NCBI GenBank assembly: GCA_020632445.1
Contig: JACKFN010000004.1
Coordinates: forward strand, 4,952-68,951
Direction of reading: 5' to 3'
Length of the DNA: 64,000 nucleotides
DNA from: Candidatus Nomurabacteria bacterium
GTDB taxonomy: Bacteria > Patescibacteriota > Patescibacteriia > Magasanikbacterales > UBA922
Positions 1 to 64,000 of the stretch are shown here, one piece after another; the first letter of the stretch is position 1, and each line of letters begins with the position of its first letter. The translations under genes were made by a program, and so were the position numbers. A model generated the notes under the pieces. The model was not told where the DNA came from. It worked only from the letters and a program-made list of their open reading frames with translations, and made no database searches.

Positions 1-565
1 ATTGAATGGATCGGACATAAAATCCGTGATTGCGATGAGAAGTTTGGTGGCAAGTGGAAGTTCTGCATCAAAATCTTTGAATATTTCAAGGAGCTTTGGC
101 AAGACAACCGTAACCATAAGGATAGCAACACTCACGAGCGCAAGGATAATGACTGCCGGGTAGACCATAGCTCCCCGGATACTTGAAATCAAATCATGTT
201 GCTTGCGCATTTGTATCACAATTTGTTCGAGAGATTGTTCAAGTTGCCCGGCAACTTCACCTGAGGCGACCATTTTTACGTAAATTGGTGGGAAAGCCTT
301 TGGGTGTTTTTCCAGAACCTCACTGAGATTTTTTCCCTGTTCTATCTCTGATCGGATTTCAATGATGATGTTTTTGAATTTACGATTTTCGGTTTCCTTT
401 TCCAAAATATTTAATGCTTCGACCAAAGAAAGTCCGGCTTGAATCATTGTCCTCATGTGGTCGACAAAAAAAATCTTCTCAATGTATTTTATGCTACTGA
501 GGTGTTCTGCTACCCAGTTGTTTACTCTTTCCATGGCTGGAGAGAGATTTTTTTTGGGGGGCATA
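1..565 (-). CDS. pilC: Type IV pilus / type II secretion platform protein PilC/GspF family, N-terminal part (runs off the window edge)
   Basis: The minus-strand translation from an ATG at 563-565 reads MPPKKNLSPAMERVNNWVAEHLSSIKYIEKIFFVDHMRTMIQAGLSLVEALNILEKETEN...QLEQSLEQIVIQMRK, a typical T2SS-F domain. Its start sits right after the pilB stop at 566. Confidence 0.7.
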
Positions 566-2296
566 TTAGTCACGTGTTACACGGAGAACTTCTTCAATGG
601 TAGTGGTACCTTGCTTCGCTTTTATTATACCATCTTGAATGATGGTAACCATACCATTTTTGATAGCATGTTCTTTTATTTCATCGACGGTTGCTCTGGC
701 ATTGATCTTTTTTGCAAGTGCGTCATCGACTTCGAGTACTTCATAGATTCCGACTCTTCCTTTGTAACCGGTTTTTCCACATTTGCGACAACCCTCTCCT
801 CGGTAAAAAGTCATTGACTCAAGATTTTTTTCTTGGACTTTAAGAGCAACTCCGTTCTTTTGGAAGTGTTGGAGGAGCATTCGAGTGTCAGTGAGATGGA
901 GCAGCTCAGTGGTTTCATCTTTGTTGAGTTTATATTCGATACGACAGTTTTCGCAGATACGTCTGACCAGACGCTGTGCAACAATTACGTTGGCAGTGAA
1001 AGCAACCAAGAAAGGTGGAATGTCCATGTCCAAGAGTCTCGGTAGGGTAGTTGGGGCATCATTGGTATGCAGTGTGGAAAGTACGAGGTGTCCAGTCATG
1101 GCCGCATGGATGGCGATTTCTGCGGTTTCCTGGTCACGGATTTCTCCAACCATGATGATATCAGGATCTTGACGCAAAAAAGCACGTAGTCCCTTTGCAA
1201 AGGTGTATCCGACACGGTCATTGGTTTGTGACTGATTGATACCGGCAACATGATATTCAATAGGATCTTCAATGGTAGAGATGTTCACATTGGGCTTGTT
1301 GAGCATTCCGAGCACCGAATACAGGGTTGTTGTTTTACCACTTCCCGTAGGGCCGGTTACCAAGATAATTCCATGAGGCTTACTAATAGCCGCTTGAACA
1401 ATTTTCTTTGGCTCCGGTAAAAATCCAAGCTCTTCAAGCTCGAGTGGTTTTTCTCCCTCGTGCAAAAGACGAAGCACAATTTTTTCACCATCATACACGG
1501 GCATGATAGACACACGAAAGGAATACTTGTCTTCTTGGATTTGAATTTTAAATCGACCGTCTTGTGGAAGCATGTGTTCGTCGATTTTGAGGTTGGCAAG
1601 AATTTTGATTCTTGCGATGATTCCATTTTTTACGGTTTTGGGAAGGGTCATGACCTGGCGAAGCATTCCATCAACACGATAGCGAACAATGACTTCTTTT
1701 TCCGTCGGTTCGATGTGAATATCAGAGGATCCTTCATAGACGGCATGCTCCAAAACACTGTTTACGATATTGATGATCGGAAGTTCTTCTGCTGCTTTTT
1801 TGAGATCATCGCCCCCTTCTTCTCCTCCTTCAGTGAGTTGTTGAATATTGATTCCTTCTTGTTCAAGGTCTGCGTGGTACCTGCGAAGTGCGTCTTTGAT
1901 ATCTGTTGGAGTGGTAAGAAATACCTCAGGGACGAGTCCAAGCTTTCGTCTGATAAACTCTATCGTCTGGATGTCATCGGGATCGAGCATCGCCAAAGAG
2001 ATGCTTTCGCTGGTTTTGGCAAAGGCAATGATGTGGTGCGTTTGCGCTAGTGGTGCGGGAATCAGATTGAGGACTTCTTTTTTAATCTCTTGTCCTTTGA
2101 GTGGAACAAATTTTACTTTGAGTGCCTCTGCCAGCTTGCTATAGAGCTCTGTTTCGTCTACTATCCCTTCGTCAACCAAAAAAGTATCCAAGTCTTTTTT
2201 TTGCTTTTGTGCATCTTCAAGATTTTTTTTCAGGTCTGCTTCTGAAAGTTCAAAATCGGATTTGAGAATTTCTAAAAGCTCTTTTTCGTGAAACAT
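566..2296 (-). CDS. pilB: Type IV pilus assembly ATPase PilB / GspE family
   Basis: Walker A GPTGSGKTTTLYS, Asp box, a GEIRD-type motif and a C-terminal tetracysteine (CENC...CRKCGKTGY). The ORF was trimmed to the MFHEKELL start; the exact start is uncertain. Confidence 0.85.
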   Translation of the reverse strand: MFHEKELLEILKSDFELSEADLKKNLEDAQKQKKDLDTFLVDEGIVDETELYSKLAEALKVKFVPLKGQEIKKEVLNLIPAPLAQTHHIIAFAKTSESISLAMLDPDDIQTIEFIRRKLGLVPEVFLTTPTDIKDALRRYHADLEQEGINIQQLTEGGEEGGDDLKKAAEELPIINIVNSVLEHAVYEGSSDIHIEPTEKEVIVRYRVDGMLRQVMTLPKTVKNGIIARIKILANLKIDEHMLPQDGRFKIQIQEDKYSFRVSIMPVYDGEKIVLRLLHEGEKPLELEELGFLPEPKKIVQAAISKPHGIILVTGPTGSGKTTTLYSVLGMLNKPNVNISTIEDPIEYHVAGINQSQTNDRVGYTFAKGLRAFLRQDPDIIMVGEIRDQETAEIAIHAAMTGHLVLSTLHTNDAPTTLPRLLDMDIPPFLVAFTANVIVAQRLVRRICENCRIEYKLNKDETTELLHLTDTRMLLQHFQKNGVALKVQEKNLESMTFYRGEGCRKCGKTGYKGRVGIYEVLEVDDALAKKINARATVDEIKEHAIKNGMVTIIQDGIIKAKQGTTTIEEVLRVTRD

Positions 2297-2364
2297 AAAA
2301 ATGTTCGCTTTACACCTGGCAAGAAGTCCATTATAGTATAGCATAAAGTAACACTTCATCCTAT

Positions 2365-2709
2365 ATGAATGAGCAAATAAAATACTCTCGATTAACAAGA
2401 TTTGTGGCAGCAGGTTACTATTTTTTTGATTTGGGTGAATTACTCATTTTTCGCGAAAAGAATATGAGTGATTTGGAGCAAACATTTGTAAAGTTTCACC
2501 TAAACGAAAGTCTTAAGCTTTTGCCATTTTTATTGGTGGGGGGTTTGGGTCTTTTTTTTGGATTGGCACCAAATGAGTTTAATTTTGTGAGTCGTGATTT
2601 GGCTAGAAATGCGGGATTCATTTTTTTGGTCGTGTACGTACTGTTTGCTATTCGAGGTATGCGATGTGCCTGGAAAGGGAATATGAAGAAAATATATGAC
2701 TTTTCGTAG
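2365..2709 (+). CDS. hypothetical small membrane protein
   Basis: ORF with a hydrophobic segment (LLPFLLVGGLGLFFGL) and native AT-rich codon usage. No recognisable domain. Confidence 0.3.
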   Translation: MNEQIKYSRLTRFVAAGYYFFDLGELLIFREKNMSDLEQTFVKFHLNESLKLLPFLLVGGLGLFFGLAPNEFNFVSRDLARNAGFIFLVVYVLFAIRGMRCAWKGNMKKIYDFS

Positions 2710-2742
2710 GATGGTTACCACGTTAAATCGGAAAACTATTGT

Positions 2743-3027
2743 ATGAATGCTGAACATAGGTATGAACAGTTAGAAAAACGAATAGAGGCCATAGAGCAGC
2801 GGAATGCGCGTGTTGAGGCCGATAAGGCTTGGGAGACAAGCTTGTTTCGAAAGGTCTCGATCGTAGTCATTACTTATATTATTGCGGTATTGGTGATGAT
2901 GGCTCTCAAAATTGAAAGTCCTCTTGTGAGTGCTGTGATCCCAACAGTGGGCTTTTTTTTGTCTACGTTAACGCTTCCTGCCATCAAAAAGTGGTGGGTG
3001 GTACGAAAGAATGGGTTTTTTTCTTAA
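2743..3027 (+). CDS. hypothetical membrane protein with an N-terminal coiled-coil segment
   Basis: Sequence EQLEKRIEAIEQRNARVEAD followed by two predicted TM helices. Confidence 0.35.
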   Translation: MNAEHRYEQLEKRIEAIEQRNARVEADKAWETSLFRKVSIVVITYIIAVLVMMALKIESPLVSAVIPTVGFFLSTLTLPAIKKWWVVRKNGFFS

Positions 3028-3139
3028 TTTAAACAAATTTCCTTCCACATTCAGGCTTGACAGGGCCTGATTTTTTTGATATATTGCCACTACAGCGCAA
3101 AACGCCCGCGGGTCGATGTGGGCACAAGACAATATATTT

Positions 3140-3682
3140 ATGAATACATACGAACTTTTGTTCATCCTCCCAGGGACTATGACCGAAGAGGAGCAAAAGC
3201 CAGTTGCAGACAGGGTACAAGAAACCCTGGAGCAAAATGGTGCTTCAAATATTGAAGCAAAAAGTATGGGAAAGAGTCGACTTGCATACCCTATGAAGCA
3301 TATTCGTTATGGGTATTATCATGTGGTGCATTTCCAAGCAGAAGGAGCATCACTTCCAAAAATGCAAGAAAAGCTACGACTTATCCCAGAAATTCTTAGA
3401 TCTATGCTACAAGTTTTTGATGCCGAGCGTGCATCAAAGGAAGTAGAGCAGTACTTTGAAAAAGGTCCTGTCGCACATATTTCAAGAGAAAAAGAAGGTG
3501 GACGTTCACGAAAGCCAAGTCCTACCCGAAAAGAAACTTCTGAAAAGCCAGTTAAAGAAGAAGCTTCAGAAGAAAATAAAAAAGAAGAAACAGAAGAAGC
3601 TGCAGCACCAAATATCGACTTGAAGGAAATTGATAAGAAACTGGACGAAATCACTGGTGATGATGCCGCTAACAATGTTTAA
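3140..3682 (+). CDS. rpsF: 30S ribosomal protein S6 with an extended acidic/Lys-rich C-terminal tail
   Basis: MNTYELLFILPG...YGYYHVVHFQAEG is classic S6; rpsF-ssb-rpsR synteny. Confidence 0.85.
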   Translation: MNTYELLFILPGTMTEEEQKPVADRVQETLEQNGASNIEAKSMGKSRLAYPMKHIRYGYYHVVHFQAEGASLPKMQEKLRLIPEILRSMLQVFDAERASKEVEQYFEKGPVAHISREKEGGRSRKPSPTRKETSEKPVKEEASEENKKEETEEAAAPNIDLKEIDKKLDEITGDDAANNV

Positions 3683-3707
3683 TTCATAGTTATTTTTAAC
3701 ATATCCT

Positions 3708-4157
3708 ATGGACCTCAATCGAGCCACAGTCTTAGGAAGACTAACTCATGACCCCGAAGTTAGAACCACTCCCTCAGGCCAGACTGTTTGTACGCTCTCG
3801 GTTGCAACCAACCGTGCGTGGACAGATAATTCCGGTCAAAAGCAGGAAAAGAGTGAATTTCACAATTGCGTTCTCTGGGGAAAGCTCGCAGAGATTGCAG
3901 GTCAATACCTTAACAAAGGACGTCGTGCCTATATGGAAGGACGTCTCCAGACCAGAGATTGGACTGGGCAAGATGGTGTAAAGCGCTATCGAACGGAGAT
4001 CATTGTCGAAAACATGATCATGCTCGATGGGCCACGCGGTGATGGAAACAGCAGCCGCTCAAATGCCGTACCTATGCCACAGGCAGACGACTCACTTCCA
4101 GTGATTCAACAGTCTGGAGCAGAAGACGAAATTAAGGTAGAGGATATCCCATTCTAA
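3708..4157 (+). CDS. ssb: single-stranded DNA-binding protein
   Basis: OB-fold motifs (NRATVLGRLTHDPEVR, WHNCVLWGKLAE) and an acidic C-terminus ending in DIPF. Confidence 0.9.
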   Translation: MDLNRATVLGRLTHDPEVRTTPSGQTVCTLSVATNRAWTDNSGQKQEKSEFHNCVLWGKLAEIAGQYLNKGRRAYMEGRLQTRDWTGQDGVKRYRTEIIVENMIMLDGPRGDGNSSRSNAVPMPQADDSLPVIQQSGAEDEIKVEDIPF

Positions 4158-4163
4158 TGACCT

Positions 4164-4385
4164 ATGCCAAAGAAAAAAGTAGATGATAGGCCATGCTATT
4201 TCTGCGTAAAAAATACACAGCACATTGAATACAAAGATGTACAAACGCTCAGACGATTTGTATCATCATACTTCAAAATTGTGCCACGTCGCAGAAGTGG
4301 ACTGTGCGCAAAGCATCAACGTCATGTCGCTCGCGCTATTAAGCAAGCGAGAATTGCAGGACTCATTGCTTTTGTACCGAAATAA
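4164..4385 (+). CDS. rpsR: 30S ribosomal protein S18
   Basis: CYFCVKNTQHIEYKDVQTLRRFVSSYFKIVPRRRSGLCAKHQRHVARAIKQARIAGL. Confidence 0.9.
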   Translation: MPKKKVDDRPCYFCVKNTQHIEYKDVQTLRRFVSSYFKIVPRRRSGLCAKHQRHVARAIKQARIAGLIAFVPK

Positions 4386-4649
4386 TGGACTATTTGCAAA
4401 AAACCTCGGTGAAAGTCGGGGTTTTTTTGTTGGCGAATATTTCAACTTATTTAAGAAAAAGTTGAGCAAAAAATTGTGAGCTTCTCACATCAAGCAGAAA
4501 AATATTCATCAAAAATACCTATCACAAAATCGCCCTACGGGCTTTTGGGTTGTGACAAAAATCAGGAGGACCTGATTTTGCGCATTTTTTGATGGATATT
4601 TTTTTGTCTTGCTGCTTAAATGCTCACGATGAGGAGTGAGGTCCCTATG

Positions 4650-4678
4650 TTGACAAAACAGACAAAATGTGATATATT
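4650..4678 (+). promoter_or_regulatory. sigma70-type promoter for the high-GC cassette 4771..5853 (TTGACA - 17 nt - TATATT with TGTG extended -10)
   Basis: ttgacaaaacagacaaaatgtgatatatt. It is near-identical in architecture to the promoter at 34786. Confidence 0.5.
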
Positions 4679-4770
4679 TTTGCGTTAGCTTTTTGGCTGT
4701 GTTATGCGTTTATTTTGGAAAGATTCTGGGATAAACGCATTTCGCAGCATGGAGCTGCAAGGAGGACGAG

Positions 4771-5853
4771 ATGAACAGGCAGATCTGGCTCATGGTGGGC
4801 CTGATGCTGGTCGGTTGTGGGCAGGACATGGGCAGCGGCCATCAGGTCGACGAGACGCCCCCGGGTCTGGACAAGGCGGAGCAGGTCTACACCGAGCTGA
4901 CGGGCAAGACCGTCGGCCACCGCTGGCCCACGGTCGAGGAGATCGAGTACAGGCCTCAGGGGCCGAGGGAGCCCGAGCACCTCCTTCTGGAGGTGCAGCT
5001 GGACGAGAACTTCGAGTACGTCCAGGCGGACAACCTCGGCGTCGTACTGATCGACATGACGGCGAGCAAGGTCCCCACGTCCGCCTACCTGGCCTTCGTG
5101 CTGGCCCGCGATCGGTTCGTACACGAGGCCAAGCGCCAGATCGAGAACTGGAAGGGGGCGAGTCCCGAGCAGTGCTGGGAGGAGTTCCAGCGTGATCGGG
5201 AGAAGCTGCAGGCCCGCGGCGCGTGCCGGTACTTCTGCACCGGCGGGTGCGAGCTGGAGCAGATCGTCAAGGATCGTGAAAAGGCCGTCGAGGACGCGGG
5301 CTACGCCCCGTGGTCGGTGGATGCCTACTGGGAACTGCACGATGCCTACGTCAGCGCGGAGATCTTCACGCCTCTGCCGGGATGGTTCGTTGTGGGCGAG
5401 GATCCCGAGCGAACGCGTCAGGTGATGGCGCTCACGACCGAGTGGGAGCGTCGCTGCATCGAGTGGCAACTCGATCGTGGTGTCGTCAAGAGCCTCGCGC
5501 TCCTGTCGACCATGGCCAAGTACCGACGCTGGGCGCTCGAAGAGTTCGGACCCGAGCTGCGCTCCGAGCTGTTCAAGCGGTGGAGCGAGAGGACGTACGT
5601 TTCCGATGAGGAGATGTCCTGTGATCCCACGGCTCCGCACGCTGACGTGCGGTTCATGATGTCCTGGGAGGTCGCCTATGAGCTCGAGGAGCGTCAGGTC
5701 AGGGACTGGACCTGCGTGAACTTCTTCGAGCGCGAGGTGCAGGCTGACGTGTGCGGCATGCCGGTGCACTCGAGCTACGACTTCATGGATGAGCAGGTCA
5801 CGCAACAGAACCTGATTCACCTGTTCCCGTTCGAGGAACACCAGGACCTGTAG
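4771..5853 (+). CDS. high-GC (about 65%) putative lipoprotein of unknown function (compositionally foreign cassette)
   Basis: AGGAGG Shine-Dalgarno 6 nt before the ATG. Signal peptide with lipobox LVGCG. GC content far above the flanking DNA. The antisense ORF 4702..5841 is a high-GC artefact. Confidence 0.6.
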   Translation: MNRQIWLMVGLMLVGCGQDMGSGHQVDETPPGLDKAEQVYTELTGKTVGHRWPTVEEIEYRPQGPREPEHLLLEVQLDENFEYVQADNLGVVLIDMTASKVPTSAYLAFVLARDRFVHEAKRQIENWKGASPEQCWEEFQRDREKLQARGACRYFCTGGCELEQIVKDREKAVEDAGYAPWSVDAYWELHDAYVSAEIFTPLPGWFVVGEDPERTRQVMALTTEWERRCIEWQLDRGVVKSLALLSTMAKYRRWALEEFGPELRSELFKRWSERTYVSDEEMSCDPTAPHADVRFMMSWEVAYELEERQVRDWTCVNFFEREVQADVCGMPVHSSYDFMDEQVTQQNLIHLFPFEEHQDL

Positions 5854-5952
5854 TCACCACGGTCCGATCCACCCACCAACATACCCCACCCCCGGCGCGT
5901 TCCCACCACGCGCCAACCCCAATTATAGTTTTCATCTTGGAAGTTATTGAGG

Positions 5953-5985
5953 GAAAAGCACAGACATTGATCTGTGCTTTTTTTA
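5953..5985 (+). terminator. rho-independent terminator
   Basis: aaagcacagacattgatctgtgcttttttt: hairpin followed by a T-run. Confidence 0.6.
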
Positions 5986-6014
5986 TTGTATAATACATGC
6001 ACACATACAAAACT

Positions 6015-6479
6015 ATGACCATTGAATCAGCAAAAAATTACGAAAATCGCGTCGAGCGACAAGCAGAACACCGCGAATCCAAAGAAGGAGAAAAAGATCC
6101 CGAGCTTCAAGCTGCCGCGGCTATGGAGCGTGCCGAGCTTTTGGCAAAGGAAGTGAAAAATAGCAAAAAGCAGATGCAAAATATTGCGATCAATGTAGCC
6201 AATGTCAAAAATACTATTGCACAGCTGCGCGCCCAGCTCCAACTTGCTGCTAGTGACGATGATCCTCAATCAGTGCAGCAAGACAAGCAAGCACTCGAGG
6301 CGCTCAAAAAGAAAATTGCTCTTCATCAAGACGAGCTTATGAAAATGCGAGGAGATTTGATAAAACAACAAATGGAAGTGCTCAGTGAAGGAGGAACAGA
6401 CATGACACCTTCACAGCTCCAAGAACTGGCACAAAGACAGGTTGATGCGCTTATTGGCTCAGCGCATGATGATGAGTAA
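6015..6479 (+). CDS. hypothetical coiled-coil protein
   Basis: A TATAAT box sits just upstream. The product is a Glu/Lys/Gln-rich helical protein. Confidence 0.45.
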   Translation: MTIESAKNYENRVERQAEHRESKEGEKDPELQAAAAMERAELLAKEVKNSKKQMQNIAINVANVKNTIAQLRAQLQLAASDDDPQSVQQDKQALEALKKKIALHQDELMKMRGDLIKQQMEVLSEGGTDMTPSQLQELAQRQVDALIGSAHDDE

Positions 6480-6604
6480 AAATTGTGGTATACTAGGAAG
6501 GTAAAAATCGTTGCATTGCTACATGGTGAACATCTAGCAAATTTTTACGTATATACGTAGAATATAAAACCATTTGACCACATGGCAATGGAGCAATTAT
6601 TGGT

Positions 6605-8404
6605 ATGTACCCACGCCTGTCAAAATGTCACAAAGGAATTACTCTCATAGAAATTATTCTTGGAATAGGAATTTTTTTGCTTTTTGCCGTTGGAATTTTT
6701 AGTGGACTCAAGTTTATTTTCACAGTGGTGTATCAGTCTCGTGTTCGCATTTTGGAAACAGCTATTTTAAACGAACAAATTGAAATAGTACGGAACATGT
6801 CTTTTTATGATGTAGGTATCATCAATGGGTCTCCAGCTGGGAATTTGGAGGCGACAATAACGACCGTACGAAACGGAATATCATTTGATATCGTCCGTAC
6901 CGTGCGCAACATAGATGATGAGTATGATGGTACGATTGGTGGTGATCCAAACGATACATCACCGGCAGACTACAAGCTCGTAGAAATTTCTGTAAACTGT
7001 GTGAGCTGCCGGCAAAGAGTTCCACTGACTATGACGAGCTATATTGCCCCGAAGTATATAGAGGGAAACCCAGACAATGGTGCCTTGTTTATTCAAGTTT
7101 TTGATGCCCAGGCTCAGCCAGTAGCAGGTGCCACATTGGACATTGATGCCGTCATTGGCACCACAACCATAGATATCACGGACACGACCGATAACGAAGG
7201 ATACTTGCGAATAGTTGATCTGCCAGCTGGCGTCAACGAATATACTCTTGTCGCGACAAAGGCAGGATATACCACCGATCAAACAGAGTCATCAACAGAA
7301 GCATTGCCAAATCCCGTAAAACCATTTGCTTCCGTTGTAGCGCAAGATGTTACGGAAATAAGTTTGAGTATCGATAGGGTTTCTCAGATTAACCTCACGA
7401 CCAAAAATATTTTTTGTAACCCGCAAGGGTCTGTACAAGTGAACCGGCTTGGGACAAAGCTCAAAGGAACGGATCCGGAAACGCTCAAAGTCAACGACAA
7501 TATTGTTACCGATGGCAGTGGAGTATATGGCTATAGCAGTGTTATTTGGGATAGTTATGGTTTTCGAGCAACGGGGTATGATATTTTGGGAACGGTGCCT
7601 GCTATGCCACTTTCTGTCCTTCCCAATACGAGTAATGATATTGATTTGATTCTTGGTCCTGATAGCGATGATTCTTTGGTGGTGTATGTTTACGATAGTG
7701 TAACGAGCGAACCGATTTCTGATGCCACGGTAAGGCTCACAGATGGAGCTGCTTTTGATCAATCTTCACAAACGGGTGTGGGCTATATTCGACAAACAGA
7801 TTGGTCAGGAGGAAGTGGTCAAGAAAATATGCTCGACGATACGATGTATGATAGTGATAATGGTGGGGTGAATGTGATTTCGTCGGCTGGCAACATGATG
7901 CTTCAGTCTGTTGGGCCAGATTACGTGGCATCTGGCGAGCTTGTTTCTTCTGTATTTGATCTTGGTGTTGGTGTTAATTATCTGTATCTTGATTGGCAGC
8001 CAATAGCTCAGCCCGTAGCAACAGGAGAAAACTCACTGCGTATCCAGGTTGCGACAAGCGCCTCGTCGACACCGGCAACGTGGAATTTCTTGGGTCCTGA
8101 TGGTACAGATGCGACCTATTATGATCAGAATAATTTTGAAATTCACGCTGGACATGATAATGACCAATACTTTCGTTACAAAGTATACTTGTCTACCAAT
8201 ACGACGACGCAATCACCAACACTTTCTGACATTACCATGACATATACAACAGCATGTACTCCGCCAGGGCAGGTCTATTTTGGCAATCTCGTGAATGCCA
8301 CCGAGTATACGGCTACGGTATCAAAAGATGGTTACGAGACGTCAACACAAGCCGTAATTGTGAGTGGGGATATTGTCTTTGGTGTGTCACTCAATACTTT
8401 GTAA
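6605..8404 (+). CDS. type IV pilin-like protein (prepilin-type N-terminus, G|ITLIE with Glu at +5) with a large beta-rich C-terminal ectodomain
   Basis: KGITLIEIILGIGIFLLFAVGIF class-III signal / N-methylation motif, followed by about 550 aa of a Thr/Asp/Gly-rich extracellular region. Confidence 0.65.
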   Translation: MYPRLSKCHKGITLIEIILGIGIFLLFAVGIFSGLKFIFTVVYQSRVRILETAILNEQIEIVRNMSFYDVGIINGSPAGNLEATITTVRNGISFDIVRTVRNIDDEYDGTIGGDPNDTSPADYKLVEISVNCVSCRQRVPLTMTSYIAPKYIEGNPDNGALFIQVFDAQAQPVAGATLDIDAVIGTTTIDITDTTDNEGYLRIVDLPAGVNEYTLVATKAGYTTDQTESSTEALPNPVKPFASVVAQDVTEISLSIDRVSQINLTTKNIFCNPQGSVQVNRLGTKLKGTDPETLKVNDNIVTDGSGVYGYSSVIWDSYGFRATGYDILGTVPAMPLSVLPNTSNDIDLILGPDSDDSLVVYVYDSVTSEPISDATVRLTDGAAFDQSSQTGVGYIRQTDWSGGSGQENMLDDTMYDSDNGGVNVISSAGNMMLQSVGPDYVASGELVSSVFDLGVGVNYLYLDWQPIAQPVATGENSLRIQVATSASSTPATWNFLGPDGTDATYYDQNNFEIHAGHDNDQYFRYKVYLSTNTTTQSPTLSDITMTYTTACTPPGQVYFGNLVNATEYTATVSKDGYETSTQAVIVSGDIVFGVSLNTL

Positions 8405-8405
8405 T

Positions 8406-9008
8406 ATGGATAGGCGTGGAATAACACTTTTGGAAATAGTTATCTCAGTTGGCATCTTTGTTATGCTTACTTTTTCTATCGCTTATATACTTATTACTAC
8501 GCTCAAATCCAATGCCATTGTATGGGATCAGCTCCAAATTCAAAATGAAGGGAGAAAAGTTATTCAGCAAGTTGTAGATGAGGTCCGTCGGGCTGAAAGT
8601 TCCAGTATTGGAAGCTATGCCATTGCTACATCCTCAGCAAATGATTTGGTGTTTTATGCAAACATTGATGATGATGAGCTTCGGGAGAGAGTTCGATTTT
8701 GGCTTGATGGAACAGTGCTAAAAAGAAGTACGGTAAAGCCGTCTGGAGCTGACCTAGCGTACAACAACGCTAATGCATTTGTCGTTGAGCTTGCGCACAA
8801 TTTGACCAACGCTGCAGATGGTGAGGCGGTGTTTGAGTATTATGACGGTGACTATACTGGATCTGGTTCAGGATTAACCCAGCCGGTAAGTACGACCGCT
8901 GTCAGAGCGGTGAGAGTACAACTCAACTTTGAACGCGCCCCAGATAAGAGTCCGGAGCCATTGCGTGTGGAAGCATTTACGAGCATTCGAAATCTCAAAA
9001 CCAATTAA
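8406..9008 (+). CDS. type IV minor pilin / pseudopilin-like protein
   Basis: RRG|ITLLEIVISVGIFVM prepilin motif. The ATG at 8406 follows the upstream stop by 1 nt. Confidence 0.65.
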   Translation: MDRRGITLLEIVISVGIFVMLTFSIAYILITTLKSNAIVWDQLQIQNEGRKVIQQVVDEVRRAESSSIGSYAIATSSANDLVFYANIDDDELRERVRFWLDGTVLKRSTVKPSGADLAYNNANAFVVELAHNLTNAADGEAVFEYYDGDYTGSGSGLTQPVSTTAVRAVRVQLNFERAPDKSPEPLRVEAFTSIRNLKTN

Positions 9009-9013
9009 TTCAT

Positions 9014-10426
9014 ATGAAGTATTTCAAAAAACAATTTGCTCAGTTGGTGCATGATACCAAAGGAACCATGGTGGTTGTTATTTTGGTCTTTGGAGCAGTC
9101 GCAACCATGATCATTGCCAGTGGAATTTCAAGCTACGCGTACTTTGAGCATCGCGCCTCAAACAGAAAATACGATTCTGATTTAGCGCTGCATATTGCCG
9201 AAGCAGGTTTGAACTATTACAAGTGGCACTTGGCTCATAATCCAACGGACTACTATGACGGCAATGGCGGACCTTCAACGTCTACTGATCCGTATATCCA
9301 TGATTACTATGACAAAGACGGAAACGCTATCGGAAAGTTTGAGCTTTTGATAGAAGAGCCGGAGGTAGGGAGCACAGTTGTTGGTGTAGAATCCACCGGG
9401 TATACCAATTGGTCACCACACGTAAAGCGTACACTCTATGCACGGTATGGTTTTCCGAGTTTTGCTGATTATACGTTCTTGTCAAACGCCAACCTGTGGT
9501 TTAGTTTTTCCGCTATTGTTCATGGAGTAATCCATTCAAATGGAGGAATTCGTTTTGATGGTGAGACGGATTCTTGGGTAAAGAGTGCCAAAGAAACATA
9601 CAAGTACGAAAACCAGACACACAAGGGAGTTTGGGGTGGTGGTGGACCGAAGTCATTTTGGGTGTATCCTGTTCCACCTATTGATTTCGACTCAGTAAGT
9701 TCTGATTTGGCAGCTATCAGGGATGAAGCAGATGCTTCTGGTGTACATTTATTTTCTTCCGGTGCCGAAGGATATCACGTGGTGTTTTCTGGTGATACCT
9801 ACGACCTGTATCAGGTAGATACACGAGATTGCTATTATGGTGAGGGGCGTTGGAGGCACAAGTGGGGTGGTTGGTATTGGGACGGTGAAGTCTATTGTTT
9901 TGATATTGGAGATGAAACATTGATCAGTGAAGATAATGCTATCCCAGCAAGTGGCATGTTCTTTTCGGAAGATAACGTATGGGTGGAGGGGACCGTAGAT
10001 GGAAGAATTACCATTGGTGTGGGAAGGTTTCCTGTCCAAGAACCATATTTGAATATCATTATAAACAATAACTTAGTGTATAACGCCAAAAATGATGACG
10101 ACGTGGTTGGACTGATTGCACAGGGTGACATCATCGTCCCATACGAAACTCCAGATACCATGGAAATCAATGCCGCACTTCTCTCGCAGTATGGTTCAAA
10201 CTACCGTCCTTATTATGATGAAGATATGAAAGCAGAGCTTTCCATATTTGGTTCACAGATTTCGTACGAAGGTGGGGGATGGAAATACGTAAACGGATGG
10301 GGAAATGTCATTTCCGGATATGAGGATACGATCCACAGCTATGATGGAAATTTGAAGTACAATCCACCGCCAGGATTCCCGGTTGGAAATGTGCATGAGA
10401 TTCTCTCCTGGGAGGAAGTCGAGTAA
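9014..10426 (+). CDS. pilus-associated protein with an N-terminal TM anchor (PilX-like?)
   Basis: N-terminal hydrophobic helix GTMVVVILVFGAVATMIIASG with no Glu at +5. It is co-operonic with the two pilin genes. Confidence 0.4.
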   Translation: MKYFKKQFAQLVHDTKGTMVVVILVFGAVATMIIASGISSYAYFEHRASNRKYDSDLALHIAEAGLNYYKWHLAHNPTDYYDGNGGPSTSTDPYIHDYYDKDGNAIGKFELLIEEPEVGSTVVGVESTGYTNWSPHVKRTLYARYGFPSFADYTFLSNANLWFSFSAIVHGVIHSNGGIRFDGETDSWVKSAKETYKYENQTHKGVWGGGGPKSFWVYPVPPIDFDSVSSDLAAIRDEADASGVHLFSSGAEGYHVVFSGDTYDLYQVDTRDCYYGEGRWRHKWGGWYWDGEVYCFDIGDETLISEDNAIPASGMFFSEDNVWVEGTVDGRITIGVGRFPVQEPYLNIIINNNLVYNAKNDDDVVGLIAQGDIIVPYETPDTMEINAALLSQYGSNYRPYYDEDMKAELSIFGSQISYEGGGWKYVNGWGNVISGYEDTIHSYDGNLKYNPPPGFPVGNVHEILSWEEVE

Positions 10427-10506
10427 GGGCTATTTTCTTGAAAGCTTGTTGATATTTTGGTATAGTTTCTCACAAGAAAGCAGTTATTTACGCTAATTTT
10501 TTTACT

Positions 10507-11379
10507 ATGCAAAGCGTTCGAAAAGGAATTATTACGGTTGCAGGATTGGGTACTCGATTTTTGCCAGCTACCAAGGCCATGCCAAAAGAAATGCTTCCGG
10601 TGCTTGATAAGCCGGTTTTGCAGTATATTGTAGAAGAAATGGTCGAAAGTGGTATCAAAGAGATTATTTTTGTCACCAGTTCTCAAAAACGTCCGATTGA
10701 AGATCATTTTGACCGTGATAGAGATTTTGAAATTTTTTTGAAAAGCAAGGGAAAACTCAATCGGCTTCAACCACTCATTGATTTATGCGAGAAAGTACGA
10801 TTTTTTTATACAAGGCAGTCAGAGCCGCTCGGAAATGGACATGCCATGATGTGTGCCCGTGAGTTTGTTGGTGACGAACCATTTGCTTTTTCGGACGGAG
10901 ATTCTATTATTGACGGAGAAACACCAGTGGTCAAGCAACTCGTTAAGGTGTTTAACAAAAAACAGGCATCAGTCATCGGGGTACAGCGTATCGAAGATAA
11001 GAAAGCTATGATGAAGTATGGGAATGTCTATGGAACACCGGTTCGGGGTGAGTCAAGAACGTATCGCGTGAGTGAGTTTATTGAAAAACCGGCAATGTCA
11101 AAGGTATCACCACATGGGCTGATTGTGGGAGGAATGCGATACGTTTTCACCAAAGACATTTGGGCACATTTGGAAAAACAACGCGAAGGAAGAGATGGTG
11201 AGATATGGCTTGCAGACGCGGCCAATTCACTTGCCAAGAAAAAACCTTTTTTTGCCTATGAATACGATGGAATCTATTTTGATACCGGGGATAAACTCGC
11301 ACTGTTGAAAACAACACTTCATTTTGCCATGAAAGATAATGAAATGGCAGATGAAATTAAAAAATTTGTTTGTGGGTAA
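10507..11379 (+). CDS. galU: UTP--glucose-1-phosphate uridylyltransferase
   Basis: GIITVAGLGTRFLPATKAMPKEMLPVLDKPVLQYIVEE nucleotidyltransferase motif. Confidence 0.85.
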   Translation: MQSVRKGIITVAGLGTRFLPATKAMPKEMLPVLDKPVLQYIVEEMVESGIKEIIFVTSSQKRPIEDHFDRDRDFEIFLKSKGKLNRLQPLIDLCEKVRFFYTRQSEPLGNGHAMMCAREFVGDEPFAFSDGDSIIDGETPVVKQLVKVFNKKQASVIGVQRIEDKKAMMKYGNVYGTPVRGESRTYRVSEFIEKPAMSKVSPHGLIVGGMRYVFTKDIWAHLEKQREGRDGEIWLADAANSLAKKKPFFAYEYDGIYFDTGDKLALLKTTLHFAMKDNEMADEIKKFVCG

Positions 11380-12613
11380 AAGATTTTTACATTTTTTCGT
11401 ATTAAGTCTATTTATTGTAGTAGGTCTTTCGATGTATTTAGAAAATGCGTACGCCGCAGAGAAGCCAAGACTCATTGAGTGTGGTGTGCCAGGGGAGACG
11501 ACTCAATACACAGTCTGGTGGATGGGGGGAAAATATGAGAAAAGAGTTTGTCTCGATGTAAGGAAAGGTAAAACATCTTTAACGTATTGGGAGCTTTTTC
11601 GATCGGGGATATTTAGTGATCATGGTCCTTGGGAAGATGTGGATGCTTTCGTAAGTTACAGATGTGATGGGGCATTTTGGCGGAATCCTGGACTTCCTGA
11701 ATGGAGAAAGTTAAAGGATATTACTTTTCCACTAGAAGAAAAAATTGAAGTGGATGGAAAGAAGTGTGAATGGAGAGTTTTACTTGATACGGAAGATAGA
11801 CCAACATATATTTATTATGAGGGTGTGCAGTTGCCTTCTGAGGCAGAAGTTGCTGCTGCCGCGGGTTGTGAATGTAAAATTGAATATGCTGGGATTGGAG
11901 GAAATCCGGATCGCGGAGCTGTGTTTTTTGGTGGAGTTGCTAAGCTTCCATATGTTGATCATAACTCGATTCCCAAAAATCAGCTCTGTGGAGAAAGTAC
12001 CACCGTTACTATTGGTATAGGTCGATCAGGTCCTGCGAATGAATTGTTGAATTTAAGAAAGATTGCAGAGGCACAAGCGCTTGGTCGATCAAATTGTTGG
12101 CCAATGTATTTGAAAGAAAGTGCCGTTGCATCAAGGACTCTTCAGATCGATAATGAAGAACAGTGTAAGGCACTAGAGGGTGGACTTCAAAATTTTGCGG
12201 TCCCTGAATTTTCTATGAGACTCAATGGAATAGGAGAAGTGACAGTTCGAGGTGCATATCGTATTTTAATTAAAAGCTGTGAGATTGTTGGAAAACTTGA
12301 GAGTGCCCCTTCGGATAGTCAGCCAGTCGTTTCAGAAGTTCCTTTTTCAGTGCCAAGCCCATCTTCTCTGAACCGATTGGGGGATACCAATTTTCAGGGC
12401 CTTATTGGGAGGGCAATCAAGTTCGTTGTTCAGATGCTCGGATCCATTGCTTTTGTGATGTTTGTGTATGGGGGAATTTTGTTTATGTTTTCTGGTGGAA
12501 ATAGTAGCAAAGAATTGAAGGCCATTAAGACACTTGCTTATGGAGGTATAGGTGTACTGATTATACTTTCAAGTTATATTCTTGTTCAGTTTTTATTTAG
12601 TGCATTTTCATGA
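11339..12613 (+). CDS. T4SS-pilin-like (TrbC/VirB2-type) protein with a large N-terminal ectodomain
   Basis: Signal peptide. The C-terminal core LIGRAIKFVVQMLGSIAFVMFVYGGILFMFSGGNSSKELKAIKTLAYGGIGVLIILSSYILVQF is shared with 11 paralogs (helix - short polar loop - helix). Confidence 0.55.
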   Translation: MKWQMKLKNLFVGKRFLHFFVLSLFIVVGLSMYLENAYAAEKPRLIECGVPGETTQYTVWWMGGKYEKRVCLDVRKGKTSLTYWELFRSGIFSDHGPWEDVDAFVSYRCDGAFWRNPGLPEWRKLKDITFPLEEKIEVDGKKCEWRVLLDTEDRPTYIYYEGVQLPSEAEVAAAAGCECKIEYAGIGGNPDRGAVFFGGVAKLPYVDHNSIPKNQLCGESTTVTIGIGRSGPANELLNLRKIAEAQALGRSNCWPMYLKESAVASRTLQIDNEEQCKALEGGLQNFAVPEFSMRLNGIGEVTVRGAYRILIKSCEIVGKLESAPSDSQPVVSEVPFSVPSPSSLNRLGDTNFQGLIGRAIKFVVQMLGSIAFVMFVYGGILFMFSGGNSSKELKAIKTLAYGGIGVLIILSSYILVQFLFSAFS

Positions 12614-13431
12614 TGAAGAGATGTGGGCTTTGGTTTGTGTGTAGTTTACTCGGTGCATTTTTCGTGACTCCTCCGTTTGCCGTATCAAAGAATCTTTGTG
12701 AATGTTTTGTGGTTGTTGAGGGTGTTCAAGATCGATATGGAAACCCCGTCGGTAACCAGATTTGTAGATCAGAAGGACAGACCAAAGGAGTTTCTCAATT
12801 CGTCATAGAGCTTGGGTCTCTTTCAGGGGATACCGTACAGGTAAACTTAGAAGAAAAAATTACTCCATTGGTGAAAAATCTTTATGATGCAACCAATTAT
12901 GGGTCAAGAGCTTGTTTTCCAATTGAAGAGTCAAAGTATCGTCAGCATATAAACAAGTACATGATTGACGTAAGTAATGTGGATGTCTCTGAAGAATCTT
13001 GTGGGGATCAGTTGCATGGTCTAAGTGTAGCAGTACCGGTAAAAAGCACATCAAACGTAAATTACGATGGGTATTATGTGGCAAACCTTTCTTGTAAATA
13101 TGTTGTTAGAGAAGAAGATGGAAGTGAAGCAGTTATAATCCAAGAGGTTGGAGGGGGTTATAGGGAATTTCGTTTTCAGGACCAACTTTCCAAAGGCGTT
13201 GCCGGTTCTTTCCAGATGCTCATAGGAAAAGCGATTAAATTTGTAGTCGGAATGCTTGGATCTGTTGCGTTTATTATGTTTGTATATGGCGGAATTCTTT
13301 ATATGTCTTCGAGAGGAAATACTGACACGCAGAAAAAGGCGCTCCTTACATTGGCCTATGCAGGGATAGGAGTCGTAATTATTCTCTCAAGCTACATACT
13401 GGTGAAGTTTTTGTTTAGTGCATTTTCATAA
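12610..13431 (+). CDS. T4SS-pilin-like protein with an N-terminal ectodomain
   Basis: The C-terminal 90 aa are near-identical to the preceding gene (…FVYGGILYMSSRGNTDTQKKALLTLAYAGIGVVIILSSYILVKFLFSAFS). Confidence 0.55.
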   Translation: MMKRCGLWFVCSLLGAFFVTPPFAVSKNLCECFVVVEGVQDRYGNPVGNQICRSEGQTKGVSQFVIELGSLSGDTVQVNLEEKITPLVKNLYDATNYGSRACFPIEESKYRQHINKYMIDVSNVDVSEESCGDQLHGLSVAVPVKSTSNVNYDGYYVANLSCKYVVREEDGSEAVIIQEVGGGYREFRFQDQLSKGVAGSFQMLIGKAIKFVVGMLGSVAFIMFVYGGILYMSSRGNTDTQKKALLTLAYAGIGVVIILSSYILVKFLFSAFS

Positions 13432-14843
13432 TGCATGGTATAATAGGAGCAATTAAAAAACTTATGAAAAGGAAAATCATTGCCATATTTTCGCTTCTTG
13501 CTACCGTTCTTTTGACGGGCGGTCTTGGATGTAAGGGGTTGTCAGCCGACGAACAGGCGGCCATTCAGCCAATATCACTCACATACTGGACAGTATATGG
13601 TGATATTGATGAACTTCGGGCGCTTGCTGCAGAGTACAGCCAGCTGCGGACCTATGTCACTGTCAATATTCGTCAAATTCGGTATGATGAACTCGAAGAA
13701 AGATTGCTTACGGCGTTGGCTGATGATGTTCCACCGGATATTATCTCTATTCCAGCTGAATCTATCCCGCAGTATCTCAAGTGGCTCGAACCAATGCCAA
13801 GGCAGGTGAGTGTTTCCAACGTATACACCAAAGGGACCTATGCCAAGGAAACCGTCGTTGAGCGAGTGGTTCAGCCGATGCCAACCCTTCGTGAAATTGA
13901 AAGTACTTTTGTGCAGGCAGTCGTTGATGATGCGGTCATAGGTAATCAAGTATATGGTTTGCCACTTTCACTTGATACGCTGGCACTTTACTACAACAAA
14001 AATTTACTTGATCTTTCTGGTATTCCCACACCGCCACGAACATGGGATGACTTCCAAAAGGCTGTTGAACAGATTGTGCGTTATGATGTGAATGGAAATG
14101 TTACACAGGTTGGTGTTGGACTTGGGACAGGAAGCAATGTAAACAATGCTGCAGATATCCTTGCACTTTTGATGCTCCAAAATGGAGTAGAGCCAATTAA
14201 GGGAAACCGTGTGGCTTTTCACGCTGGAATGGAAAAAAATGTTTCACAAAACCATAAGACTTTTGAGTCGCTTCGTTTTTACACACAGTTTTCTGACAAA
14301 ACCAAAAAGGCATATACTTGGAACGAGAAACAAGAGCAAGCGCTTGATGCCTTCGTGCGTGGAAAGTCAGCATTTTACATAGGATATGCAAGGGATTTTG
14401 CGCAGATGTCACGCAGAGCGCAGGCGCTCAACCTAGAGGTTATTCCACTTCCTCAACTGAATCCAAATAGACCAACGAATGTAACGAGCTATTGGGTGGA
14501 AAGTGTTGTAGAAAAAAGTAACAAAGGAAATCATGCATGGGATTTTGTGAGATTTATGACCACGGAAAGAAACATTCGGAAGTACGTCGAGTCTACACGA
14601 CTTCCATCTCCAGTTAGGACACATGTTACTCTCTTTCAAGACGACGAAGTGCTCGGTCCATTTGCTCAGCAGGTACTCTTTGCCAAGACATGGTATTCTG
14701 GTCGTGACGCAGACAGAGCCAAGCGAGCATTTGCTGACTTGATAGAAGCATATCGCCTGCCTGGAGCAACAGATAAAAAGAAGCTTGAAAATGATGTAAA
14801 CGCTGTGAACTACGCGGCGCAGATCATCCAGCAGACATTGTAG
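13431..14843 (+). CDS. ABC transporter extracellular solute-binding lipoprotein (family 1, sugar-type)
   Basis: Lipobox LTGGLGC and a bipartite SBP-like sequence of about 450 aa. Confidence 0.65.
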   Translation: MHGIIGAIKKLMKRKIIAIFSLLATVLLTGGLGCKGLSADEQAAIQPISLTYWTVYGDIDELRALAAEYSQLRTYVTVNIRQIRYDELEERLLTALADDVPPDIISIPAESIPQYLKWLEPMPRQVSVSNVYTKGTYAKETVVERVVQPMPTLREIESTFVQAVVDDAVIGNQVYGLPLSLDTLALYYNKNLLDLSGIPTPPRTWDDFQKAVEQIVRYDVNGNVTQVGVGLGTGSNVNNAADILALLMLQNGVEPIKGNRVAFHAGMEKNVSQNHKTFESLRFYTQFSDKTKKAYTWNEKQEQALDAFVRGKSAFYIGYARDFAQMSRRAQALNLEVIPLPQLNPNRPTNVTSYWVESVVEKSNKGNHAWDFVRFMTTERNIRKYVESTRLPSPVRTHVTLFQDDEVLGPFAQQVLFAKTWYSGRDADRAKRAFADLIEAYRLPGATDKKKLENDVNAVNYAAQIIQQTL

Positions 14844-14861
14844 TTTCTTTGGATTATTACT

Positions 14862-15704
14862 ATGAAAAGATTCACGACCAAAAAAGTACTCTCAGCGGTG
14901 TTTCTGTTGCTCTTTTTTGTGATACCAACTGTAGCGGATGCTGCTGGACAATGTTTTTATTATAGTGTAAAGATTGACTACAGCAACGAAGGAAAGGCTA
15001 CCAAACAGTGTCGATCTGACATGACACAAGCAGAAAAGGATCGGTGTGAGCCGTTTACAGGCTGTGGATGTATTTTGGTGCTTGATGAGTCTCATGCGAG
15101 GTTACCTGGTGCCACTGCAAGGTGTATGGAAAACAAGGAAGGTGGATTGCAAGTGTGTGATAGTACGGGTGATATATCGACATGTAAAGATTATTTGAAT
15201 GCAGGAAGCGGTGCGCAGATAAATTCGATTGATGACTGTGTATCTATTTGTTCGACTCCGTTTGCTAATGGTTATGCGGCAGTAAAATGCACCTACTTTC
15301 GTCAGGGATTCAATTCGTGTGAAGACGTACTTGCCAAGTACCGTGCAGATTTGAACAAAGAAGAAACTTCCCCTGTTCCTGAAAGTCTCGAGCGAGGACA
15401 ACTGCGACTTCCAGACTGCGCTTACAGTAAAACCGGGTGCCGAAACATCAATGCACTTTTGGAACTGGTGATCAACATCGGCGACTGGATATTTGGATTT
15501 ATCGGTGGTGTGGCCCTTTTGGTGTTTGTCTATGGTGGGTTTGTCGTGGTAACATCATTTGGGAATGCTGAAAAAGTCAAAAAAGGATATAGTATTCTCG
15601 GAGCGGCGCTTATTGGTATGGCCATAGCGGTAAGTGCCTATTTACTCGTGGATTTCTTGCTTGATGCTCTTACGGTTAAGGAAGAGTTTAGAAGTGTAAG
15701 GTAA
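14862..15704 (+). CDS. T4SS-pilin-like protein with a Cys-rich N-terminal ectodomain
   Basis: 14 Cys in the ectodomain; the C-terminus carries the FVYGGFVVVTSFGNAEKVKKG...AYLLVDF core. Confidence 0.55.
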   Translation: MKRFTTKKVLSAVFLLLFFVIPTVADAAGQCFYYSVKIDYSNEGKATKQCRSDMTQAEKDRCEPFTGCGCILVLDESHARLPGATARCMENKEGGLQVCDSTGDISTCKDYLNAGSGAQINSIDDCVSICSTPFANGYAAVKCTYFRQGFNSCEDVLAKYRADLNKEETSPVPESLERGQLRLPDCAYSKTGCRNINALLELVINIGDWIFGFIGGVALLVFVYGGFVVVTSFGNAEKVKKGYSILGAALIGMAIAVSAYLLVDFLLDALTVKEEFRSVR

Positions 15705-15705
15705 T

Positions 15706-16437
15706 ATGAAGAAACAGATTTTGTATTTTGTGTATACTTTAGGAATTATCTGTGCAGTATTTTTTCCTATGGTCACATACGCCGAAATTGTTAAGTGTAC
15801 CTGTCGTGTAAATATTGTCCAGCCTGGTGATCTGTGTGTTGTAGAACATTCAGAGGTGTTTACCTTTGACACTGAGAATGGTGCAGTAGTTCCAATTGAT
15901 TTGCCATTAGACGGTTTTTTTGCAGATGCGGCAGATACACAAGCATGTATGAATGTCGCTCCTCCTTTTGATACCATATCTGGTGGGCAAACATTGCAAC
16001 TTGCTGTGGATAGCTGTAATGTAGATCAGGAGGAAGAAAAAGATGGGAATAGTTATACACTAAACTGCTTTTTCGAAGGACAAGATCCTGCCGCCGCGCC
16101 AGGCGCAGCAGCAGGCGCGCCAGGATCTGGCGCTGCTCCAGCCTCCGGTGGTGATGTCGGAAAAGAAGGAGAACTCCGCAAATTATCCCTTCCAAACCCT
16201 CTCCAAGAGGTAAATATCAACCGACTCATTGGGCGTATTATTGGACAGGCACTTGGCCTCCTTGGATCTATTTCACTTGCCGTGTTTGTGTATGGAGGAT
16301 TTATGTTTTTAACTTCTGCTGGTAACGATGATAAGGTCAAAAAAGGTACCAATGCCATGCTCTATGCCGCAGTCGGGGTATTCCTTGTTTTGGCAAGTTA
16401 TGTTATACTAAGGGAAGTATTTACTAAGGTATTTTAG
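15706..16437 (+). CDS. T4SS-pilin-like protein with a Cys-containing ectodomain and an Ala/Pro/Gly linker
   Basis: C-terminal core FVYGGFMFLTSAGNDDKVKKGTNAMLYAAVGVFLVLASY. Confidence 0.55.
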   Translation: MKKQILYFVYTLGIICAVFFPMVTYAEIVKCTCRVNIVQPGDLCVVEHSEVFTFDTENGAVVPIDLPLDGFFADAADTQACMNVAPPFDTISGGQTLQLAVDSCNVDQEEEKDGNSYTLNCFFEGQDPAAAPGAAAGAPGSGAAPASGGDVGKEGELRKLSLPNPLQEVNINRLIGRIIGQALGLLGSISLAVFVYGGFMFLTSAGNDDKVKKGTNAMLYAAVGVFLVLASYVILREVFTKVF

Positions 16438-16527
16438 GCCTGATTTTAGGTAAAGACATGGGATTCTTGACAAATTCGAGGCACCATGTCACTATATACC
16501 GTTATCTATCTAAACTTATGAAAGGGG

Positions 16528-16980
16528 GTGAGAAACATGCTTAGCAAATTGAGTAAGAAGGCAATGCTCGGATTCGGGGCTTTCCTCGTACTTGGAACAG
16601 CACTTGTTCCTGCTAGCGCAGGAGCTGCTGAAGTTGACGATGACGTTAACACTTTCTTTGGAGTATCATATGCACAAAAGTCAGGTCTTGGTAACCGTGA
16701 TGTGCGTGATACTATTGCCTCTATCATTCGTGTCGCTCTTTCACTTCTCGGTATTATTGCGCTCCTTATTATTCTCGCAGGTGGTTTCCAATGGATGACC
16801 GCAGGTGGTAATGATGATAAGGTTCAGGAAGCGAGAAAGCGTATGATTCAAGGTGTGATCGGTCTAGCGATCATCATGAGTGCATATGCAATCTCTATCT
16901 TTGTTATCGAACAGCTGTCAGAAGCAACCCAATCAGGTCAAGCTGATGCTGCAGATCTTGGTGCCGGTGACGAAGAATAA
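16528..16980 (+). CDS. T4SS-pilin-like protein (minimal form)
   Basis: Signal peptide plus LLGIIALLIILAGGFQWMTAGGNDDKVQEARKRMIQGVIGLAIIMSAYAI. Confidence 0.6.
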   Translation: MRNMLSKLSKKAMLGFGAFLVLGTALVPASAGAAEVDDDVNTFFGVSYAQKSGLGNRDVRDTIASIIRVALSLLGIIALLIILAGGFQWMTAGGNDDKVQEARKRMIQGVIGLAIIMSAYAISIFVIEQLSEATQSGQADAADLGAGDEE

Positions 16981-17034
16981 TATTTACCGGAGAGACGGGC
17001 GCACACTGGTGCGCCTCACTTTCTTGTAAACCCT

Positions 17035-17442
17035 ATGAAAAAACTCTCCCCATATATTTCTTTTGGGATCTTACTTCTTGTTTTGGCGGTTTTGTTTGCC
17101 CCTGATTTTGCGTTTGCTGGTGGACCAAATCTTGGTCTTGAGTTTGGGAGCAATACCGGACTGGGAAAATCAGATGTTCGTATTACAATAGCGCGAATTA
17201 TCAAGGTCGTGCTGAGCGTTCTGGGAATACTCACCCTTGTGCTCATCTTGTTTGCCGGATTCAAATGGATGACCGCTGGAGGAGATGAAAGCAATGTTGA
17301 CAGTGCAAAAATGATCATGAAAAATGCCGTCATTGGGCTGGCGATTGTGATGGTTTCCTACGCGCTTACAGACTTTATTCTGACGAATCTGTACAAGCAA
17401 ACCACTGGGTACGACTATCACGAGGAGGTATTTATACCGTAA
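17035..17442 (+). CDS. T4SS-pilin-like protein (minimal form)
   Basis: VLGILTLVLILFAGFKWMTAGGDESNVDSAKMIMKNAVIGLAIVMVSYAL. Confidence 0.6.
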   Translation: MKKLSPYISFGILLLVLAVLFAPDFAFAGGPNLGLEFGSNTGLGKSDVRITIARIIKVVLSVLGILTLVLILFAGFKWMTAGGDESNVDSAKMIMKNAVIGLAIVMVSYALTDFILTNLYKQTTGYDYHEEVFIP

Positions 17443-17538
17443 AAATAGATAAATTGAAAAATTGTTAAATGGTTACATTGAGGATCAATAAATAGCTATG
17501 CTATCATTTGTAATGGAATAGTGTAATCCTTTAGCAAT

Positions 17539-18486
17539 TTGTCAATTTCGCAATTTTCTTCTATGAACACAAAATTCAAAATACTTTTTCTTTCATTTAC
17601 GCTTACCATAGGAGTTTTGCTTGGTGCTGGTTATGCACTTGCCAACGATTATGGGCTTGGTGCTACCGCTGGAGCTGCCGGACTTACCAATTCAGCCGGT
17701 GGAAATGATGTGCCAACTATTCTTGGTAATGTTATTGGAACGGCACTATCAGTAGTATCTATTGTCTTTTTTATCCTCATGATTTATGGAGGATTCTTGT
17801 GGATGACTGCACACGGAAAAAGTGATCAGACAAGTAAAGCACTTGATACCATTATTGCTGCGGTGATAGGTATTATCATTGTACTTGGAGCGTATGCGCT
17901 TACCCAATTTGTGTTTGATAACATTGCTGGAGGTGGAGGCGCTGGCGGAGGTGTGGCACCTTCTGCGGCTGATCTTAAACCGAATGATACATCTTGCAAT
18001 ATTGATGCAGACTGTCAATCTGGTGCATGTGTTCTCTTTGCTGGAGCACCGACTAAGCTTTGTTCTGCGCCTGGTGCAATCGGAGAAGAATGCCAGGCAA
18101 ATAACCATTGTGTTACTGGAAATTGTCAGGGTGGCCAATGTGCAGATGGGGGGGCAGCGGCAGGCGCAGGCGCAGGCGCTGATGACCTAGCCGCACAAAG
18201 AAATCAGCTCAATGCAGAGCTTCAGGGAATGCTACAGCTTGTCGATGGTTTTGCTACTTGTATAGATGATGGTGATAACGTCGGCTGCGACGATGCTGAA
18301 GATGACTTCGGTGAACAGATAACTGAGCTTGGAACACTCATTGGCACGGCACAAGCGACGGATGATATTGCTCAAAAGGAGGCATCAAAGATACAGGTGC
18401 AAACTAAAATAGATGCAATGGCAGGGATGATGAGGAATGTGTGTGATCAAGATGTACTTAATTGTGCAGCGCGAGCAGGTAGGTAA
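17539..18486 (+). CDS. T4SS-pilin-like protein with a C-terminal Cys-rich extension
   Basis: Pilin core (IYGGFLWMTAHGKSDQ...GAYALTQF) followed by a Gly linker and CNIDADCQSGAC...CQANNHCVTGNCQGGQC. Confidence 0.55.
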   Translation: MSISQFSSMNTKFKILFLSFTLTIGVLLGAGYALANDYGLGATAGAAGLTNSAGGNDVPTILGNVIGTALSVVSIVFFILMIYGGFLWMTAHGKSDQTSKALDTIIAAVIGIIIVLGAYALTQFVFDNIAGGGGAGGGVAPSAADLKPNDTSCNIDADCQSGACVLFAGAPTKLCSAPGAIGEECQANNHCVTGNCQGGQCADGGAAAGAGAGADDLAAQRNQLNAELQGMLQLVDGFATCIDDGDNVGCDDAEDDFGEQITELGTLIGTAQATDDIAQKEASKIQVQTKIDAMAGMMRNVCDQDVLNCAARAGR

Positions 18487-18496
18487 AAAAGATTGT

Positions 18497-19273
18497 ATGC
18501 AGTTTCGTGTGAAAACAAAAACGTTTCTATTTTTAGTAGGGTGTTTAGCTCTTTCCATATTATTGTCCGTGCCGAGCTATGCCAAAAAATCCTTCGCCGA
18601 TCAGGGCGCAGCACTTGATACTGCCGTAAGCCGAACCGGAGTGAGTGGCGAAAACCTCACCAGTCTTCCTGCGTTTATTGGCAATGGGATACGAGCCGCC
18701 CTATCTCTTGTGGCGGTTATTTTCTTCATACTCATGTTTTATGGGGGAATGCGTTGGTTTACCTCTCGCGGAGAAGAAGATGCGGTCAAGCACGGGCGGG
18801 ATACCATATCTGCCGCACTCATTGGGCTTTTACTTGTCGTTGGAGCATACGCAGTTACGAATCTCGTACAAGATAGAATTATTAGCGGCAATCAGTCAGT
18901 TGGTGCTGGAGCAGGAGGGGATAGCGGAGGAGAGCCAGGAGCCCCGGGATGCTGTCTTGATGCTATCCAAGATGCAGGAGCGAACATTGGATTTTCTGGT
19001 GTAGACTTTGACCTCGGATTTTCTTTTGTATACGCAGCATATATTCGTGATAGACAGGGCTGTAGCACACGCCAAGCAGATGATGCTCTTGCTGGGGCTG
19101 AGGGGTCGTACTGGTTTTGGTTCCCGGAAACCGGTGGCGATATGAACAAGTGTAATGAAATTTTTATAACTTGCTTTGATGATGCTGTAGTTGGGCAAGA
19201 TAAAATTGCTGACAAAAATGCTTGCGCTCAAAATGTTATTCGGCAAAATGGCTGGCAAACTCCTACGAATTAG
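18497..19273 (+). CDS. T4SS-pilin-like protein with a C-terminal Cys-containing extension
   Basis: Core FYGGMRWFTSRGEEDAVKHGRDTISAALIGLLLVVGAYAV. The start was trimmed to MQFRV. Confidence 0.5.
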   Translation: MQFRVKTKTFLFLVGCLALSILLSVPSYAKKSFADQGAALDTAVSRTGVSGENLTSLPAFIGNGIRAALSLVAVIFFILMFYGGMRWFTSRGEEDAVKHGRDTISAALIGLLLVVGAYAVTNLVQDRIISGNQSVGAGAGGDSGGEPGAPGCCLDAIQDAGANIGFSGVDFDLGFSFVYAAYIRDRQGCSTRQADDALAGAEGSYWFWFPETGGDMNKCNEIFITCFDDAVVGQDKIADKNACAQNVIRQNGWQTPTN

Positions 19274-19285
19274 TAGAGCAAAATT

Positions 19286-19684
19286 TTGTATGCTATACTT
19301 GATCATATGAATATGAAAAAATTTGCAAAAAAAATAACTTCTTTTTTTATCGTGGCATTGCTTTTTGCCCCTACGATGGCCGGAGCGGTTGGTCTACAAA
19401 AGTCGGGTACGCTGCTTGGTCAAACGGCTTCTAAGACAGGAGTTGATACCAGTAAGCAGGTCGAAGATGTTGTTGGGGCCGGAATTCGAGCCGGGCTTAC
19501 CTTAGTGGGGCTAATTTTCCTTGTACTTATGGTCTATGCCGGGTATCTTTGGATGACAGCGCGTGGTGAAGAGTCACAGGTAGACAAAGCAAAAAAAATC
19601 GTCAGTACCTCTATCATTGGTCTTGTGCTGGTGGTAGGTGCGTATGCTATCACCTTCCTTATTACTTCTCGACTTGGGAGGTAA
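19286..19684 (+). CDS. T4SS-pilin-like protein (minimal form)
   Basis: VYAGYLWMTARGEESQVDKAKKIVSTSIIGLVLVVGAYAI. Confidence 0.6.
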   Translation: MYAILDHMNMKKFAKKITSFFIVALLFAPTMAGAVGLQKSGTLLGQTASKTGVDTSKQVEDVVGAGIRAGLTLVGLIFLVLMVYAGYLWMTARGEESQVDKAKKIVSTSIIGLVLVVGAYAITFLITSRLGR

Positions 19685-19722
19685 AGAAGACGGATAAATA
19701 GGACGTTTTAAATTGTTATACT

Positions 19723-20325
19723 ATGAAAAAATACCTCCTCATATTAGCTTTTGCTATAGGTGTGGCGCTTCCGTTTTCAGCTTCTGCTTTTGTTGATCTT
19801 GGAAAAGATCGCCTAACTGGTGGTGGAAGATCTGCAGGATATTCCGTAGATACTACCACAGAAACCACTTTTGCAGAGATTGTCGGTGAGGTTATCGCTG
19901 TCGCCCTTTCGCTCGTGGGTGCGATTTTTTTGGTTATTACGTTTTATGCAGGATTTCTGTGGATGACGGCACATGGAGACGAACAACAAGTCGACAAGTC
20001 AAAAAACATGATTCGTCAGTCTATGATTGGACTTGCGGTAGTACTGGGTGCTTACAGCATTACGAATTTTGTGGTTCCACGGCTCGTGGCAAAGACCACA
20101 GGTGGTGCTGCTTCTCAGGGCGGGGAACCTCTCAAACCGGGCGATACTCTTTGTTGTATAAAGACAGATGAAGGAACTGGAAACGAAGTATCACGACGCA
20201 TTGTGCAGGAAGTTTCGCAGTGTTATTCTAGTGGTTTTTTTGGAATTGGATCAGGTTGCTCTGATAATAATGTCGATGGTCATGAATGTCAGGCGATGGC
20301 AATGCCAGCAGAACAGTGTAAGTAA
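19723..20325 (+). CDS. T4SS-pilin-like protein with a short Cys-containing C-terminal extension
   Basis: FYAGFLWMTAHGDEQQVDKSKNMIRQSMIGLAVVLGAYSI. Confidence 0.55.
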   Translation: MKKYLLILAFAIGVALPFSASAFVDLGKDRLTGGGRSAGYSVDTTTETTFAEIVGEVIAVALSLVGAIFLVITFYAGFLWMTAHGDEQQVDKSKNMIRQSMIGLAVVLGAYSITNFVVPRLVAKTTGGAASQGGEPLKPGDTLCCIKTDEGTGNEVSRRIVQEVSQCYSSGFFGIGSGCSDNNVDGHECQAMAMPAEQCK

Positions 20326-20326
20326 T

Positions 20327-20938
20327 ATGAAAAAACTGAAGTACATTTTCATGGTTGCCATCTTTGGGATAAGCCTAGCACCGAGCGTGGCTTTTGCTGG
20401 AGTTGCCTCTGATCTCAACGCGCAACTTGGTGCAGGAGCCAAACGTGCTGAGTACGGAGAGGCGCAAGATCCAAGGAATTTGGTAGAAGAAGTGATTAAA
20501 GTCATCCTCGAGCTTACCGGGACTATATTTTTGGTGTTAATTATCATTGGTGGTTTTCATTTTTTTACCTCAGCGGGTGATGAAGAAAAAGCAACAAAGG
20601 GAAAGGCATATATTCGAAATTCCACCATTGGTCTTGCGGTGGTTTTGGCATCGTATAGCATTACGCTTTTTGTCGTTTCGCAGACACAGCAGGCGGTGAC
20701 TCCCGGGGGACCTGGTTCTGGTCCGCGAGATGTCGTTCCTCCAGGTACGGCTCCTGGCGAGATCGTTATGTGTTGTGATGTTGAATACCGTGGAATTCTT
20801 GTCGATGACTCAGAGACTTTTATTGTCCAGCAAGAAAGCGATTGTTACAGCCGATGTGATCGTCCAGGAGAAAATGGAGCCCCAACCACCTGTGTGGTTT
20901 CTCGTGTTACCAAAAATGAATGCGTAAATAGACACTAG
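20327..20938 (+). CDS. T4SS-pilin-like protein with a Cys-containing C-terminal extension
   Basis: The start was trimmed to MKKLKYIF right after the upstream stop. Core IIGGFHFFTSAGDEEKATKGKAYIRNSTIGLAVVLASYSI. Confidence 0.55.
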   Translation: MKKLKYIFMVAIFGISLAPSVAFAGVASDLNAQLGAGAKRAEYGEAQDPRNLVEEVIKVILELTGTIFLVLIIIGGFHFFTSAGDEEKATKGKAYIRNSTIGLAVVLASYSITLFVVSQTQQAVTPGGPGSGPRDVVPPGTAPGEIVMCCDVEYRGILVDDSETFIVQQESDCYSRCDRPGENGAPTTCVVSRVTKNECVNRH

Positions 20939-20945
20939 GGCCTTT

Positions 20946-21446
20946 ATGAAAGCACAAAAAAAACATAAATTCTACTTTGTACTTACACTTGTGATAATGG
21001 TAATTTTTTTGCTTCCCGAGGCTTCACATGCACTGAGCAGAGCCGTTGGCCAAACCAGTGCTGTTGCCGGCTCTCAAGGGGCAAATTTTGGTGAAGCTGC
21101 AGACCCACGCGTTGTCGTGGCAAAGGTTATCAAGAATATACTTGGGATCATGGGAATTGCTATGGTTGGTTTTTATGTCTATGCAGGCGTTCTTTGGACA
21201 TCTGCTGGCGGTAGCCAAGACCAGGTTGATAAAGCAAAAAAAATCATACGGTACAATGTTATCGGAACCATCATTATCTTTATGGCGTATAGCATTACGT
21301 ATTTTATATCTACTTCATTTTCTCGTGCGACAGTGGATAAACCTGAGGGGCAGTGGCAGATTGATATTGGCGAGGACCAAGATCGATTTGATAGGCCAAA
21401 TGTTTACCGGACACCAAGCAACGAAGCCTACTATAACACGAACTAA
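20946..21446 (+). CDS. T4SS-pilin-like protein
   Basis: VYAGVLWTSAGGSQDQVDKAKKIIRYNVIGTIIIFMAYSI. Confidence 0.55.
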   Translation: MKAQKKHKFYFVLTLVIMVIFLLPEASHALSRAVGQTSAVAGSQGANFGEAADPRVVVAKVIKNILGIMGIAMVGFYVYAGVLWTSAGGSQDQVDKAKKIIRYNVIGTIIIFMAYSITYFISTSFSRATVDKPEGQWQIDIGEDQDRFDRPNVYRTPSNEAYYNTN

Positions 21447-21478
21447 AAAACACCACGGTCCATTCGTGGTGTTTTTTT
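21445..21478. terminator. bidirectional rho-independent terminator
   Basis: aaaaaacaccacggtccattcgtggtgttttttt, between convergent genes. Confidence 0.6.
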
Positions 21479-22562
21479 ATCCTTCTATTATCATTTTCGA
21501 TGGACGCTTTTTGTAGGTAAGAGGGCTGTATAAAAAGTCTTTTTTGAGTATTTTTTCTATTGTATCTGCGAGGCTTTCTTTTTGTGAAATGTGCTTTCCC
21601 AAATGATGTTGCTCAATAAATTGGGCGTTGTCTATTTCCTGGCCAGGAATTGGCTCTATTGCCAAGAGAGGTTTTTGTAGTGTGATGCACTCGGATGTCG
21701 TAATTCCTCCAGGTTTAGAGATAACAACATCGCTGCATCGCATGAAATTTTGCATTTGATCCGTCCAGCCATGTGCTTGGTAATGGTGCTGTTTTGGGGC
21801 AAGGTTCTTTAAAGAAGCTTGGAGTTTTGCATTCTCTCCAGCGATGGCAACAATATTGCAGGGGTGTGAAATACCATCAATAGCTATACGGACATAATGA
21901 TCAAGAGGAATGAGTCCGTGACCACCAGCCAAAAAAAGGAGTGTTGGGAGATTATCTTTGAGGTTAAGCTGTTTTTGCAGGTCAGTGAGGCTATAGGTAT
22001 CATAAAATGCGCTTCGGATAGGGATGCCGGAGACAACTGTATTTGCTTTGGGGACAAACTTTTTGAGTTCATCGGAAGTCGATTCTGCAGCAACAAAATA
22101 GCGTCGCATGTTTGGGTGGGCCCAAAGGGCATGTACGCCATAATCAGTGAGAACAGCGTCAACGGGAATCGATATGCTACGATCTTTATTCATGTCTGAA
22201 AACACATGCGCTGGCAAAAAATGCGTAGCAATGATTCTGTCTGGTTTGTAGTCTGCTACAAAATCATTTAGCTTTTTAGCATGCATGATATGTACGAGTT
22301 TTGAAAGTTCACTGAGTCCTTTTGAGGCAGAAGGTCTATTCGCATTTTTGTATAAAAATCCCCAGAGCGTGGGGAAGCTTTTGATAAAAGATTCATAGGA
22401 GTTGGCAACCAGTTTTTTGGCTTTTCCACTTACCAGTTCCAGCAGGTCTATGTGTTTGGCGTCAATACCCTGGGCATGTGCCTCTTGTTCGAGTGCAACA
22501 GCGGCGCTTGTGTGGCCTGAGCCGGCTGAGACTGACAAAATAAGGATTCGTTCTTTTTTCAT
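21477..22562 (-). CDS. glycosyltransferase family 28 (MGDG synthase / UgtP-like diacylglycerol glycosyltransferase)
   Basis: N-terminus ILILSVSAGSGHTSAAVAL and a C-terminal GT-B fold with ISKPGGITTSE. Confidence 0.65.
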   Translation of the reverse strand: MKKERILILSVSAGSGHTSAAVALEQEAHAQGIDAKHIDLLELVSGKAKKLVANSYESFIKSFPTLWGFLYKNANRPSASKGLSELSKLVHIMHAKKLNDFVADYKPDRIIATHFLPAHVFSDMNKDRSISIPVDAVLTDYGVHALWAHPNMRRYFVAAESTSDELKKFVPKANTVVSGIPIRSAFYDTYSLTDLQKQLNLKDNLPTLLFLAGGHGLIPLDHYVRIAIDGISHPCNIVAIAGENAKLQASLKNLAPKQHHYQAHGWTDQMQNFMRCSDVVISKPGGITTSECITLQKPLLAIEPIPGQEIDNAQFIEQHHLGKHISQKESLADTIEKILKKDFLYSPLTYKKRPSKMIIEG

Positions 22563-22617
22563 ATACAGATAGTATACGTGAGAATGTTACTTGGCTCAAC
22601 AAAAAAACACGCACGGG

Positions 22618-22689
22618 GGTGACCAACGGGAATTGAACCCGTGATAAGGGTACCACAAACCCCTGTGTTACCACTACACCATGGCCACC
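22618..22689 (-). tRNA. tRNA-His (anticodon GTG) with encoded G-1 pairing to C73
   Basis: The reverse complement folds as a cloverleaf: acceptor GTGGCCA/TGGTCAC, anticodon loop TTGTGGT, T-arm ACGGG-TTCAATT-CCCGT, and an extra 5' G. Confidence 0.85.
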
Positions 22690-22828
22690 CCACTGCGTGC
22701 TTTAGGCGTGACGAGAGGTATTATAGGGGAAAATGGGAGGTTTGTCAAGAATAGACCGGTATGTAGGAGGATAAAAAATCCAGGCTTCAGCTGGATTTTT
22801 TGAGGAGATATTGATAAGTACCTATTGA

Positions 22829-23575
22829 CTATTTCCCTCCTGCCCTTTCAAAGGCTCGAAGAATCTCAAGTGGAACCGCAAATATGACCGTATTTGATTG
22901 GTCTGAAGAAAGGTCGTTGAGGGTGTTGAGCGTACGCAAATGAAGTGCTCCTGTTTGGCTGGCAAGCATTTCAGCAGCTTTTTGAAGATTTTCCGCCGCT
23001 ACAACCTCACCGCTTGATTTGATGATTACCGCACGTCTTTCACGTTCTGCTTCTGCCTGTTTTGCGATGACTCGTTGCATTTCGTCTGGCAGGATAACGT
23101 CTTTGAGTTCTACTGAATCAACAAGGATTCCCCATGGGTCGGTTGCCTTGTCGACAATGGTTTCAATCTTTTTTGCAGCAGCATCTCTGTTGGCAAGAAG
23201 CTCGTCGAGCTCCATTTCACCGACGACATTTCTCATGGTTGTCTGCGCAAGCTGAGAGACGGCAAACCAAAAGTTTTCGACTTCCAAAATAGCTTTTGAT
23301 GCATCAGCGACCTTGTAATAGATAACGGCGTTTATTTTACAAGAAACATTATCTTTGGTAATGGCTTCTTGAAAAGGAACATCTACGGCTTTGATACGCA
23401 TGTCCACTTTGGTCATGCTTTGTACTACCGGCAAGATGATGCGCCAACCTGGGTTGACGACTTTATGAAATTTTCCGAAAAAGAATTTTACTCCACGTTG
23501 GTATTCATTGACTTGGCGAATGGAGATCAAGAGAATGACCAAAATAATTATGAGGAGCGTTCCAAATGGTACCAT
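22829..23575 (-). CDS. SPFH/band-7 (stomatin/prohibitin-like) membrane protein
   Basis: N-terminal TM, then a PHB domain (YQRGVKFFFGKF...VDMRIKAVDVPFQEAITKDNV...ERERRA). Confidence 0.8.
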   Translation of the reverse strand: MVPFGTLLIIILVILLISIRQVNEYQRGVKFFFGKFHKVVNPGWRIILPVVQSMTKVDMRIKAVDVPFQEAITKDNVSCKINAVIYYKVADASKAILEVENFWFAVSQLAQTTMRNVVGEMELDELLANRDAAAKKIETIVDKATDPWGILVDSVELKDVILPDEMQRVIAKQAEAERERRAVIIKSSGEVVAAENLQKAAEMLASQTGALHLRTLNTLNDLSSDQSNTVIFAVPLEILRAFERAGGK

Positions 23576-23646
23576 AGGGATAGGTTAAGCTTTATATAAA
23601 TAGTATTTCAAAAAACAGGGAAGATTTCAAGCCAGGGTGGTGCTGG

Positions 23647-24270
23647 CTATTCGGTGTGGGTGTACAGGTGTGGCCACACGGCATAGCGGAGGTCAGCGTT
23701 TGTCTCCACCTCCATCTGAGCAGATAGAAAGACGGTTCGGTGGTCTGGGGGGAGTACACGCCTTATGCTCACCAGTGGTGAGCGTAGATAAGCGATAGGT
23801 TCTTCGATGACATTTCGTCCTCCGTTGGACGCATGGATCGCTGTGCCTTTCTCGGTCAGAAGTACCACATGTCCTACGGGGGGATCGACATGAGTCCAGC
23901 TGTGGTATCCCAGGGTGAAACCAAGATCGCCATCCTGAAATGGTTCGCCGTTTTTCAGCGCTTGGCCTTGCTGGCTTTGCTCTGCGCTAAAGCGAGGGAG
24001 CCAGACACCCATCTGGCTGTAAATCCACTTTACAAAACTCGAGCAGTCCACGAGCTCAGGGGCAAGGGAAGCACTGACATGCTTTACGTATTGACTCTGG
24101 CCGATTTGACCGCGTGCCATCTCGACGGGGTCGATTCGCTGCCAGGCGCATCCAATAGCCCCCAATGCCTCGTAGATCTGCCTGTCACTGAACTGTTTCC
24201 AGAAGTCGATATTTCGGTCGATCAGACATCGTCCTGCGCGAGCGTGAAAAAGCATAATTCCCCTGCGCAA
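23647..24270 (-). CDS. NlpC/P60 (C40) family peptidase, GC-elevated (about 55%)
   Basis: Catalytic Cys context DCSSFVKWIY plus downstream His (HVVLL). GC is clearly above the flanks. Lies between tRNA-His and tRNA-Arg. Confidence 0.6.
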   Translation of the reverse strand: MRRGIMLFHARAGRCLIDRNIDFWKQFSDRQIYEALGAIGCAWQRIDPVEMARGQIGQSQYVKHVSASLAPELVDCSSFVKWIYSQMGVWLPRFSAEQSQQGQALKNGEPFQDGDLGFTLGYHSWTHVDPPVGHVVLLTEKGTAIHASNGGRNVIEEPIAYLRSPLVSIRRVLPPDHRTVFLSAQMEVETNADLRYAVWPHLYTHTE

Positions 24271-24390
24271 TCGTGTTCCCCCAAAGGAGAAAGATGGTTG
24301 AGAGTTTGTTTTGCTTCGGCACTATTGAAGCAGAAACTCAGCAGGAAGTCAATGCAGAAAAAAAACAGCGTATTTTTGTGCTGTTTTTTA

Positions 24391-24465
24391 TGGTACCCCC
24401 GCTAGGAATCGAACCTAGAACCTCGGCTTAGAAGGCCAATGTTATATCCATTTAACTACAGGGGC
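24391..24465 (-). tRNA. tRNA-Arg (anticodon TCT), CCA encoded
   Basis: Reverse complement GCCCCTGTAGTTAAATGGATATAACATTGGCCTTCTAAGCCGAGGTTCTAGGTTCGATTCCTAGCGGGGGTACCA folds as a cloverleaf with anticodon loop CTTCTAA. Confidence 0.8.
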
Positions 24466-24565
24466 ATGAATTTTGCTTTAGCACTCGACATTGTCAGGGG
24501 CAAAGCATGGTGTTATCCATTTCCCGCCCAAGGCGGGTCCGCCTCGGGCGGAAACTACAGGGGCA
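24466..24565 (-). pseudogene. degenerate partial duplicate of the tRNA-Arg 5' half, interrupted by a 31-nt GC-rich double-hairpin insert
   Basis: GCCCCTGTAGTT[TCCGCCCGAGGCGGACCCGCCTTGGGCGGGA]AATGGATAAC… lies immediately 5' of the intact tRNA and does not fold as a tRNA. Confidence 0.35.
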
Positions 24566-24607
24566 TCTTGGGCAATGGGATCATTTTAGGGCAAAAGGAC
24601 CAAAAAG

Positions 24608-25558
24608 TCAAGGTGAGCCCTTCTTTCTGTGAAATTTTTTGTGAACTTTTTTGAGACCCTTATCTGTGATGTGAGTATATATCTGTGTGGTAGTAATAGA
24701 AGAATGACCAAGCATGGATTGCACGCTACGGATGTCAGCACCATTTCCTAGCAGATCAGTGGCAAAGGAGTGACGAAGTGTATGAGGGGTCACTGGTTTG
24801 GTGATACCGGCTGCTTTTGCCCATTTTTGAACAATGCGTTGCACGGAACGGGGCGTAAGGCTTCTTTCAGCGCTTCGATCGCTTGTGGTCCTTTTGTCGT
24901 GAGATACAAATAAACTTGAACAGATATCTTTGCGGGTACGCAAATACTTTTCTAAGGCACGCTTGGCATCCTCAGACAAAAAAGCAATGCGCCGTTTTCC
25001 ACCCTTTCCACTGACAGAAAATTCATCTCGCTTGAGGTTGATATCTTTTTTTTCAAGCTTTGCAAGTTCCGATACACGAAGGCCTGTACAAAAAAGCATT
25101 TCTAGTATGGCCTTGTCCCGAACGGGTATTAGTGGGTTCCCAACAGTTTTTTCCTTGAGGGGTGCTTCCAGAAGACGAAAGACCTCATCTTGCTCGAGGA
25201 AGGTTACCTCGCGATCTGGCATCTTCATCAGCTCGATTTTTTCTGGGGCAAGTGTTTTTACATCTCTTTTGGCCAGATACTTGAGAAAGGAGCGAAGGGC
25301 AATGAGGTGGTAGTTCTGTGTATTTTTTTTGAGTTCATCTCCGTGGACATCGATAAGACGGTTGAGCCACAAGCGGTATTTGCGAACATCTTCGCCGGTG
25401 ATGCTTTCGGGATTTTTGTCGCCAAACCATTCAATAAACCGCCTCAGGTAGAAATCATAATTTCGCAGTGTCTTCTGGCTGCGATTTTTTTCAATTTCAA
25501 GGTGTTCAAGAAATTGTACGAGATATTTTGAGAGTTTCATGTATATATTGTACGACAC
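24608..25558 (-). CDS. xerC: tyrosine site-specific recombinase, XerC/XerD family
   Basis: N-terminal SAM-like domain and a C-terminal catalytic domain with R…HTLRHSFATDLLGNGADIRSVQSMLGHSSITTTQIYTH. Confidence 0.85.
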   Translation of the reverse strand: MSYNIYMKLSKYLVQFLEHLEIEKNRSQKTLRNYDFYLRRFIEWFGDKNPESITGEDVRKYRLWLNRLIDVHGDELKKNTQNYHLIALRSFLKYLAKRDVKTLAPEKIELMKMPDREVTFLEQDEVFRLLEAPLKEKTVGNPLIPVRDKAILEMLFCTGLRVSELAKLEKKDINLKRDEFSVSGKGGKRRIAFLSEDAKRALEKYLRTRKDICSSLFVSHDKRTTSDRSAERSLTPRSVQRIVQKWAKAAGITKPVTPHTLRHSFATDLLGNGADIRSVQSMLGHSSITTTQIYTHITDKGLKKVHKKFHRKKGSP

Positions 25559-25625
25559 ATTTGCATTTCAATCAACGGTTCTTCATGATAAGTAAAATTT
25601 TGCTAAAATAGGTAAAATTTGCCTA

Positions 25626-25654
25626 TTGACAAAAGTACTTTTTTGTGCTATACT
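25626..25654 (+). promoter_or_regulatory. strong sigma70-type promoter (TTGACA - 17 nt - TATACT) with a roughly 260-nt leader before the next ORF
   Basis: ttgacaaaagtacttttttgtgctatact. Confidence 0.5.
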
Positions 25655-25913
25655 ATGTATGTGAGAAGTTCCAAAAGCGTGTTGTTATCGCCACGGAAAG
25701 TCTCGCACGCAAAAAAAGGTCGAAAACAGACCGAAAATAAAAACAAAAACAAAATATGCATAAGCAAAATAAGGGTGTAAAAGCACCTGCACAGTTTGAC
25801 TTTTCTTTAGTGTATCTCTATTTATTGACTGGTATAGTGATGTTTATATCAGTTTTTTTATTCATACCAAACCTGTCGTAGGAAAAGAGAAGAGACAAGC
25901 ATGGGCATATACG

Positions 25914-26414
25914 TTGCCAAAGGGAAGGTTTTTTATTACAATAGCGCATATGCCTCAATTTTCTTTAGTACTCCCAAATATTCGTTCTTGCCACAATGTT
26001 GGAGCCATGTTTCGTACGGCTGATGTATTTGGGTTTGAAAAACTTTATCTCGTTGGATATACAGCTCAGCCTCCAAAACCTCAGATCGATAAGGTTTCGC
26101 TTGGGGCAGAGCAGTGGGTCTCATGGGAGCACGCCGAGGATCTTGAAAAGCTGATAAGGGAGCTCCAAAAAGATGGAACAAAGGTGATAGCTCTTGAAAA
26201 GTCCGAGATGAGCACAGATATACGCGACTTTCAGATTCGGGAAGAAGAAAACATTGCTCTTGTGGTAGGCAATGAAGTAACCGGCGTTGCACCTGAGATT
26301 CAGCAGCTTTGCGATGGAGTTGTACATATTCCCATGTATGGGAAAAAGGAAAGCCTTAATGTCAGTATTGCCGCTGGTGTTGCTATGTACATACTCAAGC
26401 ATGCTCTAGGATGA
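25914..26414 (+). CDS. SpoU/TrmH-family RNA 2'-O-methyltransferase
   Basis: SPOUT motifs: LVLPNIRSCHNVGAMFRTADVFG, LVVGNEVTGV, SLNVSIAAGVAMY. Confidence 0.75.
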   Translation: MPKGRFFITIAHMPQFSLVLPNIRSCHNVGAMFRTADVFGFEKLYLVGYTAQPPKPQIDKVSLGAEQWVSWEHAEDLEKLIRELQKDGTKVIALEKSEMSTDIRDFQIREEENIALVVGNEVTGVAPEIQQLCDGVVHIPMYGKKESLNVSIAAGVAMYILKHALG

Positions 26415-26546
26415 GTGACAGACTCCGTAAAGCGGGGTTTTTCTTTGTTAAAGGGATTTGATATACTAGAAGTATCTTTAAGAGTGTTGTTCTACTGTAA
26501 ACTTTTTTGATTGTAGACTTTAGGTTTAGAATTTTACTGATGATTT

Positions 26547-27248
26547 ATGTCAGAAACTATTCATTATACATTGCATATTTTTGAGCGGCTTATACGTCAG
26601 ATGCCTCCACTAGTTCCTGAGAAGATCCAAAAGGACATGCACCGCGCATTTGAACAGATGAGGCATAATCCAAGTCTTCAGGAGCAAGATCTCGAGGATA
26701 CCATTGTTGTTTTTGGAAAAAAAGTTTGGCCATATCGTCAGGCCTTTTTGGAATTTTTTCGTGTTCACGAGGGACGGTTGGCAGAAAAAGCATTTCTCAA
26801 GAAAGCAAGTGCTGGCATTAAAAAGAAATACAAAGAGTTTCAGGCAGGAGGAGGCAATTTTCGTGATTTGTATTATGGAAGGCTGGCATTGTTTTTTACT
26901 TCAGAGCAGCGTAATGAAATTTGCGTTTTGCTAGTAGAGGTATACGAAGATGTGAGACGTCATGCCAAACAAGCCGTTCTCAGTAGCCAGCGAGTGCAAT
27001 ATGAAAAAAGAATTGAGGAGTTTAAAAAGGTTCTCAAAGATATCGAAAAGCAGATTGAGGGACTTCATATGATGGCAGATAATGAACAAGAGCATCCTGA
27101 GCTTGCAGAGGAAATTCGTCAACATATACGTGGGTTTGAGCATGGTATTGCATTGCTTGGTCCAAGTATTGATTATACGGCAGTATGCAATTCAGGTCTC
27201 CATTTCCAAATGAGAAAAGAACAAAAGAGAATGCTCAGTAATCGATAA
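26547..27248 (+). CDS. hypothetical alpha-helical protein
   Basis: Native composition, no recognisable domain; co-directional with the cluster below. Confidence 0.4.
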   Translation: MSETIHYTLHIFERLIRQMPPLVPEKIQKDMHRAFEQMRHNPSLQEQDLEDTIVVFGKKVWPYRQAFLEFFRVHEGRLAEKAFLKKASAGIKKKYKEFQAGGGNFRDLYYGRLALFFTSEQRNEICVLLVEVYEDVRRHAKQAVLSSQRVQYEKRIEEFKKVLKDIEKQIEGLHMMADNEQEHPELAEEIRQHIRGFEHGIALLGPSIDYTAVCNSGLHFQMRKEQKRMLSNR

Positions 27249-27250
27249 AT

Positions 27251-27910
27251 ATGGAAAACTATACCAAGAAATTGTTTCAAATTTTACTTGAGAGAAAACC
27301 TGTGGGGATGGACGAAGAAGTATTTGAAAAGGCAAGTGAGCAGTGCAAAAGTATCACGGATGAAGCTATGCCTGAACAGGTTGAAGCGTTCATGATAGAG
27401 TATGGACTTCATGCGTGGCCACTTTGGCAGGCAGAATATGAGCTTAAACAGGAGATAGGAGAAAATTTACAGCAAGAGCTTTTTTTGTCTGCGCTTCCTG
27501 ACGATGTAAGGCAGCGATGGATCGAGTTTCAGATGGAAGGGCATTCTTTTCGTGATGGCGATGCTTATGAGAAGGCTTTTAGCGCTGAGGAGGACGTGCT
27601 TATAGAAAAAGCCAGCGTCGAGGCGCAGGTACAAGCCCGTGAGCAGCTTCGAGCACTTTTGGCTGGAGAAAAGGCATCGGAGTATGAAGCGGCTGCTCAG
27701 AAATATTCCATTGAAAAAGAAGAGATACTCACCAAGCTCAAAGAGCTTGAAGGTCTCAAGAAAAAAGGAAAAAAATGGGCGAGCGAAATAGATCAGGTGG
27801 TTCTGGATACTCGGCGTGGATTTGCTGAAATCAATGAACGACCACAGGTGCAGGAGGTCCAAGGGAAGATCGATTTTTATGTGGGACAGATAGAAGCAGG
27901 AAACAAGTAA
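27251..27910 (+). CDS. hypothetical alpha-helical acidic protein
   Basis: As above; a 2-nt gap to the upstream gene. Confidence 0.4.
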   Translation: MENYTKKLFQILLERKPVGMDEEVFEKASEQCKSITDEAMPEQVEAFMIEYGLHAWPLWQAEYELKQEIGENLQQELFLSALPDDVRQRWIEFQMEGHSFRDGDAYEKAFSAEEDVLIEKASVEAQVQAREQLRALLAGEKASEYEAAAQKYSIEKEEILTKLKELEGLKKKGKKWASEIDQVVLDTRRGFAEINERPQVQEVQGKIDFYVGQIEAGNK

Positions 27911-27911
27911 T

Positions 27912-28436
27912 ATGAAAAAGGTTGCACTTATCGTGGCTGGAGAAGGTTTTCAGTCAAAGGAGTATCTTCCCATAAAAGAGCAGCTTGAAGCTGCAGGGGT
28001 TGTCGTGGTAACGGTCAGTGATGTATCAAGACAGGCAACTGATAATGAAGGGCGGGGATATCCAGTGGATCTAGTGCTCAGTGCAGTAGAGGCTCTGGCA
28101 TTTGATGGAGTTTTTTGGATAGGTGGTTCTGGTACACTTGAGCATCTGGATAATCAAGAGTCAAATAGAATCGCCAATGAGTGTATGCTTTTGCAAAAGT
28201 TCTATGGGGCCATTTGTATTGCTCCTCGTATTTTGGCTAAAGCACATGTGATGACAGGGAAGAAGGCAACCGGTTGGAATGGTGATAATGCACTCGCGCA
28301 GATATATGCCGAAAACAACGTTGAATATATTGCAAAACCGGTAGTTGTTGACGAGTATCTCATCACCGCAGATGGTCCAGGGAGTGCACAACGTTTTGGA
28401 AAAGCAATAGCCGATGTGTTTGCTGCAAAAGTATGA
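27912..28436 (+). CDS. DJ-1/PfpI family protein (class I glutamine amidotransferase-like)
   Basis: Nucleophile-elbow Cys in AICIAPRIL, VALIVAGEGF, and a typical length of about 170 aa. Confidence 0.7.
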   Translation: MKKVALIVAGEGFQSKEYLPIKEQLEAAGVVVVTVSDVSRQATDNEGRGYPVDLVLSAVEALAFDGVFWIGGSGTLEHLDNQESNRIANECMLLQKFYGAICIAPRILAKAHVMTGKKATGWNGDNALAQIYAENNVEYIAKPVVVDEYLITADGPGSAQRFGKAIADVFAAKV

Positions 28437-29341
28437 CACCCAAGAATGCGACCCCAAGCTTTTTAGGGCTTGATTTCTTAGTAGACAAAACAGGAAAGGT
28501 ATATTTCAACGAAATAAATTCTTTTCCTGGTTTTTTTATTTATCATCATGAGCGACTGCCAGAACTTTTTGATTTGATAACTGGTCTTGTGGATCATTAT
28601 GGAAAGGATATTGTTTTGATATATTCAAAGAAAAAGTTTTTTCAGTGGACCAAACAAAATTTGCGGTTTCGAAGGCTCAGTGAGCTCACCGATGGTCAAG
28701 CCCGTATGTGTATTGTGGAAGATCCAAACAATGTAGCATCAGATTTGAGAGATATTTTTGGTCAAAAAGTCAAACATGGGGTGATTTTCACGTCATCAAT
28801 TTCCATAAAAAAACAATTCCAAAAGCGGCGAGGTTTTTCAGTCATAAACAGTATTGAGCTTTCAGAGTTTGTGAGAGATAAATGGAAGGTACATGAATTT
28901 TTTGCAAAATATGCCCCAGAAATATGTCAGCCGAAAACATTTTTGCTCAGTCAAAAAATTGCTATTGGAAAATCAGGCCTGAAGCGATTGGTTCTCAAAC
29001 CTCGCTATGGTATGGGGGGTGAAGGAGTTATATTTACCACCAAGGGAAAGCTTGAGAGCGTTGCCAAACAAAAGGGGATAGTTCGCAGCCAGTATGATCA
29101 ATGGATTGTACAGGAGGTTATTGTCGCAAGGAGAGGATTAAAAGCACAGGAGTACTATGATGTACGCAGCTACCTCATGAACCTTCATTATGTCAACGCC
29201 TTTATGCGTACATCGACGAGTCAGGTCGTAGGTATATCACAAGGTGGTTGTATCAGAGCGCTGCCGAAAAAAGAAAAAGCTCCAATAGAAAAGGCATCTG
29301 CCTTGGTGGCAGATGCTCTCAAAAAGTACTTGGTGTACTAG
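28433..29341 (+). CDS. ATP-grasp domain protein (atypical; the ATP-grasp C-terminal Mg-binding motif EINSFPG occurs at the N-terminus)
   Basis: FLGLDFLVDKTGKVYFNEINSFPGF at residues 10-35, then KPRYGMGGEGVIF later. A 4-nt ATGA overlap with the upstream gene. Confidence 0.5.
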   Translation: MTPKNATPSFLGLDFLVDKTGKVYFNEINSFPGFFIYHHERLPELFDLITGLVDHYGKDIVLIYSKKKFFQWTKQNLRFRRLSELTDGQARMCIVEDPNNVASDLRDIFGQKVKHGVIFTSSISIKKQFQKRRGFSVINSIELSEFVRDKWKVHEFFAKYAPEICQPKTFLLSQKIAIGKSGLKRLVLKPRYGMGGEGVIFTTKGKLESVAKQKGIVRSQYDQWIVQEVIVARRGLKAQEYYDVRSYLMNLHYVNAFMRTSTSQVVGISQGGCIRALPKKEKAPIEKASALVADALKKYLVY

Positions 29342-30246
29342 CGGCGTGCACGTTTGGCGGCAAACTTGATGATTTCTCCGGCAACGTCTCTTCCTGTGGC
29401 CTTGGTGATTCCCTCAAGTCCTGGATTCGCATTTACTTCAAGGACCTTTGGTCCTTTTTTGGTACGCAAAATATCTACACCTGCCATATCGAGTCCGCAC
29501 GCCGCTACTGCTGCAAAGGCAATGTCTTTTTCCTTGCGAGTAAGTTCAGCAACGCGCACTCTGCCTCCGAGTTTAAAGTTGGATCGGAATTCACCACGTT
29601 TGGTTGCGACACGCTCCATGGCAGCAATAATACGCTTACCGAGAATAAATACACGGATATCTTTTCCTTTTGATTCTTTGACGTACTCCTGCACAATAAG
29701 TGGATTTGATCCTCCACTTTCTGTAAGCATTTCTACGATAGATCGCATTCCACGTTTGCTCTCGACAATGGCAACACCAAGGCCATGTGATCCTGAAATA
29801 TTTTTGAGTATTACTGGGTAAGTCCCGAAGTCCTTTACCACGTCTTCAATGTAGTCCGCACTTCGGACAACATAGGTTTTTGGCATGGGGACACCATTTT
29901 TTGCAAGTGTCTGAAGGGTATGGACTTTGTTTTTTGCCTTGATGACTCCTGAGTGTTTATTGACTACCTTAACGTTTGACATTTCAAACTGTTTGATCAG
30001 GCTTGCATGAATTTCGAGATCTTTGTGCAGAAAATTTGCACGCACAAGGAGTATTTTGGCTCTTGGTGGCTTACCATCGACTAGGATCTTGGGTTTTCCC
30101 GTAAATTTAAGTTGGCAATCGCGGGAATGGATAATTTCTATTTCATGCCCAAGCTTTTCAGCTGAATCACGAAGCATAGAGAGATCAGTTCTTACAGTTG
30201 AGCTGAGATTGCCTGCACTTCCGTAGACAAGAACGTGTATTTTCAT
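29338..30246 (-). CDS. rimK: RimK-family alpha-L-glutamate ligase (ATP-grasp)
   Basis: CGLDMAGVDILRTKKGPKVLEVNANPGLEGI and ILKNISGSHGLGVAIVES. Confidence 0.8.
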   Translation of the reverse strand: MKIHVLVYGSAGNLSSTVRTDLSMLRDSAEKLGHEIEIIHSRDCQLKFTGKPKILVDGKPPRAKILLVRANFLHKDLEIHASLIKQFEMSNVKVVNKHSGVIKAKNKVHTLQTLAKNGVPMPKTYVVRSADYIEDVVKDFGTYPVILKNISGSHGLGVAIVESKRGMRSIVEMLTESGGSNPLIVQEYVKESKGKDIRVFILGKRIIAAMERVATKRGEFRSNFKLGGRVRVAELTRKEKDIAFAAVAACGLDMAGVDILRTKKGPKVLEVNANPGLEGITKATGRDVAGEIIKFAAKRARR

Positions 30247-30977
30247 AGGAGTGTTTTGAGTGATTGAGCGATGAGCGCACCTGTGCGTTTGGCGTGCTCT
30301 TTGTCAGTTCGCAGTGATTTATCAATTTCTAATTGGAATGCCCAATCAGCTTTGTTAATGGTTTTGTGAGTTTGTATTCCCGTCCATCTGCTCCAAGCCG
30401 GAAAGTATCTACCGATCGTTACCTCTTTGTCGCTGACGGCTTTGAAAGTGTGTTCCAATTTTTTCCTTAGAAGAATTGCCATTTCGGGTGGCATGGTCAC
30501 TTCACCGTTGTTTTCTTTTACATTGGCGCTATCTTCAAATGCACGTATATGTGAATTATACCACGCACCCATACCAATATCTATACAACTGTCTTGGTTT
30601 TGCATTCCGTGAATATGGACAATGATAGCTCGCCCAAGATCGCTTTCGCGCACTTTTTTTTGCAGAGCAAAGATATCTTTGTAGAATGCTTTTAAGTCAG
30701 GATGTTTGTTTTGAAAGAGGTGCTTTCCCCCCTTTTGCCACCAGGTGAGACGGTTAAAGTTGCATACTCGCTCCGGGTACCTCTTTGCTTTTTTGTTGGT
30801 CTCTTTGAAATACTGTGTGTTAATCACGGCGCTAGCCTGAAGTTCCTGTGCCAGTGCGTAGGTGATGTACCTTGTAAAAGCATCGTCACCTGCAGCGTGC
30901 GGAGCGACAAAAATAAAGTTAGATGCTTTTTCGACCATGTATCCATAAGGACGTGATTGGTAGTTGGCTTTTTCCAT
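30243..30977 (-). CDS. putative amidohydrolase (N-formylglutamate amidohydrolase / zinc peptidase-like), co-operonic with rimK
   Basis: FVAPHAAGDD…IIVHIHGM motifs. Assignment is weak. Confidence 0.35.
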   Translation of the reverse strand: MEKANYQSRPYGYMVEKASNFIFVAPHAAGDDAFTRYITYALAQELQASAVINTQYFKETNKKAKRYPERVCNFNRLTWWQKGGKHLFQNKHPDLKAFYKDIFALQKKVRESDLGRAIIVHIHGMQNQDSCIDIGMGAWYNSHIRAFEDSANVKENNGEVTMPPEMAILLRKKLEHTFKAVSDKEVTIGRYFPAWSRWTGIQTHKTINKADWAFQLEIDKSLRTDKEHAKRTGALIAQSLKTLL

Positions 30978-31046
30978 ACAGCAGGCTAATAGTATAGCGG
31001 AAAAAGAAGAAAATGTCCAGACTTGGGTCGTATACGTAAACTGGAC

Positions 31047-32039
31047 TTATCGTAGTGGCTGTGGGAGGATTGAGGGATATTTTTTGAGCAGGCTCGATAT
31101 GCCGGCTCGAGAGAGAAGTCCGTTTTGTGCACCAAATTTTTGGATGACACCACCAGCGTTTGCTGTTGCCCAGCAAAGAGCTTCTTGGGGTGGCTTTTGG
31201 TATATGATCGCCGCAAGCAGTCCACTGGCAAACGCGTCCCCTGCACCAGTTTTTGCAAACGCCTGAATAGGAAAGGGTTTCATAAAAAAAGATTGACCGC
31301 TTGAGCGGAGGAAGGATCCTTTGGTCCCATCAGTGATAGCAACCTGAGCAATGCCAAGTTTTTCAAACTTTTTGAGAAGAAGAGGTATATCTCCTTTACT
31401 TTTGAGCATGGCTTGGGCTTCCTCCTTGTTGCAAATGAGTAGGTTTACATAGGGAAGGACTTCATGAACAAGAGACATGTTGTCTTTGAGCATGTGAGAC
31501 CCTGGATTGAAGGCAAGATTGCTGTGTTTATGTTTGCGCAAATAGGAAATAACCCCTTTTTGAATATTGGAACAATTTTGTCCGTGGGAAGTGTAGTAAA
31601 TCCACTGCGTTGGGGCAAGTTTTGGGAGCTTGTATTTTCTCTCTGGGTAGTAGGATAATATGGTTCTTTCAGCCTTGTAGTTAAGTACCACGCCATAGCG
31701 AGTTTCCCTTTTTTTCTCTTGTCTGAGATACGTGGTGTCAACGCCCGATTCTTGAAGTCGATACGCTACATAGTTTCCATTGATGTCATCTCCTATTTGG
31801 CTAACAATACCACAGCGAAGTCCGAGTTTGGCAATTCCAGAGGCAACATTTGCAGCATTACCACCGATGTCCTGACAGGAATTGGTAATGGCAATTTTCT
31901 CTGCATAGTTCAAACAGAGTTTTTCTGGTCGATGAGATGTTTTACCATAGGTAAGGTGTGCTTGGTCGATTTCTACATAGGTGTCGACCACGCAATCGCC
32001 AATACTTAGGACATCAAAGGTGTTTTTTTTTGTTGGCAT
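31047..32039 (-). CDS. PfkB-family carbohydrate kinase (ribokinase/fructokinase-like)
   Basis: DVLSIGDCVVDTY N-terminal and GAGDAFASGLLAAI C-terminal signatures. Confidence 0.8.
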   Translation of the reverse strand: MPTKKNTFDVLSIGDCVVDTYVEIDQAHLTYGKTSHRPEKLCLNYAEKIAITNSCQDIGGNAANVASGIAKLGLRCGIVSQIGDDINGNYVAYRLQESGVDTTYLRQEKKRETRYGVVLNYKAERTILSYYPERKYKLPKLAPTQWIYYTSHGQNCSNIQKGVISYLRKHKHSNLAFNPGSHMLKDNMSLVHEVLPYVNLLICNKEEAQAMLKSKGDIPLLLKKFEKLGIAQVAITDGTKGSFLRSSGQSFFMKPFPIQAFAKTGAGDAFASGLLAAIIYQKPPQEALCWATANAGGVIQKFGAQNGLLSRAGISSLLKKYPSILPQPLR

Positions 32040-32259
32040 AGGTATTTTTCAAGGTAGAGAGTTCCCAGAGACTTGCTGATATAAATAGTACTTGAAGGGG
32101 AATAAAGATAGGGTCTTTGAGAGAAATGCTATAGATGAGAAGTCCCAGTCCTCCAAAAACAAAGAGCCAGTCTTGTTGTTTTTCTGATTTTGCAAAGATG
32201 GCCCATGTTATGATGAGCAATCCTAGTATACCAAAAATTTTTGGTAGGGTGATAGTCAT
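32014..32259 (-). CDS. hypothetical small membrane protein (2 TM)
   Basis: Hydrophobic ORF in an operonic position. Confidence 0.3.
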   Translation of the reverse strand: MTITLPKIFGILGLLIITWAIFAKSEKQQDWLFVFGGLGLLIYSISLKDPIFIPLQVLFISASLWELSTLKNTYANKKKHL

Positions 32260-32262
32260 GGA

Positions 32263-32640
32263 CTAATCATTCAAATAGAAAAAATCCGTTGGGTCGTCTT
32301 TGTGAGTTTTTTCGATAAAAACACAATCAGTAACCATGTGCATTTCATGATAGATCATCGGATCAATTTTCCAGCTTGTTGGTGCTTCTGCATCAAATGC
32401 CTGTTCTTCTCCGTTGTCTAAATTTCTACAGATAAACCTGGCTTTTCCAGAAATAAGCACACCATGCTCCGGTGTTCTGCTTGGGGAGTTTCCCTTATGG
32501 TAGTGTTTTCCACCTACAATGCCTTGTTTGCGAAAAAATATTCCCACTCCTTGGGTTGCAAAGTTGGCAATAGCGATATTCCACCCTTTTTCAGTGATTC
32601 GCTTGGTATCATTTAGGTTTTCAAAAACAACTCCTTTCAT
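32263..32640 (-). CDS. cupin-fold protein (WxcM/FdtA-like sugar isomerase or RmlC-like)
   Basis: GGKHYHKGNSPSRTPEHGVLISGKARF. The start was trimmed to MKGVVF with a 4-nt gap to trxB. Confidence 0.45.
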   Translation of the reverse strand: MKGVVFENLNDTKRITEKGWNIAIANFATQGVGIFFRKQGIVGGKHYHKGNSPSRTPEHGVLISGKARFICRNLDNGEEQAFDAEAPTSWKIDPMIYHEMHMVTDCVFIEKTHKDDPTDFFYLND

Positions 32641-32641
32641 A

Positions 32642-33598
32642 CTACGATTTGGGATGCCATTTGTTGATATATTCAATGGCACTGAGCGCAGCAGTAGCTC
32701 CTTGACCGGCGGCAATGCTGATTTGTTTGTATTGGATGGAAGTGACATCTCCGGCTGCAAAGACGCCAGGGCAGCTGGTGCGGCAGTGCAGGTCAATTTC
32801 AAATTCTTTTTGAGAGTTTTTGTTTGCACAGTTTGTAAAGTCAGAATTTGGAATGACTCCAATATGAACCATGACACCATTTACATCAATGTATTGTTTT
32901 TCACCGGACGGTTCATCGATGTAGCAAAGCTTATTTACAAGGCCTTCTCCAAGGATTTCACAGGTCATGGCATTGTAGATGATTTCAATGTTATCGGTAG
33001 CTTTTACTTTGTCTACAAGGATGTTTTCTCCCTTTGGAAAGCCTCCTTTTACACTCGGGTCATCTGGATACTTGGTGATCAGATAGGCTTTTTGGGCAAT
33101 CGTCGAGAGCATAAGCGCAGATTCCAGCGCTGAGTTTCCAGCTCCGACCGTTGCGGTGATTTTGTTTCGAAACAGGGGCCCATCACATACTGTACAATAG
33201 GTAACACCTTTGCCTTTGAATTCTTTTTCGCCAGGAATATCAAGACTCCTTGGATGAATCCCGGTGGCAATGATGACGGTTTTGGTTTCGTAGGTTCTTT
33301 CTTCGCCAGAAAAGTTTTTGGCAACCACGACGTGATAATTTTCTACCTGTTTGATTTCTTGAACACGGAATCCTTCATCAATTTTGACGTTGTAATTCTT
33401 TACATGGTCATGGAAATTTTGTGCAAGTTCTACACCGGTGGTGTGAATGACTCCTGGCCAGTTTTCGACTTCTCCAGAGAGAGCAACTTCTCCACCAATG
33501 TCGTCACTCACAATCAAAAAGTTAAGATTTCGACGAGCAGCATATACAGCAGCGCTACATCCGGCAGCAGAGGCTCCAATAATCACAAGATCTAACAT
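32642..33598 (-). CDS. trxB: thioredoxin-disulfide reductase
   Basis: MLDLVIIGASAAGCSAAVYAARRN (FAD), CTVCDG redox CxxC, GAGNSALE (NADPH). Confidence 0.85.
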   Translation of the reverse strand: MLDLVIIGASAAGCSAAVYAARRNLNFLIVSDDIGGEVALSGEVENWPGVIHTTGVELAQNFHDHVKNYNVKIDEGFRVQEIKQVENYHVVVAKNFSGEERTYETKTVIIATGIHPRSLDIPGEKEFKGKGVTYCTVCDGPLFRNKITATVGAGNSALESALMLSTIAQKAYLITKYPDDPSVKGGFPKGENILVDKVKATDNIEIIYNAMTCEILGEGLVNKLCYIDEPSGEKQYIDVNGVMVHIGVIPNSDFTNCANKNSQKEFEIDLHCRTSCPGVFAAGDVTSIQYKQISIAAGQGATAALSAIEYINKWHPKS

Positions 33599-33611
33599 AA
33601 GGGCATTTCTT

Positions 33612-34253
33612 TTAAGAATTTTGTATAAGATTTTTAAGGTATTCAAAGTTGTCGGCAAAGGTATTCTTGTCATTCCATAGCGCGCTGCCAACACAAAAGT
33701 TTTGCACACCCACTGATTTAAGATCGGGGATGGTGTCGGGTCCCACATGACCATCAGCGGAAATTGGAACATCGGGGTTTTGCTTTGCAAAGTGTTCTAT
33801 TTTATCAAGCACTGATGGCAAAAAGGGTTGGCCCTGTTTTCCGGGGACGATGCACATGAATTGGACTGAGTCGATTTGATCAATAACCGGGTCAAGAACA
33901 AGAGATGGTGTTTCAATATTGAGACAGACGGAAATATGCTTGTCATAAGCGCTCATAATACGAACAGCAATTTCTATATCGTCAACGGCTTCGTAGTGGA
34001 AGATAATGCGTTTGAGACGTTCGATATTTTTCCAATTTTCGATTTCTTCGAGTGGGTTTTCGACCATCATGTGCAATTCAAAATCAACAGGACAGTTTTG
34101 GGCAATTATTGCGGAGTTATGCCATGTTTGATTGTCAACAAATTTTCCATCGGCAATGTCGATTTGTACAAAGTCTGTTGTCTTGGAGGCGATTTCAATT
34201 TGTTTTTCGAATGATTGTCGGTCGTAGGTGAGAATAGAAGGAATGAGTTTCAT
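33612..34253 (-). CDS. rpe: ribulose-phosphate 3-epimerase
   Basis: MKLIPSIL, IDIADGKFV, HMMVENP, ISADGHV motifs. Confidence 0.7.
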   Translation of the reverse strand: MKLIPSILTYDRQSFEKQIEIASKTTDFVQIDIADGKFVDNQTWHNSAIIAQNCPVDFELHMMVENPLEEIENWKNIERLKRIIFHYEAVDDIEIAVRIMSAYDKHISVCLNIETPSLVLDPVIDQIDSVQFMCIVPGKQGQPFLPSVLDKIEHFAKQNPDVPISADGHVGPDTIPDLKSVGVQNFCVGSALWNDKNTFADNFEYLKNLIQNS

Positions 34254-34256
34254 AAT

Positions 34257-34712
34257 CTAGCATTTTTCCATTTCTGATACTTTTTTGAGTCTTCTGACAT
34301 GTCTTTCTTCGTTACTAAAGTCAGTTTCAAGCCATTTTTTGACAATGGCCATGGCATGTTCCTCGGAGAGTCCTTTGGCAGCCAGTGCGAGGACATTGGT
34401 GTTGTCATCTGCCATCATGGTTTCGGCTGCCATGAGGTTGTAGCCGATGCCACAGCGAATACCATCTACTTTGTTGGCACCAATACAGACTCCTATGCCG
34501 TTTTTACAGATCACAATGCCTCGGCCACTCGTTTTGAGAACCTCTTGGGAGAGTGGGAGGACATAGTCTGGATAGTCGTCTGACTCGTCATATTCAAAAG
34601 GACCGATATCTTCTATGGAGAGGTTTAGTTCGTTTTCGATATATCGAATCAGACGTTTTTTGAGTTGGTATCCGCCATGATCGCTGGCAATGTAGAGGTT
34701 TCCTTGGAACAT
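34257..34712 (-). CDS. rpiB: ribose-5-phosphate isomerase B
   Basis: LYIASDHGGYQLKKRLIRY…GRGIVICKNGIGVCIGANK. Confidence 0.85.
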   Translation of the reverse strand: MFQGNLYIASDHGGYQLKKRLIRYIENELNLSIEDIGPFEYDESDDYPDYVLPLSQEVLKTSGRGIVICKNGIGVCIGANKVDGIRCGIGYNLMAAETMMADDNTNVLALAAKGLSEEHAMAIVKKWLETDFSNEERHVRRLKKVSEMEKC

Positions 34713-34785
34713 ATGAGCGTATTTTATGGGGGAAGTATACCACCATGGGTGAGTTGTTTCAAACTGGGGAAAAGGCTGTAATGTA

Positions 34786-34814
34786 TTGACAAAATTTGCG
34801 TTATGTGATATACA
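34786..34814 (+). promoter_or_regulatory. sigma70-type promoter (TTGACA - 17 nt - TATACA, TGTG extended -10)
   Basis: ttgacaaaatttgcgttatgtgatataca followed by AGGAGG and an ATG at 34849. Confidence 0.5.
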
Positions 34815-34848
34815 GAGAAGTCCGAAAACTGCCAACGAAGGAGGTATC

Positions 34849-35637
34849 ATGGGAATCTCGGTCACGATCAATAAGGGGAAGCATTCCCATCCGATTCCGG
34901 ATGGGGCCAAGGAACTCCTCGAGGAGTTCTTCGGGAGCGCCGGACTCGAGGGTGAGATTACCGTCCAGCAGGGGGCGGCGGTCAAGGGCACTGCCCACCT
35001 GCAGGGCTTGACTAATGTCTCCATTAAGGGGATCAGTGGTCGGTACGTGATCGTCCGGGTTCAGCCCGGCAACAACACCACTGGTCGTGAGTACCAGGTG
35101 GTGACCCCCAATAACCTCTCGCCGCAACTTCTGTTTCGACTGCTCAAGTCCACAGCCCAAGAGCTCAAGGAAGGTGGCAGCAACGGGACAGTTGTCGGTT
35201 TCGATGATCTGCAGGACCAGGAATCGCAGATTCTGCGGCAGATTCAGGAGTGCGATGATGAACTCAATGCCCTGACCGAGAAGATCGGGCAGCTGAAGGA
35301 GTTTGTTGAAGCGGATCGCTTGCCTCTGAGTCGGCTCGAGCAGAAGATCGAGCAGGTCAGACAGCAGATCACGGCGCTGCAGGAGGCCTTGGAAGGTCAC
35401 CGACGCGAGCGCAATGGACTCGAGGAGAAGTTCTCCAAGTCCCAAAGTGATCTAGCAATCGCGCAGCATGACTACGAGGAGGCCGTGCAGAAGAGAGATG
35501 CCTTGCTGGAACGGCAACATGCTCTGCAGCAACTGCGGGCTGACAGGATAGTCGAGATCGTGCTCGATGCGGCGCATAACCAGAGTGTCGATCCGAATGT
35601 TGTTCACGCCCGACTCGGAGATCTGATTCGGGACTGA
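34849..35637 (+). CDS. high-GC (about 60%) hypothetical protein with a C-terminal coiled coil (foreign cassette)
   Basis: AGGAGGtatcATG start. A coiled-coil heptad region (residues about 130-240) spelled entirely in GC-rich codons. Confidence 0.55.
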   Translation: MGISVTINKGKHSHPIPDGAKELLEEFFGSAGLEGEITVQQGAAVKGTAHLQGLTNVSIKGISGRYVIVRVQPGNNTTGREYQVVTPNNLSPQLLFRLLKSTAQELKEGGSNGTVVGFDDLQDQESQILRQIQECDDELNALTEKIGQLKEFVEADRLPLSRLEQKIEQVRQQITALQEALEGHRRERNGLEEKFSKSQSDLAIAQHDYEEAVQKRDALLERQHALQQLRADRIVEIVLDAAHNQSVDPNVVHARLGDLIRD

Positions 35638-35691
35638 GCTTTTTCCCACAAATGACCCACCACTCGATTTCCCATCGCTCGAGAAATTCCC

Positions 35692-35718
35692 AAAAAACTC
35701 CTCTTTGAGGAGTTTTTT
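35692..35718 (+). terminator. rho-independent terminator
   Basis: aaaaaactcctctttgaggagtttttt. Confidence 0.6.
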
Positions 35719-35725
35719 GGTCGTC

Positions 35726-35754
35726 TTGACAAGTCAAAAGGAATGTGGTATTTT
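35726..35754 (+). promoter_or_regulatory. sigma70-type promoter (TTGACA - 17 nt - TATTTT, TGTG extended -10)
   Basis: ttgacaagtcaaaaggaatgtggtatttt. Confidence 0.4.
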
Positions 35755-35849
35755 CAAATGTCAAATTTTTGGCAACATACAGAGAAATTTTCTTTGTATA
35801 ATGCCCAAAAGGCAGAGACAATTTTTCTATCGGCAACAGAGGGAAAACA

Positions 35850-37109
35850 TTGGGAAGAGAGCATCGTACTGGTAAGCGTAGGGGAGGCGTTCGGCACGCA
35901 CATAAGGCGCGTGCTGTCGTGCGGGCGAACTGGAACAGTCAGGTCGCGGCGCTCAGGGCCGCATACAAGTCCGGCGAGGTCGTGACCGCCGGTGATCTTG
36001 CCAAGCGATGCCCGGGGGCGTTCGAAAACGCCTACAGGGCAGGCGAGTTCCTGGTTCGGGCTCGTCAGCATGGACTGGTGGTCCAGGATGGAAAGCGGGT
36101 GCGTCTTGTCGGCGACGATGCTGGGTCAATGACTCAGGCCGGTGACGAGGACATCGGCACAATCACCAGGATCGGTGACATGGACATCATGGTCCGCACC
36201 TTCTTCGAGAGCAGGACCCCCGCTACGGCGGTTCAGTCCTTTGACCACAGGAGTCTTCAGAAAGAGGGTGGTGTTCTCGGTGGGTACACCTGGGGCGCAC
36301 TCGGGATGTTGTGCCGAGTGCTCAGCGATCGACAGCTCATCGAGCATCCGGTGGTGGAAGGCTTCTTCGGGAGAGGAAGTCGATGGGTGCTCAGTGAGGC
36401 TGGTCTTACGCATCTTCGTGAGATTCAACCCGGTCTTCTTCCAGAGCCTGAGCCTGAGCAGCAGGAACACATGGCTTCAGCCACGGTTGAGCTGGAGGAG
36501 GTCGAGGCCGCGCCAAGCGTGCCGGAGCCAGAGTCTGTCGCCGAGCCGGAACCAACCGTCGAGGTCGACACTCGTCCGGAGCCCCTCAAGCCACGCAGCA
36601 TCGATATGCGTCGATTCCGCCATGATCGCATCGTGCGCGAGCGGGTGCGTCAGGGGCTCCAAGATGCACTCGATGCATCGGGTGGGCGAAGCTGGCTCAC
36701 GCTCGGCAGGGCAGAGATGCTCGGCTTGGGTGAGGCGCTTGCTGAGCTCGAGTTCCTCGGGTGGAACCTTGTACCTGCGGGGGTACGTTCCCGTGCCTTG
36801 GGCTACTTGGCAGAGGATGGTCATATCGTGCGTCAGCGCCGAAGTGGCGTCTACGTCTACAGCCTGAAGGGGTACGAGCCTACGGCTAAGGTCGCGGCCT
36901 CTGCTGTTCCCGACAGAGCACTCGAACCCATCAAGTCCACAGCGGTCAAGTCTGGTGCTGTGTGCAAGCCTAAGCGTACACGACCTGCTGCGACTCCTGC
37001 AGTCGCTCAGCAGCAGGCAACTGAGCCAGACCTCGCAACGATCCTCCTGAACCTGTTCAGCCTGATGGCGGAGATCCCCGACGATCGTCTTCAGGTTCAC
37101 ATCAGCTGA
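35850..37109 (+). CDS. high-GC (about 65%) hypothetical protein with two winged-helix-like modules joined by an acidic Pro/Glu linker (foreign cassette)
   Basis: The frame opens at a TTG after GGGAAA, so the true start is uncertain. EPEPEQQE…PEPESVAEPEPTVE linker. Overlapping alternative-frame ORFs 36142..36867 and 36477..37157 are GC artefacts. Confidence 0.45.
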   Translation: MGREHRTGKRRGGVRHAHKARAVVRANWNSQVAALRAAYKSGEVVTAGDLAKRCPGAFENAYRAGEFLVRARQHGLVVQDGKRVRLVGDDAGSMTQAGDEDIGTITRIGDMDIMVRTFFESRTPATAVQSFDHRSLQKEGGVLGGYTWGALGMLCRVLSDRQLIEHPVVEGFFGRGSRWVLSEAGLTHLREIQPGLLPEPEPEQQEHMASATVELEEVEAAPSVPEPESVAEPEPTVEVDTRPEPLKPRSIDMRRFRHDRIVRERVRQGLQDALDASGGRSWLTLGRAEMLGLGEALAELEFLGWNLVPAGVRSRALGYLAEDGHIVRQRRSGVYVYSLKGYEPTAKVAASAVPDRALEPIKSTAVKSGAVCKPKRTRPAATPAVAQQQATEPDLATILLNLFSLMAEIPDDRLQVHIS

Positions 37110-37240
37110 CTTACCGACACCCCACCTCCGGTCGCACACCCACACGACCAACCCCAAAAAAGCATCTGCAAAAGGTGTTTTTTTGTTTGCAAAAATATAC
37201 CTACTATGTTTAAATCATTTTGGAAACGAGAGGAGTGCAC

Positions 37241-37843
37241 ATGCTGTATCCAACGGGTAGAATGCTTGAGATCCTCTTGAGGGAACTCTATTTACAGGTA
37301 CAAGGGCATATTCCGGGGTCAGTGACGGTAGAGCAGGCGCAGCAGGCTACCTGTTTGATGAGGCTCTATAGCTGCACCGTTATAGCAGATGTGTTCGCCT
37401 TGGCTGTGAGGCATGAGTTGCTTGTAGAGCAAACGCCTGAGCTTTATCTGTGGACCACAAAAGCAAAACAGGCGCTACGCGATTTTGAGCAGTTGAAGTC
37501 CAAGAGAGAAACAAAGAAGTCCGAGCCAAGAAGGGGAAGGCCGGCCATGCGACTTCCAAAAGGCTTTTTGCGAAGTCCAACCTTCGAGCTCGTTGCTGTT
37601 GAAACGGTCATTTTCCTCTTGGAGGATCCATTGGATCCTGGACAGTCTGTGGAGTACGGTGTACTGATTACCCGAATGGCGCAAGAGTTCGGATTTCAGC
37701 GTGACCTGGTCGTCGCCTCCTTTGGGAAAGGACTCTTTGACCTCGCTCGAAGGGGTGTATTGGTTCTGCTGGAGAACCCTACAAAGTGTTACTCTCTGAC
37801 AGATGATGTTCGTAAAGTAGTTGCCGCGCACGCTTGCCTTTAG
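37241..37843 (+). CDS. GC-elevated (about 55%) hypothetical protein (foreign cassette)
   Basis: GAGAGGAGtgcacATG start. Followed by the C-rich tail cctacccaccttcc. Confidence 0.5.
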   Translation: MLYPTGRMLEILLRELYLQVQGHIPGSVTVEQAQQATCLMRLYSCTVIADVFALAVRHELLVEQTPELYLWTTKAKQALRDFEQLKSKRETKKSEPRRGRPAMRLPKGFLRSPTFELVAVETVIFLLEDPLDPGQSVEYGVLITRMAQEFGFQRDLVVASFGKGLFDLARRGVLVLLENPTKCYSLTDDVRKVVAAHACL

Positions 37844-37914
37844 TTTCCTACCCACCTTCCAATTCAGTATTTTGACAGAAATCGTATTTTGAGAGAAAAT
37901 ACTCGCAGAAATAT

Positions 37915-38502
37915 ATGTCAAAACAACAGGGAAGTGTCGAAGTTATCTGTGGCAGCATGTTTTCCGGAAAAACCGAAGAGCTTATTCGTCGTTTGCGTCG
38001 GGCGCAGTATGCTAAGCAAAAGATTCAGGTTTTTAAACCTATACTGGATAACCGGTATGCAGGAGATGCGGTGGTTTCACATGAAGGGTTTACTATAGAA
38101 TGTATTGCGCTTGATCGCGCGCATCATATTTTGTATTTGCTGAGCCCTGATACTGACGTGGTCGGCATTGATGAAATTCAATTTTTTGAAGAAGATATTA
38201 TAGAAGTCGTGCAAGAGCTTGCCGATAGAGGCAAGCGGGTGCTCTGCGCTGGTCTTGATCAGGATTTTACTGCCAAGGGATTTGGTCCAATGCCACAGCT
38301 GCTTGCAATCGCTGAAAAGGTAGATAAAATACAGGCGATTTGTATGCAATGTGGTGACGACGCAAGTCGTACACACAAAATTGCAGGTTCAAGCAGTCAG
38401 GTAGAGGTGGGAGAAAAGGAATTGTATGAAGCCCGTTGCAGATCTTGTCACAAGGGGGCCGCAAAAAGCGAAAAACAAAAGCAATTTTCATTCATTGAGT
38501 AG
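37915..38502 (+). CDS. tdk: thymidine kinase
   Basis: VICGSMFSGKTEEL P-loop and a C-terminal zinc ribbon CMQCG…C. Confidence 0.9.
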   Translation: MSKQQGSVEVICGSMFSGKTEELIRRLRRAQYAKQKIQVFKPILDNRYAGDAVVSHEGFTIECIALDRAHHILYLLSPDTDVVGIDEIQFFEEDIIEVVQELADRGKRVLCAGLDQDFTAKGFGPMPQLLAIAEKVDKIQAICMQCGDDASRTHKIAGSSSQVEVGEKELYEARCRSCHKGAAKSEKQKQFSFIE

Positions 38503-38535
38503 CTTGACAGTTTTTGAAAAAGGGAGTAATGTAAC

Positions 38536-38745
38536 TATACAATTACACAGACTGTTGACTGGTTATCAGCCAGGAATCCGCCTTGGGCGGGGAGTCAAAG
38601 GAAGAAATCTCCATAGACCCTATGTGGTAAGTGGAGGAGAGTAAAACCTTTCGGGTACGCCCGTAACAGCTGTAAGTAAGCGCCACAGAGGAAGCAGGAT
38701 GGTACCGCCCGAAATTGGGTTCCTGCAGATAAGGCGTTTTTTTAT
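38536..38745 (+). promoter_or_regulatory. T-box riboswitch leader of ileS (putative Ile specifier)
   Basis: Promoter TTGACA-17-TAATGT at 38505-38533. T-box consensus-like AGGATGGTACCGCCCG at 38696-38711, followed by GGCG-TTTTTTT just before the ileS ATG. Confidence 0.5.
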
Positions 38746-38753
38746 TTTCACAT

Positions 38754-41753
38754 ATGTATAAAGCAAACGAATCAGAACAAGAAATACTCAAGTTCTGGGA
38801 TCAAGACAAAACATTTGAGCGCTCGGTAGGTGAGCGTCCAGCAGACAAGCCCTATGTTTTTTATGATGGGCCTCCTTTTGCCACAGGTTTGCCACACTAT
38901 GGTCACATTGTGGCCAGCACCATGAAAGATACGGTTCCACGCTATTGGACAATGAAAGGACATCGCGTCGAGCGCCGTTGGGGGTGGGATTGTCATGGGC
39001 TTCCGATTGAAAATATTGTGGAAAAAGAACTCAATCTTCCTGGAAAAAAGGAAATCGAAAATTTTGGGGTTGCACAGTTTAATGAGGCATGCAGGTCAAA
39101 GGTGCTCATGTACGCCGACGAATGGAAAAAAATCATTCATCGCATTGGGCGTTGGGTTGACATGGAAAATGATTATAAAACCATGGATGTGGATTTCATG
39201 GAGAGCGTGTGGTGGGTATTCAAACAGCTTTGGGATAAAGGATATGTATACGAAGGAAAAAAGCCTATGCATGTTTGTCCTCGATGTGCGACGCCACTCT
39301 CAAACTTTGAAGTCTCTCAAGGGTACAAGGATATCAAGGATATGTCAGTAACAGCAAAGTTTGTGATTAAAGATGCGGAAGAGCAAAAGAAAAAATGGAA
39401 TATTCCAGAAGGTGCCAAAGTATCTCTTTTAGCTTGGACCACAACACCGTGGACTCTTCCCGGAAATATTTTGGTCGCAGTAGGAAACGAGATTGATTAT
39501 GTTGTGGTTCCAGATTTTGTACAAAACGAACAAGGTGTCACATCTCTAGAATTTGTTATTTTGGCAAAAGATATATATCAGCAAGCATCTTTGGAAAAAC
39601 CTGAAAGTATCTTCACCCCCGAGCAACAGAAGCACTTCAAAAATACAGATCCACTGTTAACAATCAAAGGTTCTGATTTAGTTGGTCTTACCTATGAGCC
39701 GTTGTTTCCATACTTTACCCAAATGGAAGGCGCAGAAAATGGATTTCGTGTTTTACATGCAGATTTTGTAAACACTGACGAAGGGACCGGGCTTGTGCAT
39801 TTGGCCCCGGCATTTGGTACGGATGATTATGAAGTATTTCGTCAGGAAAATGTCCCATTTATTCAGCATGTGACGATTGATGGACGTTTTATCGATGAAG
39901 TGACGGATTTTGCTGGTGAAGAAGTCAAAGATCGCGATGATCACATGAAGGCAGATATTGAAATCGTCAAATACTTAGTAGGAAAAGGAACACTTTTTTC
40001 AAAGAAGAAGTATGAACACAGCTATCCTCATTGTTGGCGTTGTGATACTCCACTTTTGAACTATGCCACAAGTAGTTGGTTTGTGGAGGTTACGAAGATA
40101 AAAGATCAACTGCTTAAAAATAATCAGCAAATTAATTGGATTCCGGAGCATATTAAAGATGGCCGGTTTGGTCTGTGGCTTGAGGGTGCGCGCGACTGGG
40201 CCGTGTCGCGAAATCGATATTGGGGAACGCCACTTCCCGTATGGAAAAGCGAAGATGGTGAAGTATTGTGTATCGGAAGTGTCGCTGAGCTCGAGCAGTT
40301 TTCTGGAAAAAAAGTGACGGATCTGCACAAGCACATGATCGACGATATTGTTCTTGAAAAAGATGGAAAGAAGTATCACAAGATTCCCGAAGTCTTTGAT
40401 TGCTGGTTTGAATCTGGATCTATGCCGTATGCGCAGTTTCATTATCCATTTGAGAATAAAGAAAAGGTAGAGCAAGGCTTTCCTGCGCAGTTTATTGCCG
40501 AAGGGCAGGATCAGACGCGTGGGTGGTTTTATACCCTTCATGTTCTGGCAACAGCGCTTACCAGTGGTGAAGACTCTGCCATGCCAATGCAGGAGTCGAG
40601 TGGGGCATTTGCCAATTGTATCGTCAATGGAATGGTGCTTGCAGAAGATGGAAAGAAGATGAGTAAGCGTCTGCAAAATTATCCGGATCCGATGGAAGTG
40701 GTAGGCAAATACGGCGCTGACGCTATGCGATTTTATCTGGTGAGTTCTCCGGTTATGCACTCTGAAAGTTTAAACTTTTCAGAAGATGGTGTTCGTGAAG
40801 TTTTCAATAAACTCTGTAACACACTTTGGAATGTGGTGGAGTTTTATAGCACCTTCCAAAGTGGAAATGTGCAGGATTGGAAAGCTAGCGAGTCTGCGCT
40901 TGATACTTGGATTGTTGCACGATTGCACCAAACCATGCAAGAGGTCACAGAGAATATGGAAGTATACCGATTGGCCGCTGCAAGCCGCCCGCTTGTGGAT
41001 TTTGTACTCGATTTATCACAGTGGTATGTTCGTCGTAGTCGTGATCGGTTTAAGCTCGGTGATGAAGGAGACAAACAGGCTGCTATTAGCACACTTGGAT
41101 ATGTTTTGCGTGAATTTTCCAAGGTGCTAGCACCCTTTGCACCATTTTTGGCAGAAAAAATATGGCAACAAGTGATGCCGGGAGATTCGGTCCATTTACA
41201 AATGTGGCCAGAGTTTGAGGAAAGCAAAGTAGACAGGCAAATGCTCAAAGAAATGGGGCTTGCTCGAAAGGTTGTAGAGATGGGACTTTCAGCGCGTAAA
41301 GAGGCTGGAATAAAGGTTCGCCAGCCACTTGCGTATTTGCGGTATCAGGGTGATGCGTTTTCGCAGCAACTTGAGCAGATTATTGCCGATGAGCTTAATG
41401 TGCTTGAGGTGAAACATACTGAGCAGGTTCGAGAGCAAGATGGTAGGATAACAAGAGGGGACCAAGGTATAAAAGTTGGTCTGAGTGTTGAATTGACCGA
41501 AGAACTTGAAAAAGCTGGATTTGCAAGAGAGCTCGTTCGTGCCATAAACACCATGAGAAAGGAAAAAGGGTATACACTCGAGACGATGATATGTGTGACG
41601 TGGAGCAGTGAGGACGACTTTGTACAGTCAGTGTTTGAAATCCATGGTGAGGAAGTCAAAAGAACAACGCTTACCCGGGAATTTGCTCATGGTGCTGGTG
41701 AAAGCATAGAAATTGATGGAAGGTTGCTGCAACTCTCTGTGGAAAAGGCGTAA
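38754..41753 (+). CDS. ileS: isoleucine--tRNA ligase
   Basis: HYGH (PHYGH), KMSKR (KMSKRLQN), an editing domain, 999 aa. Confidence 0.95.
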   Translation: MYKANESEQEILKFWDQDKTFERSVGERPADKPYVFYDGPPFATGLPHYGHIVASTMKDTVPRYWTMKGHRVERRWGWDCHGLPIENIVEKELNLPGKKEIENFGVAQFNEACRSKVLMYADEWKKIIHRIGRWVDMENDYKTMDVDFMESVWWVFKQLWDKGYVYEGKKPMHVCPRCATPLSNFEVSQGYKDIKDMSVTAKFVIKDAEEQKKKWNIPEGAKVSLLAWTTTPWTLPGNILVAVGNEIDYVVVPDFVQNEQGVTSLEFVILAKDIYQQASLEKPESIFTPEQQKHFKNTDPLLTIKGSDLVGLTYEPLFPYFTQMEGAENGFRVLHADFVNTDEGTGLVHLAPAFGTDDYEVFRQENVPFIQHVTIDGRFIDEVTDFAGEEVKDRDDHMKADIEIVKYLVGKGTLFSKKKYEHSYPHCWRCDTPLLNYATSSWFVEVTKIKDQLLKNNQQINWIPEHIKDGRFGLWLEGARDWAVSRNRYWGTPLPVWKSEDGEVLCIGSVAELEQFSGKKVTDLHKHMIDDIVLEKDGKKYHKIPEVFDCWFESGSMPYAQFHYPFENKEKVEQGFPAQFIAEGQDQTRGWFYTLHVLATALTSGEDSAMPMQESSGAFANCIVNGMVLAEDGKKMSKRLQNYPDPMEVVGKYGADAMRFYLVSSPVMHSESLNFSEDGVREVFNKLCNTLWNVVEFYSTFQSGNVQDWKASESALDTWIVARLHQTMQEVTENMEVYRLAAASRPLVDFVLDLSQWYVRRSRDRFKLGDEGDKQAAISTLGYVLREFSKVLAPFAPFLAEKIWQQVMPGDSVHLQMWPEFEESKVDRQMLKEMGLARKVVEMGLSARKEAGIKVRQPLAYLRYQGDAFSQQLEQIIADELNVLEVKHTEQVREQDGRITRGDQGIKVGLSVELTEELEKAGFARELVRAINTMRKEKGYTLETMICVTWSSEDDFVQSVFEIHGEEVKRTTLTREFAHGAGESIEIDGRLLQLSVEKA

Positions 41754-41768
41754 ACAGATGCACAAAGG

Positions 41769-41798
41769 AAAAAATGCCCTCATTGGGCATTTTTTTTG
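41769..41798 (+). terminator. rho-independent terminator of ileS
   Basis: aaaaaatgccctcattgggcatttttttt. Confidence 0.65.
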
Positions 41799-41817
41799 CT
41801 ATAATATAACAAAATGC

Positions 41818-41846
41818 TTGACAAATGGCGGCATGTGTGGTAAGTT
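41818..41846 (+). promoter_or_regulatory. sigma70-type promoter (TTGACA - 17 nt - TAAGTT, TGTG extended -10)
   Basis: ttgacaaatggcggcatgtgtggtaagtt. Confidence 0.45.
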
Positions 41847-41859
41847 GCACTGTCAGATC

Positions 41860-41900
41860 AAAGGTCTTAGGCAAGGTAAAAAGCCTTGCCTAAGACCTTT
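41860..41900 (+). promoter_or_regulatory. perfect 17-bp stem / 7-nt loop hairpin in the 5' UTR of cassette 41916..42512 (operator or attenuator candidate)
   Basis: aaaggtcttaggcaagg taaaaag ccttgcctaagaccttt, ending 1 nt before the GAGAGGAG Shine-Dalgarno. Confidence 0.5.
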
Positions 41901-41915
41901 GAGAGGAGTGAGAAG

Positions 41916-42512
41916 GTGATAGAAAAGCTGTATACAGCTCGCCGTGTAGCCTTCCACGCGCGGAATGGCTTTACTCAGCGTCAACAAGAGATGCTCGTGC
42001 GGGATGGCTGTGAGCTCCACACGATCAAAGGCGGTCACCAGTTCGTGGTGATGCGCTACGACGTGGGTGAGTACACGGGTCTCCCAGTGTACGAGTTCAT
42101 GAAGGAAATGTCGGATCAAAAGGATGCTTTTTTTTCCGTTCACGTTTTGCCTGTAGAGCTTGATGGGTGGAACCAAGTGGCGGTCATCCCGGCGGGGAGT
42201 GACTACTATGCGTTTCATCTAACTACCATTCGATGGGTGCGGGGAACATACGTGTGCATCCATTTGGGCATCTGTGGAAAAAGTGGTGTGATCGTCCTCA
42301 ACTTGCATCAGCTCGAGCGAGTAGAGCAGATGCAGAAGGTAGAAGGGTTGTCTTTTGACGGGACGATCTATAGAGTTGCTACGCGACACATGCATTTTCC
42401 CGGATTCCGTGAGTTGTCCGAAGATCAACCGGACATGGGAGCCGCAGTGCTTGGATCGCTCAGTGATAGGATCGGTTCGGTACGCGCTCACGAACTGCTC
42501 GTCACTCGCTAA
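41916..42512 (+). CDS. high-GC (about 58%) hypothetical protein (foreign cassette)
   Basis: GTG start 7 nt after GAGAGGAG; no recognisable domain. Confidence 0.5.
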   Translation: MIEKLYTARRVAFHARNGFTQRQQEMLVRDGCELHTIKGGHQFVVMRYDVGEYTGLPVYEFMKEMSDQKDAFFSVHVLPVELDGWNQVAVIPAGSDYYAFHLTTIRWVRGTYVCIHLGICGKSGVIVLNLHQLERVEQMQKVEGLSFDGTIYRVATRHMHFPGFRELSEDQPDMGAAVLGSLSDRIGSVRAHELLVTR

Positions 42513-42686
42513 CAGAATCCCACCAAAAAAGGTAGTCAAAACCCTGCCACAAAGCTACCCTTCAAAAAAATTCCAAAAGTGTATATAATAGCGGTGTTAT
42601 TTGCTGATTGCATCAGAAAAACTGATGCAGCCAGGAAACCACACCAGCGACCGGGGGTCGCACTTGCGCCAGAGGAGGGCGCAACT

Positions 42687-42905
42687 ATGAAGAGGCATTT
42701 CCTGCAGCAGTCGGATCCCAACGGCGACAAGGACCCGCGTACACACGCCAAGCGTGCGTGGGTGGGGCTGACCAACGCCGGTGTTCCCGGTGTTCCCCTC
42801 GACTTCGCGAGCAACCTGCCCCTCGCCATGCACGAGGCGACGGTCGCGGGGCTGCTCACGCCGCGTGTCTTCCACAAGGGCGTGAGCCAGACCGCCAGCT
42901 TCTAG
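42687..42905 (+). CDS. small high-GC (about 65%) hypothetical protein, 72 aa (foreign cassette)
   Basis: Perfect TATAAT at 42584-42589, an 8-bp hairpin at 42609-42629, GAGGAGG 7 nt before the ATG. C-rich tail after the stop. Confidence 0.4.
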   Translation: MKRHFLQQSDPNGDKDPRTHAKRAWVGLTNAGVPGVPLDFASNLPLAMHEATVAGLLTPRVFHKGVSQTASF

Positions 42906-42960
42906 GCCTCCACACAACTCCCCCCTCGCGCCGCCGCGAGAACCCGCCTAGCGCCTCGAC

Positions 42961-43509
42961 TCACCTCGAGGCTTCTCCAACTCCAATGGTTTTTAAAATC
43001 GTATCCACGTGCACGTCATAGGCTTTGCTTGCAGGCAATAGGTGGTACGGTACTTGGTTTTTGAGAAAGAGATGGGCAATGAGTCTATCCATCATATCCC
43101 GGAATTCTTTATCAGTGCTGCGAATTCCATCAGCTTTCGCCTCGATCGAAAGTTTTTTTGTTTTAAAAACATAGTCATAGCTTGCCATATGCTCTGCTGC
43201 TGCGCGCTCAAAGTGCGAGATATCGAGCGGGCTGGTGATTCGGTACATGTAGGCAAAATTATCAAGTGCAGAGCGGTCGGTGATAAACACTTTATCGCTG
43301 TGGTCTATCTCAGTTTCTCGAGAAATTTGGTTGAGCAGAATCCATTTTTGCGCATCGAGAGTCGTCTGCTCATTGATAGGCATTGGGCACACCCTTGCCA
43401 GCTCCTCAAGGACGACAACGTGTTTTCCATGCGTTTCCAGTGCGGCCTGTAGGTGCGTGATGATAGATGTTTTTCCAGTGGAGTGGGTACCAATGATAGC
43501 GATTTTCAT
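42961..43509 (-). CDS. P-loop NTPase (AAA_28 / NadR-like small kinase family)
   Basis: MKIAIIGTHSTGKTS Walker A and DRS…; a GC-neutral native gene. Confidence 0.5.
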   Translation of the reverse strand: MKIAIIGTHSTGKTSIITHLQAALETHGKHVVVLEELARVCPMPINEQTTLDAQKWILLNQISRETEIDHSDKVFITDRSALDNFAYMYRITSPLDISHFERAAAEHMASYDYVFKTKKLSIEAKADGIRSTDKEFRDMMDRLIAHLFLKNQVPYHLLPASKAYDVHVDTILKTIGVGEASR

Positions 43510-43612
43510 GGAGAAGGGGTTGTTCAGGTCGATAATTGCCACAAGTATAGCATTTGACTCAAAGGCAAAGCAAACGTACAATAGGTATACTTATGTAGAT
43601 AAATTTTTGTAT

Positions 43613-45094
43613 ATGATTTCGTACAAAATCAAACAGCAAATCGAAAAGACAGATCTTTTGGTTTTGCCAATTTTTGAAGCAAAAAAGTTTTCAGGTCTGG
43701 CGAAGATGATTGATGAGCAGCTTAGTGGTCAGATAACCAAACTGTATGAAAGCAAGGAGTTTGAAGCAAAGCTCAAGCAAACAGCGCTCCTGTACACACA
43801 GGGTCAGGCCTACCAGCGGGTTTTGCTCATTGGATGTGGTGATATAAAGAATGTGAACAGCCGTCATCTCAAGCAGGTTCTTGGAATGGCGACCTTGCAG
43901 GCGCAGTCAAAAAAGATCAAAAAGTTGGAATTGGCACTTCCAAAAGAACTTTTCAAAAAGTTTGACCCTCAGATTCTCGGACAAGATATTTCGGCAGGTA
44001 TTGGAATGTCTGATTATGCCTTTGATACCTACAGAGAAAAGGATGCGAGAGTCGTTCACATATCGAGAGTTACACTTGTCACTGATTGCGACACCAAACA
44101 AAAAAAGGCTTTGGAAAAGGGATTGGAGGCTGGAGACAAAATTGCCCAGGCAGCCAACTTTATGCGTGAGCTTGGGAATACTCCTCCATCTGACATGACC
44201 CCAACCAGGCTTGGAAAGGAAGCTCAAACCATGGGACAGCTTCACAAAAATCTCAAGATCAAAGTGCTTGGACAGACCGAAATCGAAAAACTTAAAATGG
44301 GATCATTTCTTGCGGTGGCAAAGGGATCACACGAGGAGCCAAAGTTTATCATCATGGAGTTCATGAACGGAAAAAAGGGTGATAAACCAACCGTTTTAGT
44401 GGGAAAGGGTATCACCTTTGATTCTGGTGGACTTTCTATCAAGCCGGCGAATTTTATGAGCGACATGAAGTTTGATATGCTCGGAGCCGCCACGGTAATC
44501 GGATGTATGAATGCTCTTGCGAGGCTTGATGTCAAAAAGAATGTCGTTGGTCTGGTGCCAGCGTGTGAAAACATGCCAGGAGGAAGAGCCTATAGACCGG
44601 ATGACATCCTTACGGCTATGAATGGGAAGACTATTGAAGTCAAAAACACTGATGCCGAAGGGAGACTGATTTTGTGTGATGCTCTGTGCTATGCGAGTCG
44701 TTATGAGCCAAAGGAAGTGATTGATTTTGCAACACTTACCGGCGCTTGCGTTGTCGCGATTGGTGAAGAGCGTTGTGGACTTTTTTCAAAAGAAGAAAAA
44801 ATGGTGAGTGGACTGCTTGCAAGTGCTGAAAAAACCGGTGAACTTCTCTGGAGACTCCCATTAGGAGAAGAGTATAGTGAAATGATGAAGTCCATGGTGG
44901 CTGATTATAGCAATATCAGTGCTTCTCGCTACGCCGGTGCGAGTACTGCCGCTGCATTTTTGGAATTCTTCACAGACTATCCATGGGCTCACATTGATCT
45001 GTCGGGCTCATACACTTCCGGAAAGTCACATCCTTGGATGCACGTGGGAGCGAATGGATTTGGCGTACAGACTGTCGTTGATTATCTAGCATAA
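43613..45094 (+). CDS. pepA: leucyl aminopeptidase (M17)
   Basis: NTDAEGRLILCDAL, GKGITFDSGG, VGLVPACENM. Confidence 0.85.
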   Translation: MISYKIKQQIEKTDLLVLPIFEAKKFSGLAKMIDEQLSGQITKLYESKEFEAKLKQTALLYTQGQAYQRVLLIGCGDIKNVNSRHLKQVLGMATLQAQSKKIKKLELALPKELFKKFDPQILGQDISAGIGMSDYAFDTYREKDARVVHISRVTLVTDCDTKQKKALEKGLEAGDKIAQAANFMRELGNTPPSDMTPTRLGKEAQTMGQLHKNLKIKVLGQTEIEKLKMGSFLAVAKGSHEEPKFIIMEFMNGKKGDKPTVLVGKGITFDSGGLSIKPANFMSDMKFDMLGAATVIGCMNALARLDVKKNVVGLVPACENMPGGRAYRPDDILTAMNGKTIEVKNTDAEGRLILCDALCYASRYEPKEVIDFATLTGACVVAIGEERCGLFSKEEKMVSGLLASAEKTGELLWRLPLGEEYSEMMKSMVADYSNISASRYAGASTAAAFLEFFTDYPWAHIDLSGSYTSGKSHPWMHVGANGFGVQTVVDYLA

Positions 45095-45100
45095 AAAATT

Positions 45101-45478
45101 ATGATTCTTGAAATGGAGCATCCTGAAAGGGCAAAACAAAATCGTCTGAGTCAGTGCAAGGACCTTCAGGCAGGATTTGTGACCGGAGAGGTTATGAAAA
45201 ATGATGAAAAGCTTGCCGGTGCGCTCGAGAGTGTGCAACAAATGTTGAGTACCCTTCCTGATGCATCGACTTTGACAGATATTGGTGATGAGGAGCGGTT
45301 TGTTTTTGAAGACTTTGTACAGATTGTTGGGGATCATATTCGGGATATTGCTATGGGTAATGGAGGACAGAGTTTAAAAAATATTGAGACGGCGAGGGCG
45401 TTATGGCAAGAGCTTGCCATGCTGCAAGATGCGTATGATGATGCGGAAGTAAGTGACGATGTTAAAGACGCAGCTTAG
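45101..45478 (+). CDS. hypothetical acidic protein
   Basis: Native composition, no recognisable domain. Confidence 0.35.
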   Translation: MILEMEHPERAKQNRLSQCKDLQAGFVTGEVMKNDEKLAGALESVQQMLSTLPDASTLTDIGDEERFVFEDFVQIVGDHIRDIAMGNGGQSLKNIETARALWQELAMLQDAYDDAEVSDDVKDAA

Positions 45479-45480
45479 AT

Positions 45481-46056
45481 ATGATTGCTTTTATTCAAGG
45501 AACGGTACAGGAAAAGGGCAAAGAGAGTATATTGATCCTTACTAATTCTGGAGTTGGCTATGCTATCTTTATGTCGGTGCTCGATGTCGCTCAGATAGAA
45601 AAAGGAAGCACTGTTTCTCTCTATACGCATTTGAAGGTTTCAGAAAATGACATGCAGCTGTTTGGGTTTACAAGCTTTCAGCAGCAGGCATTTTTTGAGC
45701 TTCTTCTTTCCGTGAAGGGGGTTGGTCCAAAGGCGGCGCTGCGAATTTTGTCACTAGGATCACTCGAAGAAATACAAGGCGCCATTGCTCGCTCGGACGT
45801 CAAATATCTCACTGCGGTTCAAGGTATGGGGGGGAAGACGGCCGAACGGCTCGTGGTAGAATTGAAGTCAAAAGTTGGAGTGCTCGCTCAGTCGCATGAT
45901 GTGGATATCGATAGTGAAGCTATGGGAGAAGCTTTTGAAGCTTTGGTGAGTTTGGGGTATAATGGGAATGAGGTCCGTGAAGTTCTCAAGTCTCTTGATT
46001 TTTCACAAACTTCTGCGCATCTTATCAAACAAGCTCTCAAGCAATTGGGGCGTTAA
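45481..46056 (+). CDS. ruvA: Holliday junction branch migration complex subunit RuvA
   Basis: MIAFIQGTV…, HhH GVGPKAALRIL, and a C-terminal domain III. Confidence 0.85.
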   Translation: MIAFIQGTVQEKGKESILILTNSGVGYAIFMSVLDVAQIEKGSTVSLYTHLKVSENDMQLFGFTSFQQQAFFELLLSVKGVGPKAALRILSLGSLEEIQGAIARSDVKYLTAVQGMGGKTAERLVVELKSKVGVLAQSHDVDIDSEAMGEAFEALVSLGYNGNEVREVLKSLDFSQTSAHLIKQALKQLGR

Positions 46057-46065
46057 TACACACAC

Positions 46066-46549
46066 TATGGGACTACGCAAATGGTTTGGAAGAGAAAAAT
46101 CGCAAGTAAGTACACAAGAAACAGGGACCAGGTCACCAGAGCAAAGAGCGGGAATAGAATCTTCGCATTTTCCGTCAAATGAGTCTCCTTCATCAGCCCA
46201 GGTTATAGAGCAAGAGTATGGTGGATACAATCCAGAATCTGCAGCAGAGGGTATGGGCGCTGTAAGTGACGGACTTGAGCATGGGCAGTTTATGGTGCCA
46301 AATCCAGAAAAGAACGCCGAGAATCCATTTTTTTGGAAAGGGGTGGCTGCATCGCTTCAGACAGAAGGAATCTATGGAAATGGTGAGGCAGCACGGCTTG
46401 CGGTTGAAATTAATGGAATGGTAAACCAAGCCCAAAATAGAGATGGGGTAAAAACGGACGGAGCGAAAGTAGATTTTTCTGGACTTGATCAGCGAGTAGG
46501 TGAGGTACTCATGCATTCCGACACTGGTGGTTTAGAGAAAGTAGCATAA
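46066..46549 (+). CDS. hypothetical protein
   Basis: Ser/Glu-rich N-terminus; followed by the terminator at 46553-46590. Confidence 0.35.
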
Positions 46550-46552
46550 GAG

Positions 46553-46590
46553 AATTAAAAAAAAACCGGCACTCGCCGGTTTTTTTTATT
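46553..46590. terminator. bidirectional rho-independent terminator
   Basis: aaaaaaaaaccggcactcgccggtttttttt. Confidence 0.65.
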
Positions 46591-46600
46591 TCTCTCTGTT

Positions 46601-49081
46601 TTAGAGCAGTGCAATCGTTACCACTGCATCACTCTGAGCCTTGAATCTCATGATTCGAACCCCCTGCGTAGCGCGTCCGAGGGTAGAGACGCTATTAAGT
46701 GTTATGCGAACAACCTGACCTTTTTTGGAGATCATCATGATGTCTTTTTCTACGGTATTGTTGACGACGTTGGCGCTGACGATCTTTCCGGTTTTGTCGG
46801 TGATGTTCATGGTTTTGATACCACTTCCACCACGTCCTTGCACCTTGTATTCATTGAGGAGCGTTCGTTTTCCCAGACCATTTTCTGAGACAACGAGGAG
46901 CTCAAGAACCTTTTTGGAAATAAGTGACGGAGGAACTATGGCCATGCCAACGATCTTATCACTTGATTTCATCTTCATTCCTTTGACTCCTGATGCCGTT
47001 CTTCCCATGGCGCGTACTCCAGATTCTTTGAAGCGGATGGCTTGCCCCTGGGAAGTAATGAGCATGATGTCGTCGGTTCCAGTAGATGGTCGTACCCACT
47101 CGAGCTTGTCGTCATTTTTGAGTTTGAGGGCAATCAGTCCGGATCTTCGAACATTCGCAAAGTCTTCGAGCTTGGTTTTTTTGATGATACCGCTCTGGGT
47201 AACCATGACGAGGAATTTGTACTTAGAGACATCGTCCATAGAGAGCACTGACGATACATCCTCGTTTGGCGCAAGCTGCAGAAAGTTTACCAGTGCCTGC
47301 CCTTTTGCCGTGCGGCTTGCCACCGGGATGTCATAAGCTTTAAGTTGGAAAACTCGACCACGAGTGGTGAAGAACAGCATATTGTCATGCGTGTTGGTGG
47401 AGATGATCCGCTCGATGACATCTTCTTCTTTGGTGGTAAGTCCAATCACTCCTTTTCCACCGCGATTTTGTGTTTTGAAGGTGTCGACAGGCATACGTTT
47501 GATGTAGCCATCACGGGTCACAAAGATGATCGTTGGTTCATTGGGAATGAGATCTTCGGTAGAAAAGTCTTTGACTCCATGCGCAATGATCTTAGTTCGT
47601 CTCTCGTCAGCGTGTTTTTCACGGATTTCCTTGACTTCTGTTTTAATGAGTGAAAGAATTTTCTTTTCACTTCCGAGAAGTTCTTCGAGCTGCTTGATGA
47701 TAGCATGTTTTTCTTTGAGTTCGTCTTCGAGTTTTTTGCGCTCCATATTAGCAAGCTGCTGCAAACGCATTTCCAGGATTGCTTGGGCTTGTCTCTCGGT
47801 AAACTTGAATTTTTTCATCAGGTTTTCCTTGGCAACGTCTTTGTCCTTTGATTTTCTGATGGTATCAATAATGGCATCAATTTTGTCGAGTGCTTTTTTG
47901 AGACCTTCGAGGATGTGAGCTCGATCTTTTGCCTTATTCAAATCAAATTGCGCCCTGCGACGAACGACCTCTTGTCTGTGCTTGATAAACTCTTCCAGTA
48001 CGGTTTTGAGATTGAGGAGTCGTGGTTGGATACCATCAACCAGCGCAATAAGGTTGACATGGTAGGTGGTTTGCAAATCGGTAAGTTTGAAAAGACGATT
48101 GAGGACCTTTTTTGGGTAGGCGTCTTTTTTCAGCTCAATAACGACACGAACACCGTCTTTGTTGGATTCGTCGCGTAGGTCTTTGATACCATCGAGCTTT
48201 TTTTCTTGTACGAGGCTTGCGATTTTTTCAATGAGTTTGGCTTTGTTTACTTGGTAAGGTACCTCTGAGACGACAATTTTGAATTTGTCACCGGCGTCTT
48301 CTTGGATGTCGGTTTTGGCGCGAAGGACAATACCTCCACGACCCGTGGCATAGGCCTGGAGAATATCTTTTTTGTTGTAAATGATTCCTCCTGTTGGGAA
48401 ATCCGGCCCTTTGATGAATTCTGTTAGGTCTTCGACACTGCAACTTGGTTTTTCTATGAGGTGTTCTACGGCATCACAGATTTCTCCAAGGTTGTGTGGA
48501 GGAATATTGGTAGCCATACCGACCGCAATACCCATTTGACCGTTCAGTAAGAGGTTCGGAAGTTTGGATGGCAGTACGCGAGGTTCTTTTTGTGATCCAT
48601 CGTAGTTTGGAACAAGATCAACGGTGTCTTTTTCAATGTCTGAAAGCATCTCAACCGAAATACTTTTGAGTTTAGCTTCGGTGTAACGCATGGCAGCGGC
48701 AGAATCTCCATCCATTGAACCAAAGTTTCCCTGACCGTGTACAAGTGGAGTGCGCATGGAAAAATCTTGCGCCATACGGACCATGGAATCATAGATCGCC
48801 GCATCACCATGAGGATGGTATTTACCCATAACGTCACCAACAACACGTGCAGATTTGAGAAACTTTGAGTTAGGACGAAGTCCAAGGTTCCACATGGCAT
48901 AGAGGATGCGTCTATGGACGGGTTTGAGCCCGTCTCGGACATCTGGAAGTGCACGTGCAACAATAACACTCATGGCATAATCCAAATATGATGTGCGCAT
49001 TTCATCGACAATACGAATCGGTTCAACTCGGTCGACGATCTTCGGGAGGTTTTCTTCTTTTTCAGTTTTCTTTTTTGGCAT
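46601..49081 (-). CDS. gyrA: DNA gyrase subunit A
   Basis: AMRYTE (YTEAKL) active-site Tyr region, GyrA-box QRRGGKG-like, 826 aa. Confidence 0.95.
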
Positions 49082-49095
49082 AAAAAACGATTATG

Positions 49096-49800
49096 TCATT
49101 GCTGGTTTGTAGATGTCGCCGTGGTGGCGCTGGTACTTGTTGTTTGTGATGTTGATGTCGATGTCTGTGTAATGATTCCAGAGAGTGCATCTGCAATTTC
49201 TCGTTTTGCTTTGTCAATTTCGCTTTCTTCGTTTGGGTCACCCAAATTGTTTTGAGTATTCTTTGGTTCCAGAGCTGACAAATCGGACTGTGCCTGCTCA
49301 AAACTTTGCTGAGCAATTTCACCAAATCCAGGTGTTTGGCCGATGGTTTTCATAATCACCATTTTGAAGTTGTACATCCACAACCCCACAAGCATAATAA
49401 CAAAGATGCTGATGACGGCAAGTACGGCTCTGTTCTTTTTGGCTTCCAGATATTGGTCAAAATTTTGATTGAGCCTTTTTTTGTTGTCTGCGTAGGGATC
49501 AATTGGCTCGTACGGCTTTTGGGCGTATTCATTCACCAGTGATTCTACGGCAGAAATAGTAATTTGAATGTTCTCTTTTTGTTTTTTGTCGAGTTTTGGT
49601 TTTGACTTTGTCTTTTTTGCTTTGGTTGCAGAAGATTTCTTCTTTGCAGAAGAAGTCTTTTTTGTTGAAGCTTTTTTGGGAGTCTTTTTGGCTTTGCTTT
49701 TGGTCTGAACTTTCTTCTTTACCGTTTTTTTCTTTCCTTCCTTTTCGTCTGATTCTTTTTTGGCTTCTTTTTTTGGTTTTGGTGTCTTTTTGGCAGGCAT
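49096..49800 (-). CDS. hypothetical protein: histone-H1-like poly-Lys N-terminus, one TM helix, and a C-terminal Ser/Thr-rich tail
   Basis: MPAKKTPKPKKEAKKESDEKEGKKKTVKKK…, then AVLAVISIFVIMLVGLWMY, then …TSTSTSQTTSTSATTATS. Confidence 0.45.
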   Translation of the reverse strand: MPAKKTPKPKKEAKKESDEKEGKKKTVKKKVQTKSKAKKTPKKASTKKTSSAKKKSSATKAKKTKSKPKLDKKQKENIQITISAVESLVNEYAQKPYEPIDPYADNKKRLNQNFDQYLEAKKNRAVLAVISIFVIMLVGLWMYNFKMVIMKTIGQTPGFGEIAQQSFEQAQSDLSALEPKNTQNNLGDPNEESEIDKAKREIADALSGIITQTSTSTSQTTSTSATTATSTNQQ

Positions 49801-49810
49801 AGTGCTGTGT

Positions 49811-50425
49811 CTATTCTTTTTCGAGAACAAAAACAAGCATATCTTCCTGTGGAAGATCTTTTTTCTTGATAATGACCTTCTTTTCTGGGGCATCCGTCTT
49901 CATTCCAAGTTCTTTGAGAAATGCTGAAACGTCTGCTGCCTTGGGGTCATTGTCGCATTGGTACGCCATTGGGATAACGACTCTGGGTTCGATCATGTTG
50001 ACGATTTTGACGGCTTTTTGTGCATCGTAGCAACCGTTACCACCCACAGGAATAAACAGGACGTCAACTCCTGAGAGAATTTCCATTTGGGCATCATTTG
50101 GTTCCTGGCTGAGCATCCCAAGATGACCAAGACTCATGCCTTCGCTGTCGATACGGACAATGTTATTGCCCGGTTCATTTCCTTGGGCGGCATACATGAG
50201 TACTCCACTGGTTTCGCATTCACCAGCGGTTTCAAGTACAAATGGGTCTCCGGAAAGGGTGATAGAGTTGTCGCTTCCTCGGGTGTACAGGGCTATTTGG
50301 GGGGTAAGGCTACGAGGTGCTGAGCCTTTTGAGGGTTTGTAGGGATCAATAACAATATTTACGTCATTTGAGCCAGATTTGGCCTGCAGACGAATCGCAG
50401 TGTTTCCAAGCCATGAGATATGCAT
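49811..50425 (-). CDS. MBL-fold metal-dependent hydrolase (UPF0173-like)
   Basis: MHISWLGNTAIRL…VIDPY… pattern of small MBL-fold hydrolases. Confidence 0.5.
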   Translation of the reverse strand: MHISWLGNTAIRLQAKSGSNDVNIVIDPYKPSKGSAPRSLTPQIALYTRGSDNSITLSGDPFVLETAGECETSGVLMYAAQGNEPGNNIVRIDSEGMSLGHLGMLSQEPNDAQMEILSGVDVLFIPVGGNGCYDAQKAVKIVNMIEPRVVIPMAYQCDNDPKAADVSAFLKELGMKTDAPEKKVIIKKKDLPQEDMLVFVLEKE

Positions 50426-50649
50426 ATTTTCCTAAAGTCATGCTATTTAGCAGGTACATTATAGTACATTTCTTCTTCTCTATCAAGGGATGATGCATCC
50501 TCCATGCGTTACTTGACACGATCGATCTTTTCTGGTACTATAGAGCCATCTTAAGTAACTAACCCGAAATAGGGACTTTGGCGATTGCCAAGGTTAAATC
50601 CATAAAATAGGTTGCCTTAAGAGCAATTTTTTTTGTGGAAAAGGTGATT

Positions 50650-51807
50650 ATGACAACGCAAAACAAAGACTTTGCAACACTCCTCAAGGAGTACACCGCA
50701 AAGCTTCCTCATGTAGGAGATCTCATTGAAGGTACTATTGTCGCTGTAGAAAATGGTGCTGTTCGAATTGATATTGATGGACTTGCCACTGGTGTGGTTC
50801 GTGGTCCAGAGCTTTTTGCAGAATCAAAGGAATTCTCAGGAATTAAGGTTGGTCAAAAAGTGCATGCCACAGTAATCGAACAGGAAAACGAAAACGGTGA
50901 GCTTGAGCTTTCTTTTCGTGCTGCTGGATACCAACGTGTCTGGGATGCCATGATTGAAGCACGTGACTCTGGTGTGACCATTGATGCCAAGATTGTTGCT
51001 GCTAACAAGGGAGGACTCATGATGCAGGTAGACGCACTTTCTGGGTTTATGCCAGTATCACAGCTTGCCCCAGATCATTACCCACGTGTTCCTGGTGGAG
51101 ATAAGAATCGTATCCTCGAAGAATTGAAACTTTTGGTAGGACAGACTTTGCAAGTAAAAGTGCTTGATGCTATCCAAAAAGATGAAAAGCTCATTGTTTC
51201 AGAGAAGGCTGTTTGGGAAGACCAACAAAAAGCCGTTCTCGATAAGTACGGAATCGGAGACACTATTGAAGGAGAAGTGAGTGCGCTTACTTCATTTGGT
51301 GCCTTTGTAAAGTTTGGAGTTGGTCTTGAAGGGCTCGTACATATTTCTGAGATTGCTTGGCAACGTATTGAGCATCCAAAGGACGTTCTCAAGGTTGGAG
51401 ACAAGGTACAGGCTCAGATTATTGACCTCAACAAATCAAAGATTTATCTTTCTATCAAGCGTCTTGTGGACGATCCATGGAAGCAGGTAAAGGATAAGTA
51501 CAAGGTCAATGATGTGGTAGAGGGTGAAATCCACAAAGTAGAACCATTTGGTGTTATGGTAAAGCTTGATGAGCAGATTCATGGTTTGGCTCATATTTCT
51601 GAGCTTTCTGATAAACCAATCAAAGATGTCAAAGATTTGGAAGAAAAGTTTACGATTGGTTCTACGCATAAGTTTGCTATTGTGAGTATTGAACCAGCAG
51701 AACACCGGCTTGGTCTTCGTCTTGATGGAGTAAAGCCAAAGGCTCCAAAGGAAGAAAGGACAGAAGAGCCAAAGGCAAAGGAAGAAACAGCTGAGGCTTC
51801 AGAGTAA
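50650..51807 (+). CDS. rpsA: 30S ribosomal protein S1 (short 4-domain form)
   Basis: Repeated S1 domains (GDLIEGTIVAV…, GDTIEGEVSAL…, NDVVEGEIHKV…). AGGTGA Shine-Dalgarno before the ATG. Confidence 0.85.
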   Translation: MTTQNKDFATLLKEYTAKLPHVGDLIEGTIVAVENGAVRIDIDGLATGVVRGPELFAESKEFSGIKVGQKVHATVIEQENENGELELSFRAAGYQRVWDAMIEARDSGVTIDAKIVAANKGGLMMQVDALSGFMPVSQLAPDHYPRVPGGDKNRILEELKLLVGQTLQVKVLDAIQKDEKLIVSEKAVWEDQQKAVLDKYGIGDTIEGEVSALTSFGAFVKFGVGLEGLVHISEIAWQRIEHPKDVLKVGDKVQAQIIDLNKSKIYLSIKRLVDDPWKQVKDKYKVNDVVEGEIHKVEPFGVMVKLDEQIHGLAHISELSDKPIKDVKDLEEKFTIGSTHKFAIVSIEPAEHRLGLRLDGVKPKAPKEERTEEPKAKEETAEASE

Positions 51808-51821
51808 AGGATTGAAGTAAC

Positions 51822-51853
51822 AAAAAAAGCTTCTCGAAAGAGAAGCTTTTTTG
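51822..51853 (+). terminator. rho-independent terminator of rpsA
   Basis: aaaaaaagcttctcgaaagagaagcttttttg. Confidence 0.65.
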
Positions 51854-51918
51854 TTATTTGGATTGACAAAAAGGGGGTAATCATGTAAAAAGGTGAGGCG
51901 TGGCACGAGGAGGTGAAA

Positions 51919-53151
51919 GTGGACGCGAAAATGTACTGGAGCCTGGACCCCGACAACTGGGGCATGCAGCAGAAGATCGGTTACGTCCCGGTCGATGATC
52001 CGGATGCGGCGATGGCTGAGATCATGGTGTGGAACGTCCCCTACATGCGGGGCAAGATCACCATGGACAACAAGGGTTACTTCTACATCTACATTCATAG
52101 TCGGCTCCGGTGGTTCCGTGTTGGGCATGGTATCTTCGTGCTCTACCGGATGATCTGCCACATGCTCGATACCCACGCGCGGGAGATGCCGACGATTAAG
52201 CAGATCAGAAAGGCCCTTGACGGTCTGGACGTGGACTTTCAGGTCCTCGAGCCGCCGCAGACCGACCGTTTCGGTCAAGGCACGTACATTCGTGGTGTAC
52301 TTAGTGCACATCTGAGTGAGCTCGCGCGAGCAGTTGACTGCGACAAGGTCGAGGCACGCAAGTTGATCGTGCACATGCTCGGCGTGCATGGACTCGGCGA
52401 GGGACAGGAACTCAAGACGGTCGTCCTCACTTGCTTGAGCGAAGACGCACGGGAGTCGCTTCTCGATCGGCTCAGCAGCATCAGCTCCATGCATCCGCAT
52501 CTGTGCTACTATCGTGCGCAGGTGCGCCAGATGATCCTGCTGCTTGAGGATCTTCTGGATCAGGGAGTCGCAGCCGCCCAGTCCCTGATCCGCTACCTTG
52601 ATCCCAGCGCCGGACAGCCCGCCAACATCTTGGAGACCAAGATCAACGCAGTCGGTCGTTGGGTTTCAATGATGCGGATCAAGCCCTACTCGCATATCCC
52701 GGGGTACGCTGTCAGTGAGCTCGAGGAGCTCAGGCAGTTGGCTCGTGTCACTGGGAAGCAGGAAGAAGCTCTCGCGCTTGCGCGTCGAATCCACTCGGGG
52801 CTGTTGATCATGAAGATGCGTCGCAGTCTTGCGCTCTCGGCGATGCACGTCGACCATGGCAACAAGGCACTGAAGACGAAGGATGTGCGAGCCTCCAGCA
52901 AGCCGATGCGCCAGTCGCTTCTCAGGCGGATCATCGCATCCTTGGAGAGTACCTCCAGACAGTGTGCTCAAATCGATGAGACCGGCTTCTCCAACCCAGT
53001 GTGCGACCAGATTCGTGCCAATTTGTTGCAGGTGCTTTCACACCTGAAGCAGATTCTGTCACTACTGGAAACTGACGGTGATAGGGAGGAGATGGGGAGT
53101 CATTTCTCCATCGCCGCGGCGCACCTCAAGAATACGGCTCAGCTCATCTAG
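51919..53151 (+). CDS. high-GC (about 60%) hypothetical protein, about 410 aa (foreign cassette)
   Basis: Promoter TTGACA (51863)-17-TAAAAA. GAGGAGG 5 nt before the GTG at 51919. C-rich tail cccacctctgc…caccccaccggccgcc. Confidence 0.5.
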   Translation: MDAKMYWSLDPDNWGMQQKIGYVPVDDPDAAMAEIMVWNVPYMRGKITMDNKGYFYIYIHSRLRWFRVGHGIFVLYRMICHMLDTHAREMPTIKQIRKALDGLDVDFQVLEPPQTDRFGQGTYIRGVLSAHLSELARAVDCDKVEARKLIVHMLGVHGLGEGQELKTVVLTCLSEDARESLLDRLSSISSMHPHLCYYRAQVRQMILLLEDLLDQGVAAAQSLIRYLDPSAGQPANILETKINAVGRWVSMMRIKPYSHIPGYAVSELEELRQLARVTGKQEEALALARRIHSGLLIMKMRRSLALSAMHVDHGNKALKTKDVRASSKPMRQSLLRRIIASLESTSRQCAQIDETGFSNPVCDQIRANLLQVLSHLKQILSLLETDGDREEMGSHFSIAAAHLKNTAQLI

Positions 53152-53359
53152 CAAGCATTTCAGTCGATCCCACCTCTGCACAGCGGTCACCCCACCGGCC
53201 GCCAGAAGATTCCCTTGACTTTTGTGAAAAAAAAGTGTAATGTATTGCAGAAGCTTTTTCGCTTTTTTTGTTTTAAAATAATGGAACAAAGAAAGCGACG
53301 AAGCTGCGAGCATGGGCTCAAAGCGGGGATCGCGCGACTCAATGGGGAGAAGAGAGAAG

Positions 53360-53590
53360 ATGGAAGCAACGAGCGAGGCTCAGGTGCACTTCGGTCTGGA
53401 TCGCAGCACGGGGCGTCAGGTGGCGGTCCAGGGCGCCACCGGTCGTCAGGCGCCCAAGCTCACCGACAAGATCCCGGGCACCGACAAGGCCTCGGGCATC
53501 GACAAGATCAACCCGGTCCAGAACCACGGCTTCGCGACCAGCCTCGGCGACCTGTTCGGCCCCCAGCTCAGGGGCGTTCACACCTCCTGA
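53360..53590 (+). CDS. small high-GC hypothetical protein, 76 aa, with internal repeats (TGRQVAVQGATGRQAPK / PGTDKASGIDKINP)
   Basis: Promoter TTGACT (53215)-17-TAATGT. Purine-rich Shine-Dalgarno GGGGAGAAGAGAGAAG before the ATG. C-rich tail gcacccgccaccaccc. Confidence 0.35.
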   Translation: MEATSEAQVHFGLDRSTGRQVAVQGATGRQAPKLTDKIPGTDKASGIDKINPVQNHGFATSLGDLFGPQLRGVHTS

Positions 53591-53774
53591 TCCTGGCTGG
53601 ACTCGTTCCAGCACCCGCCACCACCCATGAGCGCAGCGCTCGTCTCGCCAACCAGGCCTGCACCACCGCGGGCCTGTCACATACATCTATAGAAGCATAC
53701 AAACATTTGAACATATAAACATGGTGCCGATAGGGCATTTTTTGTTTTTCAAAAAAGATTTTCTGTGTTATGCT

Positions 53775-54569
53775 ATGGGTAATGTAATTATACTCTCTAT
53801 GGCAACAAGACATTGGAAAGAATATCTTACTCGACTCGGTTTTTCGGACAATGAAGCCTCGTTATATCTTACTTCTCTCAAAGAGGGGCAGCTTTCTGTC
53901 CAAGAGCTTTCACGCAAGACCAAGCTCTCTCGTGTGACTGTGTATGCGGTTTTGGAATCACTGATGAAGCGAGGGTTAATTTCTACCGTCCAAAAAGGAA
54001 AAAAGAATTACTATGCAGCAGAACCACCAGAAAGATTGTTTACGGTGGCAAGTCAAGAAATTGGAAAACTTGAAGTCATGGTTGAGGAGATGAAACAAAA
54101 TGTCTCAGAACTTCGAGCGATTCAAAGTGGTGATAAACCAGTGGTAAAAATGTTTGAGGGAGAGGAAGCCATGCTTATCTTTCAAGAAAAGCTTTTGAGC
54201 GCACCGGTCAAAGAATTCTATGAGTTTGGAAATATCGATGCCATACGAAATGCACCGATTCTTGGTGAAGTAGCATCGGATTTTTTTGAAAGAATGGATA
54301 AAAAGAAAATTGTTCGTTATGGCATGTTTTCTTCAAAGGAAAAAGACCCTATTAGTAAAAGTGATTTTGAAAAGGTAAAGAAACTGGAAAACATTGATGA
54401 ATATTCGGGAAATGTTTCGGTGTTTGGAGACGAAGTCATTATTTCTGGTATGAGTGGAAAGTTTATTTCTGTATATATTCAAAACAAAGAAATTGCCGAC
54501 ACCGTAAGAGCTCTACTACGAAAGCTTTGGAAGGAAACTCCAGAGAAAGAGATTAAAAAAACACCTTAA
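53775..54569 (+). CDS. TrmB-family transcriptional regulator
   Basis: N-terminal wHTH LSVQELSRKTKLSRVTVYAVLESLMKRGLIS and a C-terminal TrmB-like sensor region. Confidence 0.6.
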   Translation: MGNVIILSMATRHWKEYLTRLGFSDNEASLYLTSLKEGQLSVQELSRKTKLSRVTVYAVLESLMKRGLISTVQKGKKNYYAAEPPERLFTVASQEIGKLEVMVEEMKQNVSELRAIQSGDKPVVKMFEGEEAMLIFQEKLLSAPVKEFYEFGNIDAIRNAPILGEVASDFFERMDKKKIVRYGMFSSKEKDPISKSDFEKVKKLENIDEYSGNVSVFGDEVIISGMSGKFISVYIQNKEIADTVRALLRKLWKETPEKEIKKTP

Positions 54570-54600
54570 GGGAGTTTCATTAGCAAAAGAATTTTTTTCA

Positions 54601-54624
54601 GGGGCCATGGACATGGCCCCTTTT
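54601..54624 (+). terminator. rho-independent terminator
   Basis: ggggccatggacatggcccctttt. Confidence 0.6.
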
Positions 54625-55130
54625 AGGTGGGGCGGTGGTCGTTTGGCGTTAGGGCTTGGGCGGCCCTCGCGCCTGGTATTGGATGTTCAGGGTCGTCTCC
54701 TCATTCGAGCGTCAGGGACGCCCGACAAGTTGCGCGCGAGAATTCGATCTCACGCGCCTTGTTGTCGTTAGCGGCCGGAGCCCATGGGAACCTCCAGGTG
54801 TGCTGCTCGGGGCAGCTCCCGGTGGGTCATGCCTCCCTGTCTTTTCGGTTTCCTTCACCACTGTTTTTGATCTGCAGGTCTGTCTTGCACAAACAGACTC
54901 TTCCGTGGCAGGAGATGCCAGGGTTACCACAGATCGTGGACTTGGGTTCAGGAATAGTGTCCTCAGTTGTTCAAAGCGGCTTGGAGCAGCCTCGTGTATG
55001 AGGACTCTTACCTTAGGAAGGCCTCAGGCTAGGTGCCGACTTGATTTTTCGGCTTCCTTGCCTAGCTTGACCCAATTGTCGTGCCGAGACTATCACGGGC
55101 CTGCTCGATGGCAGTCTTGGGCACGCAAGT
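54625..55130 (+). other. GC-rich (about 60%) non-coding block; no convincing ORF in any frame
   Basis: Stops interrupt all six frames. The composition matches the foreign cassettes. It could be a structured RNA or a decayed cassette. Confidence 0.3.
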
Positions 55131-55612
55131 GTGTGTTGGCCCGTAACAGGAGTAATATATCACAAAATACAATATTTGTCAAGTGCTACTATACACAATG
55201 CGGGCATGTGCATTCATAGAGAAAAAAAGTGCTTTTTTCGAAACATAGCTCATGTGAGAAGTCCATTATGTATAGAACTCCTTATCATTTTAGTTGTGTA
55301 AATTTAGGTAAAAAAATAAGTTATCCACAAAAAATGAATAACTACTCTTGACAAGCAAATAAATACATGATAAAACAATAAGGTAGTCAAAAAAGTAAAT
55401 TGATTCTTTACAAACAATCACCACGAACCCAAGGGGGTTTTAGCTAGGCTCCTTTGGCATATAGCGTTTCGTGGTGGTTGGGTTATATGTCAAAGAGTCG
55501 AGCAAAGTCCCTCTAAATAAGGGGCTTTTTGCTTTGCCTGATTTCGCATCAGGAAGTTCCCAATGTTTTGAAAGTTTTAAGATATCGGGAACCATCACCA
55601 TGGAGGGACACA

Positions 55613-55714
55613 GTGAAGTACGAGCTGAGCGTCATCATGACGCCGGTCGTGTTTACGCTGGTGCACCTGGCGCTCATCGCCGGGTTCTGCGCCAGTCTGA
55701 CCGGCCGCATCTGA
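55613..55714 (+). CDS. possible small hydrophobic peptide (33 aa, single TM), high GC
   Basis: GGAGGG 5 nt before the GTG. Product VKYELSVIMTPVVFTLVHLALIAGFCASLTGRI. An overlapping Arg-rich frame exists, so this is speculative. Confidence 0.2.
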   Translation: MKYELSVIMTPVVFTLVHLALIAGFCASLTGRI

Positions 55715-55739
55715 TCGAGACACCCCCCGTCCGATAACC

Positions 55740-56140
55740 AACCTTCAATAATACTGGGTCAACCAGTCTCCTCTTGCATATAATTGCAGCTACTGGCGTT
55801 GCTTCCAGCAGGAAGCGACCCGGGTGCTCGAGGTGTGACCGCCGCTGTCCAACCTTTGTTCAGGCTCCCGCCATTGCCTGAACCATTCCCCAATGCCTCT
55901 TAATTGAGAAGTATTGGGGAGTAACTTCTAGGAGAATGCTTCCCGCCCGATCGGGCTACCCATTGAGATGGTCCCTAGGTTCAAAATTCCTTGCCTCGGC
56001 AAGACTACCTCCTAGGCCTGACGCATAAGCAGCGTGAATGGTAGTGCGCTGCGCCCACCCTGGCTCGATTCCCCATCGAGCCCCTTGATTGCCTCTTTCT
56101 GTTTTCAGGAAGTGGCTCAAAGGAATAATTTTTCATAACA
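55740..56140 (+). other. GC-rich non-coding region dense in nested hairpins (candidate structured RNA)
   Basis: TGTTCAGGC…GCCTGAACA, CCCCAAT…ATTGGGG, GCCCGATCGGGC, TTGCCTCGGCAAG, GGCTCGAT…ATCGAGCC. Confidence 0.3.
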
Positions 56141-56143
56141 CCC

Positions 56144-56193
56144 ATGCTTGTCACGTTTTCTCTTCACTCTGGGCCCTATGGCTCAGCGATGAA
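56144..56193 (+). repeat. repeat R1 (50 bp), a copy of the leader/start region of the cassette at 57124
   Basis: atgcttgtcacgttttctcttcactctgggccctatggctcagcgatgaa matches 57079-57128 with 3 mismatches. Here the ATG is followed by an early stop (atgaatag). Confidence 0.7.
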
Positions 56194-56296
56194 TAGAAAA
56201 TGGTATGTTTTTACTTCCTAAAATGATTGGGGAGTTAGTTGGAGATCTCTCAGTGTGCCAAATATGACATAGTGAGGGATTAACCAAGGAGCTCCC

Positions 56297-56977
56297 ATGA
56301 ACGAGTATGAGCGAGTCATTCAGGCCGGTGCGGTGGCGACGATCGTCGACTCTCACGAGTCTGACGGCGTCAATGACGTCGTGGTGCGAGTGGCCAATGG
56401 TCATGGGAGCGTGCTGTTGCTCATGTTGCTCAGCGGCACCGGTGTGGTGTGCACACAGCGCATTATAGCCGATGAGCTGGCGCACCAGCGTGAGCGGATC
56501 CTCAGTCGTGGGATCCACGCTGGCAATGCCAGTGTGAGGATCATCGACCTGGCAGAGTTTCGTCGGCGCTTCCCATCAAAGCCGTGTACGGTGCGGGAAG
56601 GGATCGAGGCTCACAGGCATCGCCTGTACGAGTATGCCGATCTGCGGCGCGAGCGGGGTGGCTCGGACTGGCGAGGTGAGATGCCGCTGACGGTCGACCC
56701 TGCGGTCAAAGAGCTGCTCGCTGAAAACCCGTATCTCACGGGAATAATCGTGAGAGGGGTTTACGCCAAGCGCGGTGGTGCCGGGTATTCGGTGCGACTT
56801 GGCTTCGGCAAGGCGGTCAAGTTCTGGGAGGAACATTCGAGTTCGTGTTCGGGGTTGCCTGTCAGCGTGAGTGTTGAACTCGTCGATGATGAGCCTCACC
56901 CGAGCTGGATCTTGTCGCCTGCGCAGGCTAACGTGTTGCGTTGGTACCTTGCGGTGACAGACGAGTGTTGCTCCTGA
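56297..56977 (+). CDS. high-GC (about 62%) hypothetical protein, 226 aa (cassette J)
   Basis: GGAG Shine-Dalgarno and an ATG at 56297. Its N-terminal motif AGAVATIVDSHESDGVNDVVVRVANG resembles the C-terminus of cassette K. Confidence 0.5.
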   Translation: MNEYERVIQAGAVATIVDSHESDGVNDVVVRVANGHGSVLLLMLLSGTGVVCTQRIIADELAHQRERILSRGIHAGNASVRIIDLAEFRRRFPSKPCTVREGIEAHRHRLYEYADLRRERGGSDWRGEMPLTVDPAVKELLAENPYLTGIIVRGVYAKRGGAGYSVRLGFGKAVKFWEEHSSSCSGLPVSVSVELVDDEPHPSWILSPAQANVLRWYLAVTDECCS

Positions 56978-57010
56978 CGCAGTTACTCTGCCTACCAAAT
57001 ACGCCTACCT

Positions 57011-57037
57011 CAATCACCACATTCAAACAAAGTTTTT
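57011..57037 (+). repeat. trailer repeat T1 after cassette J
   Basis: caatcaccacattcaaacaaagttttt; a copy lies at 57517-57543 after cassette K. Confidence 0.65.
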
Positions 57038-57078
57038 GTCGTGACAAATATTTTGTTGGACTTGTTTCACCAGCATCT

Positions 57079-57128
57079 ATGCTTGTCACGTTTTCTTTTC
57101 ACTCTGGGCCCTGTGGCTCAGCGATGAA
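57079..57128 (+). repeat. repeat R2 (leader plus start codon of cassette K)
   Basis: See R1. Confidence 0.7.
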
Positions 57129-57507
57129 CGGAAAACGGAAAATTGCGATGGTTATCATTCGTTTTGTTCGAGGGTCTGAGACTCGTGACATGGCCGTGGA
57201 CTTGGTAACCCGTGATGAGGCACGGGAGATTCTGGTCACCGGCCACAAGGCTGGCTTTGACTGGAAGATCGAGTATCGGCTAGCGAGCGAGATTGAGGCA
57301 CACCTGTGGATGGCCGCAGATTTTACCGCGCGGATCCTTCGTGCTCTGATGCGTGGGCTCCCTGTGAGGTTTGACGGCGTAACCTGGTTTCGGCTCGATC
57401 AGGCGGGCGAGATCGAAGACGTGATCGTCAATTCTGGTGCCGTCGTCACCATCGAATCAGACGATGATAATGGCTTGGTTATTATCAGAGCAGGACAGAT
57501 CCACTGA
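57124..57507 (+). CDS. GC-elevated hypothetical protein, 127 aa (cassette K)
   Basis: The ATG lies inside repeat R2. Its C-terminus SGAVVTIESDDDNGLVIIRAGQ resembles J's N-terminal motif. Confidence 0.45.
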   Translation: MNGKRKIAMVIIRFVRGSETRDMAVDLVTRDEAREILVTGHKAGFDWKIEYRLASEIEAHLWMAADFTARILRALMRGLPVRFDGVTWFRLDQAGEIEDVIVNSGAVVTIESDDDNGLVIIRAGQIH

Positions 57508-57516
57508 TCCCACCTC

Positions 57517-57543
57517 CAATCACCACACTCAAACAAAGTTTTT
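57517..57543 (+). repeat. trailer repeat T2 after cassette K
   Basis: caatcaccacactcaaacaaagttttt. Confidence 0.65.
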
Positions 57544-57751
57544 AAAGCGTGAAGTTGAAGATTTTGTTTGAAGGTTATAAGTATGTTTTTCACCAAAAAA
57601 GAACTCAAAAATTTGGATCAGGAGCAGCTCTACGAAGTTCGTGAAGCCTACTTGACACATATGAAAAATCCACAGGCATCAAAGTTTCAGTTTTTGCAGC
57701 GCAAACCAGTTCTTGCTGACATGTCGCTTGTTGATGATATGATTTTGCAGT

Positions 57752-58072
57752 ATGCTGCATAAGGTAGCTACGCAAACCGTGGTGAATAAAATTCTCAAGC
57801 AAGATAGAAATTCATATTTTTTTGCTCTCATGCTCTGGAAAATGCTCAAATCATTTGAAGCAGATGAGGGCATATGTGAAAAAAATCATCATTATATTTC
57901 TAAACTCCTGAAAGACCATAATTTGGACCTTGCGGATGGTCAAGACACAAATTTAAAAATCAGCGCTGCAGAGAGTCTTTGGTTAATAATGGCACTACGC
58001 AAGGTGGAGTTTATTGGTGAAAGGGATTTTACTGCCTATTTTGTCTATATAGAAGAGCTTTTTGGGAAGTAG
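57752..58072 (+). CDS. hypothetical protein (native composition)
   Basis: ORF only. Confidence 0.3.
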   Translation: MLHKVATQTVVNKILKQDRNSYFFALMLWKMLKSFEADEGICEKNHHYISKLLKDHNLDLADGQDTNLKISAAESLWLIMALRKVEFIGERDFTAYFVYIEELFGK

Positions 58073-58215
58073 GTGGAAGAAAGGAAAATTTTTTTCTCTA
58101 TTTTTACAAAAAAACGACCGAAAATAGTTTGCATCAATAGCTTGACACAGGGCTATTTTTTGTATATACTGAGCCTACTTATTTGTATGAAATATTTGGT
58201 TAAATTACTGTTTTT

Positions 58216-60120
58216 ATGAAGAATCTTTTGAAAAATTTTGGGATCGTCTTTCTCTTTTTGATTGTCGTTGCTGCTCTTTTGAGCACCTCGGCAGGGGAGC
58301 AAAGCAAGCCTGAGCAAGGTAGCCTCAACCAGGTTGTTCAGCTTATCAATGAGGAAAAAGTAGAAAAAATTGAATCAAAGGGACAGACCCTCTTGCTCAC
58401 ACTAAAGCCAGAAGAAGAGGGAGGGGAAGCAAAGCAAATTGAGGTTAAGAAAGAACCAGGTCAAAGCTTCACGGAAATTGCCAGCAACCTAGGAGTAGAC
58501 AAGGAGAAACTTTCGAAGTTTGAATATGAAGTCACCGAGGAATCGGGTGCACGTTTTTGGATACTGAGCATTTTGCCATATATTTTCCCCGTGCTTTTGA
58601 TTATCGGACTTATCTATTTCATGAGTCGCCAGGTGCAAGGAGTGAATAACAAGGCCATGGGATTTGGTCAGTCTGGTGCCAAGCAGGCAAAACAAGATGA
58701 CAACAACAAAAAAACCTTCAAGGATGTCGCTGGATGCGCTGAAGCAAAAGAAGAATTGAATGAAGTGGTTGATTTTCTCAAAGACCCAAAAAAGTTTGCT
58801 GATGTTGGGGCAAAGATTCCAAAGGGTGTACTGCTTATGGGTGCTCCCGGAATTGGTAAGACGCTCTTGGCACGCGCTGTTGCCGGAGAAGCGGGTGTAC
58901 CGTTTTTCCACATTTCTGGATCTGAGTTTGTTGAAATGTTCGTAGGAGTAGGAGCAAGCCGTGTACGTGATTTGTTTAACAAAGCAAAAAAAGCTGCGCC
59001 AGCTATTATCTTTATTGATGAAATTGACGCTGTAGGACGAAAGCGTGGTGCCGGACTTGGTGGGTCACATGATGAACGTGAACAAACGTTAAACCAAATT
59101 TTGGTAGAGATGGATGGATTTGATCCACATATTGGGGTGATTGTGATTGGTGCTACCAACCGCCCAGACGTTTTGGATCAAGCACTTTTGCGTCCAGGAC
59201 GTTTTGATAGACGTATTGTGATCGATAAGCCGGATATCAAGGATCGTGAGGCAATACTCAAAGTTCATGCAAAAGGAAAGCCAATTGCAAAATCTGTTTC
59301 GATGCGTGACATCGCAGAGCGAACACCAGGGTTTACCGGTGCTGATCTTGATAACCTGCTGAATGAAGCAGCTATCATGAGTGTGAGAAAGTCCATGAAA
59401 GAAATCGATCAAGATTTGATTCGCGAAGCTATTGAAAAGGTGTTACTGGGTCCAGAAAAGCGTAGTCGTGTGATGAGTGACAAGGACAGAGAAATGACTG
59501 CATATCACGAAGCTGGACACGCGATTGTTGGACACTTTCTCAAGAACTGTGATCCTGTTCGCAAGGTGTCGATTATTGGTCGTGGAATGGCTGGAGGGTA
59601 TACGCTTTCGATGCCAACAGAAGATCTCAATTACAAAACTCTCGCACAGTTCAAAGATGAAATGGCTATGGCGATGGGAGGATATGTGGCTGAGCGTATG
59701 ATTTATGGTGATGACAACCTTTCAACAGGACCTTCATCCGACCTCAAAAAAGTGACTCAGCTCGCGACCGCTATGGTGAAGCAATATGGTATGAGTGACA
59801 AGGTTGGACCACGTACGTATGGTGACAATGAAGAGACCATTTTCTTGGCGCAGGAAATTCATGACAAGAAAAACTATAGTGAAAAGGTTGCGGAGATGAT
59901 TGATGAGGAAATCAATCGCGTTATTGCCGATGCCAAAGAAAAAGCAAAAGAGGTATTGCACGATAAGAAAGCGCAGATGGAGGATCTGGTAAAAGTTCTT
60001 CTCAAAAAAGAAACCGTAGAACATGAGGACTTTGTGGCTGTGATGGAAGGAAAGTTTGATATGGCAAGCCTGGATAGGGAAAAGGAAGTCCCAAAGCCAA
60101 ACAAAAGTGAGAAGAAGTAG
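58216..60120 (+). CDS. ftsH: ATP-dependent zinc metalloprotease FtsH
   Basis: Two N-terminal TM helices, AAA+ ([18 protein letters not shown]), SRH, HEAGHA zinc site. Confidence 0.95.
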
Positions 60121-60135
60121 TTGCAAAGTGTAAAA

Positions 60136-60165
60136 TAAAAAACTCCCCGCTTGGGGAGTTTTTTG
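60136..60165 (+). terminator. rho-independent terminator of ftsH
   Basis: aaaaaactccccgcttggggagttttttg. Confidence 0.65.
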
Positions 60166-60180
60166 ATGTACATTTTGCTT

Positions 60181-60714
60181 TTATGAAGATCGTTTTTTGA
60201 GTCCAAGATAATGATGAAGATTGTCTATATGCGTTTCGTGTCGATGTTGTTTGGATACAACCGCAGCAAGCTCAGTATCGTATTTTTTGTGAACTCCTAC
60301 AACATAGTCTGCATGTTCTAGAAGATTATTGTCGACGCGGTTGATTTCGGCTGTGAGACTTGATTCGATGCGGTTGATCTCGACTGTTAGGATTGATTCG
60401 ACTCGTTCGATTTCAGCCGTCAAGCTTGATTCGACGCGGTTGATTTCGGCCGTAAGCTCTTTTTTTACTTCTTGTAAATCATCTTTGGTGGCTGCATTGT
60501 CCTGTATAAAGCGTACTGTCTCATGGAGACTTTCAATTGATGCAGAATTTTGATCTACCTTATTACTGAGACCTTCGAACTCTGTTCTGAGGCCTTGGAA
60601 TTCTGTTTTGAGACCTTTGAATTCGTTGTTTAGACCAGAAAACTGGTCGGCAAGACCCTGGATCATGTTTGCCAGATCCAGCATAGTAGGCTGTTTTTGC
60701 ATAGTAGCATACAT
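60181..60714 (-). CDS. coiled-coil protein with tandem 11-aa repeats (SLTAEINRVES ×4) and 7-aa repeats (EFKGLKT)
   Basis: 33-bp tandem DNA repeats at about 60330-60460 on the coding strand. Confidence 0.5.
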   Translation of the reverse strand: MYATMQKQPTMLDLANMIQGLADQFSGLNNEFKGLKTEFQGLRTEFEGLSNKVDQNSASIESLHETVRFIQDNAATKDDLQEVKKELTAEINRVESSLTAEIERVESILTVEINRIESSLTAEINRVDNNLLEHADYVVGVHKKYDTELAAVVSKQHRHETHIDNLHHYLGLKKRSS

Positions 60715-60810
60715 AATATTCGGAAGGGTCTTACGAATAAGTATGCTTAGTATACCATTCTACTTTTCTTGTACAAGCAAAATTGTGGATAGCTTTTAGA
60801 ACAAATGTTC

Positions 60811-61908
60811 TTACAAATCCACTAGATTTCCATCTTTAACAATCTGAAGTTTAAATTTCGCATTTTCTAAGTCTCCATTGTCGTCAAACGAAATTTCAGG
60901 AAGGGAAACACCATCAGTGTATTCGAGATTTTTTAGATACTCAATCATGGCTTTGTGGTCAGTTCCTACTTGTTCGAATCCTTGAAGAGCAATGTTCATA
61001 GCATCATAGCCAAGTGGTGCTAGGATATTGACGGCGTCGACTGATGCGGTTGATTGTGTTTTAATCATTTGTTGAAATTCCTCTGGATTAGAAATCTTTC
61101 CTGAAGTAATCATAGTACCTTCGGCAATTGGTTGAGTATAAAAATCTTCTGACAAAAGGAAGTCTCCACCTATGGCAGGAAGTGAAATGCCAAGTTCTTG
61201 CATTTGTCGAAGAAGAGCAAGTCCACTTTCAGATCCTAGGGGGATATAAAGTACATCTGTTGCAGATTCTTTTATTTTGGTAAGAATGGTTCGAAAATCT
61301 TTTTCAGATGGATCTGTTGCTTGAACAAGTTCGATATTCCCACCAAGACGCTTGAATTCTTCAATAAAAATATCCTGGATGGCTTGACCCCAGTCATCTT
61401 GCCTGTAGATTACGGTGGCATTTTTTTTCTGAAGTTTTTCAAATGCGTATTGAGCAGCAAATTTTCCTTGAAGACCATCAGATGGGTAAATTCTAAAGAT
61501 GTTATTACCAAGGGTTGCTAATCCATTTGCCGAAGCTCCAGGAATAATTACAGGGACATTGCTTTTTGTGGTGAAAGGAAGACCTGCAGAGCCAGCGGCG
61601 GAACAGATAGGCCCAATGATAAGATCAACATTGTCGACATTAGTGAGTTTTTGAAATGCATTTGCTCCTGTTTTTCCATCACATCCGCTGTCTTCATAGA
61701 TAAGTCTTACTTTTACGTTTCCTGAATATTTTGACAATGCAAGTTCTATCCCAGCGCGAAGATTTTCGCCATAGCTTCCTGCATCCCCGGTTAGAGGTCC
61801 CGCGACACCTATGGTAACTGAGTTTGGTTGTGGTGTTTGTGGCTTACTACATCCCGCCATAAGCAGTGGTAGCATAAGAAATAGTCCCAAAACAATATGT
61901 TTCTTCAT
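60811..61908 (-). CDS. ABC transporter substrate-binding lipoprotein, branched-chain amino acid (LivJ/K-like, PBP type 1)
   Basis: Lipobox LMAGCS and SVTIGVAGPLTGDAGSYGENLRAGIELAL. Confidence 0.75.
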   Translation of the reverse strand: MKKHIVLGLFLMLPLLMAGCSKPQTPQPNSVTIGVAGPLTGDAGSYGENLRAGIELALSKYSGNVKVRLIYEDSGCDGKTGANAFQKLTNVDNVDLIIGPICSAAGSAGLPFTTKSNVPVIIPGASANGLATLGNNIFRIYPSDGLQGKFAAQYAFEKLQKKNATVIYRQDDWGQAIQDIFIEEFKRLGGNIELVQATDPSEKDFRTILTKIKESATDVLYIPLGSESGLALLRQMQELGISLPAIGGDFLLSEDFYTQPIAEGTMITSGKISNPEEFQQMIKTQSTASVDAVNILAPLGYDAMNIALQGFEQVGTDHKAMIEYLKNLEYTDGVSLPEISFDDNGDLENAKFKLQIVKDGNLVDL

Positions 61909-62067
61909 ACAATTGATTAATGAATATACTCAATAATAGCATGATGAGATAATTTGTCTTTTTTTAAACTAAAATACTGAAAAACATCTAAAAAATCTTT
62001 ACTTTTTTATCTTAATTGAGTATAATTATTTGAGTAATTTATTTGTCTAAAATAGTAGACAAAATAC

Positions 62068-62829
62068 ATGAAAACACTTATCAAAAAGCTCGAAGAGCTT
62101 GACTTTTCCGATAAAGAAGCAAGAGTTTATTTGGCTCTTTTAGAATTAGGTTATGCGAGCCCTGCCCAAATAGCTACAAAGGCTGGGATTAAAAGAACCA
62201 CTGTCTACAATGTCCTTCCAGAACTTCTTAAAAGAGGATTTATATCTAAAACGTTCGTCAAAGGAAAAAAGGTATTTTGGGTTGAAGATGTGAGAAAACT
62301 CAAGTTTGTTATTGACGAAAGACAGCAGAAGTTTGAACATCTTTTTCCACAGCTTGAAGCTTTACATAGCGTGCTTCCATCTAAGCCAAAGTTTCGTTAT
62401 TACGAAGGAGAAAATGGAATGAAGCAACTTCATATGTATGCTTTGGAAAAAACTATACCTGGAGATACTATTTATGAATATCTTGGGACCGTGGATTTTA
62501 AAAGGCTTTTTCCTGAGGAGTTTTATGATTTTTATCCAAAAGAAAGAACCAGAAGAAAAATTTCTGCACGTATAATAGCTCCTGACATTCCTGAGACCAG
62601 GGATATTGTGCAAAAAGACAAAAGGACGTTGCGTGAAACACGCCTTGCACCGAGAGATCAGCTTTTGTTTTCTGGTGATATGCAATTGTATCGGAATCAT
62701 GTAGCACTTATTTCTTATAAAGAAAACTTCATGGGAGTTGTTATTGAGAGTAAGGAAATTTATGAAATGCAAAAATGTGTTTTTGAGCTTTTATGGAACA
62801 CGCTTGCAGGTCCAACAGCAACACCCTAA
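62068..62829 (+). CDS. TrmB-family transcriptional regulator (second copy)
   Basis: N-terminal wHTH EARVYLALLELGYASPAQIATKAGIKRTTVYNVLPELLKRGFIS. Confidence 0.6.
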   Translation: MKTLIKKLEELDFSDKEARVYLALLELGYASPAQIATKAGIKRTTVYNVLPELLKRGFISKTFVKGKKVFWVEDVRKLKFVIDERQQKFEHLFPQLEALHSVLPSKPKFRYYEGENGMKQLHMYALEKTIPGDTIYEYLGTVDFKRLFPEEFYDFYPKERTRRKISARIIAPDIPETRDIVQKDKRTLRETRLAPRDQLLFSGDMQLYRNHVALISYKENFMGVVIESKEIYEMQKCVFELLWNTLAGPTATP

Positions 62830-62898
62830 TATTCATTGCGACCTCACCGAGCTCGTGGTATAATGTACCTAACACTAACGACCTAAACACATCTGCAT

Positions 62899-63867
62899 AT
62901 GAAAGATCGTCATTATTTCGATTCAATCAAATTCAGCTGGGAATTTGTAAAAACGCACAAGTTGTTTTGGGGTTTTGGACTTCTGGCTGCGATGCTTGGA
63001 CAAATGGGAGTAATGGAATTTTTGACCAAGATCATCAAGCTTGGAAGTGATGATGTCACTGTAAAATGGTTATTTCTTCCTGCATTTATAAGAAACTCTC
63101 ACGTGTTTGCCATGGGAGATTTTTCGGCTTCAATGAATGCGATTACCATTATTGCGCTTCTTTTGGTTCTGGCAATATTTGGTTTCCTTCTTTTTGCAGC
63201 GCTCAGTTCGCAGGGAGCGCTCATTCATGCCGTCGCACAAAATGTCCGCGGAGTAAAGGAACCCAATGTTGCTCGCGCTTGGCATGCAGGGGTAGGTCAT
63301 GCAGGGAGACTTTTCTGGATCAATCTTTTTCGAAAAGCTATTGTGCTTCTTGCTGGTATGGCGGTGAGCTTTATGCTGCTGTGGTGTGCGCTTGAGCTGA
63401 CAGCAATAAATCTTATACTTACTATTTTGGTGTTTGTGGTCGCTGCACTGCTCGGAATGATGGCAACGATTCTCGGAATCTATGCTGGAGGATACGTCGT
63501 AGTTGAAGAACTCAGTTTTGGACAGTCACTCGTTGCTGCTTGGAAGCTTTTTGCAAGTCATTGGCTTGTGTCTATTGAGATCGGTTTGCTTATTTTGATA
63601 CTGGAATTCCTTATGGTGTTTTTGGCTATCTGGGGAGTTGCGATGATGTTTCTTCCGGGTGTACTTATTTGGACGGTCTCTGTTTTGACTTTGTCTTCAA
63701 CACTTTGGGTAGCAGGAATGACAGTTTCCATGGTACTTTCAACCGTGTACGTTATCATCTTGGGCGCTGTGTTTACCATATTTACTACTGGAGTGTGGAC
63801 AACGCTTTTTATGAAAATGCACAAGGAGGGAATTGCCAGTCGAATCATGAGAGCCTTTGGTAAATAG
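62899..63867 (+). CDS. hypothetical polytopic membrane protein (6-7 TM)
   Basis: Multiple hydrophobic helices; no recognisable domain. Confidence 0.45.
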   Translation: MKDRHYFDSIKFSWEFVKTHKLFWGFGLLAAMLGQMGVMEFLTKIIKLGSDDVTVKWLFLPAFIRNSHVFAMGDFSASMNAITIIALLLVLAIFGFLLFAALSSQGALIHAVAQNVRGVKEPNVARAWHAGVGHAGRLFWINLFRKAIVLLAGMAVSFMLLWCALELTAINLILTILVFVVAALLGMMATILGIYAGGYVVVEELSFGQSLVAAWKLFASHWLVSIEIGLLILILEFLMVFLAIWGVAMMFLPGVLIWTVSVLTLSSTLWVAGMTVSMVLSTVYVIILGAVFTIFTTGVWTTLFMKMHKEGIASRIMRAFGK

Positions 63868-64000
63868 TATAACTAAGAGACTGTGTCTGATTTTCCTTCA
63901 CTCAATTCGCTGACCGGTGGATCATCTGGAAATTCTGCAGGTGGCGGTCTTAAGATTGCTAGTGATGAGATGGAAGAGAAGTTTCGTGAAAAAATGAAAA

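Follow-up and report, generated by a model that had tools for sequence, protein, structure and literature searches.

A question raised by the rpsA-ftsH region of a Candidatus Nomurabacteria (CPR/Patescibacteria) metagenome-assembled genome is why two consecutive small genes of dissimilar sequence, designated here J and K, should each be preceded by a copy of one repeat (R) and followed by a copy of another (T), and whether these repeats serve the expression of the genes, their movement, or both. The original prediction, made on the 64-kb stretch of DNA analyzed here (the window), read this arrangement as the footprint of cassette replacement behind a conserved leader and named integron-like arrays, shufflons and polymorphic toxin/immunity islands as possible settings. 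The repeats, the genes they accompany and their counterparts in other genomes are described below, followed by the explanations that can be offered for them.

The array occupies an unusual position on the chromosome. The genome has an average GC content of ~43%, with several patches at 55-65% GC. In most of ~40 relatives rpsA (ribosomal protein S1, identified by Pfam S1) and ftsH are adjacent, and in 41 related loci rpsA was found directly upstream of ftsH, with a gap that is usually 30-660 nt and at maximum 4.2 kb. In the window rpsA (50635-51807) and ftsH (58216-60120) are 6.4 kb apart, separated by an island (51808-58215) that contains GC-rich orphan ORFs, candidate structured RNAs, an AT-rich gene encoding a TrmB-like HTH protein, and the R/T array. 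Nothing of this sequence occurs in the rpsA-ftsH gap of any of the 41 related loci, and R, T, J, K and the region upstream of R1, designated U, are absent from all 52 related loci fetched from metagenomes by means of the FtsH N-terminus. The array thus occupies the ftsH-proximal end of a lineage-specific island, and the comparison of loci indicates that the rpsA-ftsH gap is a recurrent hotspot, a hypervariable island between conserved genes. The downstream flank consists of two AT-rich genes on the forward strand, of 59 and 106 aa (57583-58072); the only match in a homolog search with the 59-aa gene was the gene itself. The alternation of AT-rich and GC-rich segments is not an assembly chimera, since L002 and L003, run assemblies independent of each other, reproduce positions 52501-58940 and 53945-59099 of the window, respectively, at 100% identity across the AT/GC junctions.

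Both repeats were found where they had been predicted, and both proved longer. The 50-nt core of R (56144-56193 and 57079-57128) is 96% identical between the copies; the similarity extends over 65 nt at 89% (56139-56203 and 57074-57138) and, by profile, over ~85 nt (56120-56203 and 57056-57138). The T copies match at 26 of 27 positions (57011-57037 and 57517-57543) and extend by profile to ~70 nt (56994-57062 and 57501-57574). R and T are in direct orientation, and two matches to either pattern were obtained in none of 100 dinucleotide shuffles of the window. In a blastn self-comparison of the whole 64 kb, they were the sole intergenic direct repeats, and a profile search with nhmmer detected no weaker copies in the window or in the 52 related loci. 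Searches of larger collections gave the same picture: the 12 matches to an 18-mer of R in genome contigs were all due to chance or to unrelated coding sequence, a 21-mer of R had no match in metagenome contigs, and the single match to R in viral contigs was by chance. Viral contigs were also unmatched by the J profile, the K profile and a 24-mer of U, as were plasmid and phage collections by region 55400-57600 (blastn) and plasmids by K (tblastn). An 8-nt palindrome described between the two cassettes is present (CGTGACAA at 57040-47 and TTGTCACG at 57083-90); it was rejected as a functional element and is probably incidental, because the equivalent junction of another genome (L001, see below) is devoid of it.

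The genes themselves were located as predicted. J (H6758_03125; 56297-56977, forward strand) encodes 226 aa, has a GC3 of 0.70 and is preceded by its own AAGGAG Shine-Dalgarno sequence, whereas K (H6758_03130; 57124-57507, forward strand) has a GC3 of 0.61 and is annotated with 127 aa; the ATG at 57148 (119 aa) is a likelier start than that at 57124, in view of the homology to its counterpart K' and of the SD-like GGAA/GGAG. Each gene has one homolog. K and K' (P0004) are 68% identical in amino acids and 73% in nucleotides, with third positions 57% identical, differences by codon position of 24/22/51, a dS of 0.91 and a dN/dS of 0.24; J and J' (P0002) are 34% identical, and a profile built from this pair retrieved no further relative from 1.84 billion cluster representatives. 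J and K look like real genes, given the dN/dS of K/K' and the existence of a homolog of J. No Pfam, PHROGs, PADLOC or NCBIfam assignment was obtained for either. For K, an AlphaFold (AF2) model with a pLDDT of 71 found no significant fold match in the PDB; the model of J (pLDDT 41) was too poor for use. GC3 values of 0.60-0.74 for J, K and their homologs, compared with 0.27-0.47 for native genes, are found in all three genomes that carry the element, including the AT-rich relatives. Composition and similarity searches thus portray J and K as independent orphan protein genes of foreign composition.

Alignment of all junctions shows that T and R form one unit of ~150 nt, which fills the space between each stop codon and the start region of the following gene. 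Its parts, in order, are a tract rich in C and A (in the window, CAATCACCAC), the long T hairpin rich in A and U, a spacer, an invariant 18-mer (ATGCTTGTCACGTTTTCT) at the end of the spacer, and the R hairpin. All modules lie on the forward strand. The R1 leader module (56118-56203) carries the 18-mer at 56144-56161 and an 18-bp hairpin at 56156-56200 whose 3' arm holds an ATG (56189-91) plus a purine run; in the R2 leader module (57053-57138) the 18-mer is at 57079-57096 and the hairpin, again with an ATG (57124), at 57091-57135. T consists of the C/A-rich tract and a hairpin of 11-20 bp: in the T1 trailer module (56978-57062) the tract with CAATCACCAC is followed by an A/U-rich hairpin at 57022-57061, and in the T2 trailer module (57508-57574) an ACCTCC/CAATCACCAC tract precedes a hairpin at 57528-57572. 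Since it has no U-tract, T is not a canonical terminator. The distance from R to the gene is 103 nt for J and R1, and 5-25 nt for K, K' and J'.

The pairing in both stems is maintained between genomes. In the 18-bp R hairpin 98.6% of cells are paired, with one compensatory change (G:C to C:G) and four one-sided changes that preserve pairing; in the T hairpin (11 bp) 91% of cells are paired and three pairs show compensatory change, the stem sequence differing among genomes while the pairing is kept. Sliding either structure out of register lowers pairing to 36-58%. The covariation score of R was equaled in 122 of 500 column shuffles of an alignment of 4-5 sequences, and for alignments of this size the conserved pairing of R and T is suggestive rather than decisive. 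The presence of G-U pairs in both hairpins and the better fold of the forward strand (z-score of -3.4 vs. -1.7 on the reverse strand for T1-R2, and -4.5 vs. -3.3 for L001) favor a role of these structures in the sense-strand mRNA over one as duplex or bottom-strand DNA.

R is 76-85% identical between genomes. It is not coding, since a 2-nt indel occurs in R and a 1-nt indel in U, and reading from the first ATG of R ends at different places, after 12, 13 or 25 codons. The ORF from the first ATG of R1 (56144) is the one of 25 codons. Translation attenuation by a leader peptide (MLVTFSLH...) was considered and rejected: neither R ATG has a Shine-Dalgarno sequence, the length of the peptide is unconserved, and it is the nucleotide sequence that has been conserved. 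The proposal that R1 is a decayed copy of the K leader, in which the ATG runs directly into a stop (atgaatag), likewise did not hold, the stop being a frame error (the codons are ATG-AAT-AGA, with 10 codons to the TAA at 56219-21) and an R of the same form preceding the J homolog of L001 by 20 nt.

No sigma-70-like site was detected in T1-R2 by a promoter scan that found near-consensus promoters elsewhere in the locus, and the cassettes are probably co-transcribed. An upstream promoter candidate (56102-29, 9/12 match) is located at the end of U and is unconserved in the related contig L016; a second sequence, TTGACA-17-TAAAAC (55349-77), was spotted by eye, falls below the scan criteria and is followed by a terminator.

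Directly upstream of R1 lies U (55738-56143, forward strand), a GC-rich, non-coding and structured region, the final ~175 nt of which form four predicted hairpins. The segment 55716-56200 has a fold z-score of -7.5 on the forward and -3.2 on the reverse strand. U-R of the window and of L016 are ~85-90% identical and differ also by 1- and 2-nt indels. In U, substitutions affect 4 of 82 paired columns, with all pairs kept, compared with 22 of 88 unpaired columns (p=2e-4). The non-coding U and R are under strong constraint, because this identity of ~85-90% stands against the 73% of the K coding sequence at a dS of 0.91. U had no match in Rfam, and a tRNA/tmRNA origin was rejected: ARAGORN was negative at default and 90% thresholds and returned only noise at 80%. 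At gathering thresholds Rfam recognized only two tRNAs in the whole window, and at E<=10 nothing relevant in 54500-57700. U is put forward as a candidate for a large structured RNA.

The element is known from only three genomes, two of them represented by short contigs, L001 (2.2 kb) and L016 (691 nt). The order in the window is U-R-J-T-R-K-T-59aa. In L016 it is U-R-K'-T, with no J between U and K', and in L001 it is T-R-J'-T-59aa-101aa-ftsH, where K is missing from the space between J' and the 59-aa gene and another unit lies upstream, past the contig end. Both K' (in L016) and J' (in L001) have an R and a T of their own, and the last T of L001 precedes the same flank genes as in the window, the 59-aa gene being 58% identical. 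The modularity attributed to the cassettes is to this extent borne out, as the genes act as modules and J and K are not kept in fixed synteny in relatives, though the window has R and T at this spot only. R1 and R2 of the same genome are 91.7% identical, whereas R2 and the R of L016, linked to K and K', are 80.6% identical; the two T copies of L001 have stem variants in common. This likeness within genomes indicates either exchange between copies or recent acquisition.

The explanation that we favor, and to which we give roughly an even chance of being correct, is that R and T are leader and trailer structures of mRNA that also provide portable homology for the gain and loss of orphan genes. 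R would act as a 5' leader in which a single-stranded invariant 18-mer precedes an 18-bp hairpin; this hairpin buries an AUG and stops just short of the ribosome-binding region of the gene. T, located immediately downstream of the stop codon, would act as a 3' trailer made up of a C/A-rich tract and then a long A/U-rich hairpin. In an array that is promoter-less and co-transcribed, the two would likely stabilize or process the transcript and control translation. Being repeated between successive genes, the T+R unit of ~150 nt could at the same time constitute portable homology: recombination of R with R, or of T with T, would delete a gene unit, and the reverse reaction, via a circle, would insert one. 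Such deletions and insertions may account for the differing arrangements of the three genomes, which are consistent with the products of R x R or T x T crossover or of the reverse circle insertion. Against this explanation stand the small number of carriers, the covariation score of R among column shuffles, the lack of a U-tract in T, the shortcomings of both promoter candidates and the 103 nt between R1 and J.

Among the alternatives, the one that survives best keeps the first half of this explanation and drops the second. R and T would be purely cis-regulatory, serving as operator, stability or processing signals of co-regulated genes, and the differences in gene content would result from indels that have nothing to do with the repeats. 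The structural evidence is the same for both explanations, and a recombination intermediate has not yet been observed. On the other hand, L016 and L001 look like products of R1 x R2 or T1 x T2 recombination, scarless and with a single intact R or T, and the R copies of one genome are more alike than those linked to K and K'. A purely regulatory role is for these reasons considered unlikely, though it retains a real share of the probability.

The setting named first in the original prediction, an integron-like array, is a slightly weaker contender that we regard as doubtful. In such a system the T+R junction would be an attC-like site acted upon by a recombinase encoded elsewhere, U would supply the platform (attI together with a promoter and a leader), and J and K would be cassettes captured without promoters of their own. 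The R/T array has several features in common with chromosomal integron arrays and with CALINs, clusters of attC sites that lack an integrase (Cury et al., 2016; PMC4889954): it comprises small orphan cassettes of unknown function that all point the same way, no promoter was detected in the junction, and a conserved non-coding platform stands at its start; a structured repeat is present at every junction and is more alike within than between genomes, as reported for the attC sites of chromosomal integrons (PMC4889954); and the cassette content varies by genome. The diagnostic features of integrons are nevertheless absent. IntI was not found, the island ORFs scanned contain no recombinase domain, and no recombinase is encoded in the ~30 kb that precede the array or in the ~6 kb of window sequence that follow it (ORFs scanned at 29-64 kb). 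The sole tyrosine recombinase among the window ORFs scanned (24608-25558), 31 kb from the array, is of the Xer type, with scores of 242-252 bits for the XerD/XerC/XerA models and of 153 for the integron-integrase model, for which the cutoff is 265. A regular-expression search of both strands of the seven junction units for inverse R''(RYYYAAC)/R'(GTTRRRY) cores 40-140 nt apart was negative. The unit folds into two local hairpins and not into one site-wide imperfect palindrome with extrahelical bases, its G-U pairs point to RNA rather than to a folded DNA strand, and the long conserved 5' leader of 60-85 nt contrasts with a core of 6-7 nt. Judged by these features, the array is not a classical integron. 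The arrangements of the three genomes fit homologous as well as site-specific recombination.

The other two settings proposed originally fared no better. Shufflon membership is contradicted by the direct orientation of the repeats and by the absence of an invertase among the ORFs scanned, and a polymorphic toxin/immunity island by the non-coding nature of R and by searches of J and K that found no toxin or immunity domain. A bolder variant, which we hold as a low-probability speculation just below the integron-like one, would regard the R/T junctions and U as a new gene-capture platform of CPR chromosomes, an analog of the integron without IntI or attC, in which an unlinked or unconventional recombinase, or else some mechanism that depends on RNA, would insert GC-rich promoter-less orphan cassettes downstream of a large structured RNA.

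Two further explanations are unlikely. In the first, R and T would be pieces of a selfish dispersed repeat of the MITE, REP or Correia type, inserted between genes and independent of them, as their length of ~150 nt, their richness in hairpins and their intergenic location might suggest; the chance of this is very small, as the blastn and nhmmer searches reported above yielded no other copy, in all three genomes the units keep a single orientation and stay in register with the stop and start codons, and the unit has no terminal inverted repeats and no visible target-site duplication. At least within the 64 kb examined, the array is not a dispersed MITE/REP-type repeat. In the second, and by a narrow measure the least probable of all, an ancient tandem duplication of a gene with its flanks, after which J and K diverged past recognition and R and T were held similar by selection or gene conversion, would account for the tandem layout, the common orientation and a weak, beta-hairpin-like motif found in both genes (GAVATI/GAVVTI), yet no similarity is detectable between J (226 aa) and K (119-127 aa) by BLASTP (E ~1), J' is clearly related only to J and K' only to K, each gene occurs without the other beside a conserved flank in another genome, and the profile-profile comparison (hhalign) that had been recommended aligns 11 columns with a probability of 0.6%, so that the suggested echo of a motif between the two genes, by domain swapping or permutation, finds no support, while the view that their bodies are unrelated does.

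With the leader/trailer explanation as the preferred one, the closest described precedent for R and T is that of the promoter-early stem-loops (PeSLs), mobile regulatory cassettes of the hyperplastic regions of T4-type phages (Arbiol et al., 2010; PMC2839356). PeSLs are regulatory repeats that extend from stop to start codon, carry a strong promoter and mediate the shuffling of orphan genes (PMC2839356). R/T and PeSLs are both repeated intergenic elements with a stem-loop that reach from a stop codon to the next start region, both flank orphan genes where conserved core genes enclose a hypervariable region, and in both recombination between repeats would account for insertions, deletions and replacements between close relatives. 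They differ in that R/T has no sigma-70 consensus promoter, that its unit comprises two long hairpins and an invariant 18-mer, and that it is present in 2 copies, compared with ~50 PeSLs. In addition, R/T resides on a bacterial (CPR) chromosome and not in a phage, and any mini-circles of it are hypothetical.

At the RNA level, intercistronic hairpins that are cleaved by RNase III or stabilize the parts of polycistronic mRNAs, for example in the early region of phage T7, offer another parallel. R and T would likewise be long sense-strand hairpins between cistrons, suited to processing and to the protection of 3' and 5' ends; their sequence is, however, conserved well past structural need, above all in the invariant 18-mer.

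CPR bacteria have very small genomes, and the route by which they gain new genes is poorly understood. The locus described here is a hotspot between two core genes in which genes of foreign composition, nearly without relatives, sit between identical structured leader and trailer modules, as packages whose arrangement differs among related genomes. The evidence base is thin, consisting of three genomes with two copies in each. If the modules do both jobs, the shuffling of genes by regulatory cassettes described in T4-type phages would extend to a bacterial chromosome, and the locus would also provide two new conserved RNA structures, R and T, together with the candidate large structured RNA U.

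Directly 5' of R1, the first copy of the repeated leader R, lies a GC-rich, non-coding region of about 400 nt on the plus strand (U, 55738-56143), which is structured (fold z = -7.5 for the plus strand) and carries four hairpins in its final 175 nt. These 175 nt are about 85-90% identical to L016, a short contig of another genome that also holds R and trailer (T) modules, and the substitutions in U are enriched at unpaired positions (p = 2e-4). Comparison of U with Rfam, tRNA and tmRNA gave no match; U is possibly a long leader, or else a novel type of structured RNA.

The gap between rpsA and ftsH in the closest metagenome-derived relative, L018, holds at 9433-9800 a TTGACA-17-TACTAT promoter followed by about 320 nt at 60-70% GC and a terminator-like hairpin. 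This segment shows no similarity to U and no match in Rfam, and its fold z-scores are modest on either strand (-3.5 and -3.0). Other GC-rich patches (55-65% GC, with GC3 as high as 0.88) occur in the window at 4700-5900, 34800-37200, 41900-42600 and 51913-53700, surrounded by AT-rich core genes; their ORFs have no Pfam match and the patches are not flanked by R/T-like repeats. A shared pool of GC-rich genes may be their source.

The sole tyrosine recombinase found in the window (24608-25558, minus strand) adjoins tRNA-Arg (24391-24465); by the XerD, XerC and XerA models it is Xer-like, and it is not an integron integrase. About a dozen consecutive genes at 11339-21446 have a C-terminal T4SS_pilin domain in common, and neighbors within this run (12434-12615 and 13252-13433) share 73% nucleotide identity. 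Two TrmB-like HTH regulators are also encoded: the gene at 53721-54569, within the rpsA-ftsH island, is AT-rich as native genes are, and that at 62068-62829, downstream of ftsH, is the positional counterpart of a TrmB-like gene of L018.

The start of the AT-rich 59-aa gene downstream of T2, ATGTTTTTCACC (57583-57594), is identical at 9 of 12 positions to the start of R, ATGCTTGTCACG (56144-56155), while the equivalent comparison in L001, another short contig with R/T modules, gives only 6 of 12; the likeness could be due to chance or be a remnant of a junction core.

Further plus-strand elements precede U within the island. Between 55349 and 55535, a TTGACA-17-TAAAAC promoter-like pair, recognized by eye, precedes a hairpin at 55415-55480 and a terminator-like stem-loop at 55504-55528, and these two structures may make up a small RNA of roughly 150 nt. 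At the start of the hairpin stands CAATCACCAC, the 10-mer with which T1 and T2 also open; no exact copies other than these three occur in the window. The ORF at 55615-55716 has 33 codons and a GGAGG Shine-Dalgarno; its product, VKYELSVIMTPVVFTLVHLALIAGFCASLTGRI, is hydrophobic and single-helix-like, and may be either toxin-like or a small membrane protein.

Gene callers place a 178-aa plus-strand ORF at 54683-55219; it has no family match and GC1, GC2 and GC3 are flat across it. It overlaps a GC-rich stretch of 555 nt (54596-55150), without an Rfam match, which folds more strongly on the minus strand (z = -6.4) than on the plus strand (z = -2.2). A near-consensus minus-strand promoter (TTGACA-17-TATATT with TG, 55182 to 55154) lies just upstream, and the stretch is a candidate large non-coding RNA.
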